A stretch of DNA of 63,970 bases, the filler included, from Klebsormidium nitens (taxonomy: Eukaryota; Plantae; Klebsormidiophyceae), in assembly GCA_000708835.1 (NCBI GenBank). It is 6 parts of 6 records of this genome, joined end to end, with 100 filler letters (N's around TTAATTAATTAA, not from the genome) between each part and the next. Parts side by side here need not be neighbours in the genome. Positions count along the whole stretch, not along the records: positions 37,216 to 62,094 come from DF237463.1; 5 more parts are not named here. One strand, 5' to 3'. A program made the position numbers and the translations under genes. The notes under the pieces are model-generated. The model was not told the DNA's origin, searched no databases, and worked only from the letters and a program-made list of their open reading frames with translations. Positions within the stretch are counted from its first letter, which is position 1, and each line of letters starts with the position of its first letter. This document shows, in pieces, positions 1 to 63,970 of the stretch.

Positions 1-2095
1 CAACGGATCTCACGTGCATATACGGCGTCACATATGCTTTCAGCCTTGCTTGCTCACAAGTATATGCGTGGGCAAAGCTCAAGCGAGATCTTGCAGAATT
101 AACCAACCCTCGAGTAATTTGAGAGCCGCGATCTGATAGCAAGCCTGCAATTGCAGATCTTAGGGTGTTATGAAAGTCTGGGCCAGTTTTACAATTATAG
201 CCTTTGTAGCCCTAAGCGTTCGGTGCCCATACAATGCAAAAGAAGAACAACTTTCGATCTCAGGTACGACACGAGTCGATCAGGCCATGCAGACCATTGT
301 TGTGCACTCGGGATGCGTCATGCCATCATGTATTCTTCAATGGAGTTATTTAGGTAGTTGGACATAAGATGATGGCCCCCCAGACTGCCCGGGTCAGACC
401 CGTCGATTACACTTGGGTCCGTACCGGCTCCAAGTGGGCTTTCGACCCTGGTTCGAGCCATTGTGGACATACCCACCACTTTGCGTCCCGGGGGGTCTAA
501 CATGGCAGGCTGTGAGTGGCTCATTTTTTCATCCGAACTTCATTTGCCTTCCTGAAGGTAGCATTGAATTTAATTTTGAGCACGAACGAGACCGGGAGAC
601 GTATGTAGACTCTAGAGCGTAGCTGTGAGGCGCGGCGTCAATGATCAACAGACCTGTACAGTAGCCAGCTAAAACTTAAAAGATCAGGCGCCATTGCAGT
701 TGTCCCTCCGGCCCAACCCCTCCTATCCCACACACGGTTGATGCTCGTCTTGAAGGACAGCCACATTGAGTGATTTTTTGCTGCATAATCTCGACAGAAA
801 AGGGTTGCCCGGCTGCTTCTGGCGGGCTTCTTGTATTCTGACACGCAGCCGCCTATGCTGGTTGCTTGTGGTTGATGCGCAGCCATGCTGCTCGCTCGGG
901 GGTTGTGCAAGGCGGTTGGAGGGAAGTGTTGTGCACCGCTAAGGGTAAGAACGTCATGAGAGCATCAGGAGGTCGCACTAAACTTGTTTGCAACGCTGAC
1001 TACGAGATTGCTCTGGGGGCTCCAGCAGATTTTTACATTGAATGGGATATCTTGCAAACGATCTTTGTAATCTCCGGGGCGTTTGAAGATCAGCTGTTCT
1101 GTGAGAATGAGTTGTTGTTCTACTCCGACTTTCTTTTCAGCAGAACATTGGCTGACCTCCCTTTTAAGCGGTATGTGGGGCACCCTTTTCTTCATGTCTT
1201 TGAAGATCCTCGAAGCGCTGGTCTATTGCAGCACACTTCTGCTGTAGATTGCATTCAAGCAGATAGAAATTGATGCAGGTGGTTGAGGCCCTTGGACTGC
1301 TCAGCTCCGCTTCTTCGTCCACGGCCCCACATCAGTTGGTGGCACACGTGACGACAGAGGCCACCGCAACTGCTGCCGAAATTAGACCAAGTAGCGGGGT
1401 CCTGGTTGAGAGGCTGCAGAGGAGCTTAGCGAGCCTTGAGGAGGCAAAGCAGGCGATATCGCACAGGACTGCGTCATTTGGCCCATTTGGCACCAGCGTT
1501 TTGGATCCACTGGAGAAAGTGGAGACAAAGGTTCGAGGTGAGGAGTGTGCGGCGTGAAAACAGACAGCATATGCAAGTTTTTGGATTCGGCCGGAGCTTA
1601 TCCGGTGGGAGAATTTTGAGTTGCGAGTGTCACTCTTGCATTGACGATGTATCAAGCGTTCGTTCGGACCCGATATAGGACCTGCCTCCAAGCTGTGGAC
1701 CTTTTGTCAAGGTTCACATTGGTCACTGAGGAGCAGCACACGGCTTTCACAGTGCGGTCTTCGTCAAAGCCGGCAACTTTTCTTCACTCAATGGTGTTTA
1801 GTCGGAACTTTCTATCTGTTTCGGAGCCTCAACCATAGGAACCCGCTTTAATTGTTGAGAGTGCTTTCCTTTCTATATGATGGACCCCCAATTGGAGAAT
1901 GGGATACAGAAAAACCCCGGTTCCAGTGCCACTGACATGAGCAAAGGCCCTCTAGTCAGCCTCCAGTTTAACAATGAACGGTAGCCATCCTCCCCTGTGG
2001 TACAAGCAACTGTAATATTTTGTATCTTCTCCTCTGGTTGCGTGTCAAGAATTTCTGACGAGGTGCTCATTGTGTTGACCAGCACGTTCACTCAG

Positions 2096-4352
2096 GTGCT
2101 GCTGCGATGGTCCGATTGCACAGCACAGGTTTTTAAATGGGTCTTACACCTGTTTGTGCCAAGGCGCAGTTCAAGCATTCTCGTATTATGTGGCTCGCAG
2201 AGGTGTACAGAGATGTGGAGGTCCCAGTCACCAACTTCCAGGGGGAGGACAGGGGCACGGCAGTCCTGGGCGGTGACGTCTTCAACATACCCATCCGGGC
2301 GGACATAGTGCACAGAGTGGTGGTGTGGCAGCTGGCCAAGCGAAGACAGGTTGGTTCTAAATGATTGAAGAGTCATGCTCGATCCGAGTAGATCCAAGGA
2401 ACATGCAGACAGTTTTCCCTTGCACAAGTACTTTCCGCATCAGTCTGCATCAAAGTTTTTGGGCATCGCTAACAGATTCAGAAAGGTCCATCAAGTATCG
2501 GCGAACTTTGTTTGCATTGAAACTCTTGTTAGAGCCGGTTTCTGCTTCCAAACCCTGTGATGTCTAGTAAAGGATTACCAGCTCCCGTGGTAGGGCGCTT
2601 GGTGGGGAACCTGATTGCTTGGGCATACCGCCACGTATGAGACTAAACGTGTCGGTACTTCTCCACCAGGGCACATCCTCCACGAAAACCAGGTCGACTA
2701 TAAGCGGGACAGGCAAAAAACCGTACAAGCAAAAGGGTCTCGGAAGGGCACGGCATGGAGATCTGAGGGGCCCGCAGGTGAGCCGTTATTACCAGCATGC
2801 TGTCTCCTTTTGCGCCGGGATACTTGACTGGGATTGATTTTTATCTTCCTGGTCTTACGAAGCAGAATGTTTATGGTCTCAAAGCCCTCATGTGATCGAG
2901 AAAAGGTTTTGTTGTCCTCACGTGCGTTGCAGTCTACTTTTTATGAGAACACAAGCGCTGCAACCATGCTTCGAGCACACTTCTGAACGGTCTGTTTTTG
3001 ATGGCAGTTTCGAGGGGGAGCGATTGCGCATGGCCCACAGCCTCGTGACTGGGAGCACAAGCTGAACAAAAAGGTCCGCCGATTGGGGCTCAAGGCTGCA
3101 CTCTCCGCTCGATTGGCAGAGGGCCGGGTAAGAACACCCAGCGGGCCGTTAGCGTCCACAATCTGCTCCTTCCTGGCTGCTGGCACCTGCTGTTGTTAGC
3201 TGCCTGAATCGAGGCAGCCGCTTGAGTTATGACGGAGCCGGGAACGCTTGTTCGTTGCTTTTCTGGGCTTGACTTTCAATGCCCAACTAAATTCGAAGGA
3301 GACGGCTTCTACGACCGTCAACTGTGACACGGACTGCGCCAGCCAGCTTCACAAAGTCGAGGCCGGAACGACGACACAATTCTGTCAGGAGACGCAGATG
3401 GCTTTCATCTTGCAAGCTTTGAGCAGATAGCTCGCATTTGCTCATCGGTCCCTGTGACGTCGCTCCCTCATCAATTCCCGTGACGGTCGCTGACACACCA
3501 GAGTCTCGGTCCTGCCTGCAGTTGCTGGTGTTCGACAGCGTGACCCCCGCCTCGCACAAGACCAAGGACTTTGTGCAGTCGGTGGAGTCGCTGGACGGCT
3601 CCAAGAAGGTGCTCGTTGTGGACGGGCGGACCGTGGTCAACCCCGTGCTGCAGCTCGCGAGCGGGAACCTGCCCAACGTGCACCTGCTGCCCTGGCAGGT
3701 AAGACCGCGCCTGCTGTCTTTGCCCCACGTTGCCTACGTACAGACTGGACACAATGAGTCAGGATATGTGTGACTTGTGTCACATCGAGTACCGGCTCAC
3801 CTTGACTGCGTAGCGCTGCCCTTATGCTCAATAACCTCTTGTTGTCAGACCGTTGCATGATTCAATTTATATGCTTCTGTCTTACCTCAGCAAATAATAC
3901 TTCGAGAGTCGGAAATTGACCAGATCTGCATACGAGGCACGTTGCTATGGGAAAGCTGGTTGACAAGATCTGGACTGTGGTCAATCAGAGCTGCGCTCGG
4001 GAGAGCTTTGCATGCTTGAGGTCATAACGACTTGGGTGCGTCGGTGACCCAACCTGGCAGTTCTCAGGGAGTTGCTCCATGAGTAGCCTCCGCATACGTC
4101 CGGCTGATATTCCAGAAGAGGAACTCAGAATTCTTTTCAGTTACCCTACTATACAAGGTGCGTAATTACATTCCCTGCTGCAGGGTTGAATTTATCTCTT
4201 CTTTGTCGGCAGCTTAGAAATCAACCTCATGAATCTTGCGTATTCTGCAGGGTCTCAATGTATATAGCATCCTCCAGCACGACCTCCTGATTCTGCATAT
4301 TGACGCAGTCCGAAGACTAGAAGCTCGCCTTCGTACACCTATTAATAGGTAG
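2096..4352 (+). CDS. RPL4: Mitochondrial 50S ribosomal protein L4 (uL4m), multi-exon; 5'-most exon(s) not resolved
   Basis: GT-AG exons 2096-2128, 2201-2349, 2670-2777, 3008-3127, 3522-3698, 4251-4352 splice to ...[16 protein letters not shown]|[36 protein letters not shown]|[35 protein letters not shown]...[11 protein letters not shown]...RTPINR*. These are classic L4 motifs, and the TPINR C-terminus is typical of plant mitochondrial L4. Confidence 0.9.
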
Positions 4353-5824
4353 CTAGAGGCACTGGAAGCGTTTGCTCGACGGAGGTGGGTGACCCCTGCG
4401 ACGAGGTTGAGGATTGTGGGCTGCAACGGAATGTTCAACATCAAGCCATAAAGAGACTCTGAGAGTCGAACGCGTCCTACAAAGTCTTAACGAGTTTATG
4501 CGCACTCAAGATGGTATTTCTGGGCTTCTTTAAGCTTAGAAGTGGGCACATATGTTTGCATGCTGACAATAAGAGACATGACATGGTGTTGTCTGATAGT
4601 CCATACTAGAAATGTAGCAGATCATGATGCTTGCAGATTCAAGAAAGTTGCGAACGTCACGAACTCTGTATGGCTATAATTCTTGCCCAACCGTGCTCAA
4701 ACGTGCATGTGCATATATTGCCATATGCTTGATAGCTTTTGCATGAACTTTGTTGGTCCGTTGATATGCGCATAGCAGTTGCAGATTGGAGTTGTCTTTA
4801 CGCCATGCAGGGTCACCCTTTCCACAGCACCGTCGATCCCAACGTACAGTCAGCCTTCTCGCGGAATCTGCTGTATCATGCATCACGTGGAGCAACGTAC
4901 GTGGCAGAGCCTGAGCATGATGCCAGGCGGCACGAGCTGGATCAGATTCATCAATGATCATTGCGCATTAGTGGGCGCGCATGCACGTATAATGACATTT
5001 CAGCATGCAGGCGCCGGACGTCACCGTCACATCTACACGATCGGATCCAGCTGGTATGTTTGTAGTCTGTCGCTAAGTATCATGCAAATGCTAGAGCTAG
5101 AATGCTGAGCGTCGGATCCGGCGCGGCGATCTTATGCTAGGCACATTCAATCCGTAACTTGCTATCCCATCGATCATGCGACTGGCTCATGCAGCAAACC
5201 AAGCGTTTCATGACAGAAAAACTCAGTGATCGCGTGGGCACCCACTGGCTTTCTTACATTAAGCGGCAAAGAGTACGCGGATCAGAATGGGTACGCGTAC
5301 TGAGAAGTTTTGAGCATTCAATCTCAAAATCAATGAATCCTACTGCTATGCTACAGCTCAATACATGCTCAGGCAACCGTTGTTATATCTCGCTAGCTAA
5401 AAAGAATATGCGTCCTGAACTAGACGGTGTGTATTAACGGATAGCTAATGTGACGGACTTACGTAAACGGCTAGTGTTTAGAAGCTGTACTGACAGTTTT
5501 GCGGTCCTAATGTACGTGCGTGCGCATGTCGCTGGAATTGATCTTGCTTGTGCCCTGGTCGCGTGCACGAGTGACAGTCCTCGATAGCAAACCCCAACCA
5601 GCCAATTTGGCTGCATCCACTCACTGATCTCTCCCCCATCGCAGTGCTCTACTTAAGGCTCTCAGAAACACAGGAAACTGGGTTCCATCTCCAGACAATT
5701 CTAACAAAACTGGATCCACCATTCTTTACAGCTTTTACACACATCGTTAAGCTCAGAAGCTCGCGCTGTGTCCTATTGATCTCTCGGTACGAAGCAGCCA
5801 CTTTCGGCCGCCTTCTCCCAACCC

Positions 5825-8610
5825 TCACGCCAGCAACTCGGGCTCCCGTACGACGACCACCCCCCGCGCCTTCAACGCGCGCTCCCGGTCCCGCGGGTAC
5901 GTCCAGTAGAGCCACGTGTAGCACAGCGCGCAAAGCGCGGCGGGCAAGTTGATGTTCCACGCGAGCGCCATGCCGAGCGAGTCGGCGTCCTTGGGGTTGC
6001 GGTGGTCGCCCATGTCGTGCAGGTCGAAGCCGAAGATGTGCTCCGCCACGTAGCCCACGCCGAAGGGGCCGAACGACGCGAGCAGCAGCTCCAGCAGGCG
6101 GTCCACCGCGTACACCGTCGTGCGCAGCTGCGGCGGGACCACCTCGCTGAAGATCGGGTTGTTGGTGGACGCGCTGCGCAGACAGACAAGAGAGACGTTA
6201 GTCGAGAAAAGTTACCTTTGTCAGAGCGAGGGCCGGCTGGGATCGGGCTAAAGACAGGCGTTGGATCAGATAGGTCCTACCGCATCCTGGCCCCTTGTTT
6301 GCCGGTGGGCCTTGAGGCTTCCGTCCGAACCTTAGAAAGGAGTGGAGCCGTGACAAACGAACTTCGACGGCTACTGCGCAGGAGCAGTCGGGTCATGAAA
6401 GAGATTCTCCAGCAGAAAGAAATCGGTGTGCAGCTCTCGCGCTCACCCCGGCCACGAGATGAACAGCCCGCCAACGAAGAGCGTGATTGCGTAGGAGACG
6501 AAGTAGTCGGGGTCGTTGGGCAGGCCCAGCAGGACGGCGGAGAAGACGGGCAGCATCATGGTTGCGCTGAACTGCGCGCACATGACGCGCCCCGTGTTGG
6601 GCAGGCGCGCGGCCGCGAAGTCGCCGATCCAGCCGCCGAAGAAGCCGGAGATGGAGACGCTGACGTTGAAGCAGGCGACCAGGACGGCGGCCTCACTGTG
6701 CGTGAAGCCGATGAGCTCGAGCCACATAGTGAGGAACACGAGGGCGGTCTGCGGAACGGCGGAAAGGGCAGGAGCTCAGCTGGATGAGCCGTTTGTGGGG
6801 GGACGAAAAGCAGCGGCGGAAATCATCGAGACGTTGGAAGGAAAGGCAAATCAAGGGGCTCAATTTTACGCTGAGTGCTTCAGAGTTGATTCAAACGCAC
6901 GAGTCACTGTTAGAAACGGAGCTTTACGGACGCGCTCAGAACATGCTTTTGATAATCAGCACAGGAGAGCTTCTGCTCAGTGGGCTGCAAGCTACCTCCC
7001 TTTGTATGTTAAGTGAGCAATGAGAACGAAAGAGTTTGCAGTGTGCTTACCCAGGGCCAGCAACCCACAACCCCCTGGAGAATGATGGCTTGGAAAGATT
7101 CGATCCTGCGGTGGAAAAGACGGGTATCAATAAAAACGTTCAGGAATGGCACACGTGGTGGGAGCCAGACGGCCTCTGCAGTCGCTTTCCAATCGCGTCA
7201 GCTTGATCTAAGACCGAGGCAGCAATGTACCCTACAATAGTTGCATTGAAGAACTTGCTACATCCGGTTTTACACCCTTGATTCGTTCCCTGAGCTTTCT
7301 CATTGCCAGGCTCACATGTTGCGCCACCTCCATATCTTGGAGGAGACAAGCGGGTACTTTCAACGGGTCCCACGTCGATTGCAAGTCTCCTTCGAATCAT
7401 CTCGAGATTAAAATGAAGGCGGCTTTATCATACTTAAAGCTACTCAGCTGCCAAGCACCCCTCCTGATCTACTGAAGAGACACCTTCATGACTTACTTGA
7501 GAATGGTGGTCACATCGTTCTTCAGTTTCACGAGCTTCGAGACCGGTTCAACTACGGCTGCGTCTACTAGGGGCTCGTACAGACTCTCTTCAGCCCCTTC
7601 GTCGGTTGCATCAACAGCAAAGAGATACACACTGCGAAACAGGGGGATCGTTATGAATAAAAATGTGTGTTCTTAGCAAGCAGGGTTGTTCTGAGCAAGG
7701 TAGTCAACTCCACGATCATAGGAACCAATGGCAGGTCAGTCTAGTAGACGTGGGGGTGCTGTGATCCAAACAGCTGTTGTCTCTCTGTGCTGGGTGTCAG
7801 AGTCAGATCTATCTGCTTGCAAGGGATAAAGGAATCTTCGAGCACGAGATGCCTTTGGGAAAAGAACCCTTTCTGGAGTTGCTCTGCCCTAAAGCCAAAG
7901 ACTTGACGCAACGGTATTTCTGGCTCCTGTTTGCTCTATAGCATACAATGGCGCTCTACTTCTGAGCTTGGCACCGCAGGGGAAAAGTTGCAGATATCAG
8001 CTGGCTGGGATGCTGTGGGTAAACTTTCTCACCAGAAGCCAATGAGGCATCCCTGCAGAGCAAGTATGCATCCTGCACTGCGCCAGCCGGGGTACCCGTA
8101 AAACGTTCCGCCAGCCATTGTCGTAGCAAAGAAGCTCCCTGCGGACTTCCCTAGACCCCAGCATATAGACAAAACTCCAAATGCCAACCCCCTCTCTTTC
8201 TGCGGTACTGCATCCGCTATGAAGGACGAGATAGCTGGCATGACTAGCGCTAGAGATATTGAGTTGATCACCCAGCACCATACAAGGAGGTCTAGAGAGA
8301 AAGACAAGCCAACGCCCGCCAGAGTGACCGCGCTCAAAACCGTACCCAATGCGATTAAGCGAGGCCTGCTCATATGCATCACCAGGTATGCTGCTAGGAT
8401 CGAAGATAGAGCGCTGACTACATATCTCTTGCCCTGGATCTGTCCCAATCCGGACGGTGTCTGTGCAAAGGTTCTGGCGACCTCTGAGAAAACGGAGGGA
8501 AGCAAATAGTCTGCTGCCGCATGGAATGCTGTACAAAAGTACAGAAGGAGCAGCGTGCCGGCAAGCTTATGCGGCTTCAACAAAGCCTTGGAGAGGGATG
8601 AGAAACCCAT
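5825..8610 (-). CDS. Major facilitator superfamily transporter (plant UNE2/Spinster-like), multi-exon
   Basis: Hydrophobic exons: 8029-8610 ORF (YLLPSVFSEV..., SFIADAVPQKERGLAFG), ~7050-7110 (SFQAIILQGVVGCWPW), ~6443-6765 (TMWLELIGF..GGWIGD..RLPNTGR) and ~5825-6178 (TNNPIFSEVVP..TVYAVDR..LYWTYPRDR). They match the motif order of plant UNE2-like MFS proteins. Confidence 0.88.
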
Positions 8611-9785
8611 CTTAACCCGTCTGATCCTCCAAGCCGCAGCTTCAACTTTGACCGTTACCTGCTGCTAAGCAGCAAACAAAAACCCTTGGGACGAATAGCA
8701 TTTGCTGCTAATTGAGTCAAATGCTGCCCAACCGGATCAACTGAATGGCAACTCAATTCAGCGGCCTGGGGACTTGCTCAAGAAACCATGTGCTGCAAGC
8801 TCCTGCAAAGTTGCCAAGGACAGAACACCCTCTCGTGGTATAAAGGAAACCTCTTTTGCAAGGTTCTGTGACGAAGCTCGAAACTGCGTTCACCGCTGCA
8901 AGCCAGCAGCAGCCAGGAGGCAGGACGATCTGGCGATCTGTCAGGGTAGCTGGCTTCTGCCTCCACGAAGGATGACTGCCCAAGGTAGCATACTCTGGTG
9001 AGTGAGCATGCTCAGCTCTATTGAATGCTGGATTATTGTCGTCACAAGCGGAGTTCACTGCTACGAGCGGATGCAGATCAAGCGAGTATGCTTGTTCATA
9101 AGGGCCGAAGTGCGCTGCAGGGAATCATTGCGGGCCGCCTATGACGCGGCTTTTGCCAACGCGGGGATATTCACGTGTTTGACCGACCGTTGATCCTTGA
9201 TTGATCCAACATTGGCTCCTGCACCTGCTGATTCCTGTGCAACGTCCGTCCAGATTGCCCATGCAGGCTCGAACTCGTGCATGGCCGGCCCTCCCTAGCC
9301 TACTGTAGCAGCACTGATCTACCTTATACCTAGTAGTGTGATCACCACGCAGTACCGTGGTATCTACGAAGTATCACATACTCAAGATCGCTGCACGAGA
9401 TTGCGTGAGACATATTGAACTTGGAAGGTGTCGATTTTGATTCAACGCAACTACTGTACTAGCTGCATTGATCCGCAGTACCTTGCCGCGCACCTCTCGA
9501 GTGACAGAATTGTAGCTGTGTGACGGGAGCTGTGCTTGACACACTTGATCAAAGTTTTGATCTCATTGGATGGGGTACTCGGCACAGTGCACCGTGTACT
9601 ATCGAGCTGCAGCTCAGCAAGTGCAGGCCAAGTTTCTGGGCCACTAGTGTGGGGCCAGTACACGGTGGGCCAAGATTTATCAAGACCGTTATGCGCGCAC
9701 TCATTTGGAAGGATATCTGGCTTGAAAGTGGTTAGGATCGAACGGTTGCGATTGCGACAATATATATCACAAGTCCCGCAAATGT

Positions 9786-9793
9786 AAACCCTA
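9786..9793 (+). promoter_or_regulatory. Possible telo-box (AAACCCTA) in the divergent MFS / DNA polymerase intergenic region
   Basis: Exact AAACCCTA next to a GC-rich tract upstream of the polymerase ORF. An 8-mer can occur by chance. Confidence 0.3.
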
Positions 9794-9942
9794 GATGGGG
9801 GCTGTGCGCGGCCGCGCCGGTTCGAAGTCGCGGCCGGCCGGCCGCTCTTCCACGGCAGAACGTGACGGTCACTAGCTGAGCTGAGCCGGCCTGGCTAGCT
9901 GAGCTCTGCATGTGAGACAGTGAGTGTGTCCGTCGCTCGGCC

Positions 9943-9990
9943 AGGAGTCCTAATCTTACTAAGATTAGGACTCCTAAGATTAGGACTCCT
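9943..9990. repeat. Perfect 16-bp-arm hairpin followed by a direct copy of one arm
   Basis: AGGAGTCCTAATCTTA-C-TAAGATTAGGACTCCT (9943-9975), then TAAGATTAGGACTCCT again (9975-9990). Confidence 0.85.
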
Positions 9991-10565
9991 TCTTAGATGG
10001 AAGTAGAAAATCAACCATGCGCAGTCCTTAGAAGACATGAAGAATGCTTGATTCCCGCATGATTCTGAATTGAGAGTACTGACACGAGTTTGATAAATAA
10101 TTCTTATATGAGCAATTGTGGGAGAGCTGATCAGTGCAGCATGCTATGGCAGTAGACCAAGCAGTGAGAGCACTCTTGACAAGTGCTTGGAGGCAGGCAG
10201 CTTGCAGAAACGATTGCATCATTATGCAAGGCAGTTCACGGATTGTATAAACGTAAAAACGTACAGTCAGTGCGCAACCATAACATTCGCACCTGAGGCA
10301 AATGCCAAACTCAGATTGGCTGTCTAGGTCCGGTATGCTCCCTGTTCGCCTGACAAAATGGCCGGACTGTTCGCCTGTACGTGACACCCTAATGGACTGG
10401 CTGTCCTGTGACTCGGGGCTTGGAGAAGTTGTAACCGCAGAAGCTGATTAGTTCCACAAGCGTAAGAATACAACCTACCATGACAGAAAAACACATTTGA
10501 AGCTGCATTGAAGCCGCTTGGTTGTGCGGAACGGAGAGAATCAAGCGTGAAGCATCTGCCACACA

Positions 10566-13500
10566 ATGCCTTCGACCATCCGCTTGTTCGGGGTCGATAT
10601 CAGTCCATCGGTCACACTCTCAATTGGCTTCAATCAAGAAGTTGAACCGCCATCGGTTGCAACAGGTTGCGACAAAATGCATCCACAACTCTTGCCTTTC
10701 AACATGGCTTATGGACCTCTGGAAGAAGAAGATGCACCATTTCAAGGAGAAGCCGAGGAACCGTCTGGCAGAAACAAAGTGATGCTTTTTGGTGTCGACC
10801 TCGCAAGCAGCGCCCTTGAGCAGTCTGCAGAAACCACAGGCCATGACCTCAATACTCAAACCGCAAGCACAAACCCCCATATCAAGGATTCATTGTGTCT
10901 CCATGAGCACAATGAGCAAGCGGAATTCTGCCTTCAGCAGCACATCGATTTGGGCGCTGAGAATGAACTCGAAAGATCGGTGCAATCAACGGTCACATCT
11001 TGCAGACAGGATCTGGACGACAGCCGGCTAGAAATCCTAGTTCCAGATGGGAGAGGCTCGGTCAAACCGCTCGAAACAGTGATGACGTGCGATCTAGCAC
11101 CCCAAAAATGCGAGAAAAATGGAAGGAAGTTCTCTGGCAAACGGAAACTGAAGCAGACTCTGATCTTCAGAGAAACGTTTCCTCGAAGGGGATTCCAAAA
11201 AGACAGGAAAACTCAAACTTCAGCTTCCTCGAAGAAGCAAAGGCTTCCAGAAACAGAGTACAATCCAAAGGGCTCACAAGCATCGCCAGATCCTCCCCGG
11301 CTCACTGAGACCATAAACAGCAGCAGAGTAACGGTCGTCAATTTGAGCGCAGTTTCTCAAAGGGACCGCTGGTGGCTGCGGGTGAAGCAAGTCTTGGATT
11401 CACCCGGCACAACGATTGTGTTTGGACTACGTCTCCGTGAAAATACAGGAACGGCGGATTATTCAAGCTTGCGGAAGCTGAATCCTTCTCAGCGGAAGAT
11501 TGTGCTCAAGCAGGTCAGCCTAAACATTTATTCTGCTATTTCTTCAAGTAGTAAACTGACGATGCACGTTGAAAGGGAATCCGAGTCTTAGAACTCTTCG
11601 TAGGTTCCCTCGGTCAGAGTAGATTCCAATGCCGTCTCCTTTCGTCGACTGCTTGTCCGTCGGCAATCATGCTGGTTCGTGTTTTGCAGAGACGTGCGGT
11701 ATCCAAGATCACCGAAACAGAGAATGAACGAACTACGAATTTGGAAGATTCAATGGACAAGCTTGTTGGCGTTGGTTTCATCCTTTCTTTCCCTTCGGAA
11801 GTGGACTTCGAGCCTGAACAGCTGCAACTCTGCGACCAGCTGTTCTACGTAGATTTCGACGAAGAGAGCTCTTCAACTGGTGATCTGATGGTTCGTCTCG
11901 AAGAGAGGTAGGTTGAAAAAGAACTGGAAAACTTTCTCACAAAGTCGTCCGCGTTCCTTGCAAGCTGATCTGTAGAGTCTTGATCCAGAGTGAGTCGATT
12001 GAGACCTAAGAACAGTCAAACTCGCCAATTGCACTTTTGAAATGCATTATTACGAGAATTATGGGACTGCATACCTGCAGGAAAGACATGTTGCGCGGAC
12101 TCATTGCCAACTCAAGTCGAAAGCTCTGCTTCAATCTCCCAGCTCTTGTCAAAAACTTCCTGAGACTCGGCATTCATGGTAAGCAGTTCTTTGACGACCA
12201 GCTTGAGCAACTGCAACAATTCGTATTTCACATAGATTCACGGGACTGCTGATCACGAGCTTCAAGACTTGAGGGAGCTCAGATATGCAAACGGATGACT
12301 CATCTCCCACTAGTCAGGGCTTGATGGTCAATCTATGCAAACGCCGAGGCTTCTGGATGTTTGCAATGTCCGCAACACTTGAACTATAGGTGATTGTGCT
12401 CCCATCCGATTTTGCAGTTTACGCGAGCATCTTCGAGTTTGCTGATCCGCAGGTAACAAATGAAAGGCCTTCTTACCTGCTACGTTTCTCAAAAAATTGC
12501 TCGTGCTGCTACATTCTCCTTCGGATTTACATCGATCTTGTGTGACAAGATACAAAGTTGCCGCGGTTAGTCAGGTTGAGCCTCACTTCGTTATTTTTGC
12601 GACCTGCAGATCATGGCTTGGTATCCTCATCCAGTGCAACCCCAACGATGAGTGCAAGTCCCAGGGATGATTGTGGAGTCTGCTCGGCTATCATTTCTCT
12701 ATAATTACATCAAGATATGGTGGCACGCCTTATTGGCGGACTGCATTCATGATCTCAGACCAAGCAAGTAAGAAACGTCCTTCGAATCTATATCGAGTCG
12801 AAAGATAATGCTTGGACAACCGAAACGGTTGATGTGCAGACACCCTTCTTCAACCCGCTTTTCCCTTGACCGTAGTCTCCAGGTTAATCCACTCCGAACT
12901 GGATTCATATGAGCTCAGCGACTTAACCTCGAAGAGCTTCCCAGTATTCCCTCTCCCTGAAGCTCCAGGCAACCCTCCTCCTGAAGCACATGACATTGCC
13001 GAGCAGCGCAACACTTCAGAAAGCCTTAAGCAGGACTTGGAAGCGAGCAAGACGTTGTTCGAAACGCTGCAAGTTCGAATGCAGGGACTCGAGGACGCCT
13101 TCAGGTCAGTTCTTCTCGGATATATCCGCGGTTGAATTTGTCTTCGACATCTGAAGTTAGTAAGCAGGGCATGTCCTGTGCAGAATCTAGCCGACTGTCT
13201 CAAAGCTGTGTTCCAGGCTGGTAGGACACAGACCTGGATGAAAATCTCTGACTTGCCGTTGACGGACGTCCTGCAGGCGCGAATTGAAACTGACCGTGAT
13301 CCTTGCGCATCTCGAGCTGGATGGTGTTGGTTTAGATGTAAGCTTATAGTCGAACTTGACTGATTGCTCTTAGATAATGGATCTGGATGCTTGAAAATAT
13401 CCTAGTGTGTTTCTTGCAAGCAGTTGTGGGCTGCTACCCGCCCGCAGTGAAATGATAAATTTGATAGAAAAGTTTTCTTTATCGAGTATACTGGCAGTTT

Positions 13501-16500
13501 ATAACGTTGCAAGAACTCGAACCAGCCGTTTGGATTCACCTGCTCTTTTTTGCAGGTTCCCTACTTGCAATCGAAGAGGGCGCTTCTTGAGGTCAGACGC
13601 AAATCCATCTGTTATCTTGCAATGCAATTGTATGAGAATTTCCTTGAGCAGTTTACAGTGGACAAAAGCTGCGATCATTCGGGTCACCTGTGTGGTTTTA
13701 GGGCAGGTTTGTGGTTTTTCAATTAGGCGCGCATTTCTCTAAAATATCGTGCGTCCGGCTTTCATCCAGAAACGTGTAGGCGAGCTTTCAAAACGAGCAA
13801 ACGTGCTGATTGGCCGGGAGATCAACCTTTCCAGCTCTCAACAAGTGGCTCAAGTCCTGTTCGAGGTAAGCCTGTTGTACTATGAAAGGACTGTGGTGTG
13901 CAACCCCACATCCTGAACTCCTGGAGTAAAGTATAACAAAGACTGCACCCGGACAAGGCCCTCCTTTCTTCTGGGCCAGGAGGTCTGCAGGAGGGTTCAG
14001 TATGATTAAAGCCAAACTGCATGAAAGCGAACCGATTCACCAGCTCCATGTTTTCCTTGATATGAAAGGTTACGGGAGGTGCAAACGACTACTGCTGATG
14101 TATGATTTGTTTTGCAGGACCTCAAGTTACACGAGAAACTGCAGCACGGTGGAGACGGAAAGATCAGAGGAAAGAGGAAAAGCAAATCTGAGAAACACGC
14201 TACTACAAGCGAGGCGGTCCTGACGAACCTTGTTCCATTCCACGAACTCCCGGGCATCATTCTGGAGGTGCGCCGTTTACTCATTCGATCGACCATCATG
14301 TCGGAGCACCAATGGTCCATGTTTTTCGTTACTAGTTGTCGTTTCCATTAACAAGCTCCCAATTCTCCGGGAAAGTAACGTTTCTGTCTCCTCTTTGCAG
14401 TTCCGTCAAACTTTGAAACTCAAATCTACTTGGTTGGACGGGCTGGCAAAGAGGATCAGGCCAGATGCAGTAAGTTTCTTTCAGACATCAACTATCTTTT
14501 CGCCGAAAAGTTCTGGTGAGTATCATTGAGTATTGGACTCCGTAAGAAGCTGCGACATAAGTTGCTCTGTTTCCGTTGAGTTGCAGCAATCTGCTCTGCA
14601 GTGGAAAGTTATTCTTTCGTTATGGTCGTCCAGACCGTGTCCACGGTCACTGCTCAAGCCCACTCATCCTTCCAGGACGATTCCACAAGAATCCACTCAA
14701 AATGGAACAGCACTGGGACAGCCACGGGACGAATCTCATCAAGTGAACCGAACCTGCAGGTGAGAGAAGGATGGCTGTAATCTTATCTACTGTCGATGTC
14801 TCTATCAGATAACAAACAAGTATCCCATTCCAACGAGCTGTCCTGAGGAAATTTTGACGCATGAAAATTGTCGTCACAAGCTTTTACAATAGCCAATGTT
14901 TATTTTACTCACGGCTTTACATTCGATGAAGCTCAACACGTAGTTCTGTAGGTTGGAGATCAAATTAACAAGACCAGCAAATACCCTTGGACACCATTGA
15001 GTAATCATCATCCACCGACTCACTTAGCACGCCATCTCGGTTTAGACGACTAACCCAATCCGTTCCAGAACATTCCACGGTACACTTTAGAAGGAGTGAA
15101 GACCGGAGAAGACGATGCCTCCAGATTCGGGATCAAGATACGGGAAGCTTTTGTAGCACAGGAAGGGTGAGCAGGCATAGTGATCGACTTTAGCAAGAAT
15201 TCGTAAATGCACAAAATTTGAGACCCGAGAGGAGACTTCTACTTCGAAACCAGAGAATGCGCAGATCCTTTTCGCACCCTGTCACGTGCCAGCAGATACG
15301 GTTCTATCAAAAGTGGTGATATCTCGAAGACATTCTGCAAATTCAATCCAAGGTCTTGATCGCCCTTGCTGCGGCATTAGCATTGCAATAGTATTGCAGT
15401 ACTCATGCCTCACTAGAAAAAGGCGGTCCATTTTACAGGTCTGTGCTGGTCTCAGCCGACTACTCCCAAATGGAGCTACGTTTAGCAGCCCACCTATCCG
15501 ACGACCGGCACATCATTTCCATCCTTCGATCAGTTGGAGAAGAGGGAGATGTTTTCAGGATGATTGCAAGCCACTGGATGGGTAAACAGGTCAAGGATGT
15601 CACCGAAGAGGAAAGGCAGACCGTGAAACGCATATCATGTGAGCATTCTGGACTCCAAGAGCCACTTTAGCTTTAGCTGCCCTCACTTGGAAGTTTCAAT
15701 GAGTGCATCCTTGCTTTTTCTGAGCTCCTTTAAATGCAAATCTTGCTCAGAAGATAATCCCAGCGAGCATTTGCCGAGACCTTGTTGAGTCACTTTCTCC
15801 ATGCAGACGGGATCCTTTACGGACAGGGCCGAGTTGCGCTCTCGGCGTCGCTCAAGGTATCCCCTCACGAAGCGGAACGTCTCATGGACAACTTTCTCAA
15901 ACATTTCCCGACAATAAGGGCCTTCATCAACCAGGTGAAAGCCAGAGTCCGACTGGACGGATTCGTGACGATGATCTCCGGTCGGAAGAGAATGCTACCA
16001 GGTAAGGAAAAGACCCTACTCTTAATCATGACTTTCGCCCTGAAAGTATGTCGAAGTTTGCCGTAGTCATGCGCGCGCTGTGCTTTCTGGTTTCTCCCTT
16101 CTTAACATATGAGCCTTTGATCTTTTTGAAACTATCGCCACGAAGGAAAGAAAATACCTGCGGCTAGGCCTTGAGAACCCGGCCTTCTATGTCATGCGAT
16201 GCGACTCGGAGATGCGGAATGGATATGGCAAATTGTAGCACAGTCCTCTGAAAGAATGTGTGTTCCTGTTGTAGATATACGGTCTAGTTACAGTGAGAAG
16301 CGGGCGCAAGCGGAGCGCCAGGCGGTCAACTCATTGATTCAAGGAAGCGCGTCGTGAGTAGTTTCTGGCTGGTCGACTTTGTGCGGAGAATGCTGTCGCT
16401 CACCGTTTGCTTTGCCCTGCCTTCGTAGACCGCTAGACGATCATATCAAGTCCCCAATGATTGTACCTAACCAAAGCGCACTCACCTGTTGGCCTCGACT

Positions 16501-17099
16501 CTTCTGATAGCATGGCGGGTTACTGAAAGCGCCGCCGACAGATGTAGCAACTGGTGAACCAAGTGAAACTCGCCAGATGGAACCTAGCCTGGAGCAAACG
16601 CCCTCTCGTGCGACGTAATCTCGATAAGAAGTACGCTTGACCATCTCTTTAGTATAACAGGGACATTGTGAAGGCGGCCATGATTGCAATCGACGACGTT
16701 CTGAGACGAGGAGTACATCCAAACGTGAAGCTGGTCATGCAGGTGAGACATTAGAGCACTCAGCAACTAGCAAACCTCTCCGTCATTTGTTGCTAGAACC
16801 GAGGAGATAGAATTGGATGCTACGGGTGCAGAGCATCCTTCGATTCTGTGCAGTGTACTAGTTCTTCTCCTGCTTCTCTTCCGTTCAATTAACCCAAAGC
16901 GAACCTTCGAATCTCGTAGATGCACGACGAGCTGCTGTTTGAGGTGCCTGAGGGCCACGTGGACTTGTTTTCGACCGACTTGCGAAAGCTCATGGAAAGG
17001 GTACAAGTCCTGAAGGTGCCTTTACTTGTGAACATCCGGACTGGGAAAAGATGGGGGAGCATGTCCCTTCAACCTCATCCAAACAGTGGCGACCGTTAA
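10566..17099 (+). CDS. Family A DNA polymerase, Pol nu/Pol theta-like, no helicase domain seen, multi-exon
   Basis: Spliced exons give INLSSSQQVAQVLFE, TTSEAVLTNLVPFHELPGIILE|FRQTLKLKSTWLDGL, IHSKWNSTGTATGRISSSEPNLQ, motif A LVSADYSQMELRLAAHLS, motif B RQTVKRISYGILYGQG, AQAERQAVNSLIQGSAS and motif C LVMQ|MHDELLFEV, with stop TAA at 17097-17099. The 10566 ORF has a phase-0 donor (~11513) compatible with a phase-0 acceptor (~11689). Middle exons are only partly resolved. Confidence 0.85.
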
Positions 17100-18001
17100 C
17101 GTGACATTTCAAACGTAAGAGAGTTAAGAGCAGTCCAGGAGATGCACTAGACGGAATTGTGTGATTCAGAGGTCGACCGTGTTTGGCACCGCAAGATGGA
17201 TCCTCAGTGACGTAAGCGTACGCGTCAAGCTCTACTTCAGGTTCGGACCTTATGCACAGCGTCCGGGCAAACTAAATGTGGACTTTGCTGGTCAGCAATC
17301 TGTTCCGTCCACAGTCACTACCGTCAATCAGACCATGGATTGCGGGGGCCATATCGCCCGACTTCGGGTCAGTCCATGTTATATGATTGTGAAGACACCA
17401 AATTAATGGGCCACAGTTTTCCCGCCACATGAAAGTCAATCTGCACATGATACGTACGATTGTTACAAAACCCGGAACGCAATGATTTACATGTTTAAAG
17501 GATGCAGTAGAACGTTCCGCGGCCACTCTAGCTCCCACTGTAAAACTGTAGCGGCCCAGCTAGCGGATCGACTGGGCGCTCGATCACATGGTGGCACATG
17601 CACTGACGGTAATGATTGCTGGGCGCCAGATGTGTATGTTCATATGAAACAGTTCGCATGTGTGTGAGCTCTGAGAGCGACAGTGTGACACATGTAAATT
17701 GTCATACAACGAGCCTGTCGCTGCTGGCATGCGGTCCCATCCGTACGAAAACATTGCATGACAACAGGACAAGTGCTGAGTCCGCGCGTGCATGCACGCA
17801 GATGTTGGCAGTGGCCAAGGCCACAATCAAGAGCACGTGATACTCTAGCTCGACTTGACACGACTCAAGCCTGTCAGAATTCGGATCAAAACTGATTCAT
17901 ACCAGTACTTCTGATTGCAGATCATCAATTAACTACCTCTAGGGATCAGCGGGCACGGGACAGCGGCTTGGGGTATCTCCCTCTAAAAGCATACACAGTG
18001 T

Positions 18002-21000
18002 TCATCGTTTTCGTTCAAACCCATTGAACGGCTGCAGCCACGGCCGGTGCTCAGCAACCGCGCCCGGGGTGAGCAGGTGATTTTTAGCTTCCTGCAGCAC
18101 ACTCTCGACGGTCTCCATCTTAAGCGTAACGTTGGCTTCTAAGTAGTAATGCGCCCAGGCCTGCCACCCGTCTCTGTCCGAGATTTCCTCGGGATGCAAT
18201 CGCACATCGCTGTCGTAAGCATACTGCTGCGACAAGCTGCTCTCGTTCCAGGACAACACCGGCGCGATGTACTTCACCCGGCTGATCTGCGCCCCGATCC
18301 CAAACGAGTTGTCCGAGAACCACTCCAGCTGGAACGGCACCAGCTGGATCAGGACGCAGTTCCCGCGCATGAAGATGAAGTTGCTCAGGCCCGAGCCGTG
18401 CAGGCCCATCAGAACGTCCAGCGGCTGGATCGTTTGGAACATCTCCTCCATGTTGCGGAACCGGTTCAAGATGACCACCTCGAACCCCATCTCCCGCGCC
18501 TTGTCCAGCATCGCCTTCTCGTTCAACACGTTCCGCTCCTTTTCCGCTCGGTGCACCCACCCCAGCCGCAGCGGCCCCGAGTCCGTCCCGCTCGCGCGAG
18601 TCGGCAGCACCGGGAACCCCGCCACGCGGGCCCATCGCTGGCCGAGCCACTCGAGCCGAATATGCGGCGGCAGCGTCTCGTCGACCGCCATGTCCCCGTG
18701 GCTGATCAGCCCGAATCGCACCTCTTGGAAGCAGTGCACCGGCTGGTCTTCGCCCAGTTTCAGAACCGGGTACTTGGTCAGCGCGTTGATCAGCCCCACG
18801 TACTTGTCGAACCACCAGCCGACCGGGTCCGATATGACGAACACCACCTCGCGCTCGAACGGGTACGCCGTGATGTAAATCGGCACCCAGCCGTCGGTCA
18901 TGTCGTGGTAGTAGTTGCCCGTGTGGCCCGCTGTCGAGAAGACGAGCGCGGGGACTTCGTGCACCTCCGAGCACTCCAGCTCGGCTTCGACTGCGGCGCC
19001 GTCCGCCGGGGCGTCGACGCTCTCGAGGGCGAGTTCGGTGACCGTGTCCAGCGACCCCGGGAACTGCTTGCGTGGGAACGGCTTGATGGTCAGCCGGCCG
19101 CGGGGGGTGCTCGCGTTGAGGGCGAGCAGCCGGAAGGATTTGTCGTGCACGTTCACCTGAGCAGGAACAAGGACTCAGACTTGCCTCACAAATAATGGAG
19201 AGCCACCAGGCAAGAACGTTTCTGAGCGACGCAGGAAGGTTTTTCTAGCGTACACAGAAAGCACAATCGCACAGATTTGAGAAGACTGACGCCACCAGGT
19301 GAAGGAGGGGGGACAGTGGGCGTCACGAACCGTTGTTGACATGACCAGACGGGGGCTTGAACGTTGAAACGAGTCAACAGAAGTAAACACCTTCCTTTTT
19401 AAGAAGTGCTAAAGGAACCGAGGATTGTCTTTCAGATTCTCCTCAGGAATTGACAGATCAATCAGGCGACTGGTGAGCTTACATCGACGCAGACATCAAA
19501 TAGACACCAGAACAGGGCAGCTCCGCTCGGACATAAACTCAAAAAAACAAAAAGACACGTTTATCTCGTTTTCGAAGTTCTCATACGTTCTTGTTTCAAA
19601 TCAGATGCATGGCGCACTTCCATCTTCACAAATTGACCTCGAGGAAAGGCCAAGACCGAACTTGCAATAACCTTGTCCTGAGACTCACCCGTTCCTTCTG
19701 AAGAAGGCAATGTGACCCGGAAACAAGCGCCTCAACACAGCAAATCTCTGCAGAGCCCCCTGCCGTTTCGTTCGACCCACAGAAGGGAGAAGACGTGAGC
19801 AGAGAAAGCGTTAACCCACCTGCACGTCCCCTTTCATAACGCAGAAGTCGGAGCGCGGGTTGGTGTAGTTGCACTCAAAAACCTCGTCCCGCAGATCCGC
19901 GGGCTCCGGGCTGGCGTGCGTGTCGACCACCACCGGCTTGGGCGCCTCCTTCTTGGGGACCCACGCCACCTCTTCGTCCTCCTCTGTCCCCTCTTCGATG
20001 TCCAGCTCGTCTTCAAACGCCTCCCCCTCCGTCACTTTCTCAGGCTCGTTCCGCGTCTCGCTCTGCCGGAGAGGCTCCGTTTCTTGCTTCGGCTCCGCCT
20101 GTGCCTGCTGGAAGACGGGGCAGGAAATGTCAGCCGACAATGGACGTTCCAGGCCGGGGGAAGCCGTAACACATCCTCAAGAGGATCGCCCTTTGTCGTC
20201 AATCTTACAACTTGACAAACAGACGTCCATCAGTGGTTCTGGAGCCGGCAGCCGTGGGCAGGCCAGCCAGATATGAAGTCCCCCGACATTGATCCGCGTG
20301 CTCCTCAGGAGGTCAACTTCTGGCACCAGCAACCTCCAATCAGATACAGAACAGGCACTACAGGGCATTCAATGAAGACCAACCAGATTGTGGATGTCAT
20401 CTGTCATGTCCAAGGACTAACCTCCAAATCCACCTTTTCCGTTCCCTGCTTTTGAGTGTCCACCTGCTTAGTCGTGTTGGGATGCACCCTCTCTGCCTTT
20501 CCACTATTCCAGCGGTCTTGTTGCAACCCCAAAACGCCCAGTTGGTTGATGTGCTTCTCTGCATACAGAGCTGGTTGGGTTGAGCACCAGAAAGGGGGAG
20601 CAGGCGAGACAGCTGGCTTTGAAGTTCAGCTTCCAAGGGCATAACTTGATTAGGATTGTCCTTCTAATAGAGAATCTCACGTATTTGCCTTTGCTAGACA
20701 AAACCAAGATCTGCCGAGAGGGTGCCTTGCCTGCTTCTTGACTGAGAGGCAAATGGTAGAAACAACTCCTCATGAAAGAGGTCAACAGCTTTTGTCTTGA
20801 TATCTGCGTGGCCAATCAAAGAGAATGCACTGATACAATCAGGCATCCGGTTACATTGATCTATTGCTATGCCAAAAAGGGGGAAAAAGATCTTACCAGA
20901 GGAGAAGTCGAGACTCCAGAAACAGATCAGCGCAAGAGCCAGCAATCCGACAACCACCTTCAGGCCCAAGCAGCGGCGCAGCTGGTCCCTCTTGGCAGGC

Positions 21001-21122
21001 GACTGCAGAATCAGTGGAGAGACATTTGTTACGGTAAGCCAACGAGCAAGGCAGGAGCCAAGGTGCCTCTGAAAAGTTTGAAATGCAGCGCAGCATGACA
21101 GCTGTATACGTCTGTACTGCAC
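18002..21122 (-). CDS. Glycosyltransferase family 61 (DUF563; xylan arabinosyl/xylosyltransferase-like), type II membrane protein
   Basis: Last exon 18002-19156 has FSTAGHTGNYYHDMTDGWVPIYIT and DVLMGLHGSGLSNFIFM..LIQLVPF. Exon ~19820-20107 has an acidic stem plus CNYTNPRSDFC. A TM anchor (KVVVGLLALALICFW) ends at a GTAAG donor near 20896. The start codon is uncertain. Confidence 0.85.
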
Positions 21123-21912
21123 CCGATGATAGTCTTGCTAAAGGAAAGCCGAATTTTTACTATTGAACCGAGACGCAAAATGCAGAGACGTAGACGCTCT
21201 CCCCTTATCCTGTGACAGCAGCTAATTGTCCACCAGTAGTCCATCGCAACCGCTCCAAATCCCTCCATTGGAGTGGTTTGACTAACTCACCTCGATTCGT
21301 GGGGCCGCCATTGAGACTTGTGCGGTTGACGCTGGGGTTTTCTGTCGGTCTACATGCCTCGCTTGCAGTTTTCCGCCGCCGCAGAGTAGCTTTCAACCAG
21401 CGAATGTTCTGAGCGCTCCTCTTCGGAGTAAATGATGCTTGTCAGATTAGCCCTTAGCTATGTCCTCTTCTGCTGGTGTTTACGTAAACGAACAAGCGAT
21501 TGCAAAGTTAATTACTGCCACTCCTACCAAGTCAAAGCAAACTTGCAACCCCAACTCCCTAAGAGAGGACGCTGCATATCACACGTCAGCAATTCGCTGT
21601 GAACGAACCCTGAGAGCAACAAGCCCGACTCATCAAGTGCACCCTTCCTTGTCTATTGATCTAACAACAATCGCGCCTTTAGCGCCCCTGTGGTACAAAC
21701 CGCATTGGCAGCTTTGCACAGCTGGGCAGGGGGCAGGGCCAAGGGCCAAGGCCGGTTCCGGTTCCGCTGTGAATATTGCGAACGACTGGGGGAAATAGGC
21801 AGGGGCCGCTTTTAGTAAAGTCTGTGACTGGGGGGTGATCGAACACACTCGAATCACCCCCTGGGAAGACACTACGGACTAGCCTACCCTAAATACGCAC
21901 TTGTCTCTATTC

Positions 21913-22012
21913 NNNNNNNNNNNNNNNNNNNNNNNNNNNNNNNNNNNNNNNNNNNNTTAATTAATTAANNNNNNNNNNNNNNNNNNNNNNNNNNNNNNNN
22001 NNNNNNNNNNNN
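21913..22012. other. Artificial assembly gap linker N44-TTAATTAATTAA-N44 (linker also at 27070-27081, 29690-29701, 37160-37171, 62139-62150)
   Basis: Identical 12-mer with stops in all six frames, embedded in equal N runs, five times. Confidence 0.95.
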
Positions 22013-22766
22013 GGACGAGTTCGATATGAAGATTCATAGACTCGAATCGTCACAGCTCCATGCAACTCTTAGCATAGAATGGGGAACGGAGGCATTCCTC
22101 CTCAGGGGCCTCCGCATTTGAGCTGTCCAGGAAGCAACCGAAACGATTTTCCCAAGCTCAAATAGAAGCATCACGCGATTCAAGAATATCATTAGAGGTA
22201 AGTTGCAAATTTTTGAAGACCGGCATGGATGGACGTGCCGCTATTACGGCAGCCATTGTTTGGATCTTTGATAACGATTTTAGTGCTTAGAAACCATGGT
22301 CGCTTGCAAACTCTGAGCTCCCTGCTCGGAACCCTAAAATTTAAAGCGCAGCCAGCATGGTGCCAGTACAGTGCGACCGTACTGGCTCCCCGGTACCACC
22401 CTGGAGTCATCGCGGAACAACTCCGTGACTTCGGAGTTCCGTACGATAAATTTTGGACGAATACCACATTGGTACCGCGCTGACGGTACGCAGACTACGC
22501 AGAGTTCAGGCTAGTGAAATCCCCGTACGTGACATGTGCTTTGTTTTTTCGTTTCTAAAAAACGTGTCAGAATACAGGGGCTTTCCGGGCTCAATGGTCA
22601 TTACTCCAGATAGTACGTAGAATCACTCTCAAAGCAGGACCACTGCGGGATTTTTGAGGAAAAACTCCGTCTGTAGTTGGGGGTAATTCGAGAAGCAACG
22701 GGCCTTCGAAATGTTAAGTGGCGGACTGATCATTGGATCATTGGATCATCGGATCTTTCCACCGAG

Positions 22767-23070
22767 CCAGACTTTTCAAAGTTGTTTATAGGTTTATTGT
22801 AGTAACGGACCAGCGCTACCTACAAATCGCAGGAGGGAAATGTTGGCACAGACTCACGCCAGAGACGGATACTCGTGAGCACGTACGATCAATAGCGTAT
22901 GCCATCAAATATTTGACCATCATGGCATGGCAAATCGATGCATTTTCTACACTGCAGGGGGGGAATATTTGGCAGTGGTTTGAGGCGTCAAGCATTTTGG
23001 AACCTATTTGTTTGAAAGAAGATTCCCCTTGGTGACAGAACACGCCAGTCTAAAGTGGTTAGTCACCTCT
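22767..23070 (+). mobile_element. Decayed Ty3/Gypsy retrotransposon RNase H relic
   Basis: PDFSK..., then EYLAVV*GVKHFGTYLFERRFPLVTEHASLKWLVTS (canonical ECLAVVWAVKHFRPYLFGRxFTLVTDHxxLKWL), with a TGG>TGA stop and frameshifts. Confidence 0.7.
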
Positions 23071-24928
23071 AGAAATAAATACAAGGTTGCATGCACGGGT
23101 TTTTTATGGAGCAACTTCGTTAGCGAGGTACGGGCCGAAAGTTGCCCGATACGACCTAGGTGTTGTTCCTGTTTTAAGACTGTTCGCCGGCAGTTCTCGG
23201 TCGTTTATTGGTAGATGTGAATATTTCATCGGTTGGATGTTCAAACCTAGAAAATTCGTACCCAAGTAAAGACTTAAAAGTATTTCAATAGATACCTGGG
23301 TTTAAGCTGCAAAACTTGGGTAATTCAATTGTAAAAACATTACATGTTATATGCTAAAAACTTGATGAACGAACCTTGCGCGAGGCTCTCCTTTTGCACA
23401 TAGGTTGTCCTTTGGCTTGGCAAGCAGTTCCCCAAGTTGGATCCAGCTAAAGCTTGTAGGAAGTCTTTGCAATAGTTTGTGCAAGCCATGTCTCTTGCTA
23501 TAATATGTTGGTGTAAAAGCGCCATGGTTGCAGCATCTTCAAGTTTCACCTTGGAGCCTGACTTCCTGCCCCTTCTTCCTGGAAGAAAGGGCCTTGCCAA
23601 ATCGCAGCTAGTAGGGGGCAGGCCCGGACCCTGTGTTCAACAATGCAGTAAACTTACTGGGCCTTTCACCTTGAGACCATACGGTATCATTCGAATTCCT
23701 ACACGTGTCTGTTCATAAGCTTGCACACACCGTCAATCAGCGCACCGATCGATTCAGCATTGCAACGGCTCCATCATCGGCGGAGGCGTGGTGAATCAAT
23801 ATGATTCTGACGCCAGTCTGGTGTAGTACCATGTCACCAATTACCCTAATTTGGCTTGAGTAGCTACTGAGACATTACCGCTTGACTTTCACGGGCCCTG
23901 TCGGACATGGGATCGATCCCCGAGTCAGTGGTACCTAGGGCAGTTTTAGGTTGTTGAAACCTTGCGCAGTCCGGTCGAAACCGCGATCGAAACCGCGGTC
24001 GATTTTTGGTCGATTTACCCCGAAATACCGCGCAGCGGTCGCTGAATATACCTCCGGCCAAGTCGCCCCATACTATGACCCGGGTGATGAGGTGATCTCC
24101 GAAACTTCAAGAATACAACTTTGAGATTGAGTACATACTCGGTAGACAGCATCATGATGTAGACGCTTTAAGTCGTCGTTCCAGCGGCCCTCACGGATTC
24201 GAGACAATTCAAGCCTTCCGCTCTGCCGCAATTCCTAGATAATTGGCCTAAACTTAGGAGATCAGGCAGACGAGAATTTAGGGCTCTTACAGCACCTAGC
24301 AGAAATGGAGCAAAGGACTTGATGAAATAGAGTGAACGGCCCGCTGTTCGAGAACATTGGAGGAACAATGACTTAAGGGGAAAGGGTTACAGCTGTAGCG
24401 CCCTATTTCAGTCATGCAAGGTTCAAGCAATGCACAAAGAAACGGGATTTTTTATGGTGATTTTCAGGGATTTCTCTACACAGGGTCCGGCTCATAATAT
24501 ATTTTATTTAGGGTGTCGTTAACCTTAGCTCGTGCGTGTAACGACGTGGAAGGCTATTGTGACCTACTACTTTCGAATTCTCTCTGATACGAAATCGAAG
24601 ACCCAAGACTTGCGATAATAGTAAAATAAAGATTTTGCAAAGAATCTGAGATTAATTAGTGCTGCAAATAACGTAGTAGTCAGTGATGCCATGTTTGATT
24701 TAGTTAGATATAATCATGGACTGCAGGCTGAGTGCATTCGACAGAGTCACATGAACTAGAGTTTTCGAACTTCGTAGAGTGCCCATAAATCTATACTGAG
24801 CCACGCCCCACACCAACATTCCTTTCATTAAAAGTTTCTCGGATAACTTGAAAAGCCTTTTCTGCCTTAGCCAAAATCTTCGGGGATTCCTCAGCCATCG
24901 GCACTTGCCTTTGCGTAATTCGGCATGT

Positions 24929-25101
24929 GTGCCGTGCACCGTGCATATAATGAGCGGGTACGTTCTATTCAATGCATGGTTACAGGTATAGCATCATATG
25001 TGAATATTGCGATGCTACTGAGTGTCGTGCACAGTGCATATAATGAGTGGGTACGCTCTATTGTGGTTACAGATATAGCACTTGTGAATACTGCGATGCT
25101 A
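24929..25101 (+). repeat. Imperfect tandem duplication (~90-bp unit, 2 copies) downstream of the ferredoxin gene
   Basis: GTGCCGTGCACCGTGCATATAATGAGCGGGTACG...GCGATGCTA recurs at 25022 as GTGTCGTGCACAGTGCATATAATGAGTGGGTACG...GCGATGCTA. Confidence 0.75.
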
Positions 25102-25270
25102 TAGTGCAGAGTATATGCCCGTAAGTTACATACAATTGCCTTCAAAAACTACTTCGACTTGGTTTACTTGAGAAACTTGTAACAATGATACGAGGACTAA
25201 GCAGAGCATTGAGGTGGCTTTGGTCCCGTGTATCCCTCCCATGATGTTCTTACAGTGGTCCTCTAAGCGT

Positions 25271-26828
25271 CTACACATCTGATATGCTTTTCCAATCAGC
25301 CGCAACCGTTTCTCCAATATTGCCACTTGCCCCTTTCCAGTCTGCAGAAGCAAATGAGGTCGTTCAACACAAGGAGTACGGCAGTCATTGAAGTGGGAAT
25401 TTTTTGGGATCAAAGCACACAGGACAAGGATTGCTTCGTGATCTGGAACAAGGCAAGATGTAATACATCAGAAAGGTCCCCAACCTGACATCCAGGTTCA
25501 GATGAACACATCCTGTTATCATCCGTACGGACCACCGGGATGCTCTTGTATCCAGCACAAAGACAGGGGAGCATGACGGACGTGGCCACCTACCTTGAAA
25601 ACCCATCAAATAGCCCCAGTCACTTTGAGTTTCTATGGTACAATCTTCTTTTGGTCGCGCCATACACAAGAGCGCCATCCCAGCTTGGATGTACTCCTCA
25701 TCTAGGACGAACTCTAAGTCCGAAATCTGTGTGGAGAGGCAAAAAGTAGGTTTAGCACCCGGACTTCAGTGATGGAATCTCGGTGGTTTGTGCTGCCAAG
25801 CAATCTTCACAGATGGGTACACATAATCTTTCTCTGCATGAACCTTGTTTGAGAAACTAGAGCGGGCGCAACTGCCAGGTTAAGGAGTATGTGGGGGTGG
25901 CCTCACATCACTCTGGTCCACACTGCCCTTCACCACCTTGCCCACGCATGTCCTGCATCGCATCCACACACCGCACGAGTCACTCACTGTGCCCGCCAGT
26001 ATGGGAGCTCTGGGGCACTGGCTACAGTGTGCTGGATGCTTGAGAGCAGAGCTGCAGTCTGCCCAGCGACTTCCAGCACATGTCTACCCTTCATTTGACA
26101 ACGAAGATGGTGGAGAATGAGGGGAATGCAGCAGGCCAGCCCGCAGTCCAGGCTGCTGACACAAAAACGTTCTCTTTTATGTCAAGCCAATTTGATGCAT
26201 GAGCCCTAGGCTTACTGAGAGGCGGGGCGGTGCATCTGCTTCGCACCCTCTTGCCTGCAGTTTCTGCCCGCTTGGCCGCTCTGAATTTATCAGCTGCGGG
26301 GTGTGTGAAGGCTCACCCGCAGATGCCCCCCCTGCAGGACCAGGGCAAATCGATGTTGTTGTCGATGGCGCTGTCCAGGATGTAGCAGTCCAGCGGCACC
26401 TCAATCACCTGCGCGCTGCCCTTGGCCCCCAGCAGCGTCACCTGCACCCGCTCCGCCACGCTCTCCTCCGGCGCCACGGCCGTCGGCACGTTCACCTGGT
26501 CGCGGCACAGCTTGTCCGGCCCATCCGCGGCGCGGCAGCTCCAGCGCCGCCCTGCATTGCGCTGCTGACAAGGGAAAGGAGGACAGGGCTGCAACACATC
26601 CTGCCTGCCCAGCCAGCGGCTGCCTTGGCCAGCTGGCAGCAGAGCTTGCGAGCGCGGCTGCCTGGCCCACCCGCTGACCTGCATTGAGCTCAGGCTTGCA
26701 ACAGGTCGCCTGTGGGGACAGGTGCTGAGCTCGACATTGCCCCCATGGCTGTCATGAGCTAAACCCCTGCTTCGCCCAACTTGTTCGAGGCACCCTGACC
26801 GCGCCAGGGCCCGGCCTGTGGTGGCCAT
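25271..26828 (-). CDS. Plant-type [2Fe-2S] ferredoxin with transit peptide and C-terminal extension, 5 exons
   Basis: Manual splicing gives ...YILDSAIDNNIDLPWSCRGGICG|TCVGKVVKGSVDQSD|ISDLEFVLDEEYIQAGMALLCMARPKEDCTIETQSDWGYLMGFQ|DWKGASGNIGETVAADWKSISDV*. CX4CX2C...C ligands are intact, junctions are GT-AG, and the last exons are 25594-25726 and 25271-25341. Confidence 0.9.
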
Positions 26829-27279
26829 CCAAATTCGGTCTCCTAAGGAGAGGAAAGAGGATAGAGGTCACTTCTGAGGTGGCCTTAGTGCACTAAGCGT
26901 GGAATGCAAGAGGCTCCTCTTCAACTTCGAGCTCTGGCACCTCCTTCGCCCCCTTCTTCGCAGTTCTGCCGCTGCAAGAAGTTTCCGAGCACAGAACTGG
27001 GCTCAGCAGCCTCATAGGCTGTTCTNNNNNNNNNNNNNNNNNNNNNNNNNNNNNNNNNNNNNNNNNNNNTTAATTAATTAANNNNNNNNNNNNNNNNNNN
27101 NNNNNNNNNNNNNNNNNNNNNNNNNACATCAGGGCAGGCACTCCGATATCGGAGTGGTTGAGTAACAGCTCTAGCAGGAGCGGGGGCGCCACGTCCGCGA
27201 TTGCAGAAACGCCTGAGTCACTACTGGGGCGCTCCATGTTAAATCATGTCTCATTCTGCCGCGATGCGTCTCCTTAAGT

Positions 27280-27957
27280 ATGGCAGTTTCGTCGAAAGAG
27301 CCGCTTCTTCAGCGGAACAAGCATCTTCTGAAAAGGTGGGATTTGCATATTTTTCTGGAGAGATTGCACGCGAAGGACCCTTGGCAACTCTCTTTTCGGA
27401 TGTTGCACAACCTCCACAGGGATGGTAGCCACAGCATTGTCATTGAAATCGAAGATGAGGACGAGGTAACGTACGAACTGACGTTCACTTCCACCTCCAA
27501 TCCCAGCAGATTCGTGGTGGAAGGCCGTCTCGACCCCCGCTCTGGGAGCGTGGGCTCGGACTATGAGGAAACGTCCGCGACGATGACGGTAGGCCAGATC
27601 GTGAGGCTTCTGCAGAGGTACACTGTTGCGGAAGTTGCAGCAACGGGCGGCGAAAACCCCGTTCGCTTCCGGCAAGAAAACTTGCTTGGGGCCGAGAATC
27701 AAGCCCGCGTGCGCGAACAGAGATTTGCCCCCAGGCTTCCGCGATATGAGCAGCTTTCAACTGGCCAGGGGGTCATTACGAACGCCACGAACTGGGGCTT
27801 TGGGGGCGGCGTGGAATGGGCCGACTCGCCTGTGTATCTGAACAGTGATGTTGACCCGAGAGACATGCACGTGCGCCACGTCATCCCGTATGACATCATC
27901 GAGCAGGTCAGACGAAGAGGCAACAGAACCGTGCACGGGTTTGACGTTGGGGATTGA
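27280..27957 (+). CDS. Intronless hypothetical protein (225 aa)
   Basis: Uninterrupted ATG-initiated ORF with protein-like composition; no family recognised. Confidence 0.45.
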   Translation: MAVSSKEPLLQRNKHLLKRWDLHIFLERLHAKDPWQLSFRMLHNLHRDGSHSIVIEIEDEDEVTYELTFTSTSNPSRFVVEGRLDPRSGSVGSDYEETSATMTVGQIVRLLQRYTVAEVAATGGENPVRFRQENLLGAENQARVREQRFAPRLPRYEQLSTGQGVITNATNWGFGGGVEWADSPVYLNSDVDPRDMHVRHVIPYDIIEQVRRRGNRTVHGFDVGD

Positions 27958-29004
27958 GAATCGGGGGCGCTAGCCCCACAATTGTGCATGATTGAGAGGT
28001 CTCTCGAATGTGACATCAAAGCAGCAACCGATTCCGGTTCAAGTAATGCATAAGATATATTTGAGTCTATGAAGGTATCGAATGTCTCCAATATACGTTA
28101 TCTGTGGCTATGCATTTGATCTGTGCCACGGCCATGACCTGAGGGGTGCAGGAGAAGCGGGGGCATGGACACTGTGTGATTTTCGTCCAAGCCTGCGGAA
28201 GCGGCCGGGTTTCTTGTCATCAATTTCACTGCTGCTGCCAGGACATAAGTTGTTGTAATTCCTTTTTACGGGTCGCCTTTCGAAACAGCGTTGGAAATTG
28301 GAAGGCGAACTTCCTCTTTGACGTGAGAAACAGCCGCCATGTATGCCGGTTGGACGCCTACCAGAGGGCACAAGTTCGTGTACATCGATCTATCACGACT
28401 GATTAGGGCACTGAGCTGGAGGACAACTTGACCCGCCGTCCGATGCAAGGTACACAATTTGACGGCAGTGCAGCTTTTGAATTTTGTCCTTGACTTTTTA
28501 CTTTTCTTCCTCCTGCTTACCAATTTCTACCGTCATCAGGGTGTCACACTGAGGGTGTCATTAGGGTGTAGTACCTCTGGAAGTCGGATGTTGCCTTCCG
28601 CCCCAGCCTTCAGCTTTCAGAGGCTTGCATGCCAATTACACAAATCTCCGTGACGGTTCGACTCCGAGTACTGGTAAAAGCAAGGAGAGTCTACAAAGTG
28701 ACCGGGTGGACCAAAGCAAGGCCCCTCGAACCCTTCGAAAATTCTGCATTACATTCTCCAGCTGAGGAACTTTCAAAGTGTGCGAGGGACTGAGTACCTC
28801 CAATCTCGCCATTTCTAGAACAAGCGCTCTTCCAAAGCTATCAGCTCCCCTTTCGGTTCTAGCGTCTGAGGCAGGACAGGTGGTAGCAACGCTGGACGGG
28901 CAAACTCTGGTGATTTTCATCGGATTGATTTACACCACAATTGCCTGACTGTTATCATACCTTTTCGATAGAATGATGACGCTGGCCTAAAACAAGTCGC
29001 CACT

Positions 29005-29460
29005 CTAGGTGAGTATCCGTATACAGTCTACTTGGATGATTCTTTTGGAAAGTACCTCGCGAGATGGCCGACGCTCGTAGTCATCTTCCAGCTCATAAGG
29101 AGAGTTTCCCTGGTCTATCCCAACGACCAGATGCACGCCCTTTGCCTGCGCAATGGAACCTGCCAGCGCCTCCTGCTGTGCAAACGGAAGGCAAGCGGAA
29201 GGGATGCAAGTCCAGTGCCAGATTATTGTCTTCGAGGCGTGAGAAATCAAGGACGTTGTCAATGAGGGTGCACAGCAAAATCGCGCTTCTGGAGATTGTG
29301 TGCACCATGCTCTGTCGTCCGCTGTGAGCTCCGACTCGTTCATGAGGGCCGTGATTGCATGGAGGTGGGTGCGTTTCATGACTGCCAAGAAATTCGTCCC
29401 GAGACTTGGCAGAGAACTCCGCCCTGAGAGCCTCTGATGTGACGGCACGACTGCGCACCG
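29005..29460 (-). pseudogene. Ethylene-receptor (ETR1)-like histidine kinase fragment (HisKA to start of HATPase), frameshifted
   Basis: Across three frames: AKSRDEFL/AVMKRTHLHAITALMNESELTADDR.../ILLCTLIDNVLDFSRLEDNNLALDLHPF.../SIAQAKGVHLVVGIDQGNSPYELEDDYERR. This parallels ETR1 [58 protein letters not shown]. The phospho-His is deleted. Confidence 0.75.
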
Positions 29461-29745
29461 ACTCCCGGCTGCGCGCTGAACTCGCGGCCGCGCATCGTCC
29501 GTTATTATACGCTATCGACTTATTTGATATATCGAATCACTACACGACACGTGTCTGGGTTACTGCTTCACCGCGTGACCGTCCGATAAGACCCACGTGC
29601 ACTGCGTGCGAGGGAACCGTCCGATGAGCTTTCGAGACTAAGCTTNNNNNNNNNNNNNNNNNNNNNNNNNNNNNNNNNNNNNNNNNNNNTTAATTAATTA
29701 ANNNNNNNNNNNNNNNNNNNNNNNNNNNNNNNNNNNNNNNNNNNN

Positions 29746-30039
29746 TCGGAATGCTCGCGCGTTGAGCGATGAGCACTCAGCTGACGTGAGTCCGTTGGAT
29801 TGAGCAGGCATTTTGAGCGCGGAATGCGTCATTCCGCATAAGCAGCCCCCGCTTATGAGCGGAACCCTGACCGCCGCGGCCGCCTGACCGCCAGGCGGCG
29901 CGCGGCCGCGACTAGCTGACTGGGCCACTGAACGAGAAGACGTCTTGCTTAAAAGAAGAAGACGCTCAGTTAGCTCTTCAAGAATACCACAGAAGGAAGC
30001 GCCCGTGGCGCCTCCAGACTAGCTCTACGCTTCTTTCGA
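29746..30039 (+). repeat. Split direct repeat A1
   Basis: Reads identical to 36385-36678; left end truncated by a gap. Confidence 0.9.
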
Positions 30040-30062
30040 TTGGGTATTTGGCGCGAACTAGG

Positions 30063-31097
30063 ATGGAGAGAGAATTAGAAACCCTGATCGCCATTAAAGG
30101 CCTTCCTTGGCTGGTGGGGAAGGACTTTCAGGTGATGTACGAGGGAAGACCAGTCCTGACCATTCTGTCAGAACTTCATCCTAATGGCACTTTCTCCGGG
30201 GTAGATGAGGGTGGTAACCGTTATCCAGGCACCATCGCCCCCGCGGATCTAAGGATCGGAAGGGGAACTCGTTTGAACAACGACCCCGTGATCGAGGCTT
30301 TGAGGGAGTACAAGCTAGAGTGGGAACAGTATACGGTCGCCATCCCCGGCTTTGGAGCCTTTCCTGCACCTCCGCCGCCTCAGCAAGGCTTCCGTCCTGA
30401 GGGGCAGGCAGCGCGCTTTGGGGTTCACCCCCAGGCACCAGGGTTTCCCCAGGCAGGACAAGGGCAGCCTGAAGTGAGACCGCCTCAGGTGCAGATACCA
30501 CAGCAGAATTATGCTTTCGGGATGAATCTTGAACAAACTCCGGCTGCAATGGCTGCGCAGACGCCGGCTATGAGGATCCTGCAAGGGGGGCTGAACAATC
30601 CGTTTCACCCCGCATCCACCGCGAGACTTGAGAAGACCATTCGTCAGTTGGTGTCCAAAGGCACCTTGGAGACTCACTTGACGTCAGTGCTGCGAGAAAT
30701 TAATCCGAAGCTGCCCGCGTGGTCCACCAAGGCAGCCTATCTTTTCGACATCTACCAGGAACCTGACTCTCAGGTGGCACACTTGCTGTCAGCCGTCTAC
30801 CTCTACGCTACGCGGCTTAATTACGTCTCTCCCGACTTGGAGTGGCTCGCCAACGCCTTCGTGGCAGAGAGGAAGATGAAGATCGAGCAGGCGGGAGACA
30901 GCACCACGTGGACGGCGGAGACGAGGGCAACGTTGGAGGCGGAGATTCGCCACGCTTTCTTTGAAAGCAAGGCGAAGGCGGACACGCTGCTTGGCAAGGG
31001 CGTGGTCCGCCCCCTCTTCGACCCAGACAAACCGCCAAGGTCAGAACTCGATCCTACTCTCACGCAGGCCTATGGCTTCCGATTCGGTTCTGTATAA
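30063..31097 (+). CDS. gag-like ORF1 of the YR retrotransposon
   Basis: Long intact ORF directly after repeat A1 and upstream of pol, with a P/Q-rich middle. Assignment is positional. Confidence 0.7.
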   Translation: MERELETLIAIKGLPWLVGKDFQVMYEGRPVLTILSELHPNGTFSGVDEGGNRYPGTIAPADLRIGRGTRLNNDPVIEALREYKLEWEQYTVAIPGFGAFPAPPPPQQGFRPEGQAARFGVHPQAPGFPQAGQGQPEVRPPQVQIPQQNYAFGMNLEQTPAAMAAQTPAMRILQGGLNNPFHPASTARLEKTIRQLVSKGTLETHLTSVLREINPKLPAWSTKAAYLFDIYQEPDSQVAHLLSAVYLYATRLNYVSPDLEWLANAFVAERKMKIEQAGDSTTWTAETRATLEAEIRHAFFESKAKADTLLGKGVVRPLFDPDKPPRSELDPTLTQAYGFRFGSV

Positions 31098-32152
31098 GTG
31101 GTCGTACACAGTTCAGTTGCAACGGAACGAGAACCAATTAATTCCGAGTTCCCTGAGACGCAGGCTTCGGTCGGTCTATAGCCTTGCTAGGGACCAGAAG
31201 GTGGTCTCCTTGGTGATCGATGGTGTTATAATAGCACCGATCACGTCAAGAAATGCAGTCGACTAAATGTCAAAGCCCTGTGGGTCTAATTTTTAGATTG
31301 AACGGTAAGCTGACTCGGTTAGAAATTGGACAACTTGGTTGAACGTCCCGTTAAAGAAGTTGTTCAGGAGAGTTTGTTGGAGCCCTGTGGGCATAGCTAA
31401 AGGAGCTGCGGACAAGTGAAGGTCCTGAGCAGGTGCTCGGCCATGTGCGCCATCGTGACGTCACCTTTTGGGCTTAATGCCCGGGCCCTGTGGGCATGAC
31501 AGGGGTAGAATTGCTACCTTGTGAGTCTGAAGAGCATAAAGCTCGGCCATGTGAGCCATATCTGGGCATAGACGCCCCTCAAATGTGAGACGAGCCTATA
31601 AAAGGCAGGCATGTGTCCTAACGCCGGTTTATGCCGGCTTGCAGAAGGAACAACGGCAACAACAACCAAGGCAACTGGAACCAGGGCAACTGGAACGCCC
31701 CGCCGGGGGGACGGCAGAACTTCGGAGGCGGCCAAGGCGGCGGCCGCGCTAGGTTTGGCCGCGGCTTCGAGGGAGATAGGGAGAATCAAGGGGATCAAGG
31801 AGCAGGGCAGAATAGAGGCAACAGGTAAACCCGCGAGCGGTTCATAAAAATGTGAGGTTACGTCAGTGTTACGTGATCGGTAGAGATAGCTTACGAAAGT
31901 AGGAAAGGATCAGTGAGGCGAGCGAAAGAATGTTAGATGGTCGAAGTAGACAGCGTTAACGACACCTCAGAAGTTGTAAAAGCTGTGCAGAAGAACTGAG
32001 AGATTCAAGTATGTTCAAGAGCCTTCTTTGGCCCCTTTCAGACTCACGACTCCTGGCGCGTGCGTTCAGAAATTCTAACTATGTTCACCAACTGCCAAAA
32101 GTGTATGGGCTTGAATGAATGATCGTCTGGTAAAGTACCGACGGGAAATTAT

Positions 32153-34645
32153 ATGCACGGCTTTAGATTGCTGATGCATCACCGTTGCAATGACAGCGGT
32201 TCATCGCCTATGGCGCCTGCGGAGATCGCGCTGTCCGAAGCGGAGCCCTGTGGGCTCGACGCTGAGCAAGATTCATCGGAACAGCGAGAAGCTGCGCACG
32301 ACCCCTCAGTGGTCGAACCGCACTCCGACAGCACTGGGGACGTGGAACTCAGCTTCGAGTCCGCGGCTGATGAAATAGACCTAGATGCTGATCCGTTAAC
32401 AAGCGCCGGTAGCCCTTCAGATGCGTCAAAGTGGGATTTCGAGTTCTTCTCCTCTCGTTTCACGCCACGTGTCGCGGCGGCAGTGGACGCGGAGCAGCTC
32501 GCCCGCGACCTGAAGTCCCTCCTGACGGAAATCGAGGCGGGGCCGGAATTTAGCGTGATGACAGAAGAGGAGCTGTCAGCTTGGCTCAAGTCGGTCGAAG
32601 AGAAGGTGCCACCAGTCGAGAGTTTCGTGGCCGGCAGTTTCGGTCGGCACCTCCGCGCTTGGGAAGAGTTACTGAAGGATTCCACGCGGCCGGCTTCCAA
32701 GACAGTGCTGTCCTGGTTACGGAACGGCATCAAGCCGTCTTTCGTTGGCACAGCCCAGTGCGACCCCAAGAAGCTGGAGAGGGTGCGGCTCATGCTTAGG
32801 AGAACGATAGGAGAGGCAAAAGTCGGGGAGTGGCTCTCAGGGGAGGTGCCGCACCCTGTGGAATTTCCCAATCACCGCTCTTTTTACGAGAACGCGGAGT
32901 TCGGCATCAAGACGGTCGGCGAGATGTTGGTTAACGGATCGGTTGCGCTTTTCGCGCCGGGTGAGCGCAAGCCTAAGGTAGTTAACCCCCTAGGAGTAGT
33001 TAACCTCCCCAAAGGGCGCCTAGTGTTAGATGCCGGCTACGTGAACGCGTTCTCGAAACCGCACCCGTTCAAATACGAAACGTTGCGCGACATCCTCACT
33101 TTTCTGGGGGCCAACGGCTTCTTCTCGACTTGGGACTTCAAGGCGGGCTACTACCACGCCCTCATTCATCCCCGCTTTCGGACTTACTTCGGCTTCAGAA
33201 TTGGCAAGGCCTACTTCCAGTACAACGCCATGTGCTTCGGCTGGTCCGAAGCCTGCTACGCCTACACGCTGCTTACTCAAGAAGCAGCCAAGGAGCTCCG
33301 GGTCAGGGGTATCCCCGTTTCGAGTTACCTGGATGACGGTTTAACCGCCAATCAGAGCTTTGCTCTGTGCCTCTGGCTCGTTGTGGTGATCATCCGCTTT
33401 CTCACCCTTCTCGGGGCGGTGTTCAGCCTGCCTAAGTGCCAATTCTGGCCCTCCAAGACCGGCGACTGGCTAGGATTCGTGGTCGACACTCAAGCGGAGC
33501 AGTTCAGAGTTTCGGAGGCGAAGTTAACCAAGGTCAAGGCGGTCTTAACCGAACTCCTTAACGCGGCTGACGTCAGCCCCCGTCTCCTCGCCAAGGTTGC
33601 GGGAAAGATCATCGCAATGGGCCCCGCGGTGCTGCCGGCCTCCTTGTTCAGTCGGCCTTTGTTTCAGGCGATGCAAGGTCGCATCTCCTGGGATGAAGTT
33701 TTTCCCACGCCGTTGGCGGCCAAAACCGCCGCTAAACTCTTCTTGGAGCGTCTCGACGACTGGAACGGAAGGCGGTGGTTTCCCCGCCGAGTCCTAATCG
33801 AAGCTGCTTCCGACGCATCCGACTTCGGGTTCGGGGGATCCCTCTACATCGCCGGCAGCCCCCCCTTCCACGTGGCAGGTTCTTTGACGGAGGCAGAGGT
33901 TAAGCAGTCGAGTACGGCGCGCGAAATGGTGGGTTTTCTTCGCGTTCTTCAACAGGCTGTCCTTCACCACCGCCCTCTCCTCTCCGGGGCCGCTGTTTTG
34001 CTGATTGGCGACAACCAAGGCGCGGTGGCGGCCGTCAATAGTATGAGAAGCTCGGCGCCCGACGTAAACGGGGTTCTCCAGGAGATATTCACGCTCTGTT
34101 CAGAAGGAGATTTCGACGTCCTAGCTCAGTGGAAACCGCGCGCAGAACTGGCAGTAGAGGACGCGCTTAGTCGGGTGCCAGACGCTTCCGACTGGGGCCT
34201 TGCCCCGGCTGTCCTGAAAGCCGCCGTCTCGCTGTTCGGACAGCCAGACGTGGACCTCTTCGCTTCGGACACGTGGCATGTAGCAGAGCGGTTTGTGACC
34301 CCTCGCTACATGCCGGGCTGCTGTGCAGTCGATGCCCTTCGAACGGACTGGCGGACTCTTGTAGAGCAAGGCGAGACGGCGTGGATATTCCCGCCGGTGA
34401 GGGCATTGCCAAGCGTCATTCAGTCCATCCGCAACTTTAGAACGGATGCGATCCTGGTAGTCCCGGAAGCGACCACCACTAATTGGTGGCTAGAGTTAAT
34501 GCACTTAGGCAGTGACGCGAGCATGGCAGGCCCGCTCGAGATTGAGCGATCCACGGATGCGTGCATTCCGAGCAGGCGAGTGCCTGCCGGAACCGTAAAC
34601 CCCGCTTTGTACAAGCTCAGAGTATTCAAAATAAACTGGAAGTAG
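32153..34645 (+). CDS. pol ORF: reverse transcriptase, RNase H and DIRS-type DNA N6-adenine methyltransferase-like domain
   Basis: RT: GRLVLDAGYVN, WDFKAGYYH, MCFGW, YLDDGL. RNase H: SDASDFGFGG, SSTAREM, GDNQGAV, DALSR. MT: DVDLFAS and WIFPP. Confidence 0.92.
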   Translation: MHGFRLLMHHRCNDSGSSPMAPAEIALSEAEPCGLDAEQDSSEQREAAHDPSVVEPHSDSTGDVELSFESAADEIDLDADPLTSAGSPSDASKWDFEFFSSRFTPRVAAAVDAEQLARDLKSLLTEIEAGPEFSVMTEEELSAWLKSVEEKVPPVESFVAGSFGRHLRAWEELLKDSTRPASKTVLSWLRNGIKPSFVGTAQCDPKKLERVRLMLRRTIGEAKVGEWLSGEVPHPVEFPNHRSFYENAEFGIKTVGEMLVNGSVALFAPGERKPKVVNPLGVVNLPKGRLVLDAGYVNAFSKPHPFKYETLRDILTFLGANGFFSTWDFKAGYYHALIHPRFRTYFGFRIGKAYFQYNAMCFGWSEACYAYTLLTQEAAKELRVRGIPVSSYLDDGLTANQSFALCLWLVVVIIRFLTLLGAVFSLPKCQFWPSKTGDWLGFVVDTQAEQFRVSEAKLTKVKAVLTELLNAADVSPRLLAKVAGKIIAMGPAVLPASLFSRPLFQAMQGRISWDEVFPTPLAAKTAAKLFLERLDDWNGRRWFPRRVLIEAASDASDFGFGGSLYIAGSPPFHVAGSLTEAEVKQSSTAREMVGFLRVLQQAVLHHRPLLSGAAVLLIGDNQGAVAAVNSMRSSAPDVNGVLQEIFTLCSEGDFDVLAQWKPRAELAVEDALSRVPDASDWGLAPAVLKAAVSLFGQPDVDLFASDTWHVAERFVTPRYMPGCCAVDALRTDWRTLVEQGETAWIFPPVRALPSVIQSIRNFRTDAILVVPEATTTNWWLELMHLGSDASMAGPLEIERSTDACIPSRRVPAGTVNPALYKLRVFKINWK

Positions 34646-34744
34646 GACGTACAGGTGGTAGCAACGGTCGAGAAGTTTGGTGCAAATGACTACAAAACTC
34701 AGACATAACACAACTGTGCAGCCGCCTGACTAGAGGACGCCATG

Positions 34745-34860
34745 GGTCGAGTCTTAGTGACGCAGAATTTTGGATCAGCCTAGAGCGACTGTGGCACGTA
34801 TTGGTCGAGTCTTAGTGACGCAGAATTCTGGATCAGCATAGAGCGATTGTGGCACGTATT
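34745..34860 (+). repeat. 58-bp tandem duplication between the converging pol and YR stop codons
   Basis: GGTCGAGTCTTAGTGACGCAGAATT...GTGGCACGTATT twice, with about 3 mismatches. Confidence 0.85.
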
Positions 34861-35053
34861 AGTAGTCAGAATCGAATGCATTCAATAAGCGCACCTTGGG
34901 CAGCGCGCGCGCGAGCGCCTCACATGTGCAAGCAAGGGCCAAAAATTTGTCACGGCACTCAAACAACTGCCTATGCGTCAAGCTGAAGCGCTTGTTGAAA
35001 TCGTGACCACGAATTGGCCGTCAATTACAAAAGTTCTCTGAGTCGCAAAGTTC

Positions 35054-36094
35054 TCACTTGCGCCACACTTCCTCTACATATAATCGGAAGGCCGCATAAC
35101 TCTTCCACCTCCCTAACTCCATTAACTGCTTAACGTTATAGTTCAGGTTCACCGCCGCATGCTGGACGGCGGAGCGACGGAAGCTATGCACAGTTTCGCC
35201 CTCGAACAGTCCGGCTTCCTTAAGCCGCTTTTGCAACCTTTTTCTCAAGGTGTCGCTGCTCATTGGCTCATTAACAAAACCGGTCCGACTCCTATTCATG
35301 GCCCGGAACAGGAAGCCATCCTCTCCGACTGGATGCCCTCCTTCTACCATACCGAGTAACAACGCCTCAGCAGCCGCCACGAAGGTTAGCCGGCTCTGAG
35401 ATTCCGGCGCCGCGAGCGGAATCCGCGCGCTGGGCTCCTGCCGGACTGTCTTACTCCAACCCGGGTAAGCCACCTGTTCCTCCAACTCCACTTGCCGTCG
35501 TTGCAGCTGCCCGCACTCCTTCCCCCGTGCGAGCGTCTCCCAAAGATACAACACGGCCGCCTGGTCCGTCAACAGAACGCACCTCTCTAAACCAGGGGAG
35601 CTCTCCTGGATCAGCCGCGCAAGGTGAGCTAGCAGTGCGTCCAGCTTTGCTTCCGTGAAGACTTTAGCGCACTGAACCTTCACCCCCTGCTCGTGCAACA
35701 TCTTCTCGTATCCCACGCGGAATGACTTCACCACCTCGGCTTTGGCGGGATTGGCCCGCCCTTCGAAACCGAGGAGGGAGTAAGACTTTGATAAGTCTTT
35801 TACCACGTGGGTCACAGCAGACGCTGACGGGATGGGCTCCCCCGTCCCGGGCAGCTTGGTCCTGCAACCGGCCTTATGATTGGGAATCCAATCCCCCAGG
35901 ATGAACGCCCCAACGTCAGCAGCCGTGGCGGTCTCGACCGTAACCCCGAATGCATTCCGCGCCAGGAAGTCTTGGTATTGCTGGAACGTCCGCTTGCGGC
36001 TGCTGTTGCTGGCTGCGTTAACACTCTTCTCGGCTATCTTTCCGAAGCTCGACAGCGCCCCGTCATAAAACTGCTGAGTCTGCTCCGCACTCAT
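35054..36094 (-). CDS. Tyrosine recombinase of the retrotransposon, antisense to pol
   Basis: LWETLARGKE (R), HSFRRSA (HxxR), LGRWKS (W) and FRLYV (Y). The ORF is open to 36193; the likely ATG is 36094. Confidence 0.9.
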   Translation of the reverse strand: MSAEQTQQFYDGALSSFGKIAEKSVNAASNSSRKRTFQQYQDFLARNAFGVTVETATAADVGAFILGDWIPNHKAGCRTKLPGTGEPIPSASAVTHVVKDLSKSYSLLGFEGRANPAKAEVVKSFRVGYEKMLHEQGVKVQCAKVFTEAKLDALLAHLARLIQESSPGLERCVLLTDQAAVLYLWETLARGKECGQLQRRQVELEEQVAYPGWSKTVRQEPSARIPLAAPESQSRLTFVAAAEALLLGMVEGGHPVGEDGFLFRAMNRSRTGFVNEPMSSDTLRKRLQKRLKEAGLFEGETVHSFRRSAVQHAAVNLNYNVKQLMELGRWKSYAAFRLYVEEVWRK

Positions 36095-36246
36095 TTTTCC
36101 GCTTGCTCCGCAGGTCCCACCCAAGCCCACCCCACGAATTTCCCGCAGCTTTTCCTCGCATCTTCGTTGAAAAGCCAACCTGCAGACGGACAACCACTGT
36201 TATCTTCCATAATTGTCGTTTGGCGCAAACGATTGTCTTTTTGGGG

Positions 36247-36678
36247 CGGCGTTTTCGGCACAACAGAGGCGCTTTGCAGCCGTCCGGGCGCCCCCCAACA
36301 CCCCTATCGGAAGGTTGATATTAAATGGAGCTGACAATTTTGACTCTGTGATTGGTTAGCAGAGTGTTCTTATGATTTTAGTCATCGGAATGCTCGCGCG
36401 TTGAGCGATGAGCACTCAGCTGACGTGAGTCCGTTGGATTGAGCAGGCATTTTGAGCGCGGAATGCGTCATTCCGCATAAGCAGCCCCCGCTTATGAGCG
36501 GAACCCTGACCGCCGCGGCCGCCTGACCGCCAGGCGGCGCGCGGCCGCGACTAGCTGACTGGGCCACTGAACGAGAAGACGTCTTGCTTAAAAGAAGAAG
36601 ACGCTCAGTTAGCTCTTCAAGAATACCACAGAAGGAAGCGCCCGTGGCGCCTCCAGACTAGCTCTACGCTTCTTTCGA
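36247..36678 (+). repeat. Internal B1-A2 junction of the split direct repeats
   Basis: B starts at 36247 (matches 37081-37115) and precedes A2 (36385-36678). Confidence 0.85.
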
Positions 36679-37080
36679 GAAGCTTCGCTTCGACCCTTCC
36701 CACCCACCCTGAGTGGATAATAACGCATGCTAACGCCTTACCTGTCTTCTGCCGGTGGGCCCCATCCTGTCAGCGCAGACTCCATGGCTCCCGGCGCCTT
36801 CACTGTCAAGTATGCTCAAGTACTGCCTGTCTTCCCTTCGCTGCAGAAAGCCATCTCGTACAGACTCGGCCCCGTCGCGTCACGCCGCGCCCGCCCAACC
36901 CCCCCAACCCTGAGTCACCGCGGTCAAACAATCCCGACCGTCCATCGAACTTTCAGAAATGTCGACACCATTAAATATCAACCTTCGGTCCGCGGCGACC
37001 TACTGCGCAGGTCAACCCGTATCGGTCGCCGCACTTCCCCGGACGCTCATACGCTTACCTCCGGTGCCCCTATGCCAACC

Positions 37081-37115
37081 CGGCGTTTTCGGCACAACAG
37101 AGGCGCTTTGCAGCC
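37081..37115 (+). repeat. Split direct repeat B2, truncated by a gap
   Basis: CGGCGTTTTCGGCACAACAGAGGCGCTTTGCAGCC is identical to 36247-36281. Confidence 0.85.
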
Positions 37116-37339
37116 NNNNNNNNNNNNNNNNNNNNNNNNNNNNNNNNNNNNNNNNNNNNTTAATTAATTAANNNNNNNNNNNNNNNNNNNNNNNNNNNNN
37201 NNNNNNNNNNNNNNNGCAGACCAGAAGCCTAGATTCCAGGACTCAAACGTGGAAAGTATATTTTATAAAACAACCAGCTTGCAAGTTCTATAGCTCTCCT
37301 CTACATGCAAACGCTTGCTCTGACCGTCGTCACCTACTC

Positions 37340-40180
37340 TTACGTATGAGATTCGTAGCCAGATTTCAGACGAACCCCCGAAAGGCCTTTGAACTGTCCT
37401 CGAGATTGTACCTGGCTATCCGTGAATCGACCGTCTGCAACCACCCAATTCTTTTCTTCAGCATGCTCCAAGATGCGCTTTTTCAGCGCCGTTGCCGACA
37501 GAGAGCTTGTCAGATCTTCTTCCTTCAACCAAGCTCGGAACACCTCTCCGAGCCGTTCGCCAACGGCTAAGTGCCATGTCGCTCTTTCTCCGGCTTGAAT
37601 ATCTTCGAAGTCGAGACAATCGACGATCCATCGCCTAGCAATGTCCGAATCGTTGATGTATGCTTTAACAGCTTCCTCCATGACACGAGGTCTGCGCATT
37701 AGTGGTAGCGTGTTGGGATTCGCTCGCTTGAATTCATGATAACGTTTTGCTCCCTCTGTGTACCAAGAAAGACCCTCATCTCGACCTTGGTCGCTTTTCA
37801 AGTAGGTTTCCAATGTTGTATCGATAAGCTTTTGGCGTGGTTTGCTAGAGTCAAGCTTTTCGGGAGGTAAGAAAGTGACCAACATCGGGAGTAGTGCCAA
37901 GCGTCGGGTGACACAGTAGGATACGTTCTGAAGAATAGGCTTGTAGTTCGTGTTGAGGACGGTTTTCACAGTAAGCTCAAATGTCTCCTGCCTGCTATGC
38001 AGCTCGCGCCCTGTAGTGGTCCCCCCGCTTGATAGGGCTTTCATTGCGGCTTCATTCAAGACTGCTTTCTCTCCCGACTCGTCGGTCTCCGCGAGACGCC
38101 CGCCTCGAAGAGCCATGATGTGGCTCGAAGCCGCGCCAGCCGACCGCTTACCGGCTTCAATGATGCAGTCTTCCGACATAACGACAGCGTAACTGCCTAG
38201 AACTTCGAGACTTGCCAGCTTTGTCAACGATTTTCCATTAGCTCCATTGCCTTGCTTGACAAGGAACAATTGTTCACTCATATCTGCGGTCATACAATAG
38301 CCGCAGAAGAGCTGATACCATTCGAGTACTTCTCTGTCATCGTTGAAACAATCAAGCAGGAACCTCTCGAATCGGCTTTCGGCCTTGGGCATTCCACGAA
38401 AAGTTGCTTTCGATGCGCGCGAACACAAATGAGCAGGATGAAATGCGAGCAACTTTCCGCTCTCGGTGTTAATGACGCCGTTCTGACAGGCAAACAGGAA
38501 CGGATTGGCGATATCAATCATCTCGCTGAGAGGTTGGGGAGCCTGCAAGGAGTTCACGACAAATTCAAGACATACACGAACCTCGGATCCCCGTGTCAGA
38601 TCCACCACATCTCGCTTCGTTGGGAAAGGATACGTTTTGTTGACCACCCTCCACGCAGTGCTGCATGCTTTTCTTTCTTCTTCGGTTGTTGGGTTCAATG
38701 CCCAATCTGGAAGAACTGGTTCTGGCGTTGATAAGACGTTCTGCTCTGTTGCAGAGCCTCTCATATGTGCGCAAATCTCCCGTTTGAAAGCATTCAATCT
38801 CTGTTTCGAATACCAGGTCATGATACGAGCCATGTGGTTGCTGAAGACGGTTTGTATATGGAACGCGTTATCGACTATCCATCTGCGGCCGTTCCAATAG
38901 TGAAAGCATTTGCCCTCAGCAATGATGCGTCCGTCGACGAGATACATGGCTGAGAAGATCGCAGCCATTCCTCGATAGCGCTGCGTCACATTACGCCGAA
39001 TAAGATTCATTTGTGCTTCCACGGCATCCTGCGACAGCGTTCTCATATTGTTTGGAAAGGTACTCCAGTCATGAGTTGGGTGCAAACGTACAGGATTGGC
39101 ATCCAACAACGACACTGGTATTGGAATATTGCCGAGCTCCGTGAGAGGCTTCTCCTTGCATTCAGAGCCAAAGCATCGATAGAATATCGTCCATCCTCGC
39201 TTCACGAGCGTCAGGTTGTTGCTACCAGTGTGGTGATGACCATGTATGCAGGTTCGAGGACCATGACAGATGAACGAATAGAGCATACCATATGGACCAC
39301 GGGAGGTCACGCTGCCAGAAAAGCGAACATTTGCGTCGAGTCCAGCGTCCTGTAACAACTGCATCATCGCATCAGCAATCTTCTCGTGCTCGAGTGCTTG
39401 TCTATTGTGTGTGTCATTGGTACCCACTTCCATTTGCATTGCTTCTTCGACAGTGCTTGATTCAAGCCCCCTTGTTTGCTCGGAATCAACACCGTTTGCC
39501 GGCAAATCTTGGGTTCGATCGCTCGAAGTCGACACGAAACTCTTGTTTGCAGATCTCCCAGCAAAATCGTTGAGGAATTGGATCACCCATGATGGAGCTG
39601 GTCGGATGTTTGTCCTTAAGGGTTGTGCGCACCAGGTGTAATTCAATCCAATCTCAGGTGAGCCTGGCGGGGCCAGAACGATGCCTCCATCTCCACGGCC
39701 ATCGATCCCGAAATACTGACCCTCATAGTCCACTCCAGCAAAACACTTTCCTGATTGGAGTCCGTTTTTGAGTGATCCACCATACGAGAAGTAATAATGG
39801 AGCCCCCCGCTTGCAGAAATGGCCTTTAGAGTATCTGGATCTCCGTGTTCCGCAATCAATCTATTCCAGAGAGGCATGCCAGCTTGAAGATCTTTCTCTG
39901 GTTTGTCTCGTGTGTCTATGTCAAGCACGAAGATGTCCGAAATGGCTCCCGTCTTGATTGCCAAGAAGTTGTATCGTTCTATTTCAATCTTTTCCATGAT
40001 GCGATCCCGCGCCAAACTCCAATCCGACGCCGTTCTTATTGCGTGATTGCCCTTCGTATGCGGCATAGTTCCAAGAATCTCCTTCGATCCTTTGCCCGTC
40101 GCTCTAACTTTTGCGGGAACAGCATATAGTCCCTCTCTTGCATACGCGTCTAAGACGTGCGCAATCGAATCCGTTGCCAT
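37340..40180 (-). CDS. Bifunctional primase-polymerase (AEP Prim-Pol) fused to a D5-like SF3 helicase, intact and intronless (~946 aa)
   Basis: AIKTGAISDIFVLDID, SASGGLHYYF, GIDGRGDGGIVLAPP; Cys/His segment CIHGHHH..YRCFGSEC; D5_N FACQNGVINTESGKL; Walker A GNGANGKS; Walker B LAETDES; motif C LNTNYKP; TRRL. The likely ATG is 40180, and the ORF is open to 40390. Confidence 0.92.
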   Translation of the reverse strand: MATDSIAHVLDAYAREGLYAVPAKVRATGKGSKEILGTMPHTKGNHAIRTASDWSLARDRIMEKIEIERYNFLAIKTGAISDIFVLDIDTRDKPEKDLQAGMPLWNRLIAEHGDPDTLKAISASGGLHYYFSYGGSLKNGLQSGKCFAGVDYEGQYFGIDGRGDGGIVLAPPGSPEIGLNYTWCAQPLRTNIRPAPSWVIQFLNDFAGRSANKSFVSTSSDRTQDLPANGVDSEQTRGLESSTVEEAMQMEVGTNDTHNRQALEHEKIADAMMQLLQDAGLDANVRFSGSVTSRGPYGMLYSFICHGPRTCIHGHHHTGSNNLTLVKRGWTIFYRCFGSECKEKPLTELGNIPIPVSLLDANPVRLHPTHDWSTFPNNMRTLSQDAVEAQMNLIRRNVTQRYRGMAAIFSAMYLVDGRIIAEGKCFHYWNGRRWIVDNAFHIQTVFSNHMARIMTWYSKQRLNAFKREICAHMRGSATEQNVLSTPEPVLPDWALNPTTEEERKACSTAWRVVNKTYPFPTKRDVVDLTRGSEVRVCLEFVVNSLQAPQPLSEMIDIANPFLFACQNGVINTESGKLLAFHPAHLCSRASKATFRGMPKAESRFERFLLDCFNDDREVLEWYQLFCGYCMTADMSEQLFLVKQGNGANGKSLTKLASLEVLGSYAVVMSEDCIIEAGKRSAGAASSHIMALRGGRLAETDESGEKAVLNEAAMKALSSGGTTTGRELHSRQETFELTVKTVLNTNYKPILQNVSYCVTRRLALLPMLVTFLPPEKLDSSKPRQKLIDTTLETYLKSDQGRDEGLSWYTEGAKRYHEFKRANPNTLPLMRRPRVMEEAVKAYINDSDIARRWIVDCLDFEDIQAGERATWHLAVGERLGEVFRAWLKEEDLTSSLSATALKKRILEHAEEKNWVVADGRFTDSQVQSRGQFKGLSGVRLKSGYESHT

Positions 40181-40304
40181 GCTTTTCCACAGACCGAAGG
40201 AGGTTCGGAGCCCCCTTATATTTTCAACCCCAGAAAATTTTGTTTGACATGGAACGCGGCACTCGACGGAGCCCACGCTTGCAGAGACGTGTTGGTTAGT
40301 ACGA

Positions 40305-40541
40305 CTAAATCCAAGGAAGAGCAATCTGTGCCTCATAAAGTCGCTGCCTCGTCCGTCTACTTGTCTTGCTTCCTTTCGCAATTCGTTCAAGAGCCTTCTT
40401 CAAGAGAATCTCATCCTTGTGTACTTGATAGTAACTCTTTGAATATTCTCTTTTCTTCGCCTGATGCTCGTTCTTATAGATGCTCGCCTCCAAACAAGCA
40501 GCACACGCGGTCGATCCATGATTGTGATTCGTCGATTCCAT
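40305..40541 (-). CDS. Small basic putative DNA-binding protein (~78 aa)
   Basis: MESTNHNHGSTACAACLEAS..KKREYSKSYYQVHKDEILLKK.. fills the space between the YR and the primase genes. The K/R-rich helix resembles those in small viral proteins. Confidence 0.55.
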   Translation of the reverse strand: MESTNHNHGSTACAACLEASIYKNEHQAKKREYSKSYYQVHKDEILLKKALERIAKGSKTSRRTRQRLYEAQIALPWI

Positions 40542-40637
40542 AGTTGGAGTGCAATTGAAGCCTCCTAATAATTCTAATATAGAAAAAGTGCTTCTCAAAG
40601 AACGCACACAAAGTGCAGACAGAAGACAATTGTCCAC

Positions 40638-41681
40638 TCATTCGAATCGTCTATTATAGAGTTCATCTGCAGTCCGCATGCTATGGCCCATGTATTGGGC
40701 CTTCGCTCTCACTTCACCACGGGACATCAACTTTGGGCTCTGTTCAGTATGTGAGATGTGTCGAAGCAAAGTGCAGCTGAGGTTTCTACCGAAATGGCGT
40801 TGACCAAGGTCGTTGAGAACTACGGTGAAATTTGATATCGGTTCATCTTTCCAGACGAGATAATGCCTCTTGAGGATCAAATGTTTTCTAGGAATCAGAT
40901 TGAAGGATCTGAGTATAACCTTCACGAGATCTTCGGGGATCTCAAGGCGACGAACTCCATCCTTTTCAAGAGTCTTGTGTCGACCAATATGAAAGAAACA
41001 CTTCTTGGGATCGTCGTTCAACTCGACGACGTTGATGTCACCCGGTTTGACCGCAACGCAATCATTCTCGTGTTCCCTCATGAAGAAGATGCATTCCGCG
41101 TACTCATTCCGTAAAGGTCCCAGCGGCATCGTGTAGAGTGCGAGGATCAGATGGTCTATCACCAGCTGCTTGTCATGGCGATCTAAGCGTTCCTTCTTCA
41201 GGAATCTCGGCACGACATAGCGATTGATTTGGTCGTCCAGTTCTGATCGCTTGTCTATAAGCTCGGACCAAGGAATCCAATTGTTGACTTCTTTTGGCGT
41301 CTTTCTCTGCATAGAGTGATCGAGCTCCTCCTCGGTTGGCTTCATCCTCTGCATGTACTTCGAGTAAGCCGATTGCGACTTTCCAGAAGCAAGAATAGCG
41401 AAAGGGGCTGCATAATTACTCTTCGTCAATGATTTAAGGAGCTTGCCATCACGCGACGTGAGACTCTCTATGGTCGAAATCACCTGCTCGTGGTCCTCGA
41501 TCCAGTCGAGACTGTTCATCACGCCCGGCCCAAAGTCTCCAGCCGCATATACGGTTTTAAGTTGCCTGATGTAAACAGACACTGTTGTATCTGATCTGTT
41601 TGGCGGAGCTCCACGGAGAACCTTATCCGGAGATTGGACCTTCAGTTTTCTGCGTACCTCTGCTTCGAAGTTGGAATCCAT
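40638..41681 (-). CDS. Tyrosine recombinase/integrase (PLV-type), catalytic residues intact
   Basis: PLRNEY (R), GRHKT (K), TLLRHISH (second R), MGHS (H) and ADELY (Y) near the C-terminus; N-terminal core-binding-like region TTVSVYIRQL. Confidence 0.85.
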   Translation of the reverse strand: MDSNFEAEVRRKLKVQSPDKVLRGAPPNRSDTTVSVYIRQLKTVYAAGDFGPGVMNSLDWIEDHEQVISTIESLTSRDGKLLKSLTKSNYAAPFAILASGKSQSAYSKYMQRMKPTEEELDHSMQRKTPKEVNNWIPWSELIDKRSELDDQINRYVVPRFLKKERLDRHDKQLVIDHLILALYTMPLGPLRNEYAECIFFMREHENDCVAVKPGDINVVELNDDPKKCFFHIGRHKTLEKDGVRRLEIPEDLVKVILRSFNLIPRKHLILKRHYLVWKDEPISNFTVVLNDLGQRHFGRNLSCTLLRHISHTEQSPKLMSRGEVRAKAQYMGHSMRTADELYNRRFE

Positions 41682-41743
41682 CGCCGTGAAACTGCCTCGT
41701 TGTTACTAATCTTCACAGATATTTTTTGTAAGATACGAACGTA

Positions 41744-42559
41744 TCAGAGTCGATCTGGATTGAAGCGCTTTCCATTGTACTGGATCTTGCTCAGGAACAT
41801 GGACCAGTTACTAGCAGACATAGCCGTCTGCGGCTGAGTGATCGAAGTCAAGAAGTGATCTCGAGGTATCAATCGCAGGGTCCGATGAAGATACTTGCTC
41901 AGCATCTTCGATAGAGGGATTCGATCCCCATCTTTGAAGACGAGTTTGTAATCTCCCTTGCGTCGTGAGGTCTGCAGCAAATAGCTCGCACCCTCGATCT
42001 GTTGGCCCTTCGGCATGATTGGAAGCTCGTGCACTTTTACCCGACGACGATGCTCCTTACTCAAGAGCATATGCCATTCGAGGACGAGATGCCACATACA
42101 GAGCTTCACCTCCTTAGGAGTGAGATCTCGATCCATGTCCTCGAGACTCAACTGTCTGACCTTGCGAGCGAGCTTCTTTCCGAATGTCTCGATCTCTTCA
42201 ACGGTCATCTCTGATCTGGCGTCCAAGGTCTTGGTCTCAATCTTTCGTTGAGCGGACTCCTTTAGGGCCTTGTTTTCCTTCCGAAACGGCTCATAATAAG
42301 TTTGATAAGCCTCCACATAACCGAGTTTGCGGCAAATAGCAAGAAAAGGGGCCAAACGAGTACGCCTGGATCCAGGGTTATCATAGCGCTCTAGAACAGC
42401 TGCGACGATCTTCTGAGCCTTGGTCTTTATCCACGAGGGGTCTTCGGGCATCTTATCCTGGAACATCATGTTCCATAGAAGCTGAATCCCCTTGAGATAC
42501 TGCTCAGTGGAACTTTCGGTTCTGATCCCATCAGCTAAGACCTTTCGTAGGGTATCCAT
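41744..42559 (-). CDS. Degenerate tyrosine recombinase paralog (~271 aa) ending before the catalytic C-terminus
   Basis: Collinear with the 40638 YR by eye: SSTEQYLKGIQLLW/TTVSVYIRQLKTVY, PSWIK/LDWIE, APFLAI/APFAIL, HLVLEWH/HLILALY, LRLIPRDHFL/FNLIPRKHLI. TGA falls at the LLRH-equivalent Arg position. Confidence 0.75.
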   Translation of the reverse strand: MDTLRKVLADGIRTESSTEQYLKGIQLLWNMMFQDKMPEDPSWIKTKAQKIVAAVLERYDNPGSRRTRLAPFLAICRKLGYVEAYQTYYEPFRKENKALKESAQRKIETKTLDARSEMTVEEIETFGKKLARKVRQLSLEDMDRDLTPKEVKLCMWHLVLEWHMLLSKEHRRRVKVHELPIMPKGQQIEGASYLLQTSRRKGDYKLVFKDGDRIPLSKMLSKYLHRTLRLIPRDHFLTSITQPQTAMSASNWSMFLSKIQYNGKRFNPDRL

Positions 42560-42670
42560 AGTTATGACCTGCCTACGATGATGTAAGAAAATAATTTTAT
42601 AACGTCTCCCATTTTGCAACAAGTTATTTAAAAAAGGTTCGTCACAATAAAATGACGTCGAAACCTCTCC

Positions 42671-42769
42671 TAAACGTTTATTTTCTTGAAACTGCGTGCG
42701 GGGGGCGGAAAATTGTTGAGAAATCTCGAGATTTTTCAAGAGAATAACTAGTTATTTCAATAGCACGTG
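42671..42769. promoter_or_regulatory. AT-rich palindrome cluster upstream of the YR pair (candidate promoter, att site or origin)
   Basis: TAAACGTTTA (42671-80), 24-bp TTGAGAAATCTCGAGATTTTTCAA with 1 mismatch (42716-39), AATAACTAGTTATT (42743-56) and CACGTG (42764-69). Confidence 0.5.
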
Positions 42770-42949
42770 ACACTTTTTTGCTGGCCTCTCCACATGCGCT
42801 TCATTCCACTAACTCTGCTTGTGGTGGAGGCAATTTTGAAATCATCATACAGCAGAGCAAAAGACGTCGTACATAAGGCCAGGCTCCAAACCAGATGATT
42901 TCATGAAGCATGGAGCTAGGATCATGTTTTATCTGCAGGCCAGCATTTT

Positions 42950-45900
42950 AGTATATACCTAATGTAGATAGTAGATATTTCTCATCAGGTAGCTTTGGCG
43001 CGTGTGCTGCTTCCTCGAAGCTCTTTCCACACAGACACACGTTCTCCTCTGTCCGATGCTTCTGCTTTTCACAAGCTTCTTCAAAGGCGGCATAATCCAC
43101 AAGTCTTTATTCCGCTCAGAGGTGAGAAATTGGTGTTGCTGCTTTTTGACTGCTTGCAGATAAGGTTATTTTCATGAAAGCTACATTCTTCCTCCTTCTC
43201 CATTCTTTCTTGTTTTCGAATCTTGTCTTTCTGAGAATTTTTGAACAATCTGTTTCGATCCGCATTGTGTTGCTTTCCATAATGTCCGAGCTGCTATTGC
43301 AAGTTTGGACATCTGGTTCCGTTGATGGAAATAAGTTGTCACAAAAGCCAACACAATGCTGATGCTTAATATTGTTCAGCAGGCTCTTTTCAAAATGCTT
43401 ATTAAGCCTCAAGGTCAAACATGCCTATGTGCAGAAGGGGGTCCTGCAGCCTTAACTACCTGCAAGGCAGGCGGCTTAGAATGCATGTCAGCAAAAATTT
43501 TTACTACCATACTCTGAATGCTTGCTTTGCTTGACTGTTCTGCTTCCTCGCCGTAGAGCAGCTGGTGAAAATCGTAGATTGATACGGCCCCGACACGCTC
43601 CCTGTAAATTGCCGATCGGATGCCTTTCGTAGAAAGGCGTCAGAACCGTAGCATTGAGGCTCTCGCACCTCAAGCTCGAAGAGAAGAGCGTTGGCGGCCC
43701 TCTTGAGCGCAATTCCACGATGTTCCGCATAGACCATGCTAAGATCTCCTGAGTTGCCCAGAGACCGAAGCCTCTCACACTCCAAGGCCCACAGATGCTC
43801 CGTAGCATCAAGGAGCGTCGACAGAGGGGACCGACCGGAGGCGCTAGGGCAGTTGGCACTCGGTTCCAAGCAGAGGAGGTTGGTCGCGTAGATGTCCCGA
43901 AGGAGCGGACGCAGTGCTGCTGCAAAGGCGTACAGTCGAGGACCCGTTTGCACTTCACCAATTGCGTGCAGCCGGAGAATGGCTGCTAGAATCGGCCCAT
44001 TGTTGGCGAGGTAAGCAAGTCCTCGCTCGTCAACTGGCCCCTCGAGCAACAGGTGTCGAAGCAGCTTTAGCGTCAAGATGTTGCCAAACACCCACCTGTA
44101 GCGGGGTATCAGGAGGGCGTGCAGGAGGGCCGTGTATGGCTTGAAATGGGTCGGGCACCAACCCGTGGGCGCCACAGGGCCCCCCTTCAGCACCCCGTCC
44201 ATCCACGGTCGACGCGCGACCATCCAGACCGCACAAGTCTTAGGGTCGGCGCAAATCGCGGATTCCGTCGCAAGGTCGATCGGGGTCCCCACGTTTGCCG
44301 GCAACCTCTGACGCATGGCCACAAATACCTCCGCCAAGAGAGGCGTGTTTGACCCTTGAGCAGGCGCCTTGCGAAAAGTTGCACCCTCGGAGGCCGCAGC
44401 TCGTACGGCCGGCTTCAGCTCAGACAACCCGTTCCTGAACTTCCAAGGGCAGTCGATACCCTCAAGCGGGTCGTTTGAAGGCCGCACCCCACTGATGCTG
44501 AAAGGAGTGAAACCCCCTGCCACGTGAGGTGCCTCTGGGTCCGGCTCGCAGATGCTATGCAACGTGGCTTCCGTGCTGTCCCGCATAGCACTTGAGTTGG
44601 GAAAAACGTCCCGTCAAAGTGACAACTTTGTCGCGACTGAACATACAAATTGCCAGATTTGAGGTGGACCCCTCGGTTCGCTCCGGTTTGAGAGGGCAAC
44701 TAGCTCTCTCTGCCTCAGCCTCGGCAGCTTGCACCTCAGACGTGTACAGATGAGCACAATTGGGACGTCCGCAGACGTGCTGGATCCGAGACCGGGCTGC
44801 CAAGTCGTTGAAGGCTTGCATCGCTACGTCGAAGACGCAATCGTCTAGCATAAGAGCGTCCGGCCCTTCGAGACTCATGGTTGCCATGTTGTTGGCGTCA
44901 AAGTTGAGGCTGTATGATGCTCCAAGGGCCGCCGCAAAGTGATTGCGCAGCAAGAGGCCGTGCGAAATGAGCCGCCATGTCGGAGAAGTTGAATATGCCA
45001 TCTTCCTGTTCAAGAATGGAACATGGACATGATGCATTCGAATGGAACTCCTCAAAAATTTATAGAATATATGAGCAATTAAGATATGGAATCAAATGAG
45101 AGGTTTGCATCTGTTCTGAGCATCTGTGCAAGAATGGACAACTCGCCCTTGGTGGAATAGCAGCCTCCGCGTCAACCAGCAAAGAAACTCAAGCCGCTGA
45201 TGGAAGTTTGATGGATGAATTTCTGGTCCCGTCGAATGGTGCACCCGGCCCACGGACATTTCTCATGGTTCCTCCTCAGCCTTGCCGACTCTGCGGCCTT
45301 CAGTTCACCATCCTACAATGGCCGATGTCTCCCAATGTGGGCTCGTGGTTTGCAAGAAGTGCCTCCATGCACGGTAGGAATCACACCCTCAGCCTACCGA
45401 CTAGAAGAATGCTGTCATCCCATTGGTCCACCATATTCCCCTGGTAGGGTCTAGAAATTGTACGTAAAGAGAAGGGCTTTAATCACTTTAAGTAGTCCGG
45501 AACTGCCTCAAGACTCAAGGGTAAAGGACGTGACCCTAGCCTTTAAGTACCGGAGCCACTCCGTACGCCACGCGCGCTGCTCGCGCACATTCGCAAGGGC
45601 ATGTGCCAATCCTAGTATGCTACCATGGCTACGTTGAAATTAACCGTCGGGCGAATACGGCGGACTCTTCCCGTGACTCTAACTACGGTGTCTTCCCCCC
45701 GGGCTCTTTCAGCCCCGAAATGTTTAGAGCAAGTGCCCGGTAAAACCGATTGCCCTGTAGTAGCAGTTTTAGTTGCTTTCGATTGCACTAACTAATTTCA
45801 TGCCACAATGGTCGTCGCGGCGATGGCGATTTCCGTCCAAGTAGCGCACTCCTCGGATGATAGGGGTCTCGACTTGGTGCCGTAGCCATTGCTGTGCCCT

Positions 45901-46317
45901 GTGGCAGGTTCGGAGCTTTCCTACACGGCGATCTGGCCGCCGCCCCTTTGCTCCAAGTCTCTCGACTCTCGGAAACGACGCGAGCTGCGCGCGCACTCGC
46001 GCCACGATTTCAACAACAGCACCAACCGTGCACAGAACTTCACGTGCACCAAATTTCACGGCGGAACGACAAAGTGATGCAGTCCACATCTTATTATACT
46101 CGGAAGCGAAGTTTTCCCGTGTCATATGGAGGGTGCCTCGGATCCCGGAAGGTATGGGTGGGGAGAGAGGGCGCGACAACACTACGGTAGCCCGGTTCCA
46201 AAAAGCGCAGTTCATTTTGCCCGGGGCCGCAAAGTCCGGGGCCTGTGCATCGAGCGGTGCCACGTAAAATGTACGGACTCGCGCTGACCAATGGGAAGTA
46301 GGGACCCAATATACCAC
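42950..46317 (-). pseudogene. Fragmented Cys-rich gene, possibly KDZ/CxC (HMGXB3-like) transposase-related
   Basis: Co-oriented pieces at 45769-46317, ~45200-45300 (KCPWAGC), 44555-45055 (EQEDGIFNFSD/LISHGLLLRN..AMQAFNDL..HVCGRPNC), 43504-44586 and ~42950-43070 (VCLCG). The resemblance to CxC-type proteins is from memory only. Confidence 0.35.
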
Positions 46318-47119
46318 GTGGTATACAGTCTGACATAGCGGTACCCGGCATTGAGCCAGCGGTACTGCCTGGGTACTACCTGGTAGCTACTCAGTACCCA
46401 CCAGGCACGGGCAAATTTCAAGCAGGGAATTACTCACCTACGGTTCAACTTACCGGTACTGCCTAAGCTACCCTACCTTAGACCTACCTACCTACGGTCT
46501 GAATCAAGCTAGAGGCTAGGCTGGCCGGGGTTATTTTCCGCCGGTCACCTGCCAGGGGGACGCAAGGTTTAGGTAAGCTCCCGGGGCTGCGGTTTCCCGG
46601 TCTGGAGAGCCTAGCCTACCTAGGTTGCCTTGCTAGCCTAGCTACTGTCAGTGGTACCCGTAGCTACGGCTCGTTTGTGAGGTACGGCTCGACGGTTTAC
46701 TCGACTCGCAGTTTGAAATTTTCGTGACCGTTCCAGGCCTACCGGGCACACTGCCAGTCACGCGGGGGACTCCACTTGCAGCGCGGGACTGAACCGAATG
46801 TGTGCGGCATGAGACCATGAAAACTTAACACAGTAAGTGAATATTGGCAGGCGCTGCGGGCCTTGAGCCATACCTGCGTTAAAAGTAAAAAGTTGAAATG
46901 CCGACTGGCGGTACGTATGGTCTGATTTGCAGCTTCAGACTTGGAATACGGTGAATTGCCGTGAGTCGCGGTACCCTACTGATTTGAGCTAGCGGTACCC
47001 GCGGTACCCGACCCAGGTTCCCAACAGTCCGGGGCTGCGGGTGCACGTGGTCTGACAATTCTGCCCAGCGGAAGGTCCAAGCTGAGGGCCCGGGCTTTGC
47101 CGGGACCTTGAAAGGGCCG

Positions 47120-47161
47120 AGTTAAAGTGCGCTTTTTGACAACTTGATGGTCAATGTAGTG
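47120..47161. repeat. Shared 42-bp element end terminating in TGTAGTG (CACTA-like terminus); second copy at 63627-63668
   Basis: AGTTAAAGTGCGCTTTTTGACAAC(TT/GG)GATGGTCAATGTAGTG is 40/42 identical between the two sites. Homology stops right after TAGTG. Confidence 0.6.
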
Positions 47162-47650
47162 CAAAAGAAGTCACTAGCAGAATGAGCAGCAGGACGATCC
47201 CGGGGTGGTATGAAACCGGGGGAAAATACCGCACTCGCGAAATCACCAGCGGGAAAAAAACCCCTTCTCTGTAATATATGTAATTGAATATTTATGACGA
47301 AGATTTGAATATATACTAATTTATATCTATATTATTAACGCAAGGTTATAACATGCTAAGCAACCCTGCGGTTCTGGTTATGGCCGTGCTCCTTCAGAGT
47401 CCCATAACTTATAAGGGTGAAATTCACGTTAATGTGGTACGTACCGTATCAGACGTACCTGTTGAGACTAACGTGGCGGGCGGCGAGCAAGGCATTCCGT
47501 ACGCGGCGCCTAACTTCGAGTGCTGATGTCAACAAGAGGCTCAAGACTTCTGAGACGACTGCCCTGCAACAACAACAATCGGTATGAGGTTTTAAAAAGC
47601 TTCCTGCCTGTTTAGATCCAGCTGCTATTTCCTACACCAGCGACACAAAT

Positions 47651-49600
47651 ATGGCGCAGGTGCCATTGGTCCTGATGATCTTAGCCATCCTTCTGACCTG
47701 CATTGCCTTCGTCTTGCTTGTAGGTGCAGTGATTAGAGGCTTCATATACAGGAACAGAATCCTGATTGATGTAAGAGCTCTAATTCACACTTTGGAGTTT
47801 GAGGCGGAGTCAAAGAGGAATTTGGAAACAGGACTAATCGGCGCAGACTTGCGGCTCAGATCGCGAGGTTTTGCATTAGTGAAGGATCTGTCGGATCCAG
47901 TAAGTGATGCGGCCAGTGAGGGTCCTAATCTGCATGAAGCAGACACTGGGGACAAGAAGGGCAAGAGAAAGGTCGAGGAAATTTGTGGGTGTCCATCAGG
48001 AGGGCGGGCAAGCAGCTCGAGCAGTGAAGCTGTGGGGCTGGCAAGCCAGCAGGAGGAGCAGCCTGCCAGCATGGATGAGGAGTGCGCAGAAGATGCAAAG
48101 GAAAGGGGCTTCCAGTCCAGGTTGATTTTTGACGACAAGGAGGTTGAAGAGGTCAAGGAGCCGGCCTTTATAAGTGCTCGCGGCGCCGTAGTAAGCACTA
48201 GCTGCGACTATTACCTCGGAACTCGCCACAAAGAGCCAGCTTTCGGGTGCAAAGTTGTAAAGATGCATCCAATCTCTCCACACTTGAGGGCCAAAGTGTC
48301 TACAGCTGAAGCAGCTCAGAGTCAACCGGAATCCGGTGTCTCTCAAACAGTTGAAATGACTGAGATACCTGATCAAGTAGCGTTCTCAGTCGAAAGCTGG
48401 GAAGGTGACAAGACACCCAAAGGCAGTTCCCTTGAACCAATTGGATTCTTTAGATCGGACTCCACAGCTCCCAGTGCTGAGAGTACTGTTGGCAGCACAT
48501 CAGCAGCCAGTCATGTGGAAAGCACGGTGGACCTGGAGACGGCATTCATTGGAGGGGTTAAAACCAAAACTCATGAGGAGCCCGACTCGATTTTGGATTT
48601 GAGTGAGGGTACCCGGTACCTCAGTATCCAAGCTTCAAAGCTGAACATTGAGTCATACAACTACAGGATTCTGCACCACTTGGCAGACGTATTGAGTCTT
48701 TTGTTGACGGTGATGTTATTAGATGTGCGAAGGACGCACGCGCACCACGGGGTGGTGACTTTCGCCGTGTCCTTGCACTTTGCCATGTGGTTCGCGGGGC
48801 GGCTGCTGTTCATGCTTCTGTTCCCTTGGCTAGAGTTATATGGGGCTGTAGATGCTTTGAATGCAGTGTGCCAGCGCAATGGCATAGTGTACAAACGGGA
48901 GAGGAGGAGAGCACGTTATAACAAGCATAACGCCACTGGACAGAGCGTTGAAAGTTTGGGTGTGGTAGATAGGGGGGCAACATGGCATACTTTGTTGTGG
49001 TTAGCTCCTCCAGGTGATAAGCTGAGGCACTCTACTTGGAGCAAGCATACAGGACTGGGATTGCAATATAGTGAAGCTGCTGCAACCCATGCAGAGTCTT
49101 TGGAACACCTCGCCAAAGCAACGGGATCAATGTACACCATCTGTGGGACTTATGCACTGGGGATCATTGCTGGGGCCATGACGCTCGCAGTGGTCAAAGA
49201 TTCTGCTGTAGCTATACCAGCCACGGTCCTGGCATTCATCATTGCGTTGCTCGGAACGGAGGTCACTCTGACTGCGGCTCGCGCGGTTGAGTTCGCAAGC
49301 TCGGTAATCAAAGCAAAGAGGGCGGTAGACATTCTGGCTGACATCAACAACAACGCGTGCATAATTGAAAGAGCAAGCCTTAAGAGGTATGTGGCCAGAA
49401 TAGGCAAGTATGGCGGGATAAGGTTAATTTATGGAATGCTCAGAAGGGAGGTGATGCCTCTCATACGGGCTTGTGGCTATAAGCCCAACACGGTTGTTCT
49501 GATTTTCTTGAAAAGGAATGCCGAGCTGTTTGTCCCGATGAAGGTGACTCCTACCCACAGGAAGCCAGCTAGGCGTTGGCCCGTAGCTGCATCCCCCTGA
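47651..49600 (+). CDS. Intronless orphan multi-pass membrane protein (649 aa)
   Basis: Intact long ORF with an N-terminal hydrophobic helix, a Ser/Glu-rich disordered middle and two later hydrophobic clusters. An AT-rich TATA-like tract lies at 47270-47350. Confidence 0.7.
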   Translation: MAQVPLVLMILAILLTCIAFVLLVGAVIRGFIYRNRILIDVRALIHTLEFEAESKRNLETGLIGADLRLRSRGFALVKDLSDPVSDAASEGPNLHEADTGDKKGKRKVEEICGCPSGGRASSSSSEAVGLASQQEEQPASMDEECAEDAKERGFQSRLIFDDKEVEEVKEPAFISARGAVVSTSCDYYLGTRHKEPAFGCKVVKMHPISPHLRAKVSTAEAAQSQPESGVSQTVEMTEIPDQVAFSVESWEGDKTPKGSSLEPIGFFRSDSTAPSAESTVGSTSAASHVESTVDLETAFIGGVKTKTHEEPDSILDLSEGTRYLSIQASKLNIESYNYRILHHLADVLSLLLTVMLLDVRRTHAHHGVVTFAVSLHFAMWFAGRLLFMLLFPWLELYGAVDALNAVCQRNGIVYKRERRRARYNKHNATGQSVESLGVVDRGATWHTLLWLAPPGDKLRHSTWSKHTGLGLQYSEAAATHAESLEHLAKATGSMYTICGTYALGIIAGAMTLAVVKDSAVAIPATVLAFIIALLGTEVTLTAARAVEFASSVIKAKRAVDILADINNNACIIERASLKRYVARIGKYGGIRLIYGMLRREVMPLIRACGYKPNTVVLIFLKRNAELFVPMKVTPTHRKPARRWPVAASP

Positions 49601-50209
49601 ACAAGTAATATCATAGATCGGACACTTTTTGGAATCTTAATAGTGTGCAGGCTGCACAGTAAGTTGGTATTAACTGTTGGGATGGCGCAAGGTGCAGAAC
49701 TACAAAGTACGTTGTGCATGATAATTTTTGCAACTTTTGCAACACATAAGCGAAAGCAATCTGTTTGCGAGCTTGACAATATCCTCCGACAATTTTATAT
49801 GTGGGCATGCGTTCCGTGATTGATGGAATCTATGGCGCTCTCACTGCGAGTTCCAGGTTGTAGGTGCTCGGGAGCACAGCAAGCTTTGTTTGAGCATAGG
49901 TGCCGAACCACATGACCTTTCTCCACAGCCTTTTCAAGCTTGATCTCGCAACATCAAGTACAGCGAGTACATGCGTAAGCAAATCTCTGATGTATGCAGA
50001 TATTCTACCATAGCCATCAGTACCCTTGAAGCCAGTCCAGATGTGGCATGGAGTGTCAACGGCCTAGCTGGCAGATGGGGTACTCTTCAGCTTCTGCTCC
50101 AGACGATGGAGCGCTTCCGTATACATCTCCCGGGTCCGGACACGACCCTATGCTCTTGCACGATTTCATCTTTGCTTATCCTGTCGTCTTTCTGTGGGAG
50201 GACCGACCT

Positions 50210-50971
50210 TTAGATATGACCAGCTTGCACCACTATCAATGTCTCGGACGATACGAGAGATACGCCAAACCGTTCAGCCCTCTGGTTACGTGTCTCGTGA
50301 CCTGCTGTCGTGGTGCTTGACTTTGAGGCTTTGATCTTTCGGGCTAGCTCCTCTGTAATCAAAGACTTATGGTGTTCCGCACCCCTGCGTATCGTTCCAT
50401 TGGCAATCTTGTCTTCGTAATAATCCTCTGATTGGGTCCCATACACCAAGTGACTCGGCTCGAAACAGAGGGGCTGAAAACAAAGGTGTCTGATGACCAT
50501 CCTGACACCATCTTTGTCGCAATAAGGAGGAGGATAAATCAAGTCGTTACGTAGCATGTACGCGGCCCTGTGCCTCTGTAGTCTGTGACCGCCAAGCGTC
50601 ACTGTGTTTGCTGTTTTAGCCACCAAACAACCATTTGGTAGACGGACTCCATGTCCCTTCAATCGAGTCCAGGCAGCTTCGCGGTTAAACCTGCCCTTTT
50701 TAGGCACCCTCTGTAGGTGCTCAATGTTGACACAAGAATTGTTCCCACAAGACCTCTGACAGGCATGGAACTCGTCGATGAGTTCGTCAGGGTGATGGAG
50801 GTCCCAAAGGAAACGGTGTACACTGACAACCCGAGTGTCCTTCTGGGGCGTTACACCAACACGGCACGATGCACCAGTTGTGTTCCCATTCCAAGGGAAA
50901 CAACCATTTTCATCAGTTGGACCTGTTCTGGCTTTCAATGCCGTGAAGAAAGTTGAGTTCCAGTCCGCCAT
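50210..50971 (-). CDS. Tandem HNH/His-Cys-box homing-endonuclease-like protein with a C-terminal HTH
   Basis: VSVHRFLW..CQRSCGNNSCVNIEHL and HRAAY..VIRHLCFQPLCFEPSHLVYGTQSED, then NGTIRRGAEHHKSLITEE..RAERFGVS as in phage or giant-virus HNH endonucleases. Intronless. Confidence 0.8.
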   Translation of the reverse strand: MADWNSTFFTALKARTGPTDENGCFPWNGNTTGASCRVGVTPQKDTRVVSVHRFLWDLHHPDELIDEFHACQRSCGNNSCVNIEHLQRVPKKGRFNREAAWTRLKGHGVRLPNGCLVAKTANTVTLGGHRLQRHRAAYMLRNDLIYPPPYCDKDGVRMVIRHLCFQPLCFEPSHLVYGTQSEDYYEDKIANGTIRRGAEHHKSLITEELARKIKASKSSTTTAGHETRNQRAERFGVSLVSSETLIVVQAGHI

Positions 50972-51075
50972 GCTCTGGCTCCTGCTTCTCAGGTAGAAAC
51001 TAAACAACAATGGGTAAACGCAGACCATATGAAAGGATCCTAGCCAAATGCACTTGAATTGCTGAGTCGTTTAAA

Positions 51076-51573
51076 TCATGCGAGGCTGAGGATGGTGGAC
51101 AACATGGTCTGTTTATCTATTGGCTTCCGACAGTAACAGTTCATCTCCACCTCGCGACACTTGATCGCATCGTTCTCCATGGCGTGTGCGTTTAACGCAA
51201 CTATAGGAATGCGGCCCGGCAATGCTCCTTCCGCTTCCAGCTGACGGATCTGCCTCGTAGCCTCATAACCGTCCAAGCGGGGTATCTGCAAGTTCATGAG
51301 TATTATATCGTAATCGAAAGGCCGTTCGCAGTAGATATCCAAAGCCACCTTTCCGTCTTCCGACATCGTGGCTCTGGCTCCCTCCTTGAGCAGGAATCGC
51401 TCCAGGATCTTGCTGATGCGTCGCGTATCCTCGGCCACCAACACGTGGATGCCTTGCAACGGAATCTCGTCGTTCTTCATGGTCTCGCTCACGACCTCCG
51501 ACCTCCTGATGGACGCGGATGGCACATCTAATTCTAACCAGAACCTCAGTCTTGAAGACCCATATGAACCCAC
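51076..51573 (-). pseudogene. Receiver domain of a hybrid histidine kinase with the phospho-acceptor Asp replaced by Asn
   Basis: HVLVAED, DIILMNLQIPRLDGYEATRQIR, IPIVALNAHA and YCRKPI. D>N, M>I and T>N changes at conserved sites; preceded by HATPase-end-like RFWLEL. Confidence 0.75.
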
Positions 51574-52491
51574 GGCACGCCGGGCTCATATTGGGCTACT
51601 GCTCTACCTCTATCCCTTGCACGATCCTGTCCGCATCTCTTGTCTTCTGCAAAGACAAGATGCAAAGACCTCGGATGGTCGAATGCTACATCTATCCTGT
51701 CGGATTCCAGGTACTTTGGGACACTCTGTATCCGGGTTATTATTATTGAAAAACAAAAGATCTCTATCCATCCCGGAAGTAGTACGGATTTTTAAACAAA
51801 AGCGCCTCTGATAGCAGAGATCATATTGCTTCAACAACGCCCGGGCGAGATCGAGGATTCGTTTCCATTGCTGCGGGTTCCTGAAGATTTTATGGACAAT
51901 AGAACAATCGACTACATCATCAACCAGAAGCCTCTTCTGCTCGACGACATACGTGTGATGCTCCGTGGAGGTCCACTCTGCCGCATCTCAAACAATTCGA
52001 GGCCTCGTAACAGCGTACCATAGCGAGGAGCTGGTGTTACTTATATTGATGATGAGAAAGACTTTGAGAGGGTCCAAAGGAACTACTAGAAGAGTTAAGT
52101 TGGAAAATCGGTCACATTTGGCGGGCAACACCAGTGGTTCCAAGGACATCCATGATCTAACGCTCAATACAGAAGTTCGAGATCGTTGCACCTAATTGCT
52201 TCTATTATAATTGATTATAATAGATAATATGCATATATATAATTTGCATATGCCCCCCATATGCAAATTGAGCAAAGAGGCATCCTAAATCGATCAGTTG
52301 CTGATCCATTTTCTCAATCAAGTAGAGGCCAGTGTATCCACCGACATGCTAGGAGCGTTTCCTGAGAGAAGAAGACAGACAAACAAATATTGTCTACTAG
52401 AGCAGGATGGAAACAGAAGAGCAGAAGTCTGAAGTAGCTTGACGGGGGCTCAGCTAAACTCCGTTTGCTCCTCTCTTGGATTTTAACTAGC

Positions 52492-52788
52492 TTAAATCCA
52501 TATGAGAAAGATTATGACCGCATGCTTTTGTGCATGTTGCATGTCAATAAAGTGTCCAAATCTCCTCCTGCATCCTGAACAAGATCCAACGTTCATGTAG
52601 TCATTGACATGCCAGGCTCGAATGGGGCATGCGCATGTGGCATAATCCAACAATTTGCCTGTCAGACGTCCACAATTGCGAAACTTTTCTACCCAAAAAC
52701 AATATGCAATGGTCCCATGCTTTATGCATAAAAACGATTGGCTGCTGTTCGACTTGTAGACACGGATCGTCGTTACGATATGCGTCAT
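52492..52788 (-). CDS. Small Cys-rich hypothetical ORF
   Basis: 98-aa ORF with CACP and CSGC motifs beside the primase gene; no family recognised. Confidence 0.3.
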   Translation of the reverse strand: MTHIVTTIRVYKSNSSQSFLCIKHGTIAYCFWVEKFRNCGRLTGKLLDYATCACPIRAWHVNDYMNVGSCSGCRRRFGHFIDMQHAQKHAVIIFLIWI

Positions 52789-53103
52789 TTGTTGGACGAA
52801 GTTGATTGTTATGACATGGATTTAGAACGTCCTAATGTTCTGATCGACCGAGGACTGCACATTCAATCAATTGGCAATGCGGATCTAAGAAGGGGGATAT
52901 TGCTATTCCTAGCACGTGCAATGGATCCGGTGTCAAAGACAACCACTTTGAGATCTCTGTCGAACTTTCTAGACAATGAGATGTGTTCTCCATATAAAGA
53001 AGCCGGATATTCTGCGCGAAACGTCAATCTGATTCTATATGAAGCGGAGCAAGTGCTTGGTAACGGCGTTGAACGAGGTTATACGGAAGTTATTCAAACG
53101 TAA
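52780..53103 (+). CDS. Small hypothetical ORF (~107 aa) converging on the primase gene
   Basis: MRHLLDEVDCYDMDLERP...EVIQT*; intronless, no family recognised. Confidence 0.35.
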   Translation: MRHLLDEVDCYDMDLERPNVLIDRGLHIQSIGNADLRRGILLFLARAMDPVSKTTTLRSLSNFLDNEMCSPYKEAGYSARNVNLILYEAEQVLGNGVERGYTEVIQT

Positions 53104-53177
53104 CAAAGCTCTGAAAGACTTCGTTCTCCAATGAGATGCTGTACATATCAGGGACTTGACTTATCTCAAGAACCTTG

Positions 53178-56100
53178 CTATCTTTTTACTATACTGTCTT
53201 TTGTTGGCGTGTTGAGCTGGAATCCTCGATAACCCCGGACTGAGTCTCCCGGGTTTGCAAATCTTAGCTTGGATGGCTTGTCTGGGCCCTCCAATCCCTT
53301 TTTCTTGCAAGCATCCGCGAACTTCCGATCATTGTGGATCGGTGGCACGTCGCTGTCGCCAAATCTCAAGCCGTCGACCAACCGATCCGGGTTGTTATAC
53401 GCGTCCATGAGAGTGCGCGTGGATTCGAAAGCCTTGATGTTCATCCTGCCTTCCTCCTGAAGGAAGGCCGCGAACGGATCATTTTCCTGCTCCCATGAGT
53501 GCATGTACGCCTTGCTGCTTTCGAGCATGTCAAGAAGCCTCTTCCCACTTGCGTACCAGTCCATGGCGCCTTGCACCAGAAATACCAATAGCTTTTCGGG
53601 CTCGGCCTTCAAGACGTCTTCCAATGCAAGGTCCCGGATGCCATGAAGTGGGTTGTCCGGATTGTAGCCCGCTTCATCCGGATAGAAAAAGCGCATTGGA
53701 AATACAAGCGTCAAGAGGCGTTGCTTGAGCGCTATCGTCCAGGTCTTCACCCGGGGAGGGTAGTTGGAGCAGAGAATGTGCTGCAGAGGGAATGAATCGT
53801 GCATAAGCATCCGCGTGCTTGACACTCATGAATACGGCAATTTTGTAAGGTGGTGAGTCGATGTCAACGTCCATTCTGTCTATTCATGGACGGCACAGAC
53901 GGCTAGGACCCCAGAAATGGAAAGCCCTGAAAAATAAGTCTCGGCTCCAAAGACCTACAATCAAGGCTCCAGGGCAGCTGTGCTGTCGTCCAAGATGAAT
54001 CTCATCTACCAAATGCTCTTCATGGACGGCACAGACGGCTAGGACAGCATAGCTGGAAAAAACCTTGGAATCTAATCTCGGCTTCAAGAACCTCGAATAT
54101 CGAGGCTCCTGGACGGCTGTGCTGTCCGTCAAGACGACTCTCCATCTTCAAAACGCTCTTCATGGACGGCAAAGACGGCTAGGACAGCATAACTGGAAAA
54201 ACCTTGGAATCTAATCTCGGCTTCAATAGAGACCTCAATTATCGAGATCCTTGGACAGCTGTGCTGTCCATCAAGTCGGATCTCCATCTACAAAAGGCTC
54301 TCTTCATGGACGGCACAAACGGCTAGGACAGCATAATTCGAAAAGCCCTTGGAATCTAATCTCGGCTTCGAAGACCTCAGGTATCGAGGCCCCTGGACGG
54401 CTGTGCTGTCCATCAAGACGAGTCTCCATCTACAAACACGCTCTTCATGGACGGCAAAGACGGCTACGACATCATAATCCGATAAGCCCTTGGAACCTAA
54501 TCTCGACTTTCAAAGCCTCGGGTATCGAAGCCCCTGGACAGCTGTGCTGTTCATAAAGACGAAGAGTCTCCATCTACAACACTCTTCATGGACGGCAAAG
54601 ACGGCCAGGACACTATGGTCGGACCTCTCTTAACATCTACAATTATTTGTGAGAAACCTTGCCGAAAATGCAACGACTTTTTAACGCTGGTGTTGTTCTT
54701 TGAAAAGGCTCCTTATTGAAAAAAGCTCTTGGCACAGAGAACCACAGCTTTTTAAGCACGGTTACGTTAGCTTTTTGCAGAAAAAAGGTACGGCTTTGCC
54801 AGCAGCAGACGTCGGTGACTTACCAGCTGAGTAGTGGCAAACGTGACGTAATCCGAGTAGAGCGCTCTACTCGTGATAGTTGCCTCTCCGGTCAGCCGCT
54901 TCACGTTGGCCTCTGAAAACTCATCCGTATCTTCCGTCTCCGCGCATTCAGCGAATCGTATGTTTCGTAAACCTGGAAAAAAAAATGCGTTTCAAACTTT
55001 CTGAATGTTGCACACATAATGGAAGTCATTCTCCAGGCACGACTTGTTGATAATCCTTCGAACATTCATCTTGCGATGAGCTTTGTACAAGAACTAGCTC
55101 CATCACTGCCAAGCGCTTGAAACAGTGGGCACGACTTGATATACATTTGTGCATAATATTTTTCAAGCGCAACACGAGATTTCGTCATCAAAGCCTCGCA
55201 TCCTGGCACACAGGTTTGTGAACGTACGTTCCTCACCTGCTTCCGCCGGATTTGCAGCACCTTTTCCAAGCCGGCCGTTGCTCCTTGGACGTTACAAGCA
55301 TGTCCTTCGAGACGTCCTTGTAGAACGGGCCAATCACTCGCTTCAGCATAGTCAATAAAAGGCTCTTTCCCGCTCCGCCCTCGCCGATCATCGTCAAAAT
55401 GACCTGGTTTGACGTGTGCCCCGTGATGCCGTACCCAAGAATGCGCTGGAGATAAGCAAGTGCCTCCGGAGTGTGCGTGATCTGACGAAGAAACTCTCCT
55501 GTTCTGCCCAACGGCGTAGCAAGCCCGGTCGACGGCCACCAGACGGGGAGCTTGAAAGACCATAGATACTGCAAGACAACACATAAAAACAAAAGAATCG
55601 ATACCAAATGCAATACAAGACTATAACTCTCAAGCATTTGCATCAACCAAGCAATCCAGATGCTTCGGGCCGTTGGTAAACGTTATTATGGTCAATAATA
55701 CAAAGAAAGGCCACATGCTATTCGAACCTGTGGCAGGAACATAAAAAGAAGCACACTTGAGAACGATGGCAGTGTGCATGATTGCTGAAATTAAGACCAA
55801 TGAAATGCTTTACTCAAGAAGAAGCGGCCCTGACAGGTCATTACAAGTCAGGCCAATTCGAATGGAGTTTCAAACAAAGTAAACCGCAGCCTTAAATACC
55901 CACCTTCGGATGGTGTGGCACCAGAATACCGCTCTTTAGCAGTACGACGCCGTTTTGAAGAGGAAGCGCATCCCTGTTGGTATTCAACGCTTCTTCACAT
56001 GCCGGCTCCAAGCAATAACCTTTTAGTGTTGTCATAATCTGGCTCATCTTGGCGTTGAAGTTCAAGTTTGCAAGCTTCTCCTTTGTAGATTTCTTCTCCT

Positions 56101-58212
56101 CCTCCGCTTGCGAACTCTTGCCATCGGCATCCGACGCAATCTTCTTCTTCTCCTGCTTTTTTGTTTCCATCTCCATCTTATACGCCTTACTGATCTTATT
56201 GAGCTCTCCGCGGCAGATCTGGCTCGCAAGCCGTCCGTTTACGTCCACCGCCCAAACCGATCCGTCATAACAAAACCACTTTTCGTTGCAGAAAACGAGC
56301 TTGAACCCCGTGTACGTTTGCAAGCGGTCGATGATCAATGCCCCTCCTTCATCACCTGAAAAAACGTCTTCGACCTGTCATCGGCAACATTTGATTGGCG
56401 AGTGGCACCCTGACGTCTGTATTCACACGCGGCAAGACACTTTTCCTGGGAAGGGATTCGAGCAAGACTACTTGCAAGTCATGCATTTTGAGATCTTCGT
56501 TTCACAAACAGGCGCCGATCTCGATTTCCTTCAATTTCTTCTTCAAGAGTAACACAAGAGACGCATATTGGCTCAGGTCTGCATGATCGCAAAATTTCTG
56601 CTTTCAAGTTGTTGATGATGAAGCAGACCTCGTGCATCGGTGACTAGGCGCGCAGGCTTTGGCCATCAAATTTGAAACTCGCCTTCGAGATAGGCGTGTT
56701 CAACCTCTGGATTTTGCATTTGATGTTTGCCCAACTTGGACAAACTTCTAAATCTTTGACTTGATAGCAATTAGTGATGATGTTGGTCGAAGCGCAGCTA
56801 CTTTGTCGAAACCGTTAGTTTTCGCCACAAAAATCGCAAAAGCAGAACTTGCAAGAGGTTGGTGATAGTCACCAGACCTCGGGCATCAGTGACAGGCGTA
56901 GCGTGCTGGCTTGGCCACCAAATTGGAAGTCGTCCACCAGTTGGACAACCTCTGGATTTTGCGATTTGATGTTCATTTCAGAAGCTGTACACTGGGAATA
57001 CAGCTTCTGGGGCTTGTCACATTTGATAGCAACTAGTCGTGATGGTCTTTGAAGCGCGCCTCACCTGCCGAAACCGAAAGGTTCCGACGCAAAAACCAGA
57101 GGGGGAGCAGTTCTCGATTTTCGTATAATCGATCGCGGTCGCTGTTCAACGGAGAAGCGTCGGAAAAGGCTGCGGCCACCGGGAAGCGGAGACCCCCGAG
57201 TTTTTTGTTTCTCTTGCCGTCGCCAGTCTTGCACCGTTGGCTGTGGCATACGTAGGTGATTTCTGTTCCTCTTCTGAGCAGACCAAAGTTGTTGCTTTCT
57301 GTGCGGCTGCGCCCCCGCTTCTGCATACGGACACACCCGCCCTCCCACATCATTTCGCCAGTGGTACATCACGGCCCCTAAAACGGGAACCGTGCTCGGC
57401 TCCGCCTTGGAGAAGATAGAGGAATTGTCGCCAAAACTGCTGAGCATGCCTCGCATTGCCTTGACCACGTCTTGCTGCAGCTCAAGATCCAGTACATCCG
57501 GCGCCTCAAATTCCGCATTAGCTCTCGCGCTAGGCATGGGCGCAATGGAAAGCTCGGGTGGCCCTTTCGAGCGTTGCCTCGAACGCCTCGACACTCGCTC
57601 GTTGAGAATCTCGATCAACCAATTCGGGAGAGGGGGCAAATCTTTTGCTGGGGGGAGCTCGCCTCCGCCGACAACTGAATATCGTGCCGTCTCACCGAGT
57701 CGCTCATATCACGACCGGGGGCATGCGATCATGCCGTTTGAGCTAACACCCCTCATGTCGACTCCCACCTTCTTCAAAACCGCCTTTCCAGAGTCCGGGT
57801 CTCGGACTCTTAGCTCTAGCTTTGCAAAGTGGGTCGGTGTCTCTGCGCCCAGCCCCGACTCAAGGCTTCTCTGATGAGAGAAGTAGATGTGCACCCCCCC
57901 GCTGCCCGTACGCACTCGAGGAGCATCAAACGCGCCGTGCTCTATCTCCCAAATTGCTAGCTGCTCCATGCCCCCGTCACCGAGGTCAAAGTCCAGCACG
58001 AGGATACCAGACGCCGCCGTGTTGATCAGCAGCGTATTGTGATGGGGCTGGAAGAAGTGGTTGGTCAGGCAGTTGGCTAAGGTGGACGCCTGCCATTTTG
58101 TTGGGGGCTTCATTTCTTTCCGTCCCTTCCCTCCCTTTGCCTTGGAATCCCACTCGGTGTCTGCCGGGAACACGACATAGCCTTTTGCGACCAAGTCGCG
58201 AGCCGCAGCTCC
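53178..58212 (-). pseudogene. Intron-containing Prim-Pol/D5 primase-helicase gene with 3 apparent lesions
   Basis: Exons 58212-57065, 56355-55904, 55568-55237, 54972-54824 and 53780-53178 join by GT-AG introns into ~895 codons: ILVLDFD, RTGSGGVHIYF, PLQNGVV..PHHPK|YLWS, GEGGAGKS, GAANPAEAG|LRNIRFAECAET, FATTQL|HILCSNYPP..KQRL. Lesions: TGA at 57709-57711 and +1 indels near 57297 and 55284. Confidence 0.85.
53885..54612. repeat. Tandem array of ~140-bp units (5 full plus 1 partial) inside the last intron of the primase gene
   Basis: CATGGACGGC anchors at 53885, 54021, 54161, 54305, 54446 and 54587 (spacings 136, 140, 144, 141, 141). Confidence 0.9.
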
Positions 58213-58309
58213 CTGCACCAATTGCACACATCGTCAGTATCAAAAAGACACATAAGTCTGCAACCTAGTTGTGAGCCCACAACATAGGGTCGAGTTTAGC
58301 CCTACCAAG

Positions 58310-61300
58310 GCCAATGACGGACGCGAAGCCAAATCGAATATCATGAGCTACTTCCAAGGTGCTGTCCGAGCCGTCCAAGCTGTCCATGAAGACAGATTCG
58401 TAGTTGAGAGTTCCTCTAGATGGACAGCAGTCCCGTCCGCGGCCGGAATCAAGGCCGGAATCGGATTCGTGAGCTCCTGTCAAAGTGCTGTCTTTGCCGT
58501 CCAAACTGTCTATGAAGACGAATTCGTAGATGCAACTTTCGCTAGATGGACAGTATTGCCGTCCATGGCTGGGTTTAGGGTGTGAGAAATTTTGAAGAGT
58601 TGTCCAAGCTCTCCTTGCCATCCATGAGACATTCAAAAAATCGATATTCCTCTCTGTCTCACTGCTGTATGGATGCAATTAGCCTGAGGTAAGAGTCTGG
58701 ATGAACAATAAACTACAACACCCGAAAGGTTCGTCCCAGCGAATGGTCTAGAAGGGACTTGGGGATTCCCAGGCTATGAGCCAAAAGTACCAGGCAGAGA
58801 TAGCATACCTCATCATGAATTGCGTCTGAACTCCGAAAGGTCGGAACCTTGTAGGTTGCAAGCCAGATCGAGTACGACGTCAACCTCCCCATGGTTGTGA
58901 AGCTGAGACGAAGAATGAATAAGCTACATTCCAGAGAGCTGTCTAACCCGTCCAAGCAATTTATGGAGAAGAACCCATGATTGACAGCTTCTCTAGACGT
59001 ACAGCAGTCTCGCTTGCAACCAACTTCGAGACTGTCCGAGCCGTCTATGCGGTTCATGAAGGAGAGTTTCACAAACAAATACCCTCTTGATGAATCCGTC
59101 CGTGGGTGGCCTCATCGAAATTGTGAGCTACATTTTGAAGTGCTGTCCCAGCCGTCCAAGCTGTCCAAGAAGACAGCTTTGTAACTGCGACTCCCTGTAG
59201 ATGGACACGGCCTAGTCAATATCGTCAGCTATTCCGAAGTGCTGTCCATGAAGGGGAATCGAGTGAAGAGGGACGCTCCTTCAGTTGCACTCGAGTAAGC
59301 TCCAACACACCATTGCACTTGCTCCCCACTCTCTTTCTTGGTCCGCGAGACGGTGGTCCTGAGCAGAATCAACCGGCAGTGGACAGTCGTCTAGCATCTC
59401 CTTGTCCGATGCAGTCTCCTCGTTGTCCCTTTCAGAAATTAGGCGTCCGCACCTTCGCAATTGTCACTGCACTCTGATGAAGCCGAGTCGGAACTGCCCA
59501 GCCCCTGCATCCCAATGGTAATATTGCTGAGGCAGCCTGTCACGAAAGGCACGTGCTTTCCGAAGCCGAACAGGTAAATTGCAACGGGTTTTGTTTCTAA
59601 GGCATGCCATTACAGCAAGGTGGGTGTCGCATGGAATTTTCGCCACGGCTGACGGATTTTCTTCCTTAGGTGGGTTTAACGAGGCCCCTGGGAGCAACTT
59701 GACTGGAGATGGGCAGATTGTGTTTGTTTACGACAGGCCTACCCAATAAGTGGAGGTTATCGAATTGGAAGGTCCAGACCAGCGTACCTGGGCCAAGGAT
59801 GAAGAAGGCTTCCAAGATTCTAAAGGCTTGTCGCGCGCAGAACACAGCTACTCCTGAAGTCGCTCATTAGAAGATATCTTACACATCCTCCTCAGCTCCA
59901 GAATTGTCTGAGACGGCGACGAATAGACACACGCAACGATGCCTCCTTACACAAGCATCCTCTGCCCCATCACTTTGATGTTGGCAGTCGAGTGTGCTCC
60001 TTCAACCCGACTTGCCGTCTGCTCGCTCATCGCCCCTCCTTCATTCTTTGATTCGCCACTATGCTTGCGTTTTCGGCCCCGGTCTGGCCCGCAACTTCCT
60101 GCATCAATCGCACACATTGTCACAGATCAGATCACACCGGATGATTGCCTTTTTCAAGGCCAACGACGGTGGCAAAGCCGAATCGAAATTGTGAGCTATT
60201 TCCGAAGTGCTGTCCGAGCCGTCCAAGCTGTCCACGAAGACAAATTCGTAGTTGAGAGTTCCCTTAGATGGACAGCAGTCCCGTCCGCGGCCGGCGAGGC
60301 CGGAATCGAAATTGTGAGCTCCTTTTAAAGTGCTGTCCAAGCCGTCCATGGAGACGAAACTGTAGTAGATGGCGTCTCTCCATGGACAGCACTGCTGTCA
60401 GCGCTTGGCAACATGGATGCATTCATTTCAAACCAATCTGACCTGAGGCGCTTCACTCCAATGGAAAAAGTAAAGCTCATCTCGAAGAACACCAAGCAAA
60501 TGTTAAGAAAGATTACCCACCATCTGATCTGCTCGAAGCTCTCTTCTCTGGTCCGCACGACGATGAGCATGGGCAGTTTCAACTGATGGGAGGCGGTTGT
60601 CACTGTCTCCAGCAGAAGACGCTGCTCGTTGCGACGAGGCTTTGGAGTCCTGCATGAAGAATGTGCATGAAAGGTTGCCGCTTTTTGATTCCCAAAAGCT
60701 GGCACCAAAACGTTGCAGGAAGTGCCGGCCTGGATTACACAGCAGACCGCAAGAGCACGCTGAACCTGCTCGAACCTTCAAGCTATTCACCGTGACGCGG
60801 GTATAGCTTCAAAATTCTGAACGTTGTGGCCAGTGTCATGTTGAAAGCGACTTTTTGCAGTGAACCCCCACAAGGCTCACAAGGCAGACAAAACCATCGT
60901 CCATTAAGACGGCCATTCTATTCTGAGAAACAGCCTCCGTGGACTGCACGGACAGCCAAGACAACACTCTCGAAATCTCAAAGAATTTCAAACACTATCA
61001 ACGATCATAGATTCTTAAGTCAGGACCATGGAGCCGGACAGCACTGCCGTCCAAGGAGACAAAAGTTATTTTAGAAAAGTGTCTCCATGGACAGCGTGGA
61101 CAGCGTGGACAAGACTTTGCAAACTTCACAGAAAGCCACAATCCACTAAGTGAAACGAGATTCAAGTAAAAGTAGCTCGCTGGAACTTGAATCACCCAGA
61201 AGTAGGGATGCTTGAGGCGCCCGGCCTTCAAACAATTTGTAGCCAGTATTCGAGGCAGGAAAAACCTTAAAGCAGTGCAATCACCTACAAAGAAGGGACC

Positions 61301-62035
61301 CGGCTGGGTGGCAATGGGAGCAGTATTCTGCTTCACTGGGCCCCACATCGTGGACCAAGAAGCAAGCAGCACTTGGGGGACTGACCTTATCTACTGAACT
61401 CAAGACCCCATGACTGGCAGCGGTCTTCTCTAAAGTAGGCCCCCAGAAGATGAGTGTAGCAAAACACGTACCTACGCAATGGTTGCATGAGAAGAATGCA
61501 CCATAGCCTGCCCAGGGTCTTTTTCACCACCTGTTCCCTGAAACTTCTCCTTCGACACGACACAATCTGGGAGCGCCGCAGCCTCTGATGCAGGGTGGTC
61601 GCCATTTACTAAGGCTCCATCTCCTCCATTCATGATTCCACTCAAATTGTTTGTCTAGTTTGCACAGGGTTCTTCTCAATGCTTTATCCGTTCCTCTGAC
61701 AATGTTAAAAATCTGACCCTTAAGGAATATCGCTCACGGCGGAACTCTTCAATGCCTTCTCGCTTCTCATGCGGATGCAGACTGAAGATTGAAAACTTTG
61801 CCGCCCTAGACAGCTGGAAGACAAGGTCACAAAATTATCACTAGAGCGACTAGGCCCTTGGTGGCTAGCCCAACTAAAGTAGGATATTCAACCACTTTTT
61901 TGGAGAGTTGCGGGAAGTGCTGTCCGAGCCGTCCAAGCCGTCTACCTAGCGGAACTTGTAGATGGACTCGACACTCGATGGACACAGTGCTGTCTATGAA
62001 GACCTTGATCTGCGGGCTTGATATTCAGAATATTG
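58310..62035. repeat. Dispersed diverged members of the same repeat family (clusters ~58330-58570, 58935-59260, 60190-60390, 60935-61110, 61915-62035), mostly inverted relative to the array
   Basis: Recurrent GTGCTGTCCGAGCCGTCCAAGCTGTCCATGAAGA...AGATGGACAGCA matches the reverse complement of the array core TCTTCATGGACGGCAAAGACGGCTAGGACAGCA. Confidence 0.75.
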
Positions 62036-62995
62036 AAGTTTTCAAGAACTCTGGGACTGCTGTCCAGGCCCTCCTGTGGTTTTTGGATCTTAAANNNNNN
62101 NNNNNNNNNNNNNNNNNNNNNNNNNNNNNNNNNNNNNNTTAATTAATTAANNNNNNNNNNNNNNNNNNNNNNNNNNNNNNNNNNNNNNNNNNNNACGTGA
62201 GGTCGGCATACGGACCGCCGCGCTGTTGCATATGTACATGCCGACCGGCGGTACCGACGGCCGCACGGCATGCATTGATGCCGGGCATCTGTGCGGCACC
62301 ATAACCGGCAGCCATCCGGCACATGATGGGTAAGCGTTATTAAGAGCGGCACCCTATCCTAAATAGGAGCGGCGAGACCCGCTTTTTCCGATGTTGAGGG
62401 AACACTCATCATGGCCGATCTCGAAGGTGTGAGTGAAGCGTTAGTCGCGACTGAATTTGGGGCGGCTTTGAAGGGAGCCATGCGCGAGCCCCTAGTTGCA
62501 TCGAGGAGCGACTTCGAAATTGCGGGCTCTTTAGCGTGGGCGCCCTGGGATCCTGGCGGGACTTGGATGGAGGAGCTGGCCGACTTGGATTTCAGCTGTA
62601 CATCATCCTTGCTGATCCGGGACGATCAGTTTTGTAAGGGGGTAGCTTGTACAGCTGTGCGAGCTGAACCCCACCCCCCGCGCGACGCCCCCACCTGGCA
62701 AGGTCCGCGGCGAGCTCGCGAGACGGTGGGGCGTTCGCGAGGCCCAGGCCCAGCTCGCGACACCCCCACCGAGCGAAGTAAAGGGCAAGTTCGCGAGGTG
62801 GGGCCTTCGCGAAATCCAGGGCGAGCTCGCGAGACCCCCACCCTGCGAATTCCAGGGCGAACTCGCGAAGTTGTGCGATGGACTTGGAAACCTGGATTGG
62901 GCAGCGAATCCTGGTTGGTCCATCTGGCGAGGCGAACCTAGACGGCTCTGTCGCGAGCTGACCTCATGCTGGCCGCTCAGGGCGAGCTCAACTTA

Positions 62996-63970
62996 GGCGT
63001 GCAGAGCGAAGTGCCACCTCAGATTTGACGACTTGTGGCGAGGCAGACCTGCGCGAACTGAACAGTGGCGCCGCGCGGGGCGAGCCTCAGGGGCGGGCAA
63101 ACTTTGGCGCCCCGCCGGGCACATTACTCGCGGGCCCGGCACAGATAGGTTGGGCCCATCGTTCTCAGGGGCGAGGCGAGTTCGCTTTGGTGCATCTTTA
63201 AGGCTGATCGCGAATCCAAGGCTGAGTTGGAGTCATGGGCAAGTTCGCAGCTGGCGACCGGAGGGATTTCGCAGCTGGCGACTAAAGGGATTTCGCAGNN
63301 NNNNNNNNNNNNNNNNNNNNNNNNNNNNNNNNNNNNNNNNNNNNNNNNNNNNNNNNNNNNNNNNNNNNNNNNNNNNNNNNNNNNNNNNNNNNNNNNNNNN
63401 NNNNNNNNNNNNNNGCGGTAGCCTTCGGCTAGTACCGCCAGCTAGGATAAACCTGCCGACGGTGAATTCTTGTAACCTTGAATTTTCCGAGTACACTCGA
63501 CGGAGAAAGTACTGCCGCAGTGTACAAGTGCAATTCTGACAGACTTGGACTCGGTCCCTATACGTGGCACTCATCGGACGGTGCCAGCCCCAGCCAGCGG
63601 AAAGTTCGGGACCCCGAAATGTACCTAGTTAAAGTGCGCTTTTTGACAACGGGATGGTCAATGTAGTGGCGTGCAGAGAGAAGTGCCACCTCAGATTTGA
63701 CGACTTGTGGCGAGGCAGACCTGCGCGAACTGAACAGTGGCGCCGCGCGGGGCGAGCCTCAGGGGCGGGCAAACTTTGGCGCCCCGCCGGGCACACTACT
63801 TGCGGGCCCGGCACAGATCAGATGGGCCCATCGTTCTCAGGGGCGAGGCGAGTTCGCTTTGGTGCATCTTTAAGGCTGATCGCGAATCCAAGGCTGAGTT
63901 GGAGTCATGGGCAAGTTCGCAGCTGGCGACCGGAGGGATTTCGCAGCTGGCGACTAAAGGGATTTCGCGG
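62996..63970 (+). repeat. ~300-bp direct repeat pair (62996-63298 and 63668-63970) spanning an N gap
   Basis: Near-identical copies with a few substitutions (GCGAAG/GAGAAG, ATTACTC/ACTACTT, TAGGT/TCAGA). The second copy starts exactly at the TAGTG terminus. Confidence 0.85.

What the first reader, a model, noticed from the sequence alone, without database searches (positions are those of the whole stretch)
37215..42780. Candidate new self-replicating integrative element: Prim-Pol/D5 helicase plus two tyrosine recombinases, no capsid
Seen: four abutting, co-oriented, intronless ORFs (YR paralog, YR, small basic protein, Prim-Pol-SF3 helicase) in about 5.4 kb, with the primase and one YR apparently intact. 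Known: Polinton-like viruses, virophages and transpovirons use AEP/D5 primase-helicases, and some integrate via tyrosine recombinases. Inference: with no MCP, ATPase or pPolB visible, this may be a minimal plasmid-like or satellite element that replicates and integrates in a streptophyte nuclear genome. I do not recognise it as a described TE class.
Basis: partly seen in the sequence, partly recalled or inferred. Interest (0 to 1): 0.87.

Follow-up and report, generated by a model that had tools for sequence, protein, structure and literature searches.

The report
Capsid-free virus-derived jumping replicon in alga
A 5.5-kb repeated DNA element in what is likely a Klebsormidium alga carries a virus-type primase-helicase, an intact recombinase and a conserved cut-short copy of that recombinase, with no capsid gene in the visible sequence, so it likely is the copy-and-insert module of a Polinton-like virus moving on its own, a kind of mobile element our literature searches did not find described.

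Summary
The four minus-strand ORFs are real: a 271-aa tyrosine-recombinase (YR) paralog, a 347-aa YR with R-K-R-H-Y intact, a 78-aa basic protein and a 946-aa Prim-Pol/D5-SF3 primase-helicase. They are one repeat family: homologs at about 44-94% identity share contigs (27 of 58 contig keys hold two or more of the genes), one contig of another sample spans all four in order, depth collapses at ~42,780 beside two palindromes, and 30 of 46 listed coding differences are synonymous. Homologs are annotated in Klebsormidium nitens. The YR belongs to the family found in Polinton-like viruses (PLV) and algal giant viruses, not to the neighbouring retrotransposon's YR. New here: the paralog stops just before the second catalytic Arg in 12 of 12 complete homologs, so it is a conserved dead recombinase, not decay. 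No capsid or ATPase gene was found in the window, but the left end lies in an unsized gap, other copies' flanks could not be read, and K. nitens does hold PLV capsid genes. Best reading (0.6): a stand-alone PLV-type replication-integration module. Excision, circles and self-replication are inferred only.

The parts
37340..40180 (-). Prim-Pol (AEP) - Cys/His region - D5_N - SF3 helicase, 946 aa, uninterrupted
   Evidence: full-length homologs at 57-90% identity
40305..40541 (-). 78-aa basic protein with an HxH-x4-CxxC motif (possible Zn site, inferred) and a basic helix
   Evidence: 80-aa homologs at 61-65% identity; one homolog is a YR read-through fusion (P0041)
40638..41681 (-). Tyrosine recombinase of the PLV/virophage/giant-virus type, 347 aa; R191, K236, R307, H333, Y342
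41744..42559 (-). Conserved truncated YR paralog, 271 aa: DNA-binding and first half of the catalytic domain, no second Arg, His or Tyr
42716..42756 (.). Two adjacent perfect 14-bp palindromes (42721-42734, extending to 24 bp with one mismatched pair; 42743-42756), candidate binding sites or origin
   Evidence: 7 of 20000 dinucleotide shuffles of 42560-42800 reach two
42755..42810 (.). Right boundary of the repeat (approximate)
   Evidence: depth 930 to 74 (X3), 35 to 0 (X1), 26 to 0.5 (X7), 4.2 to 0.2 (X6); loose ends at 42755, 42757, 42778; an X6 contig ends at 42777
37216..37339 (.). Left non-coding tail; similarity among copies tapers towards the gap; the contig starts inside a 12-bp palindrome seen whole in other copies
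   Evidence: tables 2, 7, 8
37116..37215 (.). Assembly gap of unknown size holding the true left end

Best explanation
This is a repeated four-gene DNA element, likely in a Klebsormidium nuclear genome, that encodes a primase-helicase, an intact tyrosine recombinase and a truncated recombinase paralog, and it likely is a capsid-less replication-and-integration module of Polinton-like-virus type that moves on its own. Inferred cycle: the intact YR would excise the 5.5-kb unit as a circle at terminal sites and reinsert it without target-site duplication; the Prim-Pol/SF3 protein would open an origin in the joined ends and prime copying (itself or with host polymerases), giving copy-number gain; the dead paralog would bind the palindromes just upstream of its own gene and act as repressor or directionality factor; the small basic protein would be a DNA-binding accessory. 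Spread between cells may rely on a helper virus, as K. nitens carries PLV and giant-virus inserts. Shown: genes, motifs, folds, repeat family, gene order, right boundary, synonymous excess. Inferred: every step of the cycle, and that no copy carries capsid genes.
For: Family: YR homologs 47-92%, primase 50-90% (8 close hits of 10), paralog 43-94%. Sharing source and contig length with a YR: 12 of 20 primase, 14 of 20 paralog, 9 of 10 small-ORF contig keys; 8 of 58 keys hold three genes. Order: one 1,968-nt contig of run X7 spans 40037-41997, touching all four genes, with 171 differences; P0041 reads YR into the small ORF; K. nitens model KFL_011090010 begins with a YR C-terminal piece joined to the primase. 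Right end sharp in 4 of 4 runs laid. Left: depth tapers to the gap, at least four different left-hand continuations, and one 2,289-nt unbranched contig runs 2,140 nt leftwards from 37300, as expected of unique flank (inference). Selection: 30 of 46 listed coding differences synonymous against 23-33% expected; five catalytic residues kept in 19 of 22 near-full-length YRs. The 14 element-family YRs form one clade, 100/99, among 52 rows. No A32 ATPase in 52 flanking ORFs (the same scan finds the ATPase of viral locus L001); L001's putative capsid and ATPase proteins have no match among 1,694 window ORFs while its YR does. Barth et al. 2024 (PMC11296320) propose mobile YR + primase-helicase 'end modules' in PLVs.
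Against: The left end is in an unsized gap and no laid contig spans the whole unit. No flank of any other copy was read beyond 30 letters, so capsid genes beside other copies are not excluded; contig-length matching shows neither order nor neighbours. K. nitens holds 7 PLV capsid loci (PMC10120064 supplement). Capsid detection has little power: Pfam missed L001's putative MCP too. Krupovic 2016 found that supposed capsid-less integrated transpovirons of Bigelowiella were PLVs with divergent capsids. No empty site, circle junction, att core or TIR was found. In run X7 three contigs continue past 42778 with letters resembling the window's flank, so the right end may lie further out or the target is a preferred sequence. 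The substitution sample is the tool's best-supported subset (46 rows of more than 2,400). Many homologs are fragments, so most copies may be dead. X1 and X4 are one sample and may be the window's own strain.
Confidence: 0.6

Rival explanations
1. It is the terminal replication-integration module of an ordinary 15-30 kb Polinton-like virus whose capsid genes lie in the gap, were displaced by the neighbouring retrotransposon, or are present in other copies.
For: YR and AEP-SF3 proteins are standard PLV genes and cluster at PLV ends; the only viral loci with a YR relative (2 of 22 candidate stretches, 24% identity) carry an A32 ATPase gene, L001 also a putative MCP; K. nitens has 7 PLV MCP loci; gap unsized.
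Against: Similarity among copies tapers within ~125 bp of the primase stop and different copies continue with different sequence; right end sharp; no ATPase or capsid match on either side, including left of the retrotransposon; no close relative of primase, YR or paralog in IMG/VR.
Confidence: 0.2
2. It is a mobile cassette of a giant virus (or a satellite of one) that entered the algal genome with giant-virus DNA and was copied there mainly with viral help.
For: The paralog's best structural matches are proteins of algal giant viruses (Pyramimonas, Heterosigma 'Tyr recombinase', Tetraselmis, Aureococcus; E 1e-5 to 8e-4); helicase matches ASFV C962R; K. flaccidum/nitens has several giant-virus inserts (PMC5294986); a second, broken Prim-Pol/D5 gene and an HNH gene lie 10-15 kb away.
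Against: No giant-virus core gene among 52 flanking ORFs; the unit has its own boundary and many diverged variants; the second primase is only ~30% identical and has no YR beside it.
Confidence: 0.13
3. It is an old viral fragment multiplied passively by segmental duplication or by other transposons, or a contaminant.
For: Sits in a repeat-rich, gap-rich region beside a YR retrotransposon; many homologs are fragments; C>T/G>A excess in X3 (607 against 246 T>C/A>G) fits decay of methylated copies.
Against: Synonymous excess, intact frames and active sites across about 55% protein divergence, common right boundary, no CpG depletion in this copy (O/E 1.04 against 0.85 in 1-21900). Exact pieces of the right flank and of the element occur in the same runs; no relative in GTDB genomes.
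Confidence: 0.07

Closest known systems
Polinton-like viruses with OLV11-like YR and AEP-SF3 primase-helicase, and their 'end modules' (Yutin 2015 PMC4642659; Barth 2024 PMC11296320)
   Same: YR of the same broad family (24% to a YR in an IMG/VR contig with A32 ATPase), AEP-D5-SF3 replicase, genes clustered, integration without RVE integrase
   Different: 5.5 kb instead of 15-30 kb; no MCP, mCP or ATPase seen; no TIR found; a conserved dead YR paralog; repeated as a unit
Transpovirons (Krupovic 2016 PMC5499653)
   Same: Small, capsid-less, probably PLV-derived by loss of the virion module
   Different: Transpovirons are ~7-kb linear TIR plasmids of mimiviruses with SF1 helicase-inactive pPolB; this has Prim-Pol/SF3 and its own YR and sits in a cellular assembly
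Cryptons (and Starships): eukaryotic YR DNA transposons
   Same: YR-encoding DNA element, no RT, presumably no TSD
   Different: Cryptons carry no primase-helicase (recalled); the YR here groups with viral-type sequences; no direct comparison with Crypton or Starship YRs was run
Prokaryotic integrative replicons and phage satellites (pSAM2-type AICEs, PICIs, P4-like elements); SPbeta MrpR-type dead-YR repressors
   Same: Integrase + regulator + Prim-Pol/primase-helicase layout (recalled); P4-family primases are the nearest plasmid hits at 24-29%; MrpR/YopR and SroF appear among the paralog's fold matches at Z 6.3-7.4 (that MrpR is a catalytically dead YR repressor is recalled)
   Different: Eukaryotic host, viral-type YR, no conjugation or capsid-hijack genes seen

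Membership tests
Polinton-like virus | Major capsid protein (PgVV-like) and usually minor capsid protein | tested here: inconclusive
   None among the four ORFs; no match of L001's putative MCP/mCP in 1,694 window ORFs, but Pfam also misses L001's MCP, and the gap and other copies' flanks are unread
Polinton-like virus | A32-like packaging ATPase | tested here: inconclusive
   No Pox_A32 hit in the element or in 52 flanking ORFs of 105 aa or more, control positive; not met in the visible sequence, gap unread
Polinton-like virus | OLV11-like YR and/or primase-SF3 helicase (common, not universal) | tested here: met
   the name OLV11 is assigned by context and the paper's description, OLV11 itself was not aligned
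Polinton-like virus | 15-30 kb genome, often with terminal inverted repeats | tested here: inconclusive
   Repeat spans ~5.55 kb of visible sequence; best end-to-end match 9 bp; left end missing
Polinton/Maverick | pPolB and RVE integrase | tested here: not met
   Neither in the four ORFs nor in 52 flanking ORFs by Pfam; the replicase is Prim-Pol/SF3 and the integrase a YR
Transpoviron | SF1 (Tlr1-like) helicase fused to inactivated pPolB | tested here: not met
   Helicase is D5-like SF3 with Prim-Pol
Transpoviron | Linear episome with TIRs, packaged by mimiviruses | not testable with these tools
   No raw reads or virion data
Crypton / Starship | YR of the Crypton or captain family as the sole mobility gene | not tested
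   No Crypton or captain sequences were compared; Pfam gave no family for this YR; a replicase gene is present
DIRS/Ngaro/PAT YR retrotransposon | RT-RNase H with YR, split direct or inverted repeats | tested here: not met
   No RT in the unit; its YR family does not match the neighbouring retrotransposon YR (hhalign probability 0.5%)
Active tyrosine recombinase | R-K-(H)xxR-H/W-Y catalytic set (347-aa ORF) | tested here: met
   R191, K236, R307, H333, Y342; the first His is Thr, a position also variable in distant relatives. Activity not tested
Active tyrosine recombinase | Same set in the 271-aa paralog | tested here: not met
   First Arg kept in 12 of 12, second Arg, His and Tyr columns empty in 12 of 12 complete homologs; model aligns to Cre residues 23-295 only

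The most novel reading that the evidence does not exclude
A new group of eukaryotic self-replicating DNA transposons or integrative nuclear plasmids: a minimal 5.5-kb unit that uses its own Prim-Pol/SF3 replicase and a viral-type tyrosine recombinase to excise, amplify and reinsert, controlled by a dead recombinase paralog; the free-living form of the PLV 'end module' and the eukaryotic counterpart of phage satellites, persisting in Klebsormidium over about 45% protein divergence.
Probability: 0.4. Interest if true: 0.88.

Novelty: new variant of a known kind. Interest (0 to 1): 0.72.

Why it matters
The major groups of eukaryotic DNA transposons listed by Craig 2023 (PMC10288648, passages) include none that pairs a tyrosine recombinase with a primase-helicase and lacks virion genes. 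Barth 2024 proposed that such modules move between PLVs and giant viruses, from hints inside viral genomes; a free, repeated example in a culturable streptophyte alga makes that, and the still untested integration activity of OLV11-type recombinases, directly testable. PLV surveys start from capsid genes (Bellas 2023), so elements like this would have been missed systematically. A compact site-specific recombinase and replicon native to a plant-lineage nucleus could also be a tool.

Tried and rejected
No whole genome is held, so no assembly-wide search. Locus searches gave nothing in metagenome contigs, GTDB genomes or IMG/VR for primase, paralog, single YR or nearest outgroup; the wide YR alignment was too diverse to scan. 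No RNA holder listed. The gap could not be bridged; reads were laid only to its right. TIR search: nothing above 9 bp. YR model had low confidence (pLDDT 60); Foldseek ranked Cre first but only at E 0.05; the paralog model (pLDDT 85) had no PDB Foldseek match below 1e-3 (best Cre, 1.9e-3). Complex prediction of YR with the paralog was not available, so binding is untested. Atlas: no usable hit for the 360-aa ORF right of the element; the primase query did not complete. Rejected: the paralog as a pseudogene (same stop point across 43-94% identity); the YR as part of the neighbouring retrotransposon; the 43504-45091 ORFs as part of the unit (depth profile independent); longer N-termini from upstream TTG/GTG starts (most homologs start at or near the chosen ATG). 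An ENA contig and a JGI contig of equal length (4666) were kept as separate keys. Four look-ups of earlier findings returned nothing.
Full report
Observation. Four uninterrupted minus-strand ORFs lie between the gap at 37116-37215 and about 42,780: 271 aa (41744-42559), 347 aa (40638-41681), 78 aa (40305-40541) and 946 aa (37340-40180), with spacers of 62, 96 and 124 bp. The unit is 48% GC with CpG O/E 1.04, against 0.85 in window 1-21900.

Primase-helicase. Pfam gives Prim-Pol (E 7e-15) and D5_N (E 9e-10). A profile of 9 family members matches ASFV C962R over the SF3 domain (E 2e-18, 3 PDB sequences in all). The AEP and Walker motifs are in place (names recalled). Of 10 database hits, 8 are close (50-90%), one annotated in Klebsormidium nitens (KFL_011090010), and 2 are distant P4-type primases at 24-27%; plasmid hits are also P4-family primases at 24-29% in the rows shown.

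Recombinase. The 347-aa protein has no Pfam family. Sixteen close homologs (47-92%) gave a profile that found 851 proteins at E<=0.001 among 1.84 billion representatives, mostly 300-350 aa in the 150 listed. In a 24-row alignment R191, K236, R307 and Y342 are invariant and H333 nearly so; the profile matches XerA 4a8e (E 6.6e-5). All five residues are kept in 19 of 22 near-full-length family members. In IMG/VR 2 of 22 candidate stretches encode a relative (24%); both loci have a packaging-ATPase-type gene nearby (Pox_A32 confirmed for L001), and L001 has ORFs that I read as capsid proteins from size and context only. This fits the OLV11-like YR of PLVs described by Yutin 2015 (PMC4642659, passages). 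In a tree of 52 rows (14 family members, 37 distant hits of 290-360 aa from ranks P0106-P0149, and the L001 YR) the family is one clade, 100/99 (midpoint root, so no donor is claimed). It does not match the YR of the retrotransposon next door.

The paralog. The YR profile matches the 271-aa ORF at E 7e-22 over positions 4-269 of 320; hhalign gives 94%. Its model (pLDDT 85) aligns to Cre residues 23-295 (Z 9.5, rmsd 7.9, 229 aligned) and to YR-like proteins of algal giant viruses (8 matches at E<=0.001). Fourteen homologs at 43-94% exist. In the 12 sequences with a complete C-terminus (9 partial or frameshifted ones left out) the first Arg column is Arg in 12 of 12 and the second Arg, His and Tyr columns are empty in 12 of 12; the stop falls at the same place. 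It is therefore a conserved, catalytically dead DNA-binding form. Dead-YR repressors such as SPbeta MrpR are a recalled precedent, and MrpR is among its weaker fold matches (Z 6.6). Binding to the active YR could not be tested.

Small ORF. Nine 80-aa homologs at 61-65% identity and one YR read-through fusion were found among cluster members. The HxH..CxxC motif is kept; a Zn site is inferred.

It is one repeated unit. Using source plus longest-contig length as a key, 27 of 58 keys hold two or more of the four genes and 8 hold three; 12 of 20 primase, 14 of 20 paralog and 9 of 10 small-ORF keys match a YR key. None shows all four, but the lists are capped and the small ORF came from one cluster; the key is a proxy and shows no order. 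Order is shown by a 1,968-nt contig of run X7 (a different organism label) covering 40037-41997 with 171 differences, by the fusion P0041 and by the K. nitens model that joins a YR C-terminal piece to the primase. Twenty of 24 listed runs, from 11 studies, hold part of the stretch; five were laid. Summed contig depth falls at the 42782/42783 bin edge in 4 of 4 runs (930 to 74, 35 to 0, 4.2 to 0.2, 26 to 0.5), with loose ends at 42755-42778. Depth is no copy number, but exact flank pieces in X3 have depth 11-17 against 113-930 over the unit. Just inside the right end are two perfect 14-bp palindromes; 7 of 20,000 shuffles reach two, and the whole window has 10. On the left, depth tapers from the primase stop to the gap; copies continue with different sequences; several show a 12-bp palindrome in whose middle this contig starts; one 2,289-nt contig runs unbranched for 2,140 nt beyond the homologous part. 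I infer that the left end lies at or just inside the gap edge, but it is not shown. X7's three contigs beyond 42778 resemble the window's flank for 30 letters, which means either a preferred target or a slightly longer end.

Selection. Of the coding differences that the read tool listed, 16 of 28 and 14 of 18 are synonymous, against 23-33% expected. These are the best-supported rows of more than 2,400, and four touch stop codons. X3 shows a C>T/G>A excess (607 against 246), as from decay of methylated chromosomal copies; X1, X6 and X7 do not.

Capsid genes. None of 52 ORFs of 105 aa or more in 22013-29645 and 42781-63970 matches an A32 ATPase or capsid family; L001's putative MCP, mCP and ATPase find nothing below E 0.5 among 1,694 window ORFs while its YR finds this YR at 2e-11. 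The ATPase test has a positive control; the capsid test is weak, as Pfam misses L001's putative MCP. Left of the gap lies a separate YR retrotransposon (gag-like, RT-RNase H-methylase-like, YR; split direct repeats) whose last repeat runs into the gap. Against the capsid-less reading: K. nitens has 7 PLV MCP loci (PMC10120064, supplement file 2 rows, file cut when stored) and several giant-virus inserts (PMC5294986, passages), and supposed integrated transpovirons once proved to be PLVs (PMC5499653, passages). Whether this unit adjoins those MCP loci could not be checked.

Mechanism. YR integration usually goes through a circular donor and leaves no target-site duplication (PMC4642659; PMC12220804 passages). 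Barth 2024 (PMC11296320, passages and section 9 part 1 of 2) suggest that terminal repeats serve both as YR substrate and as origin for the primase-helicase and that such end modules are mobile. I therefore propose excision, primase-driven amplification and reinsertion, with the dead paralog as repressor or directionality factor at the palindromes upstream of its own gene. All of these steps are inferred. Confidence 0.6 for a stand-alone capsid-less module, 0.2 for the end of an ordinary PLV, 0.13 for a giant-virus cassette or satellite, 0.07 for passive duplication or contamination.

Novelty. Ten full-text searches listed no paper describing this element or a capsid-less YR + Prim-Pol/SF3 transposon in a eukaryote; I saw listings and, for eight papers, passages (also PMC12721341; PMC10288648). 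Subscription papers, Repbase and the 2024 review of the polinton-like supergroup (not held) were not seen and may bear on this, as may preprint supplements. The parts are known PLV parts, so I file it as a new variant of a known kind, with a 0.4 chance that it is a new group of self-replicating DNA transposons. Interest 0.72.

Noticed in passing
window 29746-37115: YR retrotransposon of Ngaro/PAT layout between two gaps: gag-like ORF 30048-31097, RT-RNase H-methylase-like ORF 32153-34645, opposite-strand YR 35054-36193; 100%-identical split direct repeats (29746-30039 = 36385-36678; 36247-36281 = 37081-37115), so probably a recent insertion.
   Followed up: partly
window 52700-58300, minus strand: Second Prim-Pol/D5/SF3 gene, broken into several frames and interrupted by a tandem repeat at 53880-54612; about 30% identical to the element's primase; no YR beside it.
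   Followed up: partly
window 50210-51585: His-Me/HNH endonuclease ORF (286 aa) next to an intronless response-regulator receiver fragment; an apparent histidine-kinase fragment (by eye) lies at 29096-29536. Possibly remains of a larger viral insert.
   Followed up: no
window 43500-45400: A separate repeat with ORFs of 360 and 166 aa, no Pfam or Atlas hit, present at high depth in other organisms' runs independently of the element.
   Followed up: partly
window 47588-49600: Intronless 649-aa ORF with predicted hydrophobic stretches, no Pfam family, CpG-depleted (O/E 0.59).
   Followed up: no
proteins P0102, P0249, P0250: A more distant 345-aa YR subfamily (37% to this YR) on at least three JGI contigs of 12-48 kb, sister to the element's clade; may mark a related element in another host.
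   Followed up: no
window 29600-29612 and 42691-42701: A 10-bp match between the sequence left of the retrotransposon's gap and the element's right end; probably chance, but it would fit if the retrotransposon had inserted near the element's left end.
   Followed up: no

Follow-up and report, generated by a model that had tools for sequence, protein, structure and literature searches.

A truncated tyrosine recombinase relative beside an intact recombinase in a multicopy, apparently capsid-less element of Klebsormidium

The window, that is, the whole stretch of 63,970 nucleotides of Klebsormidium nitens DNA that we analysed, contains four neighbouring genes with candidate end sequences on either side (Table 1). 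Two of them encode proteins of tyrosine recombinase (YR) type: YR1, which is intact, and YR2, which is truncated and is assigned to this superfamily by its predicted fold. The third, ORF78, has a CxxC near its N-terminus; in the Atlas nothing reaches 0.9, and the nearest entries, small unnamed viral proteins at 0.88, are a lead only. ORF78 is a candidate for a small DNA-binding accessory protein, Xis-like in kind. The fourth is a primase-helicase gene.

Table 1. Genes, stop codon, spacer and proposed ends of the element, in positions of the window
Feature	Position	Strand	Description
Left boundary region, near 42777 (T run)	42763-42797	+	candidate attachment site
Two perfect 14-bp palindromes	42721-42734, 42743-42756	.	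inside the left end, upstream of YR2; putative binding sites
YR2	41744-42559	-	271-aa basic pseudo-recombinase: core-binding domain and catalytic domain truncated at the Arg-II column
YR2 stop codon in the catalytic Arg-II column	41744-41746	-	TGA here, TAA in other copies, family-wide
Spacer from YR2 stop to YR1 ATG	41682-41743	-	62 nt; read-through frame not conserved
YR1	40638-41681	-	347-aa tyrosine recombinase; similar to Polinton-like virus recombinase
Basic ORF78	40305-40541	-	78 aa from the first ATG (110 aa from the GTG at 40637); no family found
Prim-Pol / D5-type SF3 primase-helicase	37340-40180	-	frame open to 40390; likely start MATDS, counted from the translation
Tentative right boundary, near 37290	37286-37308	+	~30-50 nt past the helicase stop

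In the public run X3, 1527 contigs of mixed identity aligned on 1.3 kb, which makes the element multicopy. Homologs of the helicase lie on contigs sized like those of both YRs (54068 and 91093) or of YR1 (10087 and 8654), and the locus search with the helicase alignment returned a phage-like contig only. The four genes fill 37340-42559, so that there is no room for the major capsid, minor capsid and packaging ATPase genes of a Polinton-like virus between the boundaries, the right one of which is tentative. The locus is apparently a multicopy, capsid-less Klebsormidium element of ~5.5 kb consisting of YR2, YR1, the 78-aa ORF and the primase-polymerase/SF3 helicase, and it is likely mobile.

The left boundary was placed near 42777 because the depth in run X3 drops from 393 to 22 at 42776 and loose ends are found at 42777-42778 in runs X6, X7 and X8. 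An arm at 42763-42769, inside the element, has an imperfect inverted counterpart outside it (42791-42797), which resembles the flanks in three other runs. These three foreign flanks and the window's own diverge right past the T run, yet by eye they share a short motif ~12 nt outside the boundary (42778-42800), and the X6, X7 and X8 flanks share a further stretch; the shared motif suggests either that a certain target sequence is preferred or that the true end lies further away. For the right end, 10 of the 13 positions in 37296-37308 agree with the left flank, a level equalled in six of 501 bins. The motif was widened after the site had been seen, and its unbiased degenerate version is matched by 99 of 504 bins; because that version is weak, we treat the right end as tentative. 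Past it lies an assembly gap (at about 37117-37216). No terminal inverted repeat, a feature of Polinton-like viruses, was present between the proposed ends, of which the right one is tentative, among the 25 longest of 119 inverted pairs (at least 22 nt, 28000-56000), and there is no iteron-like repeat array inside the element.

Other element-like sequences lie in the same window. A DIRS/Ngaro-like retroelement occupies 29746-37116 between two assembly gaps, with a 294-bp perfect direct repeat at 29746 and 36385, a gag-like ORF (30063-31097, plus strand), an ORF that by eye resembles RT/RNase H (32153-34645, plus strand) and a convergent phage-integrase YR (35054-36094, minus strand; Pfam PF00589), the third YR within 5 kb of the element and unrelated to it. 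The stretch 52732-58233 includes a second, frameshifted Prim-Pol/D5 helicase, 29-33% identical to the first, in pieces at 55233-58233 (minus strand); another helicase-like C-terminal piece lies at 53178-53825 (minus strand), and 53883-54612 contains 5.2 tandem units of 141 bp. The 272-aa ORF at 50210-51028 has two HNH_3/His-Me endonuclease stretches of a kind common in viral-type elements.

Judged by its sequence, YR1 has the catalytic residues of an active tyrosine recombinase: R191, K236, R307, H333 and Y342 are common to all 12 intact rows of our alignment, while the His-I column, Thr in YR1 (T304), is variable in the clade. Its predicted model matches the same recombinase family as the YR2 model. 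Against viral contigs, the sole matches of the YR1 alignment are YRs at 24% identity, among them one on L001 (E 6e-14, tblastn), a capsid-encoding viral contig on which capsid and packaging ATPase ORFs were identified by eye; by eye, too, other matched viral contigs have ORFs resembling the packaging ATPase of Polinton-like viruses (PLVs). We weighed this 24% match together with a fold match to an Aureococcus virus protein in considering membership in the OLV11-like YR family. The YR1 alignment found no related locus in genome contigs, and YR1 had no match among annotated phages. On contig L004, a YR of the same broad family forms the N-terminal part of an 884-aa ORF (8799-11453), with a lipase-like region (GHSLGG) behind it.

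An earlier, sequence-only reading had described YR2 as a degenerate twin of YR1, collinear with it, lacking the segment with the catalytic Lys and stopping exactly where YR1 has its catalytic Arg. The anatomical part of this description holds. YR2 ends in NGKRFNPDRL followed by TGA, and in a 19-row alignment the TGA falls in the column of YR1 Arg307 (T-L-L-R-H), which is Arg in 12 of 12 intact relatives. The beta-hairpin that carries Lys236 in YR1 (GRHKT) is 8-9 residues shorter in all six YR2 rows. Stopping at the Arg-II column, YR2 is therefore without His-II, the Tyr and the C-terminal helices; its R173 is still in register with the first catalytic Arg, a position held by Gly in a second subfamily (B). 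Active YRs are defined by an R-K-H-R-H pentad plus a Tyr nucleophile (PMC8138268, available part), and of these YR2 retains the Arg-I column alone. Since the Lys hairpin, Arg-II, His-II and Tyr are gone, YR2, as far as its residues tell, cannot cut DNA by the YR mechanism.

What YR2 seems to have retained are the DNA-binding parts, and what it has lost is the chemistry and the tail that links subunits. The pI is 9.1 to 9.8. Among five full-length members 96 of 271 positions are invariant; in the core-binding domain the count is 41 of 95, and it includes the basic motifs SRRTRL and KLARKVR. Past the TGA the frame stays open for 33 more codons, exactly the residues quoted in the earlier reading, and overlaps the first 40 nt of YR1 before stopping at 41642. 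This tail, whose Tyr near the end that reading had pointed out, does not look as if it supplied a meaningful nucleophile: scored with a profile built from intact YR tails, it obtains -1.4 bits, a value reached by 600 of 1000 shuffles, compared with 53-75 for held-out YR1 tails and 19 for a PLV-like tail. Scored in this way, the DNA downstream of the stop holds no His/Tyr remnant.

The kinship of YR2 and YR1 is real but distant. BLASTP aligns them over 37 aa at 38% only, and profile-profile comparison of their homologs gives a match (E 4e-8, probability 95%) that spans 253 columns with 17% identity, so collinearity and YR homology stand and the word twin is an overstatement. Over residues 1-271 the predicted model of YR2 (pLDDT 83.9) resembles the structures of Cre, XerA, XerD and integrases with Z of 7.5-8.4, values that the note of the structure-comparison tool itself calls middling near 8, and the alignments end near 271; for Cre, 217 residues are aligned at Z 8.4 and rmsd 7.2. 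Nearly all top PDB rows from Foldseek are YRs, though with E > 0.001, and the best viral fold matches (E ~1e-5 (1.6e-5) to 3e-4) include a Heterosigma akashiwo virus protein labelled as a Tyr recombinase domain. Further fold matches are MrpR, SroF and the Ndc10 DNA-binding domain (Z 7.2). By its modelled fold, then, YR2 belongs to the tyrosine recombinase superfamily. Our A3 profile search recovers intact YRs at E 1e-25 to 5e-4, and in the Atlas the nearest clusters to YR2 are unnamed viral ones at 0.97, followed by YR-named clusters at 0.93. Pfam and PHROGs named neither YR2 nor YR1, and a PDB sequence search with the joint YR1/YR2 alignment gave no matches.

In the tree the YR1 proteins and the YR2 proteins make up one clade each, supported at 100/100 and comprising the same two subfamilies, and YR2 is placed with other intact YRs from metagenomes, not with YR1. 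A recent tandem duplication of YR1 as the source of YR2 was rejected along with the single YR1+YR2 clade (AU p=0.016), a rejection of moderate weight given several long branches. P0042, a 273-aa protein on a 4438-bp Logan contig, is a separate dead truncated YR and sister to the intact P0044: its Arg-I column holds Ser, its Lys loop is altered and it ends a few residues past the Arg-II region. A single origin of YR2 and P0042 was likewise rejected (AU p 6e-5), which suggests that dead truncated YRs arose a second time, though P0042 could be a pseudogene.

Besides the window's own protein we found 22 members of the YR2 family, which were compared as proteins; the named matches are from Klebsormidium nitens. 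Thirteen of them reach the C-terminal column, and all 13, down to 43% identity, stop in the Arg-II column, with ends such as PDRM, PDRL, PNRL, PGRL, PKQV, PDRF and LERI. The remaining nine end earlier, being fragments or broken copies, and none of the 22 extends further; one copy, on a 91093-nt contig, is split in two (P0012 and P0035). At the nucleotide level the codon was compared in the public runs X3, X5, X7 and X10, X7 barely covering it: the sole listed change is TGA>TAA (X3, X5 and X10), and no Arg codon (CGA) is among the variants listed there, so the comparison of Arg with stop that the earlier reading proposed returned stops only. In the copy that encodes P0017, residues of the YR2 read-through frame seen here fall in the YR1 frame, and the spacer therefore differs by a frameshift between copies. 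Locus searches found nothing related to YR2 in metagenome contigs or viral contigs; P0036 and P0042 had no related locus in viral contigs, and the P0044 search returned a distant YR only.

Conservation of YR2 goes beyond its end. Seven contig sizes occur among both the YR2 and the YR1 matches; in pairs matched by identical contig size alone, the pairwise identities of the two proteins correlate (27 of 28 pairs usable, rho 0.85, Mantel 42/40320), and in the paired copies and the window YR2 has diverged about as slowly as YR1. Of the 38 listed variants of YR2, 23 are synonymous where 12.1 would be expected; once codons hit more than once are removed, 16 of 22 are, where 7.0 would be expected (p 1e-4). 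Because the variants are the best-supported subset (the best 40 of 195 in one listing and 13 in another, a biased sample), this excess is indicative and is not a dN/dS. From these comparisons YR2 is likely under selection and likely travels with YR1, and as far as conservation goes the earlier proposal of a conserved inactive partner is borne out. The stop is ancestral to the family, and it may go back to a CGA>TGA change in the common ancestor. Because every relative reaching the Arg-II column stops there, YR2 is likely a long-kept non-cutting helper and not a freshly broken copy.

What would such a protein do? We give about even chances to the reading that YR2 is a conserved pseudo-recombinase which binds DNA and assists or directs YR1 at the ends of the element. 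YR2 would be expressed, and its contacts with DNA would be made by the conserved, basic core-binding domain and by the helix that precedes the stop; its putative targets are the palindromes and the att-like arms at the left end. All cutting is predicted to be done by YR1, which would excise and integrate the element, the Prim-Pol/helicase would copy the excised circle, and YR2, as the non-cutting partner, would help or direct both excision and integration. Several observations weigh against this role. Nine of the 22 homologs end early and one copy is in two pieces. The C-terminal helix that YR2 lacks links the subunits in synapses of Cre, Xer and lambda Int, and its absence argues against a normal heterotetramer. 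The nearest precedent is indirect as well, since a knockout of tfp, the dead recombinase gene of a bacterial element, was not achieved according to the available text of PMC10214605. A predicted YR1+YR2 complex scored 0.14 and 0.07, and we counted it neither way.

A bolder extension of the helper reading, which we consider rather improbable, sees here a new capsid-less, self-replicating and target-selective eukaryotic integrative family assembled from PLV-like parts. Pairing of YR2 with YR1 would restrict cutting to one strand pair, and the primase-helicase that the element encodes would resolve the Holliday junction formed in this way, for a copy-out/paste-in mode of spread. Exchange of one strand pair resolved by replication is known from integrons and CTX phage.

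Unlikely, but to be taken seriously as the main alternative, is that YR2 is an MrpR-like repressor or immunity factor that binds the 14-bp palindromes or blocks the YR1 sites and so keeps the element silent and integrated. Counted from the left end, YR2 is the first gene, and the two perfect palindromes lie upstream of it, in its presumed promoter, a position that fits a repressor equally well; the missing tail, which would hinder synapsis, points the same way. MrpR and SroF are among the fold matches, and MrpR provides a precedent of a YR fold turned into a repressor after losing catalysis (PMC10516654, part available). However, the palindromes are also less than 60 bp from the boundary, and tight co-divergence with YR1 fits shared DNA sites, which suits a helper and a repressor alike.

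We think it very unlikely that YR2 serves replication or maintenance, marking an origin for the Prim-Pol/SF3 helicase or tethering the excised circle in the manner of Ndc10. The element does have its own primase-helicase, the palindromes near its end could be an origin, and the Ndc10 domain is among the fold matches; however, an iteron-like array is lacking inside the element, and linkage alone ties YR2 to the helicase. The chance that YR2 is a functionless passenger, dead long ago and copied along with the element, is slight: the high copy number and the nine broken or partial homologs fit it, but the frame remains open across ~271 codons and keeps its end even at 43% identity, and the YR1-like rate, the synonymous excess and the invariant positions also speak against it.

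Two further readings fare worse. Read-through or splicing could yield a longer active or fused protein, and the 33 open codons, the spacer residues in the YR1 frame of the P0017 copy and a public gene model that joins an upstream host exon to YR2 can be cited for it. We hold this to be highly improbable, as the tail does not resemble YRs, the stop is TGA in some copies and TAA in others, the spacer is frameshifted between copies, the Lys hairpin would be absent anyway and the splice adds an N-terminus only. The gene model in question, GAQ89356.1 (P0052), spans 43504-44586 and 41744-42567, spliced from a GT donor near 43665 to an AG that immediately precedes the start of YR2; its end is identical to YR2 and is preceded by 307 residues of the upstream ORF. 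The splice may be a prediction artefact or a real exonisation. Finally, the earlier suggestion that this copy encoded an active second recombinase until it was lost through a recent CGA>TGA deamination has next to no chance of being right: the register is exact and C>T plus G>A dominate among the X3 copies (73 of 122 places), but with the stop shared family-wide, no CGA variant listed, the Lys hairpin gone in all six YR2 rows aligned and no His/Tyr remnant downstream, an event private to this copy is excluded.

How does the element compare with known systems? XerC and XerD, with which the earlier reading had compared the pair, both retain their active sites. Cryptons are YR DNA elements of eukaryotes, and dead YR domains derived from them, Ndc10 and the DUF3504 proteins, are domesticated host genes; we know of no Crypton with a primase-helicase. 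The present element, in which a primase-helicase is linked to the YRs by equal contig size, is not a YR-only element of the Crypton type, and YR2, unlike the domesticated Crypton-derived domains, remains inside the element. The likeness to XerCD and RIT holds in so far as XerC/XerD, RitA/B/C and Tn554 TnpA/B all have more than one YR gene per system; it is otherwise a weak analogy, as in the available part of PMC8138268 the partners are not truncated in the active site and no replication gene accompanies them, and Tfp/GinC and MrpR come closer.

Tfp and GinC are YR-fold proteins without RHRY and core genes of the bacterial integrative elements SE/GInt (PMC10214605, as far as available). There the gene of a dead YR-fold protein and active YR genes are arranged in tandem at the left end, accompanied by a small extra ORF, and YR2 is alike by fold and layout, being a YR-fold protein without RHRY beside an intact YR at the left end. 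The SE/GInt elements differ in being bacterial and in having two active YRs, a Tfp of at least 550 aa and, among the core genes named in the text available to us, no primase-helicase; their circularisation is strand-biased and leaves no empty donor site. Instead of their gene set (intA-tfp-intB-srap or ginABCD), the Klebsormidium element has one intact YR, a 271-aa dead YR, the primase-helicase and the 78-aa ORF. Like YR2, MrpR (YopR) of phage SPbeta belongs to a mobile element and combines a YR fold with the loss of catalysis, and the same holds, to go by its PDB title, for SroF of phi3T. MrpR, however, has a full-length fold with point substitutions and is a demonstrated repressor, of a type that acts on a repeated operator (PMC10516654, in the part at hand), whereas YR2 is truncated at Arg-II, eukaryotic and next to an intact YR1.

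By its parts the element resembles Polinton-like viruses, whose modules include OLV11-like YRs and a primase-SF3 helicase (Yutin et al. 2015, PMC4642659); the two are alike in the YR near the element end, the primase-SF3 helicase and the algal host, and the module resemblance draws also on PMC12220804 and bioRxiv 10.64898/2026.06.19.733378. The element differs from these viruses in its ~5.5 kb size, its lack of room for capsid or packaging ATPase genes between the proposed ends and its second, conserved dead YR, and neither a second dead YR nor a capsid-less form is described in the available portions of the three sources. The accessible part of PMC5890265 covers other K. nitens elements only. 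Our literature search found no account of the element, nor of a dead YR partner in PLVs, algae or other eukaryotes, though subscription papers, Repbase or supplements may hold one. The element, from a streptophyte alga, is apparently a relative or satellite of Polinton-like viruses that lacks a capsid and has not been described before. Dead recombinases conserved on mobile elements have been described in bacteria (Tfp, GinC and MrpR); a compact eukaryotic case with four genes, among them one intact and one dead YR, with candidate sites and with many copies makes the role of a dead YR directly testable. For genome engineering, a eukaryotic integrase that selects its target and brings its own control protein would also be of interest.

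Follow-up and report, generated by a model that had tools for sequence, protein, structure and literature searches.

The virus-type primase-helicase gene at this locus is split by apparent spliceosomal introns, which raises two questions: whether the introns are real, and whether the gene is a viral gene domesticated by the alga or part of a nuclear mobile lineage that relies on host splicing. The gene is KFL_005140020 of Klebsormidium nitens, on contig DF237463.1, which forms part of the window (the whole stretch of DNA analysed, 63,970 nucleotides). Its public gene model is wrong and mis-fused. We rejected the annotated fusion to a response regulator because the model drops conserved parts and reads through 1.8 kb.

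Gene structure and predicted protein

All exons and introns lie on the minus strand. An upstream coding exon (59311..59504) encodes the acidic N-terminal extension of the family; it matches residues 49-90 of P0021 at 81% identity and shifts frame relative to P0021 residues 25-45. Downstream of it lies an intron of 596 nt (58213..58808) with a CTGAC branch-like site, the acceptor of which is duplicated at 60099. The next exon (57065..58212) encodes the Prim-Pol (AEP) domain (PF09250, E 2.9e-08, within 57712-58212), a linker and a Cys/His domain. A phase 1 intron of 709 nt (56356..57064), with an internal duplication of ~130 nt at 72%, separates it from the D5_N exon (55904..56355; PF08706, E 1.3e-07, within 55904-56353). 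After a phase 0 intron of 335 nt (55569..55903) come the SF3 helicase exon with Walker A (55237..55568), a phase 1 intron of 264 nt (54973..55236), the exon of the Walker B region (54824..54972) and a phase 0 intron of 1043 nt (53781..54823), which contains a 141-bp tandem array (53883-54612, 5.2 copies). The last exon (53178..53780) carries motif C, the arginine-finger region, a C-terminal domain and the stop.

The four downstream introns had been proposed by a sequence-only reading, and each lies exactly where that reading put it (57064-56356, 55903-55569, 55236-54973 and 54823-53781), with the junction peptides PHHPK/YLWS, AEAG/LRNIRFAE and FATTQL/HILCSNY also as given there. GT-AG ends are found in five of five introns. 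The proposed polypyrimidine acceptors are borne out by 11-14 pyrimidines in the last 20 nt before AG (9-14 when all five introns are counted), and a CTRAY branch-like site occurs within the last 80 nt of one of the five. The longest open frame in any of the four downstream introns is 87 codons, and a Pfam scan of intronic ORFs returned no match; the removed segments are thus non-coding with canonical ends.

The same reading had likened the product to an intronless Prim-Pol/D5/SF3 gene on the contig (37340..40180, minus strand), used here for comparison only. The domain order Prim-Pol, D5_N, SF3 agrees and the lengths are comparable (about 890 codons versus 946 aa), but the identity is 28%. An origin from this neighbour was rejected, as it falls in a distant, separate clade in the trees.

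In the paralogs P0021 and P0022 all catalytic motifs are intact, which we take to be AEP I-III, Walker A/B, motif C and the arginine finger of this family, and primase, polymerase and helicase functions are predicted for these intact paralogs. In the copy studied here, Walker B has diverged and the arginine-finger region reads KQR versus KRR in the paralogs, with one arginine replaced by Q. The structure model of P0022 (pLDDT 90.5) resembles viral primase-helicases, the top match being the Bodo saltans virus D5-family protein A0A2H4UVF4 (E 1.8e-40, full length), and the fold matches are a mixture of giant viruses, phages and one virophage. A single-sequence search of solved structures gave no match. 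The Cys/His domain profile matched 54 of 204 proteins; since it matched 0 of 5544 ORFs from 85 loci, the sister clade described below is not linked to the family through this domain.

The introns are spliced in transcripts

Contigs that look like transcripts, assembled from 8 runs in 6 studies, join the exons across the introns, all of these runs being counted as RNA by guess and none being on record as RNA. The acceptor at 58213, which the sequence-only reading had noted together with its CTGAC, is present and used: the joint 58211-58808 occurs in four of four runs, in a contig of 1089 nt with zero differences that derives from this copy itself. The family donor GT lies at 59310, which is connected to 58207 in a contig of a paralog; this copy instead splices from the alternative donor at 58808, and it alone uses the resulting exon extension (58809..59310, minus strand), in which the nearest in-frame ATG is at 58893.

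The remaining four joints derive from the transcript of a paralog that is 93% identical to this copy (167 differences over 2311 nt). The joint of the 709-nt intron was found in one of four runs in one set and four of four in the other, that of the 335-nt intron in three of four and four of four, and those of the 264-nt and 1043-nt introns in two of four and three of four runs of the second set, respectively. Spliced sequence therefore exists at all four predicted junctions as well as at the fifth intron (58808-58213). Of these introns, only the 335-nt one is found retained in an unspliced contig that belongs to a paralog itself (55541-55933, 49 differences, 13 gaps). Own-copy pieces at 56555-57248 read through intron sequence, and no own-copy contig among the pieces listed joins the exons across any of the four downstream introns. 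This is not evidence of absence, because contigs lose rare variants and the pieces listed are only a part.

Together, these results demonstrate that the five segments are real spliceosomal introns that are precisely removed from transcripts, four of them as seen via the 93% paralog. Chance GT-AG edges were rejected because the contig joints match these exact coordinates. Transposon insertions mimicking introns were also rejected, as the 141-bp array sits within a spliced intron.

This copy is a transcribed pseudogene

After splicing, the reading frame of this copy is interrupted by four lesions. Of the one TGA and two +1 indels reported earlier, the TGA (57711-57709, in the Prim-Pol-bearing exon) and the extra base at 57297 hold, whereas contig comparison moves the other extra base from ~55284 to 55271, in the SF3 exon. 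A fourth lesion had been overlooked, namely a missing base near 59437 in the further upstream coding exon, where a paralog contig has one base more. This copy is thus a transcribed pseudogene. The earlier choice between decay and assembly error now leans to decay, which is more likely because zero-difference own-copy contigs reproduce the lesion near 59437. These zero-difference pieces span 3635 bases, excluding 57710, 57297 and 55271, so that the stop and both extra bases lie outside own-copy contig cover.

The paralog transcript has neither of the two extra bases, and the TGA at 57709 is absent from the listed differences between it and this copy. The expressed paralog is spliced and free of this copy's frameshifts. 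Third codon positions hold 51 of the 78 placed differences (p 7e-9), a substitution pattern that shows coding constraint since the two copies diverged.

An intron-bearing, multi-copy family

A single clade (SH-aLRT 99-100) unites ten annotated proteins of K. nitens, and three further partial models match at 43-51%. Two of the paralogs are adjacent genes, and 7 of the 13 models are carried by scaffolds under 35 kb. The copies range from 34% to 91% identity, several of them broken or partial. At least four other contigs carry a subfamily at 45%, in one case in fragments, and the likeness between copies covers the entire 7.3 kb compared, flanks included. The unspliced ORFs of relatives at 42-92% identity end at the same intron sites, and paralogs with common intron positions, for which the sequence-only reading had called, are thus at hand. 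The site of the 335-nt intron is shared at 45% identity, and the 709-nt intron is absent from that subfamily.

In other genomes, a sister clade occurs as three copies within 12 kb (L014, L016) with independent introns. The trees come from quick searches with SH-aLRT support only and include no named PLV or giant-virus sequence; the helicase-only tree gave no firm deeper placement. Scans for loci of the intron clade matched the pattern 127 times in metagenomes and 31 times in IMG/VR, with no match confirmed. Among the matches that carry names, there was no named host or land-plant homolog.

Contig context and repeats

Upstream of the intronless primase lies a tyrosine-recombinase-like gene (40638..41702, minus strand; nearest clusters Preplasmiviricota, 0.98), and the same order is repeated in KFL_011090010. 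The contig also bears an HNH gene, and the intronless clade is itself multi-copy (a 16-member cluster). No Pfam match to a capsid, packaging ATPase or DNA polymerase family was found on the contig (82 short ORFs plus the long ORFs), Pfam being weak for PLV capsids, and no NCLDV hallmark (capsid, polB, A32, VLTF3) was found near the gene on the 25-kb contig. No relatives were found in IMG/VR for the intronless clade, for P0044 and P0053, or for the recombinase; one scan returned five phage-like loci.

Dispersed palindromic GGAC(A/G)GC units occupy the introns and the upstream region (53883..62059), with 31 matches in 8.3 kb versus 5 in the remaining 55.7 kb and none in coding exons. Around the gene, no terminal repeats, inverted ones included, were found up to the gap at 62095, where the contig stops, and no transposase, target-site duplication or empty site was found. 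Mobility is thus inferred and not demonstrated.

Interpretation

With moderate confidence, we interpret this locus as a transcribed, broken copy of an intron-bearing Prim-Pol/D5/SF3 family that persists as a selfish, capsid-less, self-copying DNA element. A PLV- or giant-virus-type replicase would have entered the nucleus and come under host transcription. Introns would then have been gained stepwise, before the gene, together with its introns and flanking DNA, multiplied as one unit. The enzyme made by intact copies would be a ring helicase headed by a primase-polymerase, which would unwind the unit and copy it to new positions or in tandem, and copies would die singly, as this one has. It is tempting to speculate that the palindromic repeats act in cis. 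Of the two options posed at the outset, the either-or stands, and the evidence leans to the multi-copy mobile lineage without settling the matter.

A bolder version, which we put forward tentatively, is that the family represents an undescribed class of eukaryotic DNA transposon, capsid-less and transposase-less, with a spliced Prim-Pol/SF3 replicase as its sole enzyme and the palindromic arrays as origin or ends. PLV-type replicases would have given rise to such a class on two or more occasions, because the sister clade gained its introns at other sites, and virus surveys with intron-blind gene callers would miss such elements.

It is rather unlikely that the family is instead a domesticated one, in which an early captured viral replicase gained introns and serves the alga in repair, restart, telomere or antiviral functions, the additional copies being products of ordinary duplication and this one a decayed spare. 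Constitutive spliced transcripts in 6 studies, as opposed to the methylation enrichment that PMC12344493 describes for K. nitens viral-origin genes, would fit such a family, as would purifying selection, the adjacent paralogs, the added acidic N-terminal exon and the lack of a mobility signature at this locus. A host-serving gene that was duplicated in tandem or as part of a segment would also yield an identical birth-and-death pattern. However, there are at least 10 copies that diverge widely and are in several cases broken, the named matches include no land-plant or host homolog, and the multi-copy behaviour is paralleled in the intronless clade and the sister clade.

We are also doubtful that the contig is what remains of a provirus, worn and stripped of structural genes, left by a temperate virus with introns (either PLV-like or a giant virus) and repeated integration. 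K. nitens carries several giant-virus inserts according to section 3.3 of PMC5294986, spliceosomal introns are described in punuivirus latency genes (bioRxiv 10.64898/2026.10.09.758095), and this contig carries a PLV-type recombinase, a second primase-helicase and an HNH gene. Pairing of AEP-SF3 replicases with tyrosine recombinases is reported for PLVs. The paralogs may each sit in a larger viral element with genes missed by Pfam. Against this, the 25-kb contig gave no structural gene match, the IMG/VR scans gave no relative of either clade (the five phage-like loci apart), and the recombinase adjoins the intronless gene, 11.5 kb from the intron-bearing one.

Passive decay of an inert viral insert, which gained insertions resembling introns once integrated and underwent neutral duplication, is highly improbable and largely refuted: the four lesions and altered helicase motifs of this copy, the repeats in two introns and the introns that PMC12768974 describes in decaying endogenous viral elements would suit it, but the introns are in register, spliced and common to relatives at 42-92% identity, and the third-position bias points to coding constraint.

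A viral replication enzyme has here come to depend on the host spliceosome and yet is under selection and multiplying, which makes the family a present-day link between endogenous viruses, transposons and host genes. As its ancestor had no introns, it also provides a dated record of successive intron gains, with the 335-nt site present and the 709-nt site missing in the 45% subfamily. The family further allows a test of the idea, recently put forward in section 13 of bioRxiv 10.64898/2026.10.13.758929, that AEP-SF3 replicases are autonomously mobile. Endogenous-virus surveys that are intron-blind would overlook such genes, and the PLV survey in PMC10120064 took such elements to be intron-free.

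Comparison with known systems

The AEP/Prim-Pol-SF3 replicases of PLVs and virophages (Polisuviricotina / Preplasmiviricota) are alike in the primase-polymerase fused to an SF3 helicase and in nuclear integration; the pairing with a tyrosine recombinase is seen here for the intronless neighbour. The present gene differs in its five spliced introns, and no capsid gene, packaging gene or terminal repeat was found with it.

The D5 proteins of NCLDVs (ASFV C962R, poxvirus D5) are the best solved relatives (profile E 5e-35, fold E 1.4e-24) and share D5_N plus the SF3 helicase. However, the identity is ~15%, and the N-terminus here is of the PF09250 Prim-Pol type, followed by the Cys/His domain. NCLDV D5 is a single-copy core gene, whereas the family described here is spliced and multi-copy. 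P0021 scores above the curated cut-off for the phage/plasmid P4-family primase (TIGR01613; 114.6 versus 108.7), but phage proteins reach at most about 27% identity over half the length among the 15 matches listed and fall outside the clade.

Bodo saltans virus, for which bioRxiv 10.64898/2026.10.13.758929 describes 11 related extra AEP-SF3 copies that lack flanking repeats and are proposed to be mobile, resembles this family in its multi-copy primase-helicase without such repeats. Its copies sit in a giant-virus genome, unlike here, and A0A2H4UVF4, which is either one of these copies or the core D5, is 14% identical. Finally, GEVEs, punuivirus and mirusviruses are alike in having viral genes with GT-AG introns that are processed by the host spliceosome; the intron-rich mirusviruses mostly lack replication genes in the account of PMC12768974. 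There, the introns lie within whole viral genomes, while in K. nitens it is the replicase that carries the introns and has been amplified.

Structure and splicing of the intron gene

The minus-strand primase-helicase locus (53178..58212, with an upstream exon at 59311..59504) is a real feature and lies on piece 37216-62094 of a gapped scaffold, bounded by N runs. Its exons encode a Prim-Pol domain (E 2.9e-08), a D5_N domain (E 1.3e-07) and an SF3 helicase, and the translation, with X at the breaks, is 83-86% identical to four paralogs. The sequence-only reading had joined the exons across four introns with polypyrimidine acceptors, and all four are present: 709 nt (57064-56356), 335 nt (55903-55569), 264 nt (55236-54973) and 1043 nt (54823-53781). 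Each is GT-AG and has 11-14 pyrimidines among its last 20 nt; the longest open frame within them is at most 87 codons.

The public model of this locus, KFL_005140020, matches at 100% in three stretches, omits conserved parts and is fused to a response regulator (51531-51079); this fusion is wrong. An HNH/His-Me endonuclease gene, lying 2.1 kb downstream of the intron-bearing gene, shares 50210-51585 (-) with a response-regulator ORF that stands alone. The HNH gene and an ORF at 47588-49600 have low observed/expected CpG (0.71 and 0.59), compared with about 1.0 elsewhere.

Splicing was assessed in transcript-like contigs from eight runs of six studies, in two sets of four, taken as RNA by guess, and all four introns were joined in them. 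The 1043-nt intron was joined in three of four runs, the 264-nt intron in two of four, and the 709-nt intron in all four of one set and one of four of the other, each joint with CT..AC ends on the plus strand. For the 335-nt intron the joint was seen in 3/4 and 4/4 runs; it has six replaced letters, and its short side measures 22 nt. The contigs bearing these joints differ from the window at 167 positions over 2311 nt (93%) and come from a paralog, not the window copy; paralog contigs lack the extra bases at 57297 and 55271. One paralog contig (49 differences, 13 gaps) retains the 335-nt intron, so a copy other than this one carries it.

In 4/4 runs a 1089-nt contig with zero differences bridges a fifth intron, 58808-58213, demonstrating that the window copy is transcribed and spliced there; the further acceptor proposed at 58213 is used as the end of this intron. 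An alternative 5' form splices from donor 59310, and weaker joints suggest additional introns towards the 5' end (59950 or 59787 to 59505; 60520 to 60099). The acceptor at 58213 has a duplicate at 60099, and the copied segment takes in about 200 nt of preceding sequence (86%); both acceptors appear to be in use.

The window copy is a pseudogene

An acidic upstream exon belongs to the family: 59436-59311 shows 81% identity to residues 49-90 of the paralog P0021, while P0021 residues 25-45 are matched upstream in a different frame. At 59437 the paralog contig has one base more and the own-copy contigs agree with the window, so the missing base is real. The window copy also carries a TGA (57709), extra bases at 57297 and 55271, a diverged Walker B (motif names here are presumed) and Q at one conserved arginine. 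The sequence-only reading had left decay and assembly error open for the downstream breaks. These three lie outside the 3635 bases that own-copy contigs cover with zero differences; given this agreement elsewhere, the TGA, the extra bases and the altered helicase residues, the breaks are more probably decay than assembly error. With four introns downstream of it, the stop is predicted to make the message an NMD target.

An expressed, selected family with shared introns

Searching with the last exon recovered five Klebsormidium nitens proteins, KFL_005140020 included, among 527 candidates, and all searches together gave 13 annotated models of this type, including the adjacent KFL_002790160 and KFL_002790170. 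Ten with sufficient helicase sequence form one clade (SH-aLRT 99-100) in a tree for which 150 of 204 proteins qualified and 94 were used, leaving out 56 weaker matches.

Among fetched proteins with at least 40% identity to P0021, unannotated ORFs stop at the same intron positions: six at the 709 site (P0006, 45, 46, 62, 70, 143), six at the 335 site (P0007, 24, 26, 27, 47, 52), four at the 264 site (P0071, 74, 139, 147) and none at the 1043 site. At the phase-0 335 site, every one of the six runs on with Val where the spliced product reads Tyr or Phe, consistent with a GT donor, which requires Val there. P0007, P0024 and P0027 (45%) continue across the 709 site and stop at the 335 site, and thus have the 335 intron and lack the 709 intron; P0023, 64 and 76 also cross the 709 site. 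Since the outgroups are intronless, this difference probably reflects gain rather than loss.

The replicase genes are under selection; of the 167 differences from the paralog, 78 were listed and placed, and 51 of these fall at third codon positions (p 7e-9). Passive decay, as an account of the family, is thus highly improbable.

Relationship to other primase-helicases

The intron gene has the same domain order as the intronless primase-helicase at 37340..40180 (-), as had been proposed, and protein identity is 28%. Full-length trees (quick searches under LG+C20, with SH-aLRT as the only support measure) place the intron clade (100) on one branch and the 37340 clade (100) on another. Both lie in one group (95-98) with intronless environmental ORFs sharing a Cys/His middle domain, by which rows of one tree were partly picked, and phage proteins fall outside it; the helicase-only tree of 94 proteins did not recover the joining group.

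The sister group (100) comprises metagenomic loci, some with three copies within 12 kb (L014, L016). In seven sister-type loci (L017, 025, 028, 032, 080, 082, 084; two placed in the tree), GT-AG segments interrupt the matches at two sites, both differing from those in Klebsormidium, which, read by eye from the DNA, points to independent intron gain. Loci L007 and L012-L016 are gene-poor contigs of 40-42% GC with intronless multi-copy primase-helicases that reach three in 12 kb. RING, MYND and F-box ORFs lie next to these genes, and at 6623-7147 L007 additionally holds an ORF for a Tse2-like ADP-ribosyltransferase.

Surroundings of the locus

Paralog contigs align over all of 53050-60400, which places flanking DNA inside the duplicated unit; no ends of the unit were identified. 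There are 31 occurrences of the palindromic motif GGAC(A/G)GC in 53781-62094 versus five across the remaining 55.7 kb, and coding exons contain none. Its repeat units (53883-62059) comprise a 141-bp array and upstream units of about 126 bp. In transcript contigs the repeat adjoins other sequence, which places it at other loci as well.

Neither the long ORFs nor 82 of the 94 listed shorter ones gave a capsid, packaging ATPase, polB or transposase match; the 82 yielded one marginal, unrelated match.

Other elements share the window. The 37340 gene is preceded by a tyrosine-recombinase-like gene (40638-41702) nearest Preplasmiviricota clusters (0.98), an order recurring in KFL_011090010, and by a second, possibly related ORF (41744-42751, -); 37340-42751 (-) is likely a separate PLV-derived mobile cassette. 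The 37340 clade is multi-copy elsewhere too (a 16-member cluster). A retroelement at 29746-36678, which we take to be DIRS-like, has a reverse transcriptase with a weak Dam match (32123-34645), a tyrosine recombinase (35054-36199) and 294-bp identical direct repeats. Copies of a 45-bp repeat lie on either side of a scaffold gap (47117-47161 and 63624-63668), and short palindromes are frequent at 45500-47100, possibly the end of another element. Host genes lie on other scaffold pieces: an MFS transporter (8029-8664), a GT61 glycosyltransferase (18002-19174) and a 2Fe-2S ferredoxin (26313-26867).

Discussion

Together, our results show that the intron family is made up of viral-type replicase genes in multiple copies, which are spliced and under selection and undergo birth and death. 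We lean towards a selfish nuclear element, in which host transcription and splicing would yield a primase-helicase that would copy the element's own unit. A domesticated gene family would share the selection and splicing seen here, and we consider it unlikely; it is equally unlikely that the gene belongs to an intron-bearing temperate virus.

PMC5294986 reports giant-virus inserts in K. nitens, and the parts seen of it do not describe this family. Spliceosomal introns are already known in viral and endogenous viral genes, according to the parts seen of PMC12768974 and bioRxiv 10.64898/2026.10.09.758095, and autonomous mobility is proposed for AEP-SF3 genes in the portion seen of bioRxiv 10.64898/2026.10.13.758929. 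We found no paper on an intron-bearing Klebsormidium primase-helicase family, in a search whose coverage excluded most subscription journals; new within this literature is a capsid-less replicase that is spliced, selected and amplified. Among viral models, the best match to the structure model of the paralog P0022 (pLDDT 90.5, pTM 0.73) is a D5-family protein of Bodo saltans virus; among solved structures it is ASFV PrimPol, with identity at about 15%.
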